This document shows positions 1-38,628 of a DNA stretch of 38,628 nucleotides, piece by piece. The stretch lies in NCBI GenBank assembly GCA_003818595.1, contig RPQV01000002.1, forward strand, positions 1-38,628, in the 5' to 3' direction. This DNA comes from Calditrichota bacterium. GTDB taxonomy: Bacteria; Zhuqueibacterota; Zhuqueibacteria; Residuimicrobiales; Krinioviventaceae. The position numbers and the translations under genes are program-made. Position 1 is the stretch's first letter. Each line of letters starts with the position of its first letter. The notes beneath the pieces are model-generated. The model was not told the DNA's origin, did no database searches, and was given only the letters and a program-made list of their open reading frames with translations.

Positions 1-788
1 AACATGATACGACGCTCATTCTCAGCAGAAACCAGAGGAAGCAGATCTCGAAGATTTTTGGTCCCGGTTCCTTCACGAATCATGATGTGCATTCCGAGTC
101 GAAGTTTTTCCTGGGCTTCGTCAAAAGTGGTGCATTCATGATCGGATTCGATTCCGGCAGCAATGTAGGCGTTCAGGTCTCGGCCTGACAAACCAGGAGC
201 ATGGCCGTCAATGCGTTTGCCATCGACGATGCGCAATTTATCCAGTACATCGGGATCGCCCTGGAGTACGCCAGGATAATTCATCATCTCCGCTAAACCC
301 ACGACCCACTTTTCACGCAAAAAGGGGAAAATATCAAAAGCGCGCAACTCTGAACCTGCGGTTTCAAGCGGAGAGGAGGGAACGCAGGAAGAGAGCGTGA
401 AAAATACATTGAGGGGATTGTATTTGCTGGATTCCATCATATAGCGTATGCCTTCATACCCGAGCACATTGGCAATTTCATGCGGATCAGCGATCACGGA
501 TGTTGTCCCCAAAGGCAACACAGCACGAGTGAACTGCGGAACTTGTACCATTGAGCTTTCTATATGGACGTGCGCATCAATAAATCCCGGGGCGACAAAA
601 GCCCCATCGAGGCTTTGCTCCTGAATTCCTTCGTAGCCTTTTCCCAGGCCGACAATTGTTTCGCCCAACAAGGCGATATCGGTTTTAATGATTTCCCCTG
701 AAAAAACATTGACAACCTGGGCGTTGCGCAAAACCAAGTCGACCGGTTGGATTCCACGCGCAGCCTGGATTATTTCTTTTAATGTCAT
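1..788 (-). CDS. ade: adenine deaminase, N-terminal part (gene continues past window start)
   Basis: Absent from the ORF track because it runs off the edge. My translation from ATG at 788 reads MTLKEIIQAARGIQPVDLVLRNAQVVNVFSGEIIKTDIALLGETIVGLGKGYEGIQEQSLDGAFVAPGFIDAHVHIESSMVQVPQFTRAVLPLGTTSVIADPHEIANV... It has the amidohydrolase HxH metal site (DAHVHIESS) and the ADPHEIANV block typical of adenine deaminase. Confidence 0.8.
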   Translation of the reverse strand, partial: MTLKEIIQAARGIQPVDLVLRNAQVVNVFSGEIIKTDIALLGETIVGLGKGYEGIQEQSLDGAFVAPGFIDAHVHIESSMVQVPQFTRAVLPLGTTSVIADPHEIANVLGYEGIRYMMESSKYNPLNVFFTLSSCVPSSPLETAGSELRAFDIFPFLREKWVVGLAEMMNYPGVLQGDPDVLDKLRIVDGKRIDGHAPGLSGRDLNAYIAAGIESDHECTTFDEAQEKLRLGMHIMIREGTGTKNLRDLLPLVSAENERRIM

Positions 789-816
789 ATTGTCTCATCG
801 ATTATCAGTAGTCAGT

Positions 817-1650
817 TTATTCATCCAACATGGCGATTTGCGCAATTATTTCGCTCAGCAGTCCTTGAAGTCGTTTTCCGGCCGCATCAGCCGTTTGGGT
901 GACTTCTGTGTGGCTGAGTTCATTTTTAGCGAGTCCGGTGGCCAAGTTGGTGATCAAAGAAATTCCCAACACCGAAAGATGACGCTGTCGGGCAACAATG
1001 ACCTCGGGGGCAGTGGACATCGAAACGGCATCTCCGCCAATCAGGCGCAGCGCGCGGACCTCTGCAGCTGTTTCATAATTGGGACCTGTCACCCAGCAGA
1101 AAACGCCTTTTCGAAAAGGCTGGTGAAATTTTTCACCCACGCGGTCGGCAATGTCCATCAATCGAGGATCAAAGGGAGATGACATGTCCGGGAAACGGAC
1201 GCCGAGCAGATTATCGGGTTTGCCGACCAAAGGATTGTGAAAGGTGAAATTGATCATGTCAGAAATCAGCATCAAATCACCGGGCCTGAAATCCGGATTT
1301 AATCCGCCGCTGGCAGTGGTGAGGATGAGATAGGGGATACGCAAGCCTGCTAATAGATGAACATAATAGGTGACACTGCTCAGGCTGTAACCTTCGTAAT
1401 AATGAACGCGTCCCTGGATACAAAGCAGCGGAATGTTACCCAATGTACCGATGATCCATCGGCCCCAATGTCCTGGAACTGTTGAAACAGGGTAGTGGGG
1501 AATATCCGATGTCGGGATGATACAAGGATTCTCCAATGAATCAGCAATTCGCCCCATACCCGATCCCAAAACCAACGCGATGCGCGGACTGATCGTGAAT
1601 CTCGGCTTGAGAAATGTCAAAGACTCTTTGACTTTATCTTTGAGGAGCAT
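817..1650 (-). CDS. punA: purine nucleoside phosphorylase (trimeric PNP/MTAP family)
   Basis: 277-aa ORF with LVLGSGMG near the N-terminus, GRVHYYEGY, and GGDAVSMSTAPEV, the PNP phosphate and ribose binding blocks. Confidence 0.85.
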   Translation of the reverse strand: MLLKDKVKESLTFLKPRFTISPRIALVLGSGMGRIADSLENPCIIPTSDIPHYPVSTVPGHWGRWIIGTLGNIPLLCIQGRVHYYEGYSLSSVTYYVHLLAGLRIPYLILTTASGGLNPDFRPGDLMLISDMINFTFHNPLVGKPDNLLGVRFPDMSSPFDPRLMDIADRVGEKFHQPFRKGVFCWVTGPNYETAAEVRALRLIGGDAVSMSTAPEVIVARQRHLSVLGISLITNLATGLAKNELSHTEVTQTADAAGKRLQGLLSEIIAQIAMLDE

Positions 1651-1751
1651 TCAATCGCCTTTTCATTGGGGTTATTGGAGACGATATCAAAATTCAATTC
1701 ATGATCGCTGAGGCCCATGCTCGTGATATATCAGTGAGCCTCTCTCTCGCA

Positions 1752-3356
1752 TCAGATCAACATTCCTGCTATCGCTGCCGTCATCCAGGAGACAAAAGCA
1801 CCCGCCATCATTGCGCGGAGCGCAATACGTGAAAGGTCAGAACGCCGCGACGGCGCCAAGGCGCCGATTCCGCCGATCTGAATACCGATCGACGAAAAGT
1901 TGGCAAAACCACACAGCGCATAAGTGGCGATGGTCACCGAACGAGGCGACAGGACACCTTGATTGATGTATTTAGCCAATTCCGCATAACCAACGAATTC
2001 ATTGACGGCAATTTTAATGCCCAACAAATTGCCGACTTGGAGCGCTTCCTTCCACGGGACACCGATTAAAAACGCAATGGGTGAAAAAAGCGTTCCCAGC
2101 AAAGTTTTCAAGCTGCCCGGGAAAATGCCGGCATACTCGTTGTTTGCACTGATGAGCTGACCACCCAGCAAACGCGCATCGACGAGGCGATCCAGAAAAC
2201 CCAACAGTAAATCCACCAAACCGATCAGGGAGATAAACGCGATCAACATGGCACCAACGTTCACTGCCAATTTCAGTCCATCAGTAACACCCCGGGCAGC
2301 TGCATCAAGCAGGTTATCAGCCCTTGCCACCTGCGGCATGCTGACATCGCCGGCTGTTTTCGAATGGTCTGTTTCCGGCAAGAGTATTTTCGCCAAAACC
2401 AATGCCCCGGGTGCTGCCATGACGCTGGCTGCAATGAGATGAGCAGAACTGATGCCCATACGAATGTATCCCGCCATCACTCCGCCCGCAATGGTGGCAA
2501 AACCGCCGATCATGACAGCGTGAAGTTCCGATATGGTCATATCTTCCAAAAAAGGTTTAATCAGCAGCGGGGCTTCGGTTTGTCCAACGAATATATTCGC
2601 AGTACATGAGAGTGTTTCGGCGCCGCTGGTTCCCATGGTCCAAAGCATGAAGCGAGCCATCGTTTTTACGATTGCCTGCATGATGCCAAGATAATAAAGG
2701 ATCGACATTACCGCCGAAAAAAAGATTATAGTCGGCAGCACAGAAAATGCAAATTGAAAACCGAAACCCGGCCAAAAATCTGAATTTGGGGAAAAATATT
2801 GAGTTTTAATCAAATTGCCAAAAAGGAACTCGGTTCCTTTATCTGTAAGTTTGAGGAAACCTTCCACGCCGTGAGCCAGACGGGCGAAAATGGCCTCAGC
2901 GTAAATCCCTTTGCCAATCATCACTCCAAGGCCTACGAGCATCATGATCGAAAACAGATAGCGAGCCCATTTCTGCCATTTGCCGACCAGAGTGATCACG
3001 TAAAAAATGAGAGAAATCCAGAACAAATATCGCGCTAGTCCCGCTTTTTGCAGCCATACGGAAAGAAAAACTAAAGCAGCAGATGATATCAAAACGACTG
3101 CGGCGTTCGTGATCCGACGACGGGAGGAGATATTTTTGATCAGAAAATCATTGAACAAGAAAGCCAAAATGAGAAGTGCAAAAACAAACATTCCAATCCA
3201 GGAAATGATCGAATGACTGAGAATGATCGAAGCAAATAATATCTGCAACGCCAATCCCCAGAAAATTAAACGCGGCTTGATCGCTTTTCGGTTGTTCGAT
3301 AATAAAAAGGTGATGCTCAGAATTGCCAACAGTCCAATGATTCCAATAAATCGCAT
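1752..3356 (-). CDS. nupC: NupC/CNT-family concentrative nucleoside transporter
   Basis: Polytopic membrane ORF with C-terminal CGFANFSSIGIQIGGIGALAP and FVGQTEAPLLIKP blocks typical of NupC. I trimmed the start to M27 (MRFIGIIGLL, ATG at 3356). It is preceded by AGGGAG and no longer overlaps tdk. Confidence 0.85.
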   Translation of the reverse strand: MRFIGIIGLLAILSITFLLSNNRKAIKPRLIFWGLALQILFASIILSHSIISWIGMFVFALLILAFLFNDFLIKNISSRRRITNAAVVLISSAALVFLSVWLQKAGLARYLFWISLIFYVITLVGKWQKWARYLFSIMMLVGLGVMIGKGIYAEAIFARLAHGVEGFLKLTDKGTEFLFGNLIKTQYFSPNSDFWPGFGFQFAFSVLPTIIFFSAVMSILYYLGIMQAIVKTMARFMLWTMGTSGAETLSCTANIFVGQTEAPLLIKPFLEDMTISELHAVMIGGFATIAGGVMAGYIRMGISSAHLIAASVMAAPGALVLAKILLPETDHSKTAGDVSMPQVARADNLLDAAARGVTDGLKLAVNVGAMLIAFISLIGLVDLLLGFLDRLVDARLLGGQLISANNEYAGIFPGSLKTLLGTLFSPIAFLIGVPWKEALQVGNLLGIKIAVNEFVGYAELAKYINQGVLSPRSVTIATYALCGFANFSSIGIQIGGIGALAPSRRSDLSRIALRAMMAGAFVSWMTAAIAGMLI

Positions 3357-3369
3357 ATCTTCAGCTCCC

Positions 3370-3945
3370 TTACTTTTCTGGTTTAACTTCAAAAACTTCA
3401 TGGCAAAAGCGGCAGCGGGCCTCATAAATATCACCGGCGCCGACCACCACGCGCGCCGAATCCTTGCTCAAGCGCTGTGTTCTTCCTGCAGGGTTACCGC
3501 ATTTCACGCATATCGCCAGTGTTTTGGTGATATATTCCGCAACCGCTAAGAGCTGCGGAATTGGTTCGAACGGCTTTCCCGTATAATCTTGGTCTAACCC
3601 GGCGATAATAATCCGTTTTCCCGAGTCAGCGAGCTGTTGGCAAACCTGAACAAGCGATGAATCGAAGAATTGGGCTTCATCAATACCGATCACTTGTGCA
3701 TCCTGAGCTTTTTCCAAAATTTCTGTTGTTGATGATACCGGCGTCGAGGCGATTCGCTGCGAACTGTGAGAAACAATATGGTTTGTCGAATAACGATCAT
3801 CAATTTGCGGTTTGAATATCGCCACCCGCAGTTTTGCAATCTCTGCTCGACGCAATCGTCGGATCAACTCCTCAGATTTGCCGCTGAACATGGGGCCACA
3901 AATCACCTCTATCCATCCAATATCTTTATGAACGATGTTGAGCAT
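3370..3945 (-). CDS. tdk: thymidine kinase
   Basis: [18 protein letters not shown]-loop, IGIDEAQFF, and a C-terminal zinc ribbon (CVKCG...CRFCH). The start moved to ATG at 3945, which has AAGGAG 6 nt upstream. The track start at 3972 would overlap the upstream gene. Confidence 0.9.
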
Positions 3946-3962
3946 AAGGATCTCCTTTGGTC

Positions 3963-5141
3963 TTATTTCCACAGAACGGCATCGTTTGTTTTTATCGCAG
4001 TTAACGGAAGAGGTCTGTCCGCTGTAAAAATCATGAATGAATTCGGTTCTTCGATGATGACAAAAGATTCATCCGGTTTGGAGTCAGGCCCCAGCACTTG
4101 GGCGATATCCAGTTTGAAATGTCGGGCAAAAAATATGTACATCGGCACTCGCTTTGAATATCCATAGTCGTGTCCTTCATCGGCCAAATGGACAGTCCAC
4201 AAACGATCGGGGACTCCCGCCAAATCATAAACTCGTCGAACATAGGGAAACTCTACGCTCGGAGAATTTTTAGTCCAGTCTTGGCCGTCAGAGATCAGCA
4301 ACAGCGGCCGCGGTGCGGTGCAGGCTGCTATTTCAACATTGTTGGTCTGAAATGTCGCAGTTTTATGAATCGGTAAACCGCTTTCACAAACACAGCCGCC
4401 AAAAAAGTGCGCTGAAACCTGGACGACGGGCGCTGAAGCAGCAATTCGATCATCTACAGCTGTAAGGAGAAAAGACTGGGTTCCTCCACCCGATGCCCCG
4501 GTAATTCCGATGCGAGTGGAATCGACGAATCCCAAACTCAGCAGAAAATCAACGGCCCGGAGGCTGTTCCAAAGCTGCAGTTTCAACGTCTTGGGATGAC
4601 GATGAATCCAGCCGTATTGAACCATTTCCCCGTACCCCACCATATCATAGGCAAAGACAGCCGCACCCATTTTGGCCAGTGTGGCACAGCGGCGCTGCAT
4701 ATCCGGGCGATATCGACCATAATCTTCTGGCTTATCCCAATGACCGTGCACACATAATATTGCGGCGATATTTTCCGAGATGACTGCGGGGGTGTATAAA
4801 CTGCCGGTGACATACACTCCAGGCAAACTCTCAAAGGCAACATTGGTGACCGAATAATCTTTGTAATCCCGTCGCTCTGAAAAAATGGGATTCAATGGCG
4901 ACTTGGTCGGCAAAGGATCCAATTCTGCACCTATCATAATGAGGCGCCGGATTTGTTGCGCTCGGGCATGCCATTCGGCAGCGTTATGGTAAGTTGAAGC
5001 AAATTCCATCATTTTGACCTCTGCTTCAGCTTCGCTCCAATGGTAACCAACGCACAGAAGAGATGGTTCATCTGCCGCCTGAATCGGGGCATTACCAAGC
5101 AGAAAAATAGCCAGAAAAAACACTGCTGATTTTGAAATCAT
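3963..5141 (-). CDS. secreted alpha/beta-fold hydrolase (esterase / dienelactone-hydrolase-like)
   Basis: N-terminal signal peptide [26 protein letters not shown]. GxSxG nucleophile elbow in [12 protein letters not shown] and a late His in LADEGHDYG. Substrate cannot be read from the sequence. Confidence 0.6.
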
Positions 5142-5177
5142 GGTGAGCTCCGAAATTGCATAATATGGATGCCGGCC

Positions 5178-5810
5178 TCATTCCAATATTTTTAAAATAT
5201 GGTCGCGCACACACAGTATTTGATCATCAAAAATCGCATCATCCGTAATGATCATGTCAGCCGCACGGCTTGCGGGTTGCACAAATTGCCAAAACATCGG
5301 ACGAACCGTCTGCAAATACTGCTGAGTAACTGAATCGATTGTTCTTTCACGCTCAGTGATGTCCCGATGTAAACGGCGAATAAAACATATATCCAAAGGG
5401 GTATCGATATAGATACGATAATCAAAGATGTCTCGGCACGCAGGATGGCAAAATATAAGTATTCCATCAACAAGAACAACATCAGCCGGTCCGGCACTTG
5501 CGGTTTCAATGCGTCGCGTGTGACAGGAAAAATCATATAGAGGATGTTCGATCTGCCGGCCTGACCGCAAAAAGTGAAGATGATGAACCAACAACTCGAA
5601 ATCAACCGCATCAGGATGGTCGAAATTTACTTTTTCGCGTTGGTGAAGTGAAAGCATGGCTAAATCTTGATAGTAATCATCTTGTGATAAAATGATGGAG
5701 GAGAGCGGAGCAAGAAGTGTTTGAAGCTTGTGGGCGAAAAAGCTTTTCCCAGAACCTGAAGCTCCGCTGATGCCCACCAGCAGCGTTTTAGCAAGAGGAA
5801 AATCACTCAT
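5178..5810 (-). CDS. udk: uridine kinase
   Basis: GISGASGSGKSFFA P-loop, NFDHPDAVDF, and VLVDGILIF. The start trimmed to MSDFPLAK (ATG at 5810) overlaps the cdd stop by 8 nt. Confidence 0.85.
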   Translation of the reverse strand: MSDFPLAKTLLVGISGASGSGKSFFAHKLQTLLAPLSSIILSQDDYYQDLAMLSLHQREKVNFDHPDAVDFELLVHHLHFLRSGRQIEHPLYDFSCHTRRIETASAGPADVVLVDGILIFCHPACRDIFDYRIYIDTPLDICFIRRLHRDITERERTIDSVTQQYLQTVRPMFWQFVQPASRAADMIITDDAIFDDQILCVRDHILKILE

Positions 5811-6198
5811 GCGAAAGAAAGCCCTCATCAAAGGCATGAGGGAAAAAATCGGCGAGATTATATTGTATCGACCTGCCACTTTTCGAAATCAGAATGACGG
5901 GGATTCCCCGCGTGAAATCCCACAATACTTGACGGCAGGCGCCGCAAGGTGGGCAGAATTGATCAGCATTCGAGGCAATGGCAATCGCTGAAAATTGTCG
6001 TTCTCCCGATGATAACGCCTTGAACAAGGCAACTCTTTCAGCACACATTGTCAATCCGTAAGAACTGGATTCGATATTGCATCCCTCATAAATTATGCCT
6101 GAATCCGTCATCAATGCGGCTCCGACAGGAAATCTTGAAAAAGGAGCAATTGCCTTTAGTTTGGCTTCCAAAGCGCGGTCAATTAATTCCTGCCACAT
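5803..6198 (-). CDS. cdd: cytidine deaminase
   Basis: 131 aa with the CAERVALFKA (H/C-A-E) and PCGACRQVL zinc-binding motifs of the small tetrameric CDA family. Confidence 0.9.
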   Translation of the reverse strand: MWQELIDRALEAKLKAIAPFSRFPVGAALMTDSGIIYEGCNIESSSYGLTMCAERVALFKALSSGERQFSAIAIASNADQFCPPCGACRQVLWDFTRGIPVILISKSGRSIQYNLADFFPHAFDEGFLSHE

Positions 6199-6219
6199 GA
6201 TAAAGTTTCCCGATTAAAG

Positions 6220-6253
6220 AAAAAAAATCCGAAACCTGAGACAGGTTTCGGAT
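6220..6253 (-). terminator. intrinsic terminator downstream of ssb
   Basis: Perfect 11-bp stem tccgaaacctg / caggtttcgga (6228-6238 and 6242-6252) with a 3-nt loop. On the minus strand a run of 8 U follows (A-run 6220-6227). Confidence 0.75.
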
Positions 6254-6281
6254 GAATTGGATCAATGGATTTTACCACACT

Positions 6282-6722
6282 TTAAAATGGAAGATCATCG
6301 GCTTCTTCGGCGCGAGGTTCTGAAACGTGACTGTCTTCAGGCATTGGTGGAGGTGCGGATGCGCCAGAACTTTCACTGCGTCCGTCGAGCAATTGAACCT
6401 GATCAGCTGTCACTTCGGTTATGTATCTTTTGACGCCGTTTTGATCATCCCAGGAGCGGGTAGAGAGTTTACCTTCAACAAAAATGCGGCTCCCTTTTTT
6501 AAGGTAAGGCGAAAGTACCTCAGCCTGCTTACGCCAAAGGACAACTCGGGTCCATTCAGTGTTCTCAACCGGATTGCCGTCCTGGCCTTTGTAGCTGGTA
6601 TTGGTTGCGATGCTTAATGTCAACACTGCCGCACCTGACGGCGTGTATTTAAGTTCGGGATCTTGTCCCAAACGCCCGATAAGCATCACTTTGTTTAAGG
6701 TGCCTTTGCTGTCGAATGCCAT
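6282..6722 (-). CDS. ssb: single-stranded DNA-binding protein
   Basis: OB-fold N-terminus NKVMLIGRLGQDPELKYTPSGAAV and an acidic tail ending DDLPF. The start at M3 (ATG 6722) has better spacing from the GGGGG Shine-Dalgarno than the track start at 6728. Confidence 0.9.
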   Translation of the reverse strand: MAFDSKGTLNKVMLIGRLGQDPELKYTPSGAAVLTLSIATNTSYKGQDGNPVENTEWTRVVLWRKQAEVLSPYLKKGSRIFVEGKLSTRSWDDQNGVKRYITEVTADQVQLLDGRSESSGASAPPPMPEDSHVSEPRAEEADDLPF

Positions 6723-6839
6723 ATGCATACCCCCTTTATAAAGTTAATCTTGTTATAGTGAACTGTAAATTCATCTTATCAAATATTTTTAAAATTATCA
6801 AGTATTATTTTTCCATAATTGGGGGGATCATGTGTGCCT

Positions 6840-7514
6840 CTAGTTTTTCACAGGCGGATTTGATACAGAGTGCGGTTCGTCAAAATCGAGAACTGTATAA
6901 ATTTCGAGCGAGGATATTGCGCCTTCTCGCACAATTCGCGCGGGAGTTCTGGTGAAATCCACCAGAGTGGACGGAAGATTATCCGGTGTCGCTCCGCCGT
7001 TTATTATCAAATCCAGTTGATCTCCAAAAGCTTCTTTAACTTCTTCGGCGGTGGTGGCAGCCGGTTCATTGGAACGATTGGCACTGGTTGAAACAATGGG
7101 AAATCCGGTTTCCTTTAAAAGCTCCAAACAAATACTGCAGTCAGGTATTCGCACGGCGATTGTTCTGGATTTGCTGAAAGGAAAATCTTCAAATCGGCTT
7201 GATGCCTGGAGGATGAGGGTCAGCGGTCCCGGCCAAAAATTCTCAATCAATTTTTCAGCAGCCTCAGGGATAACCTGCACGAGTTCATGCACCTGAACCA
7301 TATCTCCGGCGATGATGATCATTGCCTTGCTGCGGTCACGATTTTTCAGTTGATAAATGCGTTCCACTGCTTTGACATCGAAAGCGTTGCAACCGATGCC
7401 ATAGATTGTTTCTGTCGGATATCCGATGACGCCGCCCTTCTTGAGCACTCGCGCCGCCTGTTCAATCAGATGAGATTCAGGTTGAAGATGATTGATTTCA
7501 ATAAAGGAACTCAT
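6840..7514 (-). CDS. tsaC: L-threonylcarbamoyladenylate synthase (YrdC/Sua5 family, single-domain)
   Basis: GGVIGYPTETIYGIGCNAFD, WPGPLTLIL, and VSTSANRSNEP are the YrdC-domain signatures. Confidence 0.8.
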   Translation of the reverse strand: MSSFIEINHLQPESHLIEQAARVLKKGGVIGYPTETIYGIGCNAFDVKAVERIYQLKNRDRSKAMIIIAGDMVQVHELVQVIPEAAEKLIENFWPGPLTLILQASSRFEDFPFSKSRTIAVRIPDCSICLELLKETGFPIVSTSANRSNEPAATTAEEVKEAFGDQLDLIINGGATPDNLPSTLVDFTRTPARIVREGAISSLEIYTVLDFDEPHSVSNPPVKN

Positions 7515-7572
7515 GGCCGTTTCTTATACAAAGATTTTGGCAATATACAAAAAAATGATGCAATAATTCAAG

Positions 7573-9426
7573 TTATTCATTTTGAAACTGCATTTGATAA
7601 AGTTGTTTGTATACACTCGAACGTGACATCAGCTCGTGATGGTTTCCAATGTCAGTGATTATTCCGTTTTCCATTACGACAATCTTATCAGCATGCAGAA
7701 CCGTGGACAACCGATGAGCGATGGCAAGGACAGTTCGATTCTTCATCAGATGATCAATCGCGCTCTGAACCAGTTTTTCTGATTGAGTATCAAGGGCAGA
7801 TGTGGCCTCATCCAAGATCAAAATAGGGGTATTTTTAAGTATAGCCCTGGCAATGGAAATCCGCTGGCGCTGGCCGCCTGACAAAGTGACGCCTCGTTCT
7901 CCGATAATCGTATCCAGTCCACTTTCCATCCGTTCGATGAATTCCCAGGCATTTGCGCTTTTAGCGGCATTGATGATTTCCTCATCAGTAAAATTCGGTA
8001 CTCCATAACCGATATTCATACGCACACTGTCATTGAACAAAATGGTTTCCTGAGTGACGATCCCAATTTGGTCGCGCAGGGAGGTCAAAACCAGATCGCG
8101 CACATCGACGCCATCAATGGTCACAGATCCGGAAGTGACATCATAGAACCGCGGAATAAGATCAACTAACGTCGATTTTCCCACACCACTGTGCCCAACA
8201 AACGCGACCATTTCCCCTTTATTAATGGTCAAATTAATATCCTTCAGAACGGGTATCTCCGGATTATAGGAAAAAAATACATTCTTGAAAACGATTCCCG
8301 TGGCGAAATTGGAAGCGGTTCTGGCGCCTGGTTTTACATAGACCTCTATTGGCCGGTCGAGGAACGTAAAGATACGTTCAGCGGCTGCCAATCCTGACTG
8401 CAGGACATTATTTAATCCTGATAATTCTTTTAAGGGCTGGAAAATCATGAACAAGAAAACGAGAAAACGTATAAAGTCTTCAGCATTGATCCCCTGCCCC
8501 TGAAACACCATGATTCCACCATACCATAGCAGGACAGTGAAAATCAGCACACCGATAGTCTCGCTGAGAGGTGAAGTCAGAGCATCGAGGCGTTTGGCAC
8601 GAAATGATTTGACAAAATAGTTGTCATTTATGGCTTTAAATTTAGCAATTTCGCGAAATTCAGCCGTGAATGCCTTAACGATCCGAATCGCCGAAATGGA
8701 TTCCTGAAATGTGGTGACCACCATTGATATCTGTTCCAGGACGCGTCGGCTCTTACGGCGCATGCTCTGCCCAATTTTGACAATGATATAACCGCTGACG
8801 GGTATCAGTATAAAAGTGGCCAAGGTCAGCTTCCAGCTGATCAAAATGAGGACAATGAGATAGGTAACGACCTGCAGAGGAGACAGAAATATTTTGACGA
8901 AACTGCTGTCCAAAACCGTTTGAATTCCATGGACGTCGTTGAATACAATTGAGGTGAGGGCGCCAGTGTGTTGCTTGTGAAAGAAGGAAAGCGGAAGTCT
9001 CAGAATTTTACTCTGCAGTTCATTGCGCAACTGCACGACAATTTTCATCTGTGTGTAATAAAAAAAGAGACGGTGCAGATAATTGGATATATTTTTGAAA
9101 AAGAAAGAGACAAAAATAATGATGCAGACCAGACGGAGTGTATCCTTTTTATCATCCTGGATCAACAGGGCCGAAATAGTTGCTTTAAGTTTGTCGTATG
9201 TTCTTTGGCTTTGCAATTGGCTGCTGATCCATTGTTCACGACTTGAATCATCTGCAGTCTGTTGCTGAACAGTGTTATCATTAGTGAAAAGTTCACGCAC
9301 AAAATCTGCGGAAACCCATACTGAAATAGCATTGAAAAAGACAAAGGTGACAGTGAAAAAGAAACCGATCGAGACCGGTTTCCAATAGGGTCTAATGTAA
9401 CGAAGAATGCGTAGATACAGCTTCAT
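7573..9426 (-). CDS. ABC exporter, fused permease-ATPase, MsbA-like (candidate lipid A/LPS flippase)
   Basis: 617 aa with six N-terminal TM helices, Walker A GHSGVGKST, ABC signature LSGGQRQR, and Walker B ILILDEATSALD. The MsbA role is inferred only from architecture and the LPS gene context. Confidence 0.7.
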   Translation of the reverse strand: MKLYLRILRYIRPYWKPVSIGFFFTVTFVFFNAISVWVSADFVRELFTNDNTVQQQTADDSSREQWISSQLQSQRTYDKLKATISALLIQDDKKDTLRLVCIIIFVSFFFKNISNYLHRLFFYYTQMKIVVQLRNELQSKILRLPLSFFHKQHTGALTSIVFNDVHGIQTVLDSSFVKIFLSPLQVVTYLIVLILISWKLTLATFILIPVSGYIIVKIGQSMRRKSRRVLEQISMVVTTFQESISAIRIVKAFTAEFREIAKFKAINDNYFVKSFRAKRLDALTSPLSETIGVLIFTVLLWYGGIMVFQGQGINAEDFIRFLVFLFMIFQPLKELSGLNNVLQSGLAAAERIFTFLDRPIEVYVKPGARTASNFATGIVFKNVFFSYNPEIPVLKDINLTINKGEMVAFVGHSGVGKSTLVDLIPRFYDVTSGSVTIDGVDVRDLVLTSLRDQIGIVTQETILFNDSVRMNIGYGVPNFTDEEIINAAKSANAWEFIERMESGLDTIIGERGVTLSGGQRQRISIARAILKNTPILILDEATSALDTQSEKLVQSAIDHLMKNRTVLAIAHRLSTVLHADKIVVMENGIITDIGNHHELMSRSSVYKQLYQMQFQNE

Positions 9427-9455
9427 TTTATAATGTCGTCTTTGATGGTTAAGAT

Positions 9456-9484
9456 TTGCGTATTATTCTACAATTGAGTAAATT
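9456..9484 (+). promoter_or_regulatory. candidate sigma-70-type promoter for the plus-strand glycosyltransferase pair
   Basis: TTGCGT (9456-9461), a 17-nt spacer, then TAAATT (9479-9484) in the divergent msbA-like/GT4 intergenic region. Pattern match only. Confidence 0.3.
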
Positions 9485-9537
9485 TGTTGTCGATAAATAT
9501 AAAGATAAAAATTATAACTGCATACGAGTTTTTTGCC

Positions 9538-10641
9538 TTGAATATTCTTTTTCTCACGCATCAGGGGGGGATGGCCGGGTCTACTTTATCGATTTATTAT
9601 TTAGCCCGTGGACTCGCTCAAAACGGTCATCGAGTGATCATCGGCTGCTCCGCTGATGTTTTACTTTATCAGCTCTTGGATCAAACTTCTATTATTCCGG
9701 CGCCCATGATTTTCAAGAATAAATTTGATCTTCAGAATATGAGGCAAATTCGTGATATTGTAAAAAGGTATCATATCGACTTGGTCAACGCTCAATCCGG
9801 CATCGATCGTTATACCTCAATCTTTGCTCGATGGATATTCAAGCTGGATGTCGCCCTCGTCCACACCCGCCGGCAAAAACCAATGAGTCTTGGTTTTTTT
9901 CTGCAGAACTGGCTCTATTATCGAGGAACAGACAAAATTATCGCCGTAAGTCATGGTGTAAAGCAGGGCTTAATTCAGATGGGTATACCGCCACATCACA
10001 TTTTGGTTATTTCCAATGGAACACCACGCGAAAAATACGAAAGCGTCAAGGCGCCCAACCTCCTAGAACTGAGACGTCGATACGGAATCAATCCCGCGAT
10101 TCCGATCATCGGCTGCGTTTCCCGGCTAAAACAACAGGACCAGCTCCTGGCGGCACTGAACTATGTTGATACCAAAACTGCCGTTATCTTTATCGGCATT
10201 GAAGAACAGCCTCAGTTCCGAGACTTTACTATTAAATATGCGGATCGTCATCAGATCATTTACGCCGGGCAATTAACACAGGCAGAAACGCTTGAACATT
10301 ATCCATTATTTGATCTTAAAGTATTACCATCAAATATGGAGGGATTATCTCAGGCGCTGTTGGAAGCCATGGCCATGGGAATTCCAGTCATTGCCACCAA
10401 AGCTTCCGGCAATTTAGACTTGATTAGGGATAATCAAAATGGACTTTATTTCGAAGAGCATAATGTTATACAGTTGGCACAGAAGATCACGCTCTTACTG
10501 GAAAATCCTGATCTGCGGCACCGATTGGCCGAATGCGGAAAACGTACTGCGCTTGAAGAGTTCTCGATCGAACGAACCATTAGTCACTATGAAAAGGAAT
10601 TCGCAGAAATTATTAAGGAACGAAATGAAAAAAAACGCTGA
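9538..10641 (+). CDS. GT4-family glycosyltransferase (RfaG/WaaG-like)
   Basis: NILFLTHQGGMAGS N-terminus and C-terminal VLPSNMEGLSQALLEAMAMGIPVIAT (E-x7-E region). The start is uncertain. The track gives TTG at 9484. I prefer TTG at 9538 (MNILFLTH), which sits downstream of the candidate promoter. Confidence 0.75.
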   Translation: MNILFLTHQGGMAGSTLSIYYLARGLAQNGHRVIIGCSADVLLYQLLDQTSIIPAPMIFKNKFDLQNMRQIRDIVKRYHIDLVNAQSGIDRYTSIFARWIFKLDVALVHTRRQKPMSLGFFLQNWLYYRGTDKIIAVSHGVKQGLIQMGIPPHHILVISNGTPREKYESVKAPNLLELRRRYGINPAIPIIGCVSRLKQQDQLLAALNYVDTKTAVIFIGIEEQPQFRDFTIKYADRHQIIYAGQLTQAETLEHYPLFDLKVLPSNMEGLSQALLEAMAMGIPVIATKASGNLDLIRDNQNGLYFEEHNVIQLAQKITLLLENPDLRHRLAECGKRTALEEFSIERTISHYEKEFAEIIKERNEKKR

Positions 10642-11653
10642 ATATCGGAACATCCTCATCATCCAGACGGCTTTTCTCGGCGACGTGATCCTCACCACTC
10701 CACTCATTCGTGCAACGCAGGAACTGTTCCCTCTTTCGGACATTGATGTTTTGGTTATTCCAGAGACGGCAACAGTCTTGGCCAATAATCCCTATATCCG
10801 CAATATTTACACTTTCGATAAACGTGCGAATAAGAAGGCCGCTTTTTTCAGCATGATTCGCGAAATAAGAAACCATCATTATGATCTGGGCATCACGCCG
10901 CATAAATCCATGACTTCCGCCCAACTCTTATGGTTGGGTGGAGTGAAAAGGAGAATCGGTTTTGCTGGCAACGCAGCCTCGCTACTCTATACGGACCGCA
11001 TCAAGTTTAATCCAACCAAGGCGCAAATTGTACGAAACCTTGATCTCTTGACCACATTCACCAGTCGTCGTTTTTCCTCTCAAACCGACATTTATTTTGA
11101 TAAAGAGATAAAAGGAAAAGCAGCAGTCTTACTGCAGCCTTTTCAAAAATTTTCAAACCGGATTGCGATCGCCCCTGGATCTGTGTGGGCAACAAAACGT
11201 TGGCCGGAGGAAAAATACATCGAATTAGCCGCGCGACTGAAAAAACACGATGTTTTGCTGGTGTTCATCGGAAGTGTTGATGAATGGGGACTTTGTCAAC
11301 GAATTATAGACGCGAGCCGCACCTCTCAAGCTATAAATCTGGCTGGAAAGACCAACCTGCTGGAAGCCGCTGCATTAACCGCCGCCTGTCATCTGATGAT
11401 CTGTAATGACAGTGGTGCACTTCATCTGGCGAACGCTGTTAAAACAGATGTCTTTGCATTCTTCGGCCCAACTGTGCGCTCCTTCGGGTTCGCCCCTTTT
11501 CGCGAAAACGACCGCGTCTTTGAGAGTGAGATCAGCTGTCGCCCATGCAGCACGCATGGCGGCGATGAATGCCCACTAAAGCACTTTAACTGTATGCAAA
11601 ACATCAGCGTCGAGCGGGTTTATCGTTCGATATGCGATCACTTGAGTCTATAG
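10625..11653 (+). CDS. GT9 ADP-heptose:LPS heptosyltransferase (WaaF-like)
   Basis: ILIIQTAFLGDVILTTPLIRA, IAIAPGSVWATKRWP, NLAGKTNLLEAAAL, and ICNDSGALHLANA. The start trimmed to MKKNAEYRN (ATG 10625) overlaps the GT4 stop by 17 nt. The upstream part of the track ORF is a spurious extension. Confidence 0.85.
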   Translation: MKKNAEYRNILIIQTAFLGDVILTTPLIRATQELFPLSDIDVLVIPETATVLANNPYIRNIYTFDKRANKKAAFFSMIREIRNHHYDLGITPHKSMTSAQLLWLGGVKRRIGFAGNAASLLYTDRIKFNPTKAQIVRNLDLLTTFTSRRFSSQTDIYFDKEIKGKAAVLLQPFQKFSNRIAIAPGSVWATKRWPEEKYIELAARLKKHDVLLVFIGSVDEWGLCQRIIDASRTSQAINLAGKTNLLEAAALTAACHLMICNDSGALHLANAVKTDVFAFFGPTVRSFGFAPFRENDRVFESEISCRPCSTHGGDECPLKHFNCMQNISVERVYRSICDHLSL

Positions 11654-11665
11654 TCGTTCAAAATA

Positions 11666-12427
11666 TCAATAGAGTTGATTCGGCCGATGTTTTTTCTCCC
11701 ATATCATGAGATATTTCATATAGGCGGCAAATGCCGAATTGACAGCAAGGATAAGACCCTGTTTGCCGTCCAGAAAACCGGCCTTTAAAAGGTATATCTG
11801 CACGAATTCCAATATACCTCTCAATACTGATCTCCCGACATTGCTTGTTTTTCCCTTTTCCACCTTTTCCTGCGCACCCAAAGAAGCATATTTATCAATC
11901 TTGGCAATATGAGATGACAAGGTGGGGAAAGTATAATGTTTTAAAATTTGTTCGATGATGCCCGCTTGCCCTCTTAATTCGACGCCTTCGTGCACCGGTT
12001 TCTCATTAAAGCGGCCAAATTGACGATTGAAAAAGCGAAGAGGATAATCTTTATTCCAACCACTGTGTTTCATGAGACGGCCGAGATAAAAGGAACGTCG
12101 ATTGATTCGATAACCCTGAAAATCAGAGCCACTATTTCTGATTTCTAATAGACGTTGAGCCAGGTCGAAAGAAACCTCCTCATCCGCATCAATAGAAAAA
12201 ATCCAGTCGAATTGTGCAGAATCTACCGCAAGTTGCTTGGTGCAGCCAAAACCCAGCCATTCACTGCTGACAATATGGCATCCATAACGTATGCAAATCT
12301 CTAGAGTTTTATCAGTTGAGCCGGAATCAATGACGATAATTTCATCTGCCCACTGCACTGATTTCAGACAGCGTTCGATATTTCGTTCTTCATTCAAGGT
12401 GATAATAGTGACTGATATGTTAAGCAT
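11666..12427 (-). CDS. GT2-family glycosyltransferase (LPS core, KdtX/WaaE-like)
   Basis: ISVTIITLNEERNIERCLKSVQWADEIIVIDSGSTDKT and SIDADE (DxD). The true start MLNISV (ATG 12427) overlaps the upstream GT9 stop by 8 nt. The first 107 codons of the track ORF are an extension. Confidence 0.8.
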   Translation of the reverse strand: MLNISVTIITLNEERNIERCLKSVQWADEIIVIDSGSTDKTLEICIRYGCHIVSSEWLGFGCTKQLAVDSAQFDWIFSIDADEEVSFDLAQRLLEIRNSGSDFQGYRINRRSFYLGRLMKHSGWNKDYPLRFFNRQFGRFNEKPVHEGVELRGQAGIIEQILKHYTFPTLSSHIAKIDKYASLGAQEKVEKGKTSNVGRSVLRGILEFVQIYLLKAGFLDGKQGLILAVNSAFAAYMKYLMIWEKKHRPNQLY

Positions 12428-13484
12428 AAATTTTGATGCCAAATTGAGGTGCAATCTCTTTAAAGCGGGCAAACGCTTCCTCGGGGTTATAGTCGTAATC
12501 CCGCGTAAAATTAACCCGCCAGTTAAATTCCGGATTAAAAAGATGAAAATGGGTGGCGACATAACCCTGTGGCGACCATGACTGTGGGTTGATGATGCCA
12601 AAGAAAGCCAGGGTTGGCGTTTTGGTGGCAACGGCCATATGATTGATGCCGCCATCATTACAAAACAGAAAACGCGCCCGTCGAAGGGCGGCAGAACATT
12701 GGTCAATATTGGTGGAAGGAAGTACCCAAAGTGGTCGACAAGCGGCATTTCTCATTTCTTCCACATAAGACTCTTCGCCGGGCCCCCAAATGACCACTGG
12801 GGTCAACTCTGTCTTTTGCCCAATGATATCAGCCAACCTTGCGAAATGATCTCCGGACCAGGCTTTTTGCGGATAGGATGATCCCGGGGAAAACAACGCT
12901 ATCTGCTTGTCCTGCAGTCCTTGCTGCTGAATCCAATGATCAATAAATTCATTCGCCTGCGGGCTTGAATAAATAAAGAGTTCAAACGGTTCCTCTTCTA
13001 TCCCCAAAGGTTTGAGCGTATCAAAACGCTTTGCTGCGTTATAACGTTCCGGGCCATCTGCCGCCAGCAGATTATAAAACAGTCGCCCTTTCCCCTGCTC
13101 ATTTCCCAGACGGTAGCGTGCGCCGCTCAATGCAATGATTTGTGCGGAAAACGTAGAGTTATTCGAGTCAATGATCAGATCATACTTTTTCCGCCGCACC
13201 TTTAAAAAAAGTTTTACCCGATTGTACAGATCCTTCCTGCCGTGGTACCTGTGTACCGGGAAAATATTTGATAAATGGGGGTGGTTAAGTAAAAGGCGAT
13301 CGTAGGGTATATAAACCAAAAAATCAATCTGTGCAGCGGGAAATTTTCGCCTTAATGCATGTAAATATCCGGAAGTGAGCAACACATCTCCCAATGGCCG
13401 CAGATGGACAATGAGTATTTTTTTGATGCTTTCTGGGTTAAACGCTTTATTACGACCGATAATCCACATATTGTTTTTCTTCAA
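12420..13484 (-). CDS. GT9 heptosyltransferase-family protein
   Basis: KILIVHLRPLGDVLLTSGYLHALRRKFP, IALFSPGSSYPQKAW, and FCNDGGINHMAVA. Confidence 0.8.
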   Translation of the reverse strand: MKKNNMWIIGRNKAFNPESIKKILIVHLRPLGDVLLTSGYLHALRRKFPAAQIDFLVYIPYDRLLLNHPHLSNIFPVHRYHGRKDLYNRVKLFLKVRRKKYDLIIDSNNSTFSAQIIALSGARYRLGNEQGKGRLFYNLLAADGPERYNAAKRFDTLKPLGIEEEPFELFIYSSPQANEFIDHWIQQQGLQDKQIALFSPGSSYPQKAWSGDHFARLADIIGQKTELTPVVIWGPGEESYVEEMRNAACRPLWVLPSTNIDQCSAALRRARFLFCNDGGINHMAVATKTPTLAFFGIINPQSWSPQGYVATHFHLFNPEFNWRVNFTRDYDYNPEEAFARFKEIAPQFGIKIYA

Positions 13485-13830
13485 TCAAATTCGATCCCGT
13501 ATGGGTATTGATCCGCTTTTTAATCTCAGCACGACGATCATTTTCGAAATAGACACTGCGCGCCAACTGGATGAACTCATCATCGAATGCTCGCTGCTGT
13601 TCTTTGCGACGGATTTGGTCTTCGATATCCCACAATGATCTATTAACCGAAAGAAGATCTTTAAAATCGGGTGAATCTGGGGTGAAATGAATTAAAGACA
13701 TCGCTTCAGCCAGCAGCTGATATTCCTTTTGGATATTGGCTGTTTTAATGGGATCGCTCATTTTTTCCAGCTTAATGAGGAGAATTGTCACTTTATCGAC
13801 CAACTCGCCATTGGAAATTTCGATTTTCAT
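13450..13830 (-). CDS. small conserved hypothetical protein (DUF6165-like, from memory)
   Basis: The trimmed ORF starts MKIEISNGELVDKVTILLIKLEKM (ATG 13830) and is preceded by GGAGG. The helical, charged sequence includes LWDIEDQIRRKE and ARSVYFENDRRAEIKKRIN. I recall this pattern from small proteins next to glycosyltransferases. Confidence 0.5.
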   Translation of the reverse strand: MKIEISNGELVDKVTILLIKLEKMSDPIKTANIQKEYQLLAEAMSLIHFTPDSPDFKDLLSVNRSLWDIEDQIRRKEQQRAFDDEFIQLARSVYFENDRRAEIKKRINTHTGSNLIEEKQYVDYRS

Positions 13831-13843
13831 ATACCTCCGACCG

Positions 13844-14692
13844 TTACAAGTTGATAACCGACAACTCGTCATCCTCCAAAGGATTGACAAGTCCGAACTC
13901 ACAGACCATATCATTTTTTTTATGAATCGCAGCTTTTCTTTGCAGATAATACTCCTGATTCACCCGTTTTTCGCCTTCGCGATAAGGAGCGTGATACATA
14001 TGTACGGGAAACTCACTCTCAAAAGGATTGAGACCGAGAACACCGCTTTGATGGAGCCTCCGTCCCATATCATCATCTTCATTACCCCAGCCTTGATATC
14101 GCTCATCATAACCATTGATGCGCACATAATCTTCACGATTCACCAAACAAACGCCTCCTCGCAGCTTGGGACCTATTTGACGGAGACGATATTTTTTAAA
14201 AAAATGATAAAGTGTATCTCTACGATATTGTTGTCTGACTTCTTTGACTTGTTCAGATGTCACCAGTTCATGAAAGTTGCCATCGATAATCATTTTGTCT
14301 GTCAATTGTTCAGTCTGTTGCAACGTCAATCGAATAGGCCAGGCCACTTGGAACCGTCCAGGGCGAAGATGATCAACAAAAGTACGAAAATAGTTTTTAG
14401 TATAAATGATGTCTTGATCTAAAAAAATCAGATGGTCGCCTTCTGCAATCCTAACGGCGTTGTTCCGCGATCTCGAGAGACGAAAGCCTTTATGCTCCTG
14501 TCTGACATATTTCACCCTCATCTTCAATTCAGGAATGAATTTTTTTATTGTTTCAATCATCTCACCAGAAGACCCATCGTCAGAAATGATCAATTCATCC
14601 GGCCTAATCGATTGTGAGGCAAGGCAAAGCAGACCGCGCGCGAGAAAATCAGCCCGATTATGTACCGTAATAATAACCGTCAATAAACCCAT
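13844..14692 (-). CDS. GT2 glycosyltransferase with galactosyltransferase-like C-terminal region
   Basis: LTVIITVHNRADFL, ELIISDDGSSGE, FLDQD (DxD), and GWGNEDDDMGRRL, which is typical of the beta-1,4-galactosyltransferase-type C-terminus. Confidence 0.75.
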   Translation of the reverse strand: MGLLTVIITVHNRADFLARGLLCLASQSIRPDELIISDDGSSGEMIETIKKFIPELKMRVKYVRQEHKGFRLSRSRNNAVRIAEGDHLIFLDQDIIYTKNYFRTFVDHLRPGRFQVAWPIRLTLQQTEQLTDKMIIDGNFHELVTSEQVKEVRQQYRRDTLYHFFKKYRLRQIGPKLRGGVCLVNREDYVRINGYDERYQGWGNEDDDMGRRLHQSGVLGLNPFESEFPVHMYHAPYREGEKRVNQEYYLQRKAAIHKKNDMVCEFGLVNPLEDDELSVINL

Positions 14693-14742
14693 ATTAAAAA
14701 AATGTCCTTTCCTTCCTGTTGGTCAAACTTTGCCATAGACGG

Positions 14743-15495
14743 TCAGAGCAGTTTGTTTTTACGTAAAAACAATCCAACTTGGTAAATTCCGCGACGATAA
14801 CCCTTAAAATGCATGTCTCTCGCCCGCATTTTTTCCGATGCCTGCAGCTCCTTAATGGTTGAACGCGTCGAGATGCCGTGTCCTTCCACAAAAACAGAAA
14901 CCAGCGTATCAATATGACTGAACTGCATTTGATGCATAAGCGCCCTCAGAAACCATTCGTAATCGGCTGCAATTTGAAAAGAAGGGTCGTAGCAGCCGAT
15001 TTCATCGAATGCACCTTTACGAATGAACGTCGAAGCATGGGGTAAACTGCCGCTATAGAAATCCAGCCGCGATCGTTTCTTGGGCCGCCAAATTCGAGAA
15101 CTGCCGGAAAGTTCATTTAATAACAGTTGATTGCCGTAAAAGACATCAACATTGGCTGTCACCTCGGCAATCCGTCTGACAGCATTTTCAATCGCCGTGG
15201 AATGGCAGAAAAAATCCCCGCCATTGAGGAAAATACAATAATCACCGGTTGCAGCGCGAATTCCTTTATTCATCGCATCATAAATACCCTTGTCAGGTTC
15301 TCGAATCAAGGTGGTGATGTGAGACCGGTAGGCGTTTATTCGGTCATAGGTTCCATCCGTCGAAGCTCCATCGATCACTATGTAATCGATGTGGGGGTAG
15401 GTTTGTTCCGCAACACTGAATAAGGTGCGCTCAATCTGGCCGACCGCATTACGACAGATAGTGATGATTGAAATGATCAGATTATTCTTTTGCAT
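14743..15495 (-). CDS. GT2-family glycosyltransferase (WcaA-like)
   Basis: LIISIITICRNAVGQIERTLFSVAEQTYPHIDYIVIDGASTDGT and GIYDAMNKG. The start is either ATG 15495 (MQKNN) or ATG 15510. Confidence 0.8.
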   Translation of the reverse strand: MQKNNLIISIITICRNAVGQIERTLFSVAEQTYPHIDYIVIDGASTDGTYDRINAYRSHITTLIREPDKGIYDAMNKGIRAATGDYCIFLNGGDFFCHSTAIENAVRRIAEVTANVDVFYGNQLLLNELSGSSRIWRPKKRSRLDFYSGSLPHASTFIRKGAFDEIGCYDPSFQIAADYEWFLRALMHQMQFSHIDTLVSVFVEGHGISTRSTIKELQASEKMRARDMHFKGYRRGIYQVGLFLRKNKLL

Positions 15496-16696
15496 CTTGC
15501 AGCAGCTCATCCGCCGCAGAGCAAACTCGTGCGACCGTTATCGAATGAATCGGAATGTTGTTCTTATAATCTGATGCATACTGAGTAAATTGACCGGTTT
15601 TCTTCAGCTCTTCCATTTGAGGAGGGAAAATGAACCGCAACCAATTATTAAAATTTTCCGGATAATGATTAAACCGAAATGCGTGGGAGCCGCTGGTGAC
15701 ACAAATAGTTCTGGTCCCCTGTGCAGCAGCCATATGCATGGCGGCGGTATCATTGGAAATGACAATCGCAGCATGTTTGAGTAAAAAAGCCAATTCAACC
15801 AGCGTAGTCTTGTCGCAATAATTAATGATAGGAGGCGTCAGCTTTTTTATTAGTGCACGGATCCGTTTCCGATCCGCTTTGCCGTGCCCAACGATGACCG
15901 GGAAGAGTCCATACTGCTGACGAAGGTAAGTAACGACGTGATCAAAGCCAAGCCATGTCTTATAATGTGAACTCGCACCGGGAACAATCACTGCATATTT
16001 TTCATTCGGAAGCGTGAAACTCGTGGAATTGGGAAACTCAAGAGTCGGCTGCAGACATTCAATTTCCTGATTGATGAAGGCGCTGATGATTTCACGATTC
16101 CTTTCGAATTCAAAACGTGGAGTCTCTGAAACCTGAATCAAACGGTGATAAAAGGTGTCAGTTACTGCTTTTTGATCGGGACGTTCTTGAGAATCGTCGC
16201 CCATAACGCCAACGCATTCAGGCGCTTGAGAGGCATAGATTAAAAGGTCGCCGTAAATTTCTCGTGAAAACGTAGGCTGCAACGCCGTTTCGAATCCGCG
16301 CGAATGAATTTCCTCCATCATCTGCAAATAATAGGATTTGTCTTTAATAAAACGATCACGATCTACCCAAATGAAATGATCAACATTACTTTGGTCTAAA
16401 GATTCTGCAAGGTTTTTGTAGACAATATTGCCGCATAATGTTATTGTATAGTTACGGTATCGCTCGCTATTGCGGATGTACCGGAGAAAATTGCGAAACA
16501 GGATATAATCGCCAATTAAATCAATTCTAACCAGCAGTAGTGTTTGAGGGTGGACTGCGGGTGCAACTGCAGATGCCCAATGGTGCTTTTTTATTTGCGG
16601 TAATATTACATTGGTGATGAATCGTCTTTTACGAAAACGATGACCTACCGAGTCGCTGATCTCCCACAATATTTTTTTTTCATCCTTTGAGCGCAT
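15482..16696 (-). CDS. GT9 heptosyltransferase-like glycosyltransferase, long divergent N-terminus
   Basis: LLLVRIDLIGDYILFRNFLRYI, AVIVPGASSHYKTW, DKTTLVELAFLL, and ISNDTAAMHMAAAQG. Confidence 0.7.
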   Translation of the reverse strand: MRSKDEKKILWEISDSVGHRFRKRRFITNVILPQIKKHHWASAVAPAVHPQTLLLVRIDLIGDYILFRNFLRYIRNSERYRNYTITLCGNIVYKNLAESLDQSNVDHFIWVDRDRFIKDKSYYLQMMEEIHSRGFETALQPTFSREIYGDLLIYASQAPECVGVMGDDSQERPDQKAVTDTFYHRLIQVSETPRFEFERNREIISAFINQEIECLQPTLEFPNSTSFTLPNEKYAVIVPGASSHYKTWLGFDHVVTYLRQQYGLFPVIVGHGKADRKRIRALIKKLTPPIINYCDKTTLVELAFLLKHAAIVISNDTAAMHMAAAQGTRTICVTSGSHAFRFNHYPENFNNWLRFIFPPQMEELKKTGQFTQYASDYKNNIPIHSITVARVCSAADELLQDAKE

Positions 16697-17774
16697 TCAT
16701 ATACTCACGCAAGGCTTTAGCTTTGATTTCCTTCATATATCCAGGAAAAGTATTTTTTAATGCATTGAGGGCTCGATAACCATCGAAAAGCGACTCCTCA
16801 TCCGCATCATTCACATAGAGCACCGGCAGTCCAATTTCTTTAATCATTTGAGTTCGCGTGTCGCTGCCAATGACTAACGCTGGTTTTCCAAAACTCGCCA
16901 TTGCCAAGGCGCCATGAATTCGATTGACAATTCCAAACTTGGCGCCGGCAAAAAATTGCAGATAGGCTGTTGAATCAGGCGCCGCATAAAAAATATCCCC
17001 TTGAGGATCCAGCTGCCTGGCCAACAGATATTCTTCTCGATTATGACAACAGATTACAACTTTTTCGCTCTGTTTGATTTTATGATAAAATCTATTGAAT
17101 TCCGTACGCCATTTCTGCTCATTAATCTCCTGTTTAAAGGTATAATGTGCTCCTCGCTGCATGAAATTGACCACCACATATTGATCCTCGCGGCTTTGCA
17201 AAGAATATTCATCGGCTGCAAATAGAGAAGTGCACGGCAAAACAGGAGCGTCGAATCCAGAAAAATTGAGCATTTTCTGCGCTATTCGATCACGCAGAGT
17301 GGTCGTTTTCGCCAAAGTGAACAGCTCTCTAATATAAGCCTGGCAATCCAGGCAGACTTCGCTGCCATCGGAAAAAAAAGTCTGGCAGGAACCACCGGCA
17401 ATGTTCAAAAATTCAGCTGCAGAATGCTGCTGCCGACGCTGCACAAGCGGTACAAACCATTCATTATCGTAGCAATGGGCTTTCGCTGTTTCATGACACC
17501 AGTAAATAGGAGCGCCGCTCTGTACCAGCCAATCAGCTTTGAGAACACGATCACTCGTCAAATTGAGCGGCAGCAAATCGTCGACTTTCTGCAGCGCTTT
17601 GAATCGACGCAAACTCCCCATCCCGATTCGTGCTGTCAAGGGAACATGCTTGTGGATGTTAAAGAATTTAATATTGTTGTTTTTTACGGCTCTTTTGATC
17701 AGATATTTCAGGCCGTCCCGCACAAAATCATCGCCGACATTATGCCGTATTGTTGTGATAAAGGTAATGATCAT
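16680..17774 (-). CDS. polysaccharide pyruvyl transferase-family protein
   Basis: N-terminal HNVGDDFVRDGL and C-terminal VNRIHGALAMASFGKPALVIGSDTR resemble the two conserved blocks of the PS_pyruv_trans (WcaK/CsaB) family. Motif-level call only. Confidence 0.55.
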   Translation of the reverse strand: MIITFITTIRHNVGDDFVRDGLKYLIKRAVKNNNIKFFNIHKHVPLTARIGMGSLRRFKALQKVDDLLPLNLTSDRVLKADWLVQSGAPIYWCHETAKAHCYDNEWFVPLVQRRQQHSAAEFLNIAGGSCQTFFSDGSEVCLDCQAYIRELFTLAKTTTLRDRIAQKMLNFSGFDAPVLPCTSLFAADEYSLQSREDQYVVVNFMQRGAHYTFKQEINEQKWRTEFNRFYHKIKQSEKVVICCHNREEYLLARQLDPQGDIFYAAPDSTAYLQFFAGAKFGIVNRIHGALAMASFGKPALVIGSDTRTQMIKEIGLPVLYVNDADEESLFDGYRALNALKNTFPGYMKEIKAKALREYMNALKG

Positions 17775-17813
17775 TTTAGCAAATTTGATGGAATGATTGG
17801 TCAGTTTGTGAGC

Positions 17814-18704
17814 TCATACATCCGACGGCTTGGTTTTCCAACGCTTATGCATCCAAAACCAGTGATCCGGCCAACGTCGAATTTTATCCTCCAGCACTTT
17901 TACATGACGTTGAGTAAAAATCCGAATGTTCTCTTCATTTGAGTCCGACAGATCATCATAATCAATTTTTTCCAGGTAAACGTGATAATTGCCCTTGGGA
18001 ACCAGAATGCATACGCCGAAGATGACATGGGCTCGAGTTTTTAAAGCCAAAGCGGCAGGTCCTGGAGCTGTGGCAGAAGGCTGATTGAAAAAATTGACAA
18101 AAATCCCTTCACGATGAGCATCCTGATCGGGCAGTATCGCTACAAATTTATTCTGCTTTAAAGAACGTAAAAATTCCCTGACATTCATTCCCAATGCAAC
18201 TGCTTCGAGTCCCACTGACAATCGATATTTAGTGATCATCGTATCAACCAGATGATTACGTTGGTGTTTTGCAATCGCCACGATGGGATAGCCAAGCGCG
18301 CGAATGGCGCAAGCCATGATCTCCCAGTTGCCAAAATGACCGGTCGATAAGAGTGTACCGCGACCCGATTGATATGCCTCGTGCAACAGGTTTGAGTTAT
18401 ACATGATTACGCGCTTGTTGAGTTCTGTCTTTGAACGTATTGGTGTCCGCATAAATTCAAACAGATTCTGCCCGATATTCATATACGATTGTCTGGCGAT
18501 TCGTCGTTTTTCAGCTTTTGACTTTTCAGGGAATGCTTTGGTAAGGTTATCGAAAACAACTGACTTGCGTATGGGAACGAAATAGTAAGCAAAACACCCT
18601 AATAGACGGCCTAATCTGACAGTTGCTGCCGGACTAAGAGATTGTACTATATACGCGATCTGTAGGAGAAGCCGGTATTCAATGACATTTTTCTGTAATT
18701 TCAT
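17814..18704 (-). CDS. lpxL: lipid A late (Kdo-dependent) acyltransferase, LpxL/LpxM/HtrB family
   Basis: An N-terminal TM segment, then the LSTGHFGNWE (HX4-type) motif, ILPDQD, and FFNQPSATAPGPAALA. Confidence 0.75.
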   Translation of the reverse strand: MKLQKNVIEYRLLLQIAYIVQSLSPAATVRLGRLLGCFAYYFVPIRKSVVFDNLTKAFPEKSKAEKRRIARQSYMNIGQNLFEFMRTPIRSKTELNKRVIMYNSNLLHEAYQSGRGTLLSTGHFGNWEIMACAIRALGYPIVAIAKHQRNHLVDTMITKYRLSVGLEAVALGMNVREFLRSLKQNKFVAILPDQDAHREGIFVNFFNQPSATAPGPAALALKTRAHVIFGVCILVPKGNYHVYLEKIDYDDLSDSNEENIRIFTQRHVKVLEDKIRRWPDHWFWMHKRWKTKPSDV

Positions 18705-18745
18705 GTCAGAATTTAGGTAATCATCGTCAAATTCACAACAAAACT

Positions 18746-19696
18746 TTATGACTCCTCTTCATCCCCCCATTGCTCTGTATCTATAAGTGTAGATTCCTGT
18801 TCTGCTCTTTTGCCCTCCTCCTCCCATCGTCTGATAGTTTGTCGGTTTCTCAAAAATCGATAAAAAAAGGCAAGGACAAACAACCCCAAGATGATGATCC
18901 ACAGGTATTCTTCCAGCTCTGACAGCCAAAGCCATTTGTGTCGCTTGGTGATAACATTCGCCCATTCGACTTCGAACACTGCGTACGAACTCCCCGTGGC
19001 TTGGATGAAACAGTCATTGAGCGGAAGCCCGTCTTTCAGACCTTCCAAAATCTCCCGTACAGCTTCGGTATCATACGTATCCAACAAGTAGGAAACTGCA
19101 GAATAGGATTGCTGATAGGCAAGGTCGGCTTTCGCGCGATGATATTTTAAAATATCTTCAATTTGGTCGAGTGGGACAAGAGATCTGGTGGCAGCTGCCT
19201 TTGACAACGCTGTATCAGTTTTCCAACGTTTTTCTCGGGCATAATAAATCGCCAATCCTTCATCAAGCCAACGGGGAATGTGCACCTGGGAAACAAAATC
19301 GTGCATCACTAGATGGGTCAATTCATGGACCAAAACCTGTTCAAAGCTATTGTTTTTATCCCATCGCGGCGATTTTAAATACATCACCTGACGAGAGGGT
19401 ACTGCAAAAGCACCCGTCCAAGGCGGCAAAACGTCAGATACTATTGATAGAAAATCTTTTCGGGAAGGTGAAATATAAATATTCACTTCCTCGCACAATT
19501 TATATTGCAGATCGAATTCCAGTTCTTCCACTGCCGACCGAAGCACAGTCACTGCCTGACGAGCATAATTTGAATCGACAGCATCATAATAAACATGAAA
19601 CATTCCCTCATGCAGGCTCAAAGGAGCTGATTGACAGGGAACACCGCCAATCAACAGAAAGAAAAGAAACGCCATGTGCCCAATCTTGAGGGTCAT
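18746..19696 (-). CDS. membrane-anchored HExxH zinc metallopeptidase (peptidase-MA-like)
   Basis: Signal peptide MTLKIGHMAFLFFLLIGGVPCQSA. HELTHLVMHD, then WLDEGLAIYY about 20 aa later (gluzincin pattern). C-terminal TM helix LWIIILGLFVLAFFY, then a charged tail ending GDEEES. Confidence 0.6.
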   Translation of the reverse strand: MTLKIGHMAFLFFLLIGGVPCQSAPLSLHEGMFHVYYDAVDSNYARQAVTVLRSAVEELEFDLQYKLCEEVNIYISPSRKDFLSIVSDVLPPWTGAFAVPSRQVMYLKSPRWDKNNSFEQVLVHELTHLVMHDFVSQVHIPRWLDEGLAIYYAREKRWKTDTALSKAAATRSLVPLDQIEDILKYHRAKADLAYQQSYSAVSYLLDTYDTEAVREILEGLKDGLPLNDCFIQATGSSYAVFEVEWANVITKRHKWLWLSELEEYLWIIILGLFVLAFFYRFLRNRQTIRRWEEEGKRAEQESTLIDTEQWGDEEES

Positions 19697-19702
19697 AACC
19701 TG

Positions 19703-20107
19703 CTACGGTTTGAATTCAATGCCAAGGTATTCAGAAATCATACGATAGAGGCTAATGATCTGTTCCTTGAGCTTATTTTTCAAACAGTCGGGATTTTGGA
19801 AAAGGCAGTCATTGGCTTCGCATCGCTGTAGAGGTTCGGCACAACCAATTTCCATTTTGTACTGTTCGCTCGTTTTGAGCCGCTTAAAAATATCGGATTG
19901 TGAAAAATGATCCCCTTTAATTCGAATCCCCAGTTCAAGCGTTTTTTCCCATACAAATTGATATGAAGGAATTAATTCAAAAGCCTGCATGGCGTCAATG
20001 ATGGCCGACGGCGAAGAACCAGTCAACATATAGCGAAGCAGCTGAAGCTGAATTCCAGGTTTAAGCGCTACTGTAGTTTTTTGTCCTTGTTCCATAATCT
20101 CAGTCAA
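19703..20107 (-). CDS. hypothetical protein, 134 aa, with a C-x6-C-x4-C-x6-C cluster
   Basis: The ORF is tightly packed between neighbours (8-nt overlap upstream, 6-nt gap downstream). Four Cys lie in GCAEPLQRCEANDCLFQNPDC. I recognise no family. Confidence 0.5.
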   Translation of the reverse strand: MTEIMEQGQKTTVALKPGIQLQLLRYMLTGSSPSAIIDAMQAFELIPSYQFVWEKTLELGIRIKGDHFSQSDIFKRLKTSEQYKMEIGCAEPLQRCEANDCLFQNPDCLKNKLKEQIISLYRMISEYLGIEFKP

Positions 20108-20612
20108 AATGGTTAATCACGGTATCCAACATAATCCGCATACTGTTCTTTGCATTTTTTTTCTCTGCAGAATTCCAGAGCACGAATGAAAGTTTGGAGG
20201 AAAGTGAAAATCCATGCTCGAAAACGCCTGAATGAATACTGAGGAAGGAGTCCGCCACATCCCCGACGATGATGCCATGAGCATTCGTCCTCTGGGTCAG
20301 TTGATCGACCAGCAGTTGTGTTTCCTGAAAAGCCTGACTGTCATACCAATTAAAAACAATCATATAGCCCAACATTTTTCGCCCGACGATATCCCAGGCA
20401 AAATCCTGATATTGTTCCTTCTCACCAATTCCATAAAAAAACAATTGTAATTCATGCGTAATACGGCTACGGCCAAAAACCGTATTGTTATTTGTCAGAA
20501 TCACCTCATGACAAAGATGGGTGATCAACCTTTTCTGCAACGAAATGGAAGGACCAACCACGACGATCTCGCCAATCCGCTGTGCATCTTTTTGTATCGT
20601 CAAAAGTGCCAT
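20100..20612 (-). CDS. Ras/MglA-like small GTPase-fold protein with degenerate nucleotide-binding motifs (putative pseudo-GTPase)
   Basis: The strand and motif order resembles MglA: IVVVGPSISLQKR in place of Walker A, LQLFFYGIGEK in place of DxxG, GYMIVFNW, IIVGDVAD in place of NKxD, and VLWNSAEKKN (G5-like SAx). The alignment is by eye only. Confidence 0.45.
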   Translation of the reverse strand: MALLTIQKDAQRIGEIVVVGPSISLQKRLITHLCHEVILTNNNTVFGRSRITHELQLFFYGIGEKEQYQDFAWDIVGRKMLGYMIVFNWYDSQAFQETQLLVDQLTQRTNAHGIIVGDVADSFLSIHSGVFEHGFSLSSKLSFVLWNSAEKKNAKNSMRIMLDTVINHFD

Positions 20613-21827
20613 TTAGTTGCTGAATTTTTGTCGGACAAGTAATAATTCCGCCTTGGTGAGCGCAATTTTATTCATGGTCTTTTCATCATAATTAGATTTC
20701 AGGTTAAGATTCGTCTCATCATTCTCGTCTAAGGTTAAATTAAGAGACATATCCTGTTCATGGCGTCTTTTCCTGCGAAATAAAGAAAATATTTGCGAAT
20801 ACTTGTTTTTAGACGATCGAATGCCGCGCCTCAGCTGTTGCGGATTGACAGAAAAGGAGGATCGTTCATCTCGACGCCGTTCATGTTCAGTTTTGATTAA
20901 AAAACCTTTTTCAAGCAGATATTTAATCAATTTGAGCGCATAAAAATCTTCGAATTCACTGCGGTCGATCGCTTGAAGGATGGTGCAGGGTTCCTGAAAC
21001 TGCCTTAGCATCAGTTTCTCTTCATTGCCGATGCCCGGGGTTTGACTGCTTTCAACTCTAATGAGATGAGTATGTAATGCCGGAAGTTCCCCGGTTTCTT
21101 TGCGCCACTGCTCAATAACTTTAGCACCCTCGATAAATAATTTTTGTGTATTCGCTGCGACCGGCGGAAAATCATGGCCGATGTCCTTGATGACCACGGA
21201 AAAAGTACCATCAATCCAGGTCAACATATGGAGAAAAGCGCGTTCGATAGAATCATAATCGTCAACAATAGCATCGACGATTTTCCCGACGTGGATGTGA
21301 ACCTGTCCTTCTTTATCTCCTCGATTTAAATAGATAATACCAGATTTGGCGCCCAATTCCATGGTCTGTATGAGATCAATGAGATTCATTTCCTTCAAAC
21401 TGCCGGAAAAGCCTTGTTGCGCCGGTCTTGAAGAAAGATAAGGCACATTACTTTCCTGAAGCAGCAGATGAATTCTCGCGACTATTTCTTCCGGATAATA
21501 TGGTTTAATGACCAGATCATCTATCCCCATTTCCATGATGCTGATGCGTTTATCGAGTTCCGCCTCCTGAGTGACGACGATAATAGGTACCGGCAAATCG
21601 TTATATTGTTTTTTCATTTGCCGGATGAATAGGGAACCCCGATCAAAAGAAAGGTTAACATCAAACAAAATCAGGTCAGGGCGAGAAGCCAGGCATTGTT
21701 TATAGCCTGTTTGTATGTCGCCATGGACGGTAACGCTATAGTTACTATCTTGGAGCAATAGCTGCAATCGATCCAGTTCAGAAGAACTTTTATCTATGAT
21801 TAATATATGAGGACTCGGTTGCTCCAT
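20613..21827 (-). CDS. response-regulator receiver + PATAN/DUF4388 domain protein with a basic C-terminal tail
   Basis: The REC domain shows ILIIDKSSSE, DLILFDVNLS (Asp56), IIVVTQEAE, and DLVIKP. The DUF4388 block is LKEMNLIDLIQTMELGAKSGIIYLNRGDKEGQVHIHVGKIVDA. The start ATG shares one nt with the upstream stop (TAATG at 21825-21829). Confidence 0.7.
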   Translation of the reverse strand: MEQPSPHILIIDKSSSELDRLQLLLQDSNYSVTVHGDIQTGYKQCLASRPDLILFDVNLSFDRGSLFIRQMKKQYNDLPVPIIVVTQEAELDKRISIMEMGIDDLVIKPYYPEEIVARIHLLLQESNVPYLSSRPAQQGFSGSLKEMNLIDLIQTMELGAKSGIIYLNRGDKEGQVHIHVGKIVDAIVDDYDSIERAFLHMLTWIDGTFSVVIKDIGHDFPPVAANTQKLFIEGAKVIEQWRKETGELPALHTHLIRVESSQTPGIGNEEKLMLRQFQEPCTILQAIDRSEFEDFYALKLIKYLLEKGFLIKTEHERRRDERSSFSVNPQQLRRGIRSSKNKYSQIFSLFRRKRRHEQDMSLNLTLDENDETNLNLKSNYDEKTMNKIALTKAELLLVRQKFSN

Positions 21828-23611
21828 TATTTATTCTGACCTATTTTGGTGCTTTCATTTTCGACAACATCAAGTTCTGATATCTTCCCCTCCAGAACCG
21901 AAAACAGCAGCTGCCGCGCCCGCATGGCTTCCATGCTCGGAAAAAGCTGCAGATTCTCCTCATCTCTCAAATTCAAAAGTGCACGAATATTCTGCAATTC
22001 GAAATCATTTATCTTTTCAGCCGAGTATACTGCCTGGAATGGTGCTTGGGATTTTCGGCGCAAAACATTGAGCAGGTAGCGATAATAACTCCAATTCGAC
22101 ATTTTTTCATCAATGAGGAGAATATATCCCAGAACCAAAGTCTTGAAATAGTCAAGTATCGATGAAAATTCTTGATCGACTGTCACACTGATAAGGGTTA
22201 GATAATTGCCGTTGCGAAATTTAAGATGCCCATGAGGCAAATTGAATTGCGTGTTCTTAATTTGAACAATCGGCTGCATGATCAGACTCTCGATAAAGCG
22301 ACGCTGACGATCTTCGTTTGATCCCATGATTAATACGACGCCTAATTGCTTGGCCAATGAGGATTGTTGTGCTTCTGCCTGATATTGCGGAACCGAGGGG
22401 TGGTCAGAGAATATTGCTTGTTCCTGGGCTTCGACAGACGGAATGGCGGGTTGGTCGGTCTTTATATCTTGAGCCAGCAGAACGGTCTCCTCGACAGTTT
22501 TTAATTTGAATCCATTCTTCGGTCCAACCGTGGTCTTGACCGGGAGCATTTCAATATCATTCTCCGGTGTCTCAAAGGATTCCGCCTCGTCAAATTCATT
22601 TTCAGAAATAAACTCCGAGTCCTCTTGCAGCTTGAACTCCATAGGGCTCTGCTCGCGAGTAAAATCACGAAGAACGTGCAAAAAACCCAACTTGTAGAGT
22701 TTAACGATTCGTTTCAACGCAACGATTTCGTTTTCCCGACAGTCATCAATGATACGACCCAGGGTCCTTTCACCATCGAAAAGGATCAGAAACTCTTTCA
22801 ATTCTTGATTCATATCCTTCTGGGACAATATCTTTTTAAAGTTGGAAGTGGTAATAACCACTGCATCAAGGGAAGGAAGTTGTTTCAGCAATTCATTGCG
22901 TAAATCCATTCTTTTGGCTCCTTGCAGTAAAATCCCCATATTGCTGAGGATCATTTCGTCCTCCACATCGATATCGCCGAAAAACATTGTAAAGCGACCA
23001 CGATTCCAATTCATCATTTTGTAAACCGCTTCTTCGGCGCGCAGAGAGACCGTCATTGCGCCGAAAACGTTCCCGTGGTTGATAGCGATCTGTCCATTAT
23101 GTCCATTTTCATTATACAGAGCCAATAAACCGGTTTTTTTCTCGATTCCAAAAATTTCAATCAGATCAATAACCGACAGATCCTCCAGCCTTCCTGAAAA
23201 TTGATGGTTTTCATCTCTTCGCTGCAGCCGCTCAGATGAGGATCGTTGTACGACCATTTTTACACGACTGACAATTTCGCGGACGTGAACGGGTTTGACA
23301 ATAAAATCTTTGGCGCCCAGTTTAAGACTCTTAACTCTAGTCCAAACATCGCTTTTAGGAGATAAAAAGATAACCATTATTCCACTGCGGACAGAGCTTC
23401 GTTGAATCTCTTTGAGCAGATGGAATCCATCGATGCCCGGACAATTTAGTTCCGAGAGGACAACAATATAAGATGACCTGTAGATGCACCCCATCGCTTC
23501 TTCATCACTCGTGGCGGTGTCGACAAGGAATTTGGATTCTCTGAAATGGTCTTCCAGAATTTTCAAATTTTTATGATCGTGATCAACAATCAGTATATTA
23601 CGTTCGGACAT
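21827..23611 (-). CDS. atypical receiver (Glu at phospho-acceptor position) + PATAN/DUF4388 + acidic/Q-rich linker + degenerate GTPase-like C-terminal module
   Basis: The REC domain shows ILIVDHDH, IVVLSELNCPGIDG (E54 where Asp is expected), MVIFLSPKSD, and DFIVKP. The DUF4388 block is LEDLSVIDLIEIFGIEKKTGLLALYNENGHNGQIAINHGNVFGA. The C-terminal aa ~424-580 (VVLIMGSNEDRQRR, YLTLISVTVDQ, GYILLIDE) are paralogous by eye to the 170-aa protein. Confidence 0.65.
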   Translation of the reverse strand: MSERNILIVDHDHKNLKILEDHFRESKFLVDTATSDEEAMGCIYRSSYIVVLSELNCPGIDGFHLLKEIQRSSVRSGIMVIFLSPKSDVWTRVKSLKLGAKDFIVKPVHVREIVSRVKMVVQRSSSERLQRRDENHQFSGRLEDLSVIDLIEIFGIEKKTGLLALYNENGHNGQIAINHGNVFGAMTVSLRAEEAVYKMMNWNRGRFTMFFGDIDVEDEMILSNMGILLQGAKRMDLRNELLKQLPSLDAVVITTSNFKKILSQKDMNQELKEFLILFDGERTLGRIIDDCRENEIVALKRIVKLYKLGFLHVLRDFTREQSPMEFKLQEDSEFISENEFDEAESFETPENDIEMLPVKTTVGPKNGFKLKTVEETVLLAQDIKTDQPAIPSVEAQEQAIFSDHPSVPQYQAEAQQSSLAKQLGVVLIMGSNEDRQRRFIESLIMQPIVQIKNTQFNLPHGHLKFRNGNYLTLISVTVDQEFSSILDYFKTLVLGYILLIDEKMSNWSYYRYLLNVLRRKSQAPFQAVYSAEKINDFELQNIRALLNLRDEENLQLFPSMEAMRARQLLFSVLEGKISELDVVENESTKIGQNK

Positions 23612-23685
23612 CTTATAATAACTTCATATTTTTCCAATAGGTTAACAATGTATCTAATTTTATTTCACAAATCAACAATTTTGAC

Positions 23686-23715
23686 AAAAAAAAAGCCGGA
23701 CTCGCATCCGGCTTT
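23686..23715 (-). terminator. intrinsic terminator after the anti-sigma-like gene
   Basis: 9-bp stem aaagccgga / tccggcttt (23692-23700 and 23707-23715) with a 6-nt loop. On the minus strand a 9-nt U run follows (A-run 23686-23694). Confidence 0.75.
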
Positions 23716-23740
23716 ACATGATCAGTAAAATCTACTTATC

Positions 23741-24412
23741 TTATTTCAGGGGAACCATCATGTTCGTGTGACTATTTCCGGATGCCGAATCATTATGCTT
23801 TTCTTTAAAATAGACCACAATGTCACCCAACTCTTCTATGTCGCGTAAGGCAATTTTTGATGCACCTGAAGGACTAAAGTCTGCTGTTTTCGACTCTCCG
23901 GGAATTACAAGTTCCCAGCCTTCAAAGCAATCTGTTTCTGCCCTCCATAAATATAGTAATAATTCATTACATCTACTGTCTGTCATCGCACGGATGGCAA
24001 TTTGATCATTAGGCAGCGATTTAAAATCATATTCAGAAAGCGTTTTATGATCACCGCATATTTTGCCATTCGCCGTAAAAACGACTTTTGTCCGATAAGG
24101 AGTTTCGCTTTCGCTTTGATCCTTGGATTCTACCGGCTCGCACAGGACCAAACCATATTTAACATCGCTTGATCGAACTTTTTTTGCCAAGTCTAACACG
24201 CGATTGCTGACAGGACGATCAATTTCCTGACGAATGATCTGATACTGTTTTTTCAATTGTTGGTATTGTCGGCGGCACGGAAGGCATTCTTGCAGGTGAT
24301 GCTGTGCATTTATTCGAGCTTCTTCGCTTAAACTTTCGTCGATGCACAGTAATTCTGCTATGTTGTTCTTTTCACAACATTCAGGGGTCGATACGTTTTT
24401 TTTCATAATCAC
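23741..24412 (-). CDS. putative cytoplasmic zinc-binding anti-sigma factor (ZAS, zf-HC2) with an unknown C-terminal domain
   Basis: H-x3-C-x2-C motif HLQECLPC (H39, C43, C46) with upstream Cys at 12/13. I see no hydrophobic TM segment anywhere in the 223 aa. Confidence 0.5.
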   Translation of the reverse strand: MIMKKNVSTPECCEKNNIAELLCIDESLSEEARINAQHHLQECLPCRRQYQQLKKQYQIIRQEIDRPVSNRVLDLAKKVRSSDVKYGLVLCEPVESKDQSESETPYRTKVVFTANGKICGDHKTLSEYDFKSLPNDQIAIRAMTDSRCNELLLYLWRAETDCFEGWELVIPGESKTADFSPSGASKIALRDIEELGDIVVYFKEKHNDSASGNSHTNMMVPLK

Positions 24413-24509
24413 ACAGTACTTTTGCCAAAGTGACCATTTTGTTAGTCTTTTAATAGTCTATTAAAAAACTAACTTTACGTACCGACAAATACCAATTTTT
24501 ACGGAAAAT

Positions 24510-25616
24510 TTATAACAATTCTTTGAGCTGTCTCCTAAATTCTTTTTTGGCTACTTTGGCAAGGTACTCAAAAACAGACCGCTCATTCTGCCGATAATCT
24601 CTCTGGGTGAGATCAGGCAGATAATGTCTAAGATTCCGAAAATAAGACGAATTATCCTTTTTCTGAATGAGATCGTTTAAAACATCACGCAACGCCCGCG
24701 AATATATATCAGCCCGCTTCTCGTCAAGTTTTTTCGAGCGAAGGTACTGTGCACCAATTTTTCTCTCGACCTTATTCATCACCACATCGATATAACTTTC
24801 GATTTCCTTGGTTTCCAGCAAATCGAGCGGGGTCGGCACCAGTTCATCAGCAGACAATCGCTCCTTCACGGCGTTGAATTTTACTCGACGAATCAACTTG
24901 ACAATGGTTTCTATTGGCAAAAAGTTTTGATATTCTTCAAACTCGTGGACAGTCTTGAGGAGTTTACGGATAGAACTGGATACAGAATCAGAAGGGCTGT
25001 AAATGTCGATGAACCGCAGATGCAGAACATCCTCCGGAATGGGCGGGCGTTTACGACGTAGATAGGCCGCAATTGTTTCAAGGTTTAAATTTTCGTCCGC
25101 TTTGATTTCAAGGCCATTCTTATAGAAAACATATTCTTTCCCCAAATCACTGAATATTTCCAATTTTTCCGAAGTTCGAATGGCGACCTTGATATTACGG
25201 ACAATTTTTGCACCCTCTGGATCGCGCTCTCGAAAAATGCGCGACAACTCTTGTTTTGTTTTTCTGACAACCAACCGGCGGGTTAATATCATGACATCTG
25301 CGTCAGTGATATTGCCCATCTCTTCGAATTTTGGTTCATAATATCTTTTCAATTGCGGAAAATTGCCGCTGCCGTCCCCACTGAATAATTCAGCAATACA
25401 GTCAACCGCCAGATCCTGCAACTCCAAATCGGCATTTGCTTTTTCGCCGGCAATTCGTTTCCCGATTATTTCCTGATATTTAAGGTATCCTAAAGATATT
25501 TTCTGCGTCAAGTTTATGAATTCGACGAGCTGTGCCTGAGAATAATTCCCTGCACAGATATCGCGTACCAATTGACCTAAACAAATTTTTTCCATGAGTC
25601 CCATCTTCAAAAACAT
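24510..25616 (-). CDS. hypothetical protein, 368 aa; possible highly divergent sigma-70/ECF-like factor
   Basis: The N-terminal ADLELQDLAVDCIAELF ... ILTRRLVVRKTKQELSRIFRE resembles sigma region 2. The C-terminal ERSVFEYLAKVAKKEFRRQLKELL resembles the end of region 4. About 150 aa of extra sequence lies between them. The gene sits just upstream of the ZAS-like gene. The resemblance is weak and by eye only. Confidence 0.3.
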   Translation of the reverse strand: MFLKMGLMEKICLGQLVRDICAGNYSQAQLVEFINLTQKISLGYLKYQEIIGKRIAGEKANADLELQDLAVDCIAELFSGDGSGNFPQLKRYYEPKFEEMGNITDADVMILTRRLVVRKTKQELSRIFRERDPEGAKIVRNIKVAIRTSEKLEIFSDLGKEYVFYKNGLEIKADENLNLETIAAYLRRKRPPIPEDVLHLRFIDIYSPSDSVSSSIRKLLKTVHEFEEYQNFLPIETIVKLIRRVKFNAVKERLSADELVPTPLDLLETKEIESYIDVVMNKVERKIGAQYLRSKKLDEKRADIYSRALRDVLNDLIQKKDNSSYFRNLRHYLPDLTQRDYRQNERSVFEYLAKVAKKEFRRQLKELL

Positions 25617-25741
25617 CTTCCACTATCCATCCTCAACCCCGCATCCTGCGCTCTTTGTCCATCTACAACAGCGCCGTTGTGCGGGCTCGTGCTTATTATT
25701 CTCCCTCAAGCATTCAATGCCTAGGATGATGACAATCGCAG

Positions 25742-25757
25742 AGCAAATGTTATACCA
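25742..25757 (-). promoter_or_regulatory. candidate sigma-54 (-24/-12) promoter
   Basis: The minus strand reads TGGTATAACATTTGCT, against the consensus TGGCAC-N5-TTGCW. The GG and GC dinucleotides have exactly canonical spacing. It lies about 125 nt upstream of the 368-aa ORF start and directly downstream of an NtrC-type activator gene. Confidence 0.5.
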
Positions 25758-25872
25758 TCACGCAGAGTAAAAAAGCAGGTCTAATTGATGAAAAAGTGGC
25801 AAAAAATGACGTTTTCCCCGAATTTGCCTCACCATTGTTGTGTGAGAACGAAACAGTGTATCAGACTGTAAC

Positions 25873-25905
25873 AAAAAAGGGCGAACTTAAAGTTCGCCCT
25901 TAAAA
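25873..25905 (-). terminator. intrinsic terminator after the NtrC-family gene
   Basis: Perfect 12-bp palindromic stem aagggcgaactt / aagttcgccctt (25877-25888 and 25890-25901). On the minus strand it is followed by UUUUUU. It lies 25 nt past the stop at 25927. Confidence 0.8.
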
Positions 25906-25926
25906 CCACAATTGATGTTTATATCA

Positions 25927-27327
25927 TCAGCTGCTTTTGACCATCGGAAGCCCATATTTCTTTGCCTTACGATAGATGGTCGCCCTACCGATGCCTAACT
26001 GTTTTGCGGTTTTGGAGATATTTCCTTCACATTCCAATAAAGCCTGACGCAACGCTTGTTCTTCCAATTTTTCAATCCAACTGGCCAGTGTATTGTCGGC
26101 TTCATAAATTCTTTTCTCCCCCAATGCCCGAACAGCAGGCGGAAGATCTTTGGCAGATATTTCTATACCGGTCGCCAATACGACAGCTCGTTCCATCGCA
26201 TTCTCCAGCTCACGCACATTTCCCGGCCAATTATAGGCCATCATCAGCTCGAGAGCATCTGAAGAAATACTGTCAATTTCTTTACTCTCTTGTTCATTGT
26301 ACTTGTTGAGAAAATGCGCAGCCAAGAGGGGAATATCATCTTTGCGTTCCCTTAATGAAGGCAGTTTGATGGGAAACACCGAAATCCGATAATACAGATC
26401 TTCGCGGAAACTACCATTCTTCATCTCTTCTTCGAGGTCTTTATTGGTCGCTGAAATAACGCGTACATTAACCTTAATTAATTCATTGCCGCCGACGCGT
26501 TCGAATTCACGCTCCTGAAGAATGCGCAGGATCTTTGATTGGGTCGCCGGCGTCATGAGTCCAATCTCGTCCAGGAAAATAGTGCCGCCATCAGCCTGCT
26601 CAAATTTGCCGATTCGCCGACCTGAAGCACCAGTAAACGAGCCCTTCTCGTGCCCGAATAATTCACTTTCCAATAATGACTCTGGTAATGCAGAACAGTT
26701 GACTGCAACAAAGGGTTTGTTGACACGGGCTTTGGAATGAAAATGGATCGCGCGCGCGATCAGCTCTTTGCCCGTTCCGCTTTCCCCTTGAATCAATACA
26801 GTCACGTTGCTGTTGACAACTTTTTCAACCGATTTAAAAACATCCTGCATCATACCGCTCTGCCCGACAATGTTTTTAAAGGTGTATTTGTTTTTCAATT
26901 CAGATCGCAGTTCGGTCACTTCTTTTTGCAGCGAACTGTTAATCAGCGCATTCTGCACAGTGACGAGGAGACGATCACGAGCAAACGGCTTGGTCAGAAA
27001 ATCGTAAGCGCCCAGCTTCATGGAATTCACTGCTCGTTCAATCGTCCCATGAGCCGTCATCATCACCACGGGAATTCGTCCGTCTTCTTCTTTGATTCGT
27101 TTTAATGTCTCAATGCCGTCGATGCCCGGCATCTGGATGTCGATCAGAACCAAGTCAGGCAGTTCTTCTTTAATCAATTTTAAACACGCTTCTCCGCTGA
27201 GAGCAGTTTTTATCTCATATTTTCTCTCTTTACGAAGACTGGCCTCGATCATCTTGCATATGTTTTTATCATCATCGACGATGAGAATTTGCGGTCTGTT
27301 TTTTTCTTCCACTTTAAATGTCTCCAT
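25927..27327 (-). CDS. sigma-54-dependent response regulator (NtrC/AtoC family enhancer-binding protein)
   Basis: Canonical REC domain (ILIVDDDKN, DLVLIDIQMPGIDG, VVMMTAHGT, DFLTKP). AAA+ domain with Walker A GESGTGKE, GSFTGA (GAFTGA variant), and FLDEIG. C-terminal Fis-type HTH NISKTAKQLGIGRATIYRKAKKYGL. Confidence 0.9.
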   Translation of the reverse strand: METFKVEEKNRPQILIVDDDKNICKMIEASLRKERKYEIKTALSGEACLKLIKEELPDLVLIDIQMPGIDGIETLKRIKEEDGRIPVVMMTAHGTIERAVNSMKLGAYDFLTKPFARDRLLVTVQNALINSSLQKEVTELRSELKNKYTFKNIVGQSGMMQDVFKSVEKVVNSNVTVLIQGESGTGKELIARAIHFHSKARVNKPFVAVNCSALPESLLESELFGHEKGSFTGASGRRIGKFEQADGGTIFLDEIGLMTPATQSKILRILQEREFERVGGNELIKVNVRVISATNKDLEEEMKNGSFREDLYYRISVFPIKLPSLRERKDDIPLLAAHFLNKYNEQESKEIDSISSDALELMMAYNWPGNVRELENAMERAVVLATGIEISAKDLPPAVRALGEKRIYEADNTLASWIEKLEEQALRQALLECEGNISKTAKQLGIGRATIYRKAKKYGLPMVKSS

Positions 27328-27369
27328 CTAAAACAATAAACAGAATTTAGCAGGAAACTAAACAGTAAC

Positions 27370-27398
27370 ATTATAAGAAATATTATATTATTACGCAA
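27370..27398 (-). promoter_or_regulatory. candidate sigma-70-type promoter for the NtrC-family gene
   Basis: The minus strand reads TTGCGT (27398-27393), a 17-nt spacer, then TATAAT (27375-27370). It lies about 45 nt upstream of the ATG at 27327. Pattern match only. Confidence 0.4.
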
Positions 27399-27428
27399 GC
27401 TTTTTTTGTATAATTATGAGACAGTGTC

Positions 27429-28448
27429 TCAAATTATTTTCTCAATCAGAGACACAAATTCCCGATCTTGCTGTATTTTTAATGTTATTCGCACCCGATA
27501 CAAGACTCCACCCAGCCATTCGGGATTCAATTTCACCCAATCCTTTTCAGTAGTCAAAACAACATCGGGGCAAAGTCGTCCAACGGCATTTTCAATAACA
27601 GACATATCGTCGTCTGTATAGAAATGGTGATCTTTGAACGCAAAAAATGCACAAAGGTTCATTTTCACCAGCATACGTTTAAAATGTTCAGGATGGGCAA
27701 TACCGCAAAAGGCAATAACATTTTTCCCATACAAATCATGAGGAAAAAGTATCTCATCGTTCGAATTTATACAGTCTACCCACTGATAATCAGCCGATAC
27801 CAATAGCTTACCCGATATCGGCATGGGTGGCAGGGAACTGCTATTTTCACCATTGATGATGATGATATCAGCTCGATGAAGATTCCTCTTTGGTTCCCGA
27901 AGTGGTCCGGCCGGTAAACCAAAACCATTGCCAAAAGGGCTGTCTCTCTTCATCAGAACGATGTTAAGGTCTCTGGCAATTCTACGATGCTGAAAAGCGT
28001 CATCTAAAATAATGACATTACAATGGTAATTACAAATAGCCAATTGGGCTGCCCGTACCCGATCAGCATCAACGATCACGACTGCTCCTGGACAGTTCTT
28101 CGCCAGCATAAGCGGCTCATCGCCCCCCTCCTGCGAGACAGCAAAAACTCGCCGGCCATCCGATACCACGACCGTATCCGAGATGGACCTCCCATATCCT
28201 CGGCTGACAATGGCTACCGATTTATCAGATTGCAGCAACAGGTTGGCCAGAAATTGAACGGTTGGCGTTTTGCCGGTTCCTCCGACAGTGACATTCCCGA
28301 CGCTGATCACCTTGGCGTTTACGCGATAACTCTTAAAAAGCCCCACATTGTAAAGCAGATTTCTGATTTGAACAATTGAATAATACAGCATGGAAAACGG
28401 TAATAATAAAACCGCCGGCCACTTATTTTCCAACCATTTCATCGACAT
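27429..28448 (-). CDS. lpxK: tetraacyldisaccharide 4'-kinase
   Basis: VISVGNVTVGGTGKTP P-loop and ILDDAFQH. The start trimmed to MSMKWLENKW (ATG 28448, or ATG 28442) overlaps the DUF374 gene stop by 20-26 nt. Confidence 0.85.
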   Translation of the reverse strand: MSMKWLENKWPAVLLLPFSMLYYSIVQIRNLLYNVGLFKSYRVNAKVISVGNVTVGGTGKTPTVQFLANLLLQSDKSVAIVSRGYGRSISDTVVVSDGRRVFAVSQEGGDEPLMLAKNCPGAVVIVDADRVRAAQLAICNYHCNVIILDDAFQHRRIARDLNIVLMKRDSPFGNGFGLPAGPLREPKRNLHRADIIIINGENSSSLPPMPISGKLLVSADYQWVDCINSNDEILFPHDLYGKNVIAFCGIAHPEHFKRMLVKMNLCAFFAFKDHHFYTDDDMSVIENAVGRLCPDVVLTTEKDWVKLNPEWLGGVLYRVRITLKIQQDREFVSLIEKII

Positions 28449-29085
28449 CCGCCAATAGTTTCCGCATCTTCTGCTCCACCATAGTCCGCTTCTCTTCCAC
28501 TTCCTGTTGACCCATTTTTCTGGGCAATTTGATAGGCTCCCCATAAATTAACAGGACACGCGAAAACGGACGCCAAAGGGTAAAACGATCCCACGATTGA
28601 ATCGTAATGGCCTTTTCAGCCGCAAAGGTTATCGGAAGGATGACAGCGCCCGATAGTTGAGCGAGCAAGATAGCCCCGCTTTTGATTTCAAGCGCCGGAC
28701 CTTGGGGCCCATCAGGTAAAATAGTGCAATGTTCACCTCGACGCAAATGATGAAGCATATCTCGAAACGCCTTCCTGCCTCCCCGCGTGCTCGATCCTCG
28801 GACAGTGCGAAATCCTAATCGGGTGACGGTCTGGGCAATAATTTCTCCGTCCGTATGTTCACTCACCATGGCAACTACACGTTGTCCACGATGGATGTAG
28901 ACAGGAAGTAACATTCGACCATGCCAGGCAAGAAACAAAATAGGTGCCTTTGAAGCGTATGCCTGTCGTAAAAATCGACCATTCTTGACGGTGATACGAG
29001 CTGTTTTACCCAGCAACAGAATCAACAACCAGGCTGTCTTGAGAGCAATATATTGCACCACCTTTTTTAACTGTTTCTTATTCAT
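28423..29085 (-). CDS. DUF374-family (lysophospholipid-acyltransferase-like) protein
   Basis: LAWHGRML, VSEHTDGEIIAQTVTRLGFRTVRGSSTRGG, and ILPDGPQGP match my memory of the DUF374 signature. Confidence 0.65.
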   Translation of the reverse strand: MNKKQLKKVVQYIALKTAWLLILLLGKTARITVKNGRFLRQAYASKAPILFLAWHGRMLLPVYIHRGQRVVAMVSEHTDGEIIAQTVTRLGFRTVRGSSTRGGRKAFRDMLHHLRRGEHCTILPDGPQGPALEIKSGAILLAQLSGAVILPITFAAEKAITIQSWDRFTLWRPFSRVLLIYGEPIKLPRKMGQQEVEEKRTMVEQKMRKLLADVDEMVGK

Positions 29086-29097
29086 AGGAATAATCAG

Positions 29098-30228
29098 TTA
29101 AATCATCTCTAAAATCATTTCAGCCGTTCGCGCCCCGGCGCCTGGTTCACCCAGTAATGCCCGAACACTCCCCAGATTTTCTTTCATTTCCTCTCTGAAC
29201 CTTTTATCAAACAAACAACGAGTCATTTCTTCAGCCAGAAACATCGGATTCATTGAATCTTGAATATACTCCCGCACAATTTCCCGTCCTGCGACAATAT
29301 TAACCAAACCGATGTGCGGAACTTTTATCACCTGCTTACCAATCCAGTAGGATAATCCTGAAACCTTGTAAACCATGCAAAAGGGCGTTTGGAAACAGGC
29401 GGCTTCCAGAGTGGAGGTACCCGATTTGACAATCGCTGCAGTTGAATATTTGAGCAATTCATAGGTATGTTCCGGCACCACACAAAACCGGCGTTCCCCA
29501 ATCATCATATCAAGCTGTTTTCTATCAATAGTCTCTGCCTGACTGACCGCGATCTGCAGGTGAGGGTATTTATGAATCAATAAATCAGATGTTCTGAGCA
29601 TTATCGGTAAAAGATGCTCAATCTCCTGCCGCCGACTACCCGGGAACAAACCTAAAACTGGTTGATCAGGAATTAAATCATATTGATGGTAAAAATCCTC
29701 TGGCGTAAGTTTAATTTCTAAACCATCCATTAATGGATGGCCGACAAACCTGGCGTCAATACCATAATGGGTAAAAAAATTAACTTCAAAAGGAAAGATG
29801 ACCGCAATCCGATCAATAAAGGAGGCCATTTTTTGGGCTCGACTGACATGCCAAGCCCATACTTGTGGGGCAATGTAGTAAAAAATGGGAAAACCCAGGG
29901 CTTTCAATTTTCGAGCAAATCTCAAGTTAAAGCCGGGATAATCAATCAGAACCACAAGATCAGGTTGTCGAAGAAGTGCAATTTTTACCATCTGGTAAAA
30001 CATTTTTCTAAAGTCAGCCAAATGTCTGATGATCTCACCAAACCCGATAAAGGCCAAATCTTTCACATGATAAAGCAGTTCTACGCCACCATGTTGCATG
30101 CGATCACCGCCAATTCCAAAAACTTCGAGTTCAGGCGCCCGCCTTTTCAATTCTTCCACCAGACGCCCGCCATGAAGGTCACCCGAAGCCTCTCCGGCGA
30201 TAATCAATATTTTTTTTACCCCGGCCAT
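29098..30228 (-). CDS. lpxB: lipid-A-disaccharide synthase
   Basis: KILIIAGEASGDLHG, IDYPGFNLRFARKLK, and YYIAPQVWAW. The start at MAGVKK (ATG 30228) follows AAGGA and lies 1 nt after the upstream stop. Confidence 0.9.
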   Translation of the reverse strand: MAGVKKILIIAGEASGDLHGGRLVEELKRRAPELEVFGIGGDRMQHGGVELLYHVKDLAFIGFGEIIRHLADFRKMFYQMVKIALLRQPDLVVLIDYPGFNLRFARKLKALGFPIFYYIAPQVWAWHVSRAQKMASFIDRIAVIFPFEVNFFTHYGIDARFVGHPLMDGLEIKLTPEDFYHQYDLIPDQPVLGLFPGSRRQEIEHLLPIMLRTSDLLIHKYPHLQIAVSQAETIDRKQLDMMIGERRFCVVPEHTYELLKYSTAAIVKSGTSTLEAACFQTPFCMVYKVSGLSYWIGKQVIKVPHIGLVNIVAGREIVREYIQDSMNPMFLAEEMTRCLFDKRFREEMKENLGSVRALLGEPGAGARTAEMILEMI

Positions 30229-30229
30229 A

Positions 30230-31222
30230 CTATCCTTGCGCAACAGCACCGGCCGCTATTTTTTCCCGTATCTGCATGGCAATCTTGAGGGCTTCATATC
30301 CGTCCTGCGCAGTCACCAGCGGACATTGATGCGAATCAATCGCTTTGAAAAAGCTTTGCCACTCTGCTTGCATCGCATCCTGCTCCGGAACAGGCGGTTT
30401 TTCATAAAGGATGTTTTTTTGATGTTTGCCTTTTTCAATCTGCCCCAGATTGATAGCTGCCGATGATTCGTCATGACTATCTGTCAGCCGGAATATTTCC
30501 GTCAACCTCAATAAAAAATCAATTGAAATATAAGCATCTCTTTGGAAAATCCGCATCTTGCGCATTTTCCGTTGTGAAATTCGGCTGGCCGTGACGTTGG
30601 CGACGCAGCCATTGGTAAATTCGATTCGCGCATTAGCAATGTCCGCTTCGTCCGAAACAATGGCTACGCCATTGGCATGAATTTGACTAACCGGAGCATT
30701 GATGAGACTCAATATGATATCGATATCATGAATCATTAAATCCAGAATCACAGCGACATCAGTTCCTCTCGGATCGAACGGCGCCAACCGATGTGATTCG
30801 ATAAACAAGGGATTAAGCTCATATCCATCGAGTGCTCTGATTGCCGGATTAAATCGTTCTATATGTCCAACTTGGACAGGAACATTTATCGCTTGCGACA
30901 ACTCGACGATTTCTTTGGCCTCTTCTAATGTCGAAGTAATTGGTTTTTCAACAAAAACAGGTTTGCGTGCATCCAGTGCTGCCTTCACCACCTTGAAATG
31001 ATGGCTGGTGGGCACAATCACTCCTACGATATCCACTTTGGCAATCAATTCCTCTTCGCTCTCAAATGGAATGCAATGGTACTGTTGCGCCAACTCTTTT
31101 TTCCTGGCAAGATCACTGTCATATATGCCGATCAGCTCAGCCTCGGATAGTCGAGATAATGCATTACAATGAAAATTGCCCAATTTGCCGACGCCGATGA
31201 CTCCCACTCGCTTTTTCATCAT
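30230..31222 (-). CDS. Gfo/Idh/MocA-family NAD(P)-dependent oxidoreductase
   Basis: Rossmann N-terminus RVGVIGVGKLGNFH, EKP in VFVEKPIT, and a C-terminal alpha/beta domain. It is directly coupled to lpxB. Confidence 0.75.
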   Translation of the reverse strand: MMKKRVGVIGVGKLGNFHCNALSRLSEAELIGIYDSDLARKKELAQQYHCIPFESEEELIAKVDIVGVIVPTSHHFKVVKAALDARKPVFVEKPITSTLEEAKEIVELSQAINVPVQVGHIERFNPAIRALDGYELNPLFIESHRLAPFDPRGTDVAVILDLMIHDIDIILSLINAPVSQIHANGVAIVSDEADIANARIEFTNGCVANVTASRISQRKMRKMRIFQRDAYISIDFLLRLTEIFRLTDSHDESSAAINLGQIEKGKHQKNILYEKPPVPEQDAMQAEWQSFFKAIDSHQCPLVTAQDGYEALKIAMQIREKIAAGAVAQG

Positions 31223-31524
31223 TTTCCCTTATCCATTTTTATATTATCAGATGAATTTACAACTATTTCTCCACTTATCAAAACAAACTCGTGCACTCTG
31301 CCTGCTCCAACAGTTGATTTTCCGTTCAATTCTCTTCACTCTCACCGCAATGATCCTGGGCAAGATTGGCATGAAAATCAATTTCTAACATTTTGAAATC
31401 ATTTGCGTTTGCGCGAGGAAATTTTTATTTTATATAGACCTATGTCACCAACCAATTTCACCCTTAACAACAACCCGTATACAGTGGAAAACCAGAGGGT
31501 CTTGATTGATTCTTCCAAACCAAA

Positions 31525-31902
31525 ATGAAAGGCAAAAACATGGTGACCACCAAAGTTGAAACCTATCGTGATCTTATTGTCTGGCAAAAAAGTCACGAAC
31601 TTTCGTTGGAGCTCTTTAAATCCAGGCTTTCAAAGAAAGAGTTTGATACACTGGCAACAAAAATTCGGGACGTGTGCACAACTATCCCCTCAAACATTGC
31701 TGTCGGTTTTAACAAACGAAGTAAAAACGCCAAACTCCATTATTATCGGACGGCTCTGAACAGTCTTGAAGAGCTCGAATACTTGTTATTATTGGCGAAT
31801 GATTTGGGAATGCTGAAAAACTATGAGACGCTTATGGAAACACTGGAAAGCATTTCACACATGCTGAGAAGGCTCATCCGTTCCAACTCACCATCTTCAT
31901 AA
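31525..31902 (+). CDS. four-helix-bundle protein (23S rRNA intervening-sequence protein family)
   Basis: YRDLIVWQKSHELSLELFK and LNSLEELEYLLLLANDLG are typical of this family. The start could also be ATG 31540. Confidence 0.7.
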   Translation: MKGKNMVTTKVETYRDLIVWQKSHELSLELFKSRLSKKEFDTLATKIRDVCTTIPSNIAVGFNKRSKNAKLHYYRTALNSLEELEYLLLLANDLGMLKNYETLMETLESISHMLRRLIRSNSPSS

Positions 31903-31924
31903 TGCAAAAATATTGGAGGCTTTC

Positions 31925-33109
31925 ATGGAATTAAATGCCATTCAGGCGGAATTACGAGATAAAAAGCTGGACGGTTGGTTATTTTATGATTTTCATAATC
32001 GCGATCCCATCGCCGCTCGTGTTCTGAACATGGACACTTCTCGTTTTGCTTCCAGACGCTGGTACTATTTTATTCCGTCACAAGGCGAACCGAAAAAGCT
32101 GGTGCATCGCATCGAACCATGGCGCTGCGATCATCTGCCAGGCGAAAGAATGATTTATCTTTCCTGGCAACAACAGCAACAATTACTGCAGACTATCTTG
32201 AAAGAGTGCCGACAAATCGCCATGCAATATTCTCCCCAGAATGCTATTCCTTATGTATCCATCGTGGACGCCGGTACTATCGAACTCATCAGAAGCTTCG
32301 GCGTTGACGTGGTTTCGAGTGCAGATTTAGTTGGTCGTTTTGAAGCACATCTGTCCATGGAAGATTGGCGCAGTCATCAGGAAGCAGGCCGAATTCTGCA
32401 GATGGTCAAAGATGAAACTTTTCGTCATGTTGTCCGCAGAGTCAAGAATGGAGAACGACCCAAAGAAGTGGAAATTCAATCCTGGATGCATGATCTTATG
32501 CATAAAAACGATCTGCACTGGGAAGATGGACCCATCGTCGCAGTGAATGAGCATGCAGCGGACCCTCATTTCGAACCGACGTCAGAGAACAGCTTTCACA
32601 TTAAAGAGGGTGATCTGTTGCTGCTGGATCTTTGGGCAAAAAAAAATATATCCGGAAGTATTTATTATGATATTACCTGGATGGCTTTTCTGGGCAAAAG
32701 TGTCCCCTTCGAACTGGAAACCATCTTTCAGGTTTTGGTTTCCGCGCGAAACACTGCATTGACGACTGTCCGCGAAAGCTTCAGCGCAGGCAAAGCGCTA
32801 TATGGTTGGCAGGTTGATGATGCTTGCCGCAATGTCGTTTCGCAAGCCGGATATGGAGACGCGTTTACTCATCGTACCGGACACAATATCGGTGAGGAAG
32901 TACACGGCAATGGAGTTCATATCGACAACCTCGAAACCAAGGATGAACGGCAAATTCTCCCCGGAACCTGTTTTTCGATTGAACCGGGCATCTATTTGCC
33001 GGAGCGAAAAATCGGTTTCCGCAGCGAGATTGACGTTTTTGTCACGGATGACGGCAAGGTGGAAGTGACGGGGGCAATACAGGAAAGAATCATCCCTCTC
33101 CTGGCATAG
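31925..33109 (+). CDS. M24-family metallopeptidase (Xaa-Pro aminopeptidase/creatinase-like)
   Basis: LLDLWA, YYDITWM, HRTGHNIGEEVHG, FSIEPGIY, and the SEIDV metal-ligand pattern. The start is at ATG 31925, 5 nt after GGAGG. The track start at 31913 is a TTG. Confidence 0.75.
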   Translation: MELNAIQAELRDKKLDGWLFYDFHNRDPIAARVLNMDTSRFASRRWYYFIPSQGEPKKLVHRIEPWRCDHLPGERMIYLSWQQQQQLLQTILKECRQIAMQYSPQNAIPYVSIVDAGTIELIRSFGVDVVSSADLVGRFEAHLSMEDWRSHQEAGRILQMVKDETFRHVVRRVKNGERPKEVEIQSWMHDLMHKNDLHWEDGPIVAVNEHAADPHFEPTSENSFHIKEGDLLLLDLWAKKNISGSIYYDITWMAFLGKSVPFELETIFQVLVSARNTALTTVRESFSAGKALYGWQVDDACRNVVSQAGYGDAFTHRTGHNIGEEVHGNGVHIDNLETKDERQILPGTCFSIEPGIYLPERKIGFRSEIDVFVTDDGKVEVTGAIQERIIPLLA

Positions 33110-33396
33110 ATTTATGTCGGAGTTGTATAAAAAGTCCATCTCAATTTCAAAAGACCGGCCCATGACATCGGGATGAGGCCTTGGGCGCGTTTCAGTGGTC
33201 ACCATTGCAAGAGCTCACACAATGCACGGGCTGCAATAGGGCTTAAATTTTGACTTGTTTGTTTCTCGGTGCGTTGGAAGGCCCTTTTATATATTTCATT
33301 TCGCATAATGACGCGAAAAGTCAATTTAATGCTTTGCAGCCTCTGCGCGACGCAGGGAATGCCTGAAATTTGATAAAACCTCTGATCAGATCCAAA

Positions 33397-35127
33397 TTAT
33401 CTCTTCTGCAACGAGCTCCAATAATTAATCTGCGCGATAACCATGATGATCGTGCCTATTTGGGTTGTGATATAGGCATAATCTCTAAATGCCTCCCAGA
33501 AATCCTTTTCCACTTTCTGCGGAACCACAATTGTGTCTCCCATTTCGACAGTGGTTTCTGATGTGGCCAGAATTTCTCCACCACCGGCTTTGACTATGCG
33601 AACTTTTTTTCTCCACGCGTCAGTGCTGAAACCGCCGGCTTTACCTAAATAATAGTCGAATTTTCGATCGCTCTCATAAGTAACTATTCCAGGATTTTTA
33701 ACTTGGCCGATCACATTGACTGTATATTCTTTAGCCGGTATAATGATTTCATCTTGGTCAATCAATGAAATATCATGTTCTGTTTTACCCTCACTAAAAA
33801 GGGCGGTGAAATTGACTGAAATCAGGCCTTTTATTTCGCGTGCCCTCGCCCGATAATAAGCTTTTTCTTGATCATCCATCTCGTTGACAAGCATCAAATC
33901 GAGTCGATCAAATTCTCGATCTTCTTTTTCAGGACCATTTCTAACAATATATGCACCATTCAGCATCGCTTCATGAGTAAAGCCTCCGGCTGCCTGAATA
34001 ATATCCGAAAGTTTAGTGGCATTTTTCGACAATGCATATTTTCCCGGATAGCGAACTTCGCCTTTGACTTCGACGGTTCGTTTTTGATGAAAATTAGAAA
34101 TTGGACGGACAAACAATCGGTCATCAGCTCTCAATTTTGTCGACATTGCCGCTTTCACACTGCTTTCATCGTTCCAATCGATGGAAATTTCTATTACCTC
34201 AACTTGACGGCCGTCAGACTGAAAACGAACAAGTTCCATTCGGCTTGAATCCGCATCCAGACGAAAACCTTGTGACAACACCAACAGATCATGAATGCAA
34301 TCCCCGGAAACAAATTCAAAATCACCCGGCGATCGGACTGAGCCATAGATGGATACTTGTGCCATATCTTCCTGAACTGATTCAACAATGATGACGTCCC
34401 CATCCAGTAAATAAGGGTTGGAATCCAAATCACCCGATACTTCATACTTGAGAATATCAGCACGCAGCGGCTCGCCATTTTTGCGTTTGATGATAACGTT
34501 TCTTTTCGAACCGACTTGACGTCCCAATTCTTCCAATTCTTCAGCTGTCAGCGTTTCTTCCGGTTGCGGTTTGCGCGTACCCGGCAATTTTTCTCGAGGA
34601 TCTTCCTCTTGGGGAAGCGATGCTGGAAGAATAACGCCGCCTGCCAATACGAGCGCATCGGAAACCCGATTCATGGCATTTACGGATACAAAGCCTGGAT
34701 AATAAACTGCCCCATTGACGGTGACGCGGAAGATTCGAAGTCTGACCAGGGAGATGTAGATATCCTGAGAAAAATACTTGCCGGCGAGCACTCTTCTCAC
34801 CTGATCCTTCATTTCAGCCAGAGTAAGTCCGTTAACATCAATCGATCCGCCAACAGGTAAAACCAACAAGCCTTCCGGTGAAACCATGACTTGCTGTTCA
34901 CTGGCGAAATCTTCACCAACGATAACACTGACAACATCACCAGGACCGACTCGATAACTTTTTTCGTCAAGCGCACCATCCAACTCCGGCGACTCGGGGA
35001 CTTGAAGCTGAGCACTCTTTTTAGATACTTTGTTCTGCAAATCCTGCAGACCTCCCAATTTGATTGCATCCTGGCTCGATCCGACGCCTATAAACAAAAG
35101 CAAAAGCAGTAGTACATTTTTTCGCAT
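33397..35127 (-). CDS. outer-membrane polysaccharide export protein (Wza/OPX family, multiple SLBB repeats)
   Basis: Signal peptide MRKNVLLLLLLFIGVGSSQ, Poly_export block YRVGPGDVVSVIV, and repeated GAV.YPG/GEVRYPGKY/GQVKNPG SLBB-like units. It ends in a C-terminal hydrophobic helix. The start is trimmed to ATG 35127, preceded by GGAG. Confidence 0.75.
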   Translation of the reverse strand: MRKNVLLLLLLFIGVGSSQDAIKLGGLQDLQNKVSKKSAQLQVPESPELDGALDEKSYRVGPGDVVSVIVGEDFASEQQVMVSPEGLLVLPVGGSIDVNGLTLAEMKDQVRRVLAGKYFSQDIYISLVRLRIFRVTVNGAVYYPGFVSVNAMNRVSDALVLAGGVILPASLPQEEDPREKLPGTRKPQPEETLTAEELEELGRQVGSKRNVIIKRKNGEPLRADILKYEVSGDLDSNPYLLDGDVIIVESVQEDMAQVSIYGSVRSPGDFEFVSGDCIHDLLVLSQGFRLDADSSRMELVRFQSDGRQVEVIEISIDWNDESSVKAAMSTKLRADDRLFVRPISNFHQKRTVEVKGEVRYPGKYALSKNATKLSDIIQAAGGFTHEAMLNGAYIVRNGPEKEDREFDRLDLMLVNEMDDQEKAYYRARAREIKGLISVNFTALFSEGKTEHDISLIDQDEIIIPAKEYTVNVIGQVKNPGIVTYESDRKFDYYLGKAGGFSTDAWRKKVRIVKAGGGEILATSETTVEMGDTIVVPQKVEKDFWEAFRDYAYITTQIGTIIMVIAQINYWSSLQKR

Positions 35128-35144
35128 TCCACGACTCCAGAATA

Positions 35145-36239
35145 TTATGCGATGGTTTCTATGATTTGAACTATTCGTTGCGAAGCAATGCCGTCCCAAA
35201 AAGGAGGAATCTGAGAATTTTTCAGAGAACCATTACGGGCGACCTGAAAACCATGGAGTATTTCATCAGGATTCATTCCAACAAGCCGGTTAGTGCCTAA
35301 AGTTATCGTGACTGGCCTTTCTGTATTCTCTCTCATGGTCAGGCAGGGAATTTTTAAAAACGTGGTCTCTTCTTGAATTCCGCCCGAATCAGTCAAGACG
35401 ATGCCGGCACGGCTCATGAGACATAAAAAAGGTAAATAACCAAGGGGTTCAACGACGATTATATTTGTCATTTGATGGAGCCGATTCTCCAACCCAAAAA
35501 CGTTCAGCATTTTACGGGTGCGCGGGTGCATGGGAAAAACAACCGGCATTTCGCTTTGAATCTGCTCCAGCGCTGAAAAAATAAGAGATAAGTTTTGTGC
35601 ATTGTCGACATTGGAAGGTCGATGTAAAGTCATCAAAACATAATTTTGGGGTTTCAATTTGTATTCTTCCCACAGTGCAAGCTTTTCCGCTTTGGCGAGA
35701 TGGTCGAGCAATGAATCGATCATGACATTCCCGACCAGGAATACTTTATTATCAGCCACCCCCTCTCTACGCAAGTTGTCGAGCCCGCTCTGTTCAGTCA
35801 CAAAAAGAAAATCAGCAATCTTGTCCGTTAAAATGCGGTTGATTTCTTCCGGCATACTTCGATCAAAGCTGCGTAGTCCCGCTTCTACGTGAGCTACCGG
35901 GATGGAGAGTTTAACTGCCGCAAGAGAGGCGGCTAATGTTGAATTTACATCTCCAACCACGATCAGCAGGTCAACTTTGTGCTGCAGTAAGAATTGCTCC
36001 ATCTTGAGCAAAACAGAGGCGGTTTGTTCGGCGTGACTGCCTGATCCGACGCCTAAAAAAATGTCCGGCTCTGGCATTCCCAAGTCATCAAAAAATGCAG
36101 ATGACATTTTTTGATCATAATGCTGACCTGTGTGAATGAGGATGGGAGAGATTTTGGGGGATTGTTGCATTCGTCGATGAATTGGAGCAATTTTCATAAA
36201 ATTGGGTCTCGCTCCAACAACATTGGCAATTTTTATCAT
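35145..36239 (-). CDS. wecB: UDP-N-acetylglucosamine 2-epimerase (non-hydrolysing)
   Basis: MIKIANVVGARPNFMKIAPI, HTGQHYD, VVGDVNSTLA, HVEAGLRSFD, and LTDSGGIQEE. Confidence 0.9.
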   Translation of the reverse strand: MIKIANVVGARPNFMKIAPIHRRMQQSPKISPILIHTGQHYDQKMSSAFFDDLGMPEPDIFLGVGSGSHAEQTASVLLKMEQFLLQHKVDLLIVVGDVNSTLAASLAAVKLSIPVAHVEAGLRSFDRSMPEEINRILTDKIADFLFVTEQSGLDNLRREGVADNKVFLVGNVMIDSLLDHLAKAEKLALWEEYKLKPQNYVLMTLHRPSNVDNAQNLSLIFSALEQIQSEMPVVFPMHPRTRKMLNVFGLENRLHQMTNIIVVEPLGYLPFLCLMSRAGIVLTDSGGIQEETTFLKIPCLTMRENTERPVTITLGTNRLVGMNPDEILHGFQVARNGSLKNSQIPPFWDGIASQRIVQIIETIA

Positions 36240-36274
36240 ATTCTGCTTTCTGAAAGAGAATAACGCGGCTCCCG

Positions 36275-37282
36275 CTATAATTCCTTTTTATAATTTTGTT
36301 TATAGAATTCCAAGTATTCGCCTGTCTTCAATTTTTCCCACCAGCGTTTGTTTTCCATATACCACTTGAGAGTCTGCGCCATCGCTTGCTCAAAGGTATG
36401 TTTTGGCTTCCAGCCCAATTGACGAATTTTCTGAGTGTCGACTGAATACCTTCGATCATGTCCAAGGCGATCCGGAACATAGGTTTTCAAAGAATCTGGT
36501 TTATTCAAGTGCTTTAATATCAGGTCAGTGATTTCGATATTCATTCTCTCATTTCCGCCGCCGATATTATAAACCTGCCCATTTTGGCCATGATGAAAAA
36601 GGAAATCAACTGCATCACAATGATCTTTTACATAAATCCAATCACGAATGTTCCTTCCATCTCCATAAATCGGCAGCGCCTTGTTTTCAAGCGCATTGGT
36701 AACAAAAAGAGGAATCAGCTTTTCAGGATATTGATAAGGTCCATAATTATTGGAACAACGGGTAATGATGACCGGCAATTTGTAGGTCACATAATAGGAA
36801 AATGCCAGCCGATCTGCACCGGCTTTTGAGGCGGAATAGGGGCTCGAAGGCTCCAGTATGTCCGTTTCCTTGAATGATCCATCAAGGATGCTGCCGTAAA
36901 CTTCATCCGTGCTAATTTGGATGAATTTCTCAACACCGTGCATCCGCGCCGCTTCAAGAAGCACAAAGGCGCCATAAATATCGGTCTTAATAAAATCATC
37001 TGGAGCGCCAATCGATCTGTCAACGTGACTTTCTGCGGCAAAATTAACAACAATGTCAACCTTTGGCATTAATGAATTGACCAAGGCTGCATCGCAAATG
37101 TCACCTTGAATAAATTCATAATTCGGCTGACGAACGATATCCGCCAGGTTTTCTAAATTACCCGCGTAGGTTAATTTATCGAGATTGACGACTCGAATTG
37201 TGTCTCCATATTTTTCAAATAAAAAATGAATAAAATTACTGCCTATAAATCCGGCGCCGCCGGTGACCAACCAAGTTTTCAT
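36275..37282 (-). CDS. rfbB: dTDP-glucose 4,6-dehydratase
   Basis: VTGGAGFIGSNF, FAAESHVDRS, STDEVYG, and the YSASKAG catalytic triad region. Confidence 0.9.
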   Translation of the reverse strand: MKTWLVTGGAGFIGSNFIHFLFEKYGDTIRVVNLDKLTYAGNLENLADIVRQPNYEFIQGDICDAALVNSLMPKVDIVVNFAAESHVDRSIGAPDDFIKTDIYGAFVLLEAARMHGVEKFIQISTDEVYGSILDGSFKETDILEPSSPYSASKAGADRLAFSYYVTYKLPVIITRCSNNYGPYQYPEKLIPLFVTNALENKALPIYGDGRNIRDWIYVKDHCDAVDFLFHHGQNGQVYNIGGGNERMNIEITDLILKHLNKPDSLKTYVPDRLGHDRRYSVDTQKIRQLGWKPKHTFEQAMAQTLKWYMENKRWWEKLKTGEYLEFYKQNYKKEL

Positions 37283-37506
37283 ATCTTATCTTCCCATCGG
37301 TAGTTCAAAAACGGTCTGTCGTGACCCTATGTTTGCCAACCCCATAATCTAAAAATTTACAAAGTCGGGCATTAAAAGTCAACGAATTGTTTGACAAAGA
37401 CGAGCTAAATTACGCTATAAATAACGACTTCGCAGACAAAATATCAGTTTAATTTACCATAAAAAAATACTAATTTGCCATCAATGAATATCTTTAGGAA
37501 ATGATT

Positions 37507-38628
37507 ATGTCGAAACAGCTACGCATTGCAGTCGTCCAGATGAATGCTGTTGTCGGGGGTCTGGCGAAAAATCGCGATAAGATCATCGCCGGAATGCTGC
37601 AGGCAAAAGCTTATGGATGTGACCTGGTTGCTTTCCCGGAGTTGTGCATCACAGGATACCCGCCGGAAGATCTGGTCAGCAGACGACAGTTTATTATAGA
37701 TCAACGACAGGTATTGGATGAAATTATCAATTATTCGAATGACATCATTAGCGTCGTTGGATTTGTTGATGGAGACCGAATCCTGTATAACGCGGCTGCT
37801 GTGGTTCAAAACAAAGCGTTAGTCACGACCTATCACAAAATCCAACTTCCCAACTATAGTGTATTTGATGAAGAACGATATTTCGAATCCGGAAAAACGC
37901 CTTTAATACTAGACATAGAAGGATGCAAAGTCGGTATCAGCATTTGCGAAGATATTTGGATTGAAGGCAGTGTTACTGAAACCGAGGCGATTCAAGGCGG
38001 AGCTGAAGTACTGCTTAATCTATCCGCTTCACCCTATGCTGCAGGCAAGGTGAAGGAACGTATCAGTCTTTTAAATGAGCGCTCCCGTTTTTGTCGAGCC
38101 TTTGTGGTTTACGCCAACCTTGTCGGAGGACAAGATGAATTAGTTTTTGATGGTTCAAGTATGATCGTTAATCCTGAAGGCGAAATTATCGTCATGGCCT
38201 CAAGATTCGATGAAGACTTGATCGCACTCGACATCGATTTTTCTTCAGTCATTGAAACACGGAAAAATCCCGCCTATTTAGAACAAACCAGACGATTTAA
38301 ATCACCTTTTCCAGCATGCCGCTCGATTACCCTCGCCCGGTCAACCCCGCAACAAACCTGCGAATTGAAACCGCGCACTTTCAATCTCATGATCTCCGAG
38401 GAAGAAGAAATCTACAGTGCTCTTATTTTGGGGCTGCGTGATTATGTATTGAAAAATGGTTTTCAGCATATCATATTAGGGCTTAGCGGAGGCATTGATT
38501 CTGCGTTAGTAGCAGCTCTCGCCGCAGATGCTTTAGGAGCAGAGTGTGTTCATGGAGTGACGATGCCCTCCCGTTACAGTTCATCGGGCAGTGTTAATGA
38601 TTCCTATCAGTTGGCCGGTAATCTCAAT
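37507..38628 (+). CDS. nadE: glutamine-dependent NAD+ synthetase, N-terminal part (continues past window end)
   Basis: Absent from the ORF track because there is no stop in the window. My translation reads MSKQLRIAVVQMNAVVGGLAKNRDKIIAGMLQAKAYGCDLVAFPELCITGYPPEDLV (CN-hydrolase domain). Near 38470 it reads GLSGGIDSALVAALAADALG (SGGxDS PP-loop). ATG 37507 has AGGAA 6 nt upstream. ATG 37501 is the alternative start. Confidence 0.85.
   Translation, partial: MSKQLRIAVVQMNAVVGGLAKNRDKIIAGMLQAKAYGCDLVAFPELCITGYPPEDLVSRRQFIIDQRQVLDEIINYSNDIISVVGFVDGDRILYNAAAVVQNKALVTTYHKIQLPNYSVFDEERYFESGKTPLILDIEGCKVGISICEDIWIEGSVTETEAIQGGAEVLLNLSASPYAAGKVKERISLLNERSRFCRAFVVYANLVGGQDELVFDGSSMIVNPEGEIIVMASRFDEDLIALDIDFSSVIETRKNPAYLEQTRRFKSPFPACRSITLARSTPQQTCELKPRTFNLMISEEEEIYSALILGLRDYVLKNGFQHIILGLSGGIDSALVAALAADALGAECVHGVTMPSRYSSSGSVNDSYQLAGNLN

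Follow-up and report, generated by a model that had tools for sequence, protein, structure and literature searches.

Within a 38,628-nucleotide stretch of bacterial DNA (hereafter the window), two PATAN-containing receiver proteins are encoded together with two GTPase-like modules that lack a P-loop. The question raised by this locus is whether such modules are decaying copies or maintained parts of a working system and, if the latter, what that system does. Five tightly packed genes on the minus strand are concerned, at exactly the ORF positions given in a preliminary description of this DNA (ORF list of the window). The features are as follows.

23692–23715, minus strand: intrinsic-terminator hairpin with a 10-bp stem and T9, lying between the genes for the 223-aa and 594-aa proteins
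21827–23611, minus strand: long paralogue, 594 aa (atypical REC, PATAN, helical segment, acidic variable linker, C-terminal module predicted to be an MglA-derived pseudoGTPase)
23258–23596, minus strand: receiver domain of the long paralogue (aa 6–118, Pfam)
22901–23197, minus strand: PATAN/DUF4388 (PatA_N) domain of the long paralogue (aa 139–237; PF14332, 49.8 bits against a cut-off of 25)
22673–22804, minus strand: helical segment of the long paralogue, ILFDGERTLGRIIDD...LKRIVKLYKLGFL (about aa 270–313; inside the BLASTP paralogue alignment)
21869–22351, minus strand: C-terminal putative pseudoGTPase module of the long paralogue (about aa 421–581, about 160 aa)
20613–21827, minus strand: short paralogue, 404 aa (REC aa 8–119, PATAN aa 141–242, helical segment, basic tail with conserved end motif; nine-orthologue alignment)
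20625–20663, minus strand: conserved C-terminal tail motif of the short paralogue, LTKAELLLVRQKF (nine-orthologue alignment)
20100–20612, minus strand: free-standing putative pseudoGTPase, 170 aa (AF2 model, Foldseek, hhalign)
19703–20095, minus strand: small orphan protein, 130 aa from ATG (to 20107 from TTG, 134 aa)
18746–19696, minus strand: MA-clan metallopeptidase (Peptidase_MA_2; PF13485, E 1e-22)
17814–18704, minus strand: LpxL-type lipid A acyltransferase (PF03279, E 9e-55)

Most of the gene junctions claimed in the preliminary description can be read directly in the sequence: TAATG at 21825–21829 joins the 594-aa and 404-aa genes, TAAATG at 20610–20615 joins the 404-aa and 170-aa genes, and 6 nt separate the small gene from the peptidase gene. 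However, the 8-nt overlap of the 170-aa and small genes (20100–20107) is real only with a TTG start; an alternative ATG at 20095, 4 nt past the TGA, better fits the 125–144-aa gene models of the orthologues. Close packing is seen again in every orthologous locus (loci are designated by L numbers), which argues against its being due to chance. A near-identical copy of the terminator hairpin occupies the same place in L003, L004 and L006, and the cassette's transcription unit is bounded at its 5′ end by this hairpin. From this conserved terminator onwards the genes form an operon with translational coupling. Its transcript probably continues into the genes for the peptidase and the LpxL-like protein; the gap between these two is 41 nt long and free of terminator-like sites.

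Both large proteins contain a receiver (PF00072; E 2.5e-19 and 1.7e-17) and a DUF4388/PATAN domain (PF14332; E 4.5e-13 in the long and 6.1e-15 in the short protein), and they are paralogues over REC, PATAN and the helical segment (BLASTP E 2e-22, aa 50–311 versus 52–310), as had been proposed. Homologues of the long paralogue form 86 clusters at E ≤ 1e-20, with the same architecture in nearly all full-length ones, and six residues of the helical segment (F278, D279, G280, L305, L308 and F310) are invariant in 39 orthologues. The receivers of both paralogues are atypical. That of the long paralogue has Glu54 at the phospho-acceptor position and His11 at the equivalent of CheY D13; among 39 orthologues, the acceptor column holds Glu in 34, Asp in four and Ala in one, and the D13 equivalent is acidic in two, with the Ser/Thr and Lys kept. 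The receiver of the short paralogue retains Asp, Thr and Lys. Its tail motif is degenerate in L009, the sole locus without the free pseudoGTPase gene, a single negative case that gives a hint of a tie between motif decay and the missing protein.

A Ras-like fold had been read by eye in both the C-terminal module and the free protein, and the structure prediction proposed at the time yields G-domain folds for the two. For the C-terminal module, AF2 gave a pLDDT of 87 and a pTM of 0.82, with Rab, Arf, FeoB and YsxC as best Foldseek matches (E 2e-6). For the free protein, all 50 of the top 50 Foldseek PDB matches were Ras/Rab/Rheb; the best model had a pLDDT of 71 and a pTM of 0.73, and the other four had pLDDT values of 47–61. 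The fold model of this 170-aa protein is of moderate confidence only.

By hhalign, the two modules are homologues of one another (93.7%, E 1.9e-7). When compared with genuine MglA-type small GTPases, which carry GxxxxGKT, TT..DFG, GTPGQ and NKxD, the free family aligned at 99.8% (E 1.4e-27, 162 columns) and the fused module at 97.8% (E 1e-12). A search of 1.84 billion proteins for the free form returned 81 representatives (50% clustering), and exhaustive profile searching reached genuine GxxxxGK[ST] GTPases, those matching Pfam ATP_bind_1, Ras and Arf, solely at its weak end. MglA Groups 2–5 have in common a GTPGQ sequence in G3 and paired Thr residues in G2 (PMC4316618). These profile comparisons trace the descent of both G-domain modules to small GTPases of the MglA family, of the Group 2–5 type with GTPGQ in G3.

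Four elements have been lost from both modules: G1 (the P-loop), the threonine region of G2, the Gly and Gln of G3, and NKxD of G4. At the Walker A position, the module of the long paralogue reads GSNEDRQRR (aa 430–438, 22298–22324) and the free protein GPSISLQKR (aa 20–28, 20529–20555), in both cases where the preliminary description had placed them; G3 and G4 of the free protein read YGIGEK and GDVAD. Compared with genuine relatives, the modules have a deletion where the G2 threonine region would be, and other residues stand in place of the G3 Gly and Gln. The loss of Walker A and NKxD noted earlier for this DNA proves to be family-wide rather than local. G1–G4 are lost throughout 81 free-form representatives and >80 fused-form clusters, and GxxxxGK[ST] is absent from the fused module in all of >80 relatives. 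Among 48 free members, the Walker columns hold Gly in four, Lys in 14 and Ser/Thr in five, and just one gives even a sub-threshold match to Pfam Ras. Orthologues with an intact P-loop, which would have pointed to a decayed copy here, were not found. One deep-branching relative, L093, keeps a relic P-loop (GTANSGKG) in the fused module of its long paralogue, together with a canonical receiver (DD, D, T, K), a pairing that bears on the direction of evolution.

In the free form, E15 and Y60 never vary, and G47, G61, G82 and W89 hardly do. The most conserved residues lie at former β1, switch I and switch II positions (E15, FGR47-48, Y60-G61, AWD and W89) and gather round the old nucleotide site, where the 18 closest sequences (the KSB1-type subfamily) have G20, S22 and K27 invariant at the old P-loop. 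ORFs of the 81 representatives are intact (159–173 aa in aligned full-length members), and almost every full-length long paralogue (551–903 aa) carries the fused module despite a hypervariable linker. Because the nucleotide motifs are lost and this state is kept across the whole clade, with intact ORFs and conserved cores in the 81 representatives and >80 fused clusters, the modules are, on sequence criteria, a maintained pseudoGTPase family and not a decayed copy.

For the small protein, no relatives were found in Pfam, NCBIfam or PDB. It has an invariant core, FVWEKTLExGIRxKGxxFS. Its description as Cys-rich holds here (four Cys, C-x6-C-x4-C-x6-C), but the cluster is not universal, occurring in 10 of 12 orthologues and missing in two lineages. 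In L009, the small gene and the free pseudoGTPase gene are missing together. The peptidase has a HELTH...EGLA motif. Going by hydrophobic segments read from the translation, it has a signal-like stretch at the N terminus and a transmembrane helix plus a short acidic tail at the C terminus; it is predicted to be membrane-anchored and extracytoplasmic. In 11 loci its gene comes after the small gene; L093 lacks it.

The gene set is conserved in orthologous loci of related lineages, the neighbourhood check suggested at the outset, and the cassette is still present at about 21–30% identity. Usually it lies in a lipid A/LPS locus, flanked by lpxK and an lpxL-type gene, with a σ54 activator upstream; the LpxL-type gene is downstream in L004, L006, L009, L089, L091, L094 and L095. 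The order lpxK ... cassette ... lpxL is kept where LpxK and LpxL are 42–60% identical and the free module just 26–31%. In L093, which carries P0158, ∼21% identical to the free protein of the window (alignment A4), the four-gene core lies in an unrelated neighbourhood (SpoIID ... Tig/ClpP/ClpX/Lon) without peptidase or LPS genes, which supports functional linkage of the core. In L007 the core adjoins a PLP enzyme, outside any LPS context. As had been stated for the window, a Pfam scan of essentially all ORFs in the 38.6 kb revealed no Roadblock/MglB, histidine-kinase, pilus or motility gene; likewise, no pilus, gliding, MglB/Roadblock or chemosensory gene was seen within up to 20 kb in the relatives.

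Taken as a whole, the locus is best explained, at slightly better than even confidence, as a coupled PATAN/pseudoGTPase operon specifying a nucleotide-independent scaffold with an envelope output. An ancestral PATAN plus MglA switch module would have been turned into a protein-interaction scaffold, with the frozen switch face of the pseudoGTPase as a constitutive binding surface; its possible partner in the REC-PATAN protein is either the PATAN-helical part or the tail motif. A physical complex of this kind is suggested by a Rosetta-stone argument, as the two parts are fused in the long paralogue and encoded by adjacent, coupled genes in the case of the short one; we infer the contact from fusion and adjacency only. 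Control would have shifted from GTP/GDP to the receivers. The receiver of the long paralogue may itself be frozen in this lineage, with Glu at the acceptor position and without the second acidic residue, and that of the short paralogue may still answer a kinase encoded elsewhere. The output would concern the cell envelope and not motility: the system would control or place the biogenesis or remodelling of LPS and the outer membrane. An envelope role appears likeliest given the usual position between lpxK and an lpxL-type gene and the probable co-transcription with an extracytoplasmic, membrane-anchored peptidase. Thus we infer a nucleotide-independent scaffold, which is probably envelope-related.

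Other readings of the modules themselves fare less well. Loss of every catalytic motif, and the dispensability of the free and small genes in L009, could mean that the GTPase-like parts are decaying, functionless passengers of the REC-PATAN genes. We consider this highly improbable in view of the conserved ORF lengths at 50% clustering, the invariant and nearly invariant residues, the retention of the fused module beside a hypervariable linker and its high-confidence predicted fold. The modules might instead be nucleotide-gated, MglA-like switches that use a non-canonical pocket, binding without hydrolysis or accepting ATP or another phosphate ligand. Conserved residues do cluster at the old site, including the KSB1-type G20, S22 and K27, Lys recurs in the Walker-Lys column, and L093 keeps GTANSGKG, but the Walker columns are unconserved in the wider family, the G2, G3 and NKxD elements are deleted, replaced or lost, and Pfam Ras is barely matched, making such switches unlikely. 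Some non-canonical phosphate or nucleotide contact is possible, as the KSB1-type residues and the GxxxxGK of L093 suggest.

The envelope output of the favoured scaffold has its own competitors. The named sources are without exception uncultured bacteria of the KSB1, Calditrichaeota or BMS3Abin05 type, so inherited synteny could account for much of the LPS context. Conceivably, then, the four- or five-gene cassette is the real unit, its association with lipid A/LPS genes and the σ54 activator reflects vertical synteny in one lineage, and its target lies outside the envelope, e.g. in development, division or stress signalling. The conserved terminator that parts the cassette from the upstream σ54-controlled pair fits this idea, as do the settings in L093 and L007, whereas retention of the lpxK ... 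cassette ... lpxL order at such divergence and the terminator-free gap between the peptidase and LpxL-type genes do not; we give it a substantial minority chance. Rather doubtful is a cell-polarity or type IV pilus module acting in trans, akin to MglA/MglB/RomR or PatA-type systems, with PATAN binding PilB/PilC and the LPS-locus position incidental. MglA ancestry and the cores outside LPS context (L093, L007) are consistent with it, as is the binding of PilB1 and PilC by PATAN domains of cyanobacterial regulators (bioRxiv 10.1101/2021.06.11.447907). In Myxococcus xanthus, moreover, the SgmX proximity set includes PATAN proteins, and FrzS is a pseudo-receiver of the same network. Against it stand the absence of pilus, gliding, MglB/Roadblock and chemosensory genes from the window and the surveyed flanks of its relatives, the peptidase conserved in 11 loci, and the domain order of the REC-PATAN proteins.

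We found no published description of PATAN regulators with dead MglA-like GTPases, and the preliminary description had not recognised the combination as a described system. In part it has been described: PMC4316618 reports PATAN genes in the vicinity of MglB genes and of MglA genes of Groups 1 and 5, citing Makarova 2006 for the linkage. The novelty is the P-loop-less MglA derivative and its fusion to a REC-PATAN protein. Class i pseudoGTPases work as nucleotide-free interaction modules (PMC12490416), as we propose for the scaffold here. In PatA-type regulators, PATAN is the domain responsible for output and interaction, and the partner known from experiment is a pilus ATPase, PilB, rather than an envelope enzyme (bioRxiv 10.1101/2021.06.11.447907). 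The PatA-type regulators have the order PATAN-REC, whereas in the window proteins the receiver comes first and PATAN follows.

The five cassette genes all lie on the minus strand, and the ORF list exactly reproduced the gene models of the preliminary description. In the list, REC denotes the receiver domain and PATAN the DUF4388/PatA_N domain.

21827-23611, minus strand, long REC-PATAN protein, 594 aa
20613-21827, minus strand, short REC-PATAN protein, 404 aa
20100-20612, minus strand, free module, 170 aa
19703-20107, minus strand, small protein, 134 aa (TTG start)
18746-19696, minus strand, peptidase, 316 aa

Each junction was checked by reading the coding strand. The 594-aa and 404-aa genes share a TAATG stop/start overlap (AAA-TAA overlapping ATG), the 404-aa and 170-aa genes abut with a spacer of 0 (AAC-TAA-ATG), and 6 nt separate the small gene from the peptidase gene, all as first described. 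The 8-nt overlap reported between the 170-aa and small genes holds if the latter starts at TTG, but disappears if an ATG just past the TGA is used. Judging from the sequence, this ATG (at 20095, giving 130 aa) is the more likely start, because it lies 4 nt after the TGA and because orthologous gene models (125-144 aa) begin just past the preceding stop. Close packing or overlap was seen at all junctions in every related locus examined, and hence this arrangement appears to be conserved rather than due to chance.

Pfam searches recovered both REC (PF00072; E 2.5e-19 and 1.7e-17) and PATAN (PF14332; E 4.5e-13 and 6.1e-15; 49.8 and 55.8 bits, with a cut-off of 25) in the two large proteins, in line with the earlier assignment. 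REC comes first and PATAN second in each (aa 6-118 and 139-237 of the 594-aa protein). The two proteins had been called paralogues, and BLASTP bears this out, aligning aa 50-311 with 52-310 (E 2e-22), a span that takes in REC, PATAN and the helical segment noted previously. Comparison of the PATAN and helical region with solved structures returned nothing meaningful. As a homology query, the C-terminal half of the long paralogue retrieved only a fragment of itself; homologues were obtained with the full-length query. When contigs were scanned with the long-paralogue alignment, 79 of 80 loci proved to be unrelated response regulators, because one of the two search patterns was a generic receiver motif, G[AV]KD[YF]I[VI]KP; the only true relative was L009, a locus in another assembly.

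A receiver with a phospho-acceptor Asp and a full acidic pocket was found in neither paralogue. Among 39 orthologues of the long protein, the acceptor column is E in 34, D in 4 and A in 1, the equivalent of CheY D13 is acidic in only two (non-acidic in 37/39), and the Ser/Thr and Lys positions are retained. For the short protein, the acceptor is D in five of nine orthologues (the window included) and E in four, the D13 equivalent is acidic in none of the nine, and Lys is invariant. The C-terminus of the short paralogue, with its LTKAELLLVRQKF tail, carries a conserved motif, LTKAELLL[IV]RQK[LF], in the alignment of nine orthologues.

Three stretches have no match in Pfam or NCBIfam, namely the final ~180 aa of the 594-aa protein (which contain the fused module), the 170-aa protein (the free module) and the small protein; Pfam Ras was reached by one of 48 free members, below threshold. 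Single-sequence PDB searches with both modules gave chance-level matches only, among them a weak one to Sec4 in the correct register. Single sequences were insufficient here, and profiles were required. Profile-profile alignment (hhalign) of 48 P-loop-less free members with eight genuine GTPases gave 99.8% (E 1.4e-27, 162 columns). The fused module, represented by 24 C-terminal segments, matched the genuine GTPases at 97.8% (E 1e-12, 163 columns) and the free family at 93.7% (E 1.9e-7). GxxxxGKT, a Thr pair ahead of DFG, GTPGQ and NKxD are found in the genuine relatives; a G3 GTPGQ and a Thr at the G2 arginine position are what MglA Groups 2-5 have in common (PMC4316618). The AF2 model of the 170-aa protein (pLDDT 71, pTM 0.73) has a beta-alpha-beta pattern, and all 50 of its top 50 PDB matches in Foldseek are Ras/Rab/Rheb GTPases (TM 0.6-0.7). 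For the fused module (pLDDT 87, pTM 0.82), the best PDB matches are the G domains of Rab, Arf, FeoB, YsxC and G-alpha. The preliminary description had assigned a Ras/MglA-like fold to both modules by eye; structure prediction and profile matches agree on a G domain in each. This independent sequence and structural evidence supports both the predicted fold and MglA-type ancestry.

How widespread is the family? A word-indexed search with the free form returned 17 clusters, all of ~170 aa and one named candidate division KSB1, with the P-loop position, GPSxxLQKR, conserved in every cluster. When 1.84 billion representatives were searched exhaustively with an HMM, only 81 proteins reached E <= 1e-3. 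None of the strong matches carries GxxxxGK[ST]; several of the weakest (E ~1e-6 to 6e-4) do, and they match the Pfam models ATP_bind_1, Ras and Arf. The family comprises >80 fused clusters and 81 free representatives. Two remote matches, the proteins P0165 and P0169, show genuine MglA-like G domains fused to TIR/HEAT and to TIR/nSTAND1 modules, which look like conflict-system architectures unrelated to the cassette. The free pseudoGTPase P0123 bears the automated JGI name 'signal recognition particle receptor subunit beta', which echoes its faint resemblance to GTPases and misleads, as the protein has no P-loop.

The state of the nucleotide-binding motifs (G1-G4) was read in the register of the hhalign comparisons with genuine GTPases. 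At G1, where GxxxxGK[ST] is expected, the 170-aa protein has GPSISLQKR and the fused module GSNEDRQRR, and the P-loop coordinates originally given for both are correct. In the free form, the Walker columns hold the Gly in 4/48 members, the Lys in 14/48 and the Ser/Thr in 5/48. We sought GxxxxGK[ST] in 48 free and >80 fused members and found no match; nearly every full-length long paralogue (551-903 aa) has the C-terminal module, and this motif occurs in none of them. At G2, the Thr-pair stretch of the genuine relatives is deleted and the subsequent FGR retained. G3 has changed from GTPGQ to YGIGEK in the 170-aa protein and to Y-G-[ILV]-x-x-x across the family. G4 has changed from NKxD to GDVAD in the 170-aa protein, the family columns being A/G, D/N, V and two variable positions, and no equivalent of [NT]KxD was found in the fused module.

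These data bear on an alternative raised at the outset, namely that the window holds a decayed copy of a gene whose orthologues elsewhere have intact P-loops. The loss of motifs is family-wide, which counters this idea, and both modules are predicted to be maintained pseudoGTPases rather than a recently decayed copy. Both have a G-domain fold without G motifs, as do class i pseudoGTPases, and, having lost the defining G1-G4 motifs, they should not be filed as GTPases.

The last two cassette genes encode a small protein and a peptidase. The four-Cys cluster of the small protein is absent from two related loci, L091 (9509-9898) and L094 (10532-10918), in both of which the FVWEKTLE...KG..F core is kept; given this pattern, the cluster is probably a dispensable structural metal site. 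We considered whether the small protein is an analogue of Roadblock/MglB or of DUF742/CvnC, and rejected both, as 12 members gave no recurring Pfam match (E <= 1) and no PDB relative. The peptidase belongs to Peptidase_MA_2 (PF13485, 81.4 bits versus a cut-off of 32.4), and its translation shows the HExxH motif (HELTH) and the downstream Glu (EGLA).

The preliminary description had made conservation of the gene neighbourhood a test of its proposal. The complete set (long and short REC-PATAN proteins, free module, small protein, Peptidase_MA_2) occurs in the window and its close KSB1-type relatives, and again in L089, L090, L091/L092, L094, L095 and L096, loci whose free module is only 26-31% identical; the neighbourhood is thus conserved across genomes. 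Three other loci depart from this arrangement. In L007, the long, short and free-module genes are followed by a PLP enzyme. In L009, the free module and small protein are both missing, with a gap of only 53 nt in their place; the two REC-PATAN genes remain, as do the peptidase and LpxL, and the tail motif of the short paralogue is degenerate. (L009 corresponds to positions 1-4945 of MAG CAZMUU010000083, labelled 'uncultured Cytophagia', a label that looks doubtful given the other sources.) In the deep-branching L093, a four-gene core (7184-10905 of ENA ERZ1742237 NODE_8; its protein is also recorded under the name bacterium BMS3Abin05) is flanked by SpoIID and Tig/ClpP/ClpX/Lon, and the peptidase, LPS genes and sigma54 activator are all absent. 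Its fused module keeps a relic P-loop, GTANSGKG, and the receiver of its long paralogue is fully canonical (DD, D, T, K). On this sequence evidence, L093 may be an evolutionary intermediate, placed between a REC-PATAN-MglA protein that still worked and the frozen form of the window. Four observations jointly argue that the core genes of the cassette act together: the core is retained in a different context, two members have been lost at once, one domain is fused, and the genes are translationally coupled.

The cassette is embedded in a larger cluster of envelope genes. The order in the window is LpxB, DUF374, LpxK, a sigma54 activator with a receiver domain, a 368-aa orphan, a 223-aa HxxxCxxC protein and the cassette; then an LpxL-type acyltransferase, a pyruvyl transferase, and GT2, GT4 and GT9 transferases; and then an MsbA-like ABC transporter, a Wza-like exporter and sugar-nucleotide enzymes. 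Taken as a whole, this is an envelope-polysaccharide super-locus. It had been noted that no Roadblock/MglB-like, histidine kinase or motility gene is present, and the gene content confirms this and shows no pilus gene either; Roadblock/LC7 matched no ORF in the window and none of the called genes of related loci. A 125-aa member of the '23S rRNA-intervening sequence protein' family (PF05635; 31525-31902) sits between LPS genes and an M24 peptidase gene. The three genes just ahead of the cassette are:

25927-27327, sigma54 activator
24510-25616, 368-aa orphan
23741-24412, 223-aa protein

Two strong hairpin terminators are found on the coding strand, one past the sigma54 activator (25901-25877) and the other past the 223-aa gene (23715-23692). 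The second is nearly identical in the related loci L003, L004 and L006, indicating that the 594-aa gene is the first of a separate unit. Among the cassette genes, and between the peptidase and LpxL-type genes, no terminator-like site was seen. In L003 (4951-5040), only ~37 nt lie between the T-run of the terminator and the ATG of the long paralogue, too short for a separate promoter and leader; the gene may be expressed by read-through or from a promoter overlapping the hairpin. A sigma54 promoter directly 5' of the 594-aa gene was rejected, the only candidate (23671-23686) having three mismatches and no GG. A sigma54-type -24/-12 element, TGGTAT-N5-TTGCT, is found ~140 nt upstream of the 368-aa gene (25742-25757, minus strand) and is kept at the same place in L003, L004, L006 and L091 (TGGTAC...TTGCC in L091). 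A GATACACTGT repeat, also conserved, is found another ~100 nt upstream and forms a perfect palindrome in L091. The conserved element and repeat suggest that the 368-aa/223-aa pair is driven by the neighbouring activator. The activator is 82-93% and the 368-aa protein 63-82% identical when loci are compared in which LpxK and LpxL share only 42-60% identity; evolution of these two proteins is unusually slow. The HxxxCxxC motif of the 223-aa protein (HHLQECLPC) resembles that of zinc-binding anti-sigma factors, the protein gives weak NCBIfam anti-sigma matches, and its L094 orthologue gives a weak zf-HC2 match. No recognisable sigma-factor partner was found for it. The 368-aa protein was considered for this role, but it has no Pfam or NCBIfam match, and a five-sequence profile gave no PDB relative, so we do not call it a sigma factor.

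Ras-like small GTPases are the textbook nucleotide switch, and bacterial MglA is the model polarity switch. PseudoGTPases, to our knowledge, have been characterised almost entirely in eukaryotes. We found no description of P-loop-less MglA derivatives, of a PATAN-pseudoGTPase fusion, or of an MglA-derived pseudoGTPase family in bacteria in the searchable open-access full text, in agreement with the initial impression that no described system is of this kind.

With anatomy, ancestry, family-wide motif loss, atypical receivers and conserved linkage established, we propose a model for how the cassette works. The pseudoGTPase modules would serve as interaction platforms that bind no nucleotide. 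In the free form, conservation is strongest at E15, G47 in FGR, Y60, G61, the AWD segment, G82 and W89, which occupy the former beta1/switch I/switch II region, consistent with the old switch region acting as a fixed binding face. Their partner would be a REC-PATAN protein, as suggested by the fusion in one paralogue and by the adjacent gene and tail motif in the other. Such a partnership agrees with the linkage of PATAN genes to MglA and MglB, already published in PMC4316618, and with PATAN as an interaction/output domain. The output may be envelope-related. This is the weakest step of the model, its basis being the predicted co-transcribed extracytoplasmic peptidase and the recurrent lpxK-lpxL setting. 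A more elaborate version, to which we give only a small chance of being right, is that a KSB1/Calditrichota-type MglA-PATAN polarity switch has been rebuilt as a nucleotide-free machine. Outer-membrane/LPS assembly would be positioned or gated, via a membrane-anchored periplasmic peptidase, by two pseudoGTPase modules (fused and free) paired with two REC-PATAN paralogues and an orphan zinc-knuckle protein, the unit lying downstream of the sigma54 activator and the pair of uncharacterised proteins under its control. If true, it would be the first pseudoGTPase signalling system from bacteria, and the phospho-receiver and G domain of the long paralogue would have been frozen together in evolution, with L093 as the intermediate.

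The cassette bears on two questions: what PATAN domains bind, and how a G-domain scaffold works without nucleotide. It offers a clean conserved family, a Rosetta-stone fusion pointing to a PATAN regulator as the likely partner, and an apparent intermediate in L093, and its proteins are small and soluble, making heterologous expression feasible. Its recurrence inside a lipid A/LPS locus, together with an extracytoplasmic peptidase, is a hint that polarity-type signalling and envelope biogenesis may be connected in these little-studied phyla. To those who work on bacterial polarity or pseudoenzymes, the cassette would come as a surprise; its hosts are uncultured, and function is inferred from context only.

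Among known systems, the modules are closest in sequence to MglA Groups 2-5 (Wuichet & Sogaard-Andersen 2014, PMC4316618), which include CvnD-like 'ATP/GTP-binding proteins' (Pfam ATP_bind_1/Ras/Arf). They share the G-domain fold, profile homology over ~160 residues, secondary-structure order and the FGR, LYG, (A)WD and LGY landmarks. The modules differ in that G1-G4 are lost, no MglB/Roadblock gene is nearby, whereas most MglA genes have such a coupled partner, and one copy is fused to REC-PATAN. MglA Group 1 and 5 genes are sometimes near PATAN genes (PMC4316618); content from Makarova et al. 2006 is taken here through that paper and a 2021 bioRxiv preprint. The actinobacterial conservon (CvnA kinase, CvnB Roadblock, CvnC DUF742, CvnD GTPase) is likewise a four-gene signalling operon with an MglA-family G domain and a small uncharacterised protein. 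However, the cassette contains no histidine kinase, Roadblock or DUF742 gene, so we do not regard it as a conservon, and the G domain of CvnD9 is active (PMC4316618), whereas that of the cassette is degenerate. An anti-phage defence system was also considered and rejected, PADLOC giving no match beyond a marginal one to the receiver domain (E 0.001).

The polarity network of M. xanthus (MglA, MglB, RomR, FrzS, SgmX) similarly combines an MglA-type G domain with receiver or pseudo-receiver and PATAN proteins that share one interaction neighbourhood, and FrzS has a pseudo-receiver without phosphorylation residues. There, however, MglA is a true GTP switch and MglB its GAP; the cassette has degenerate G domains, no MglB nearby, and an LPS-biosynthesis setting. 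PatA-type regulators (PixE, PixG, LsiR, PatA) also contain PATAN and a receiver, with PATAN as the output/interaction domain (2021 bioRxiv preprint). Their order is N-terminal PATAN followed by C-terminal REC, the reverse of that in the cassette proteins, which have in addition a helical segment and either a pseudoGTPase or a tail motif. Moreover, the cassette receivers lack the second acidic residue, the long paralogue has a Glu acceptor, and there is no chemosensory or pilus context. Given the reversed domain order and atypical receivers, the large proteins are, by sequence, PATAN response regulators that are not PatA-type.

A proposed functional parallel lies outside bacteria. Class i pseudoGTPases, such as the AAGAB N-terminal domain, CENP-M and p190RhoGAP pG1/pG2, likewise have a G-domain fold without G motifs and are described in PMC12490416, after Stiegler & Boggon 2020, as nucleotide-free interaction modules, often within multidomain proteins. 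They are eukaryotic and of different descent, whereas the modules here derive from a bacterial MglA ancestor, would have PATAN response regulators as partners, and are predicted from sequence to lack nucleotide binding. The eukaryotic proteins nonetheless provide a precedent for nucleotide-free G-domain scaffolds, and by analogy we propose class i-like action as a working model for the modules.
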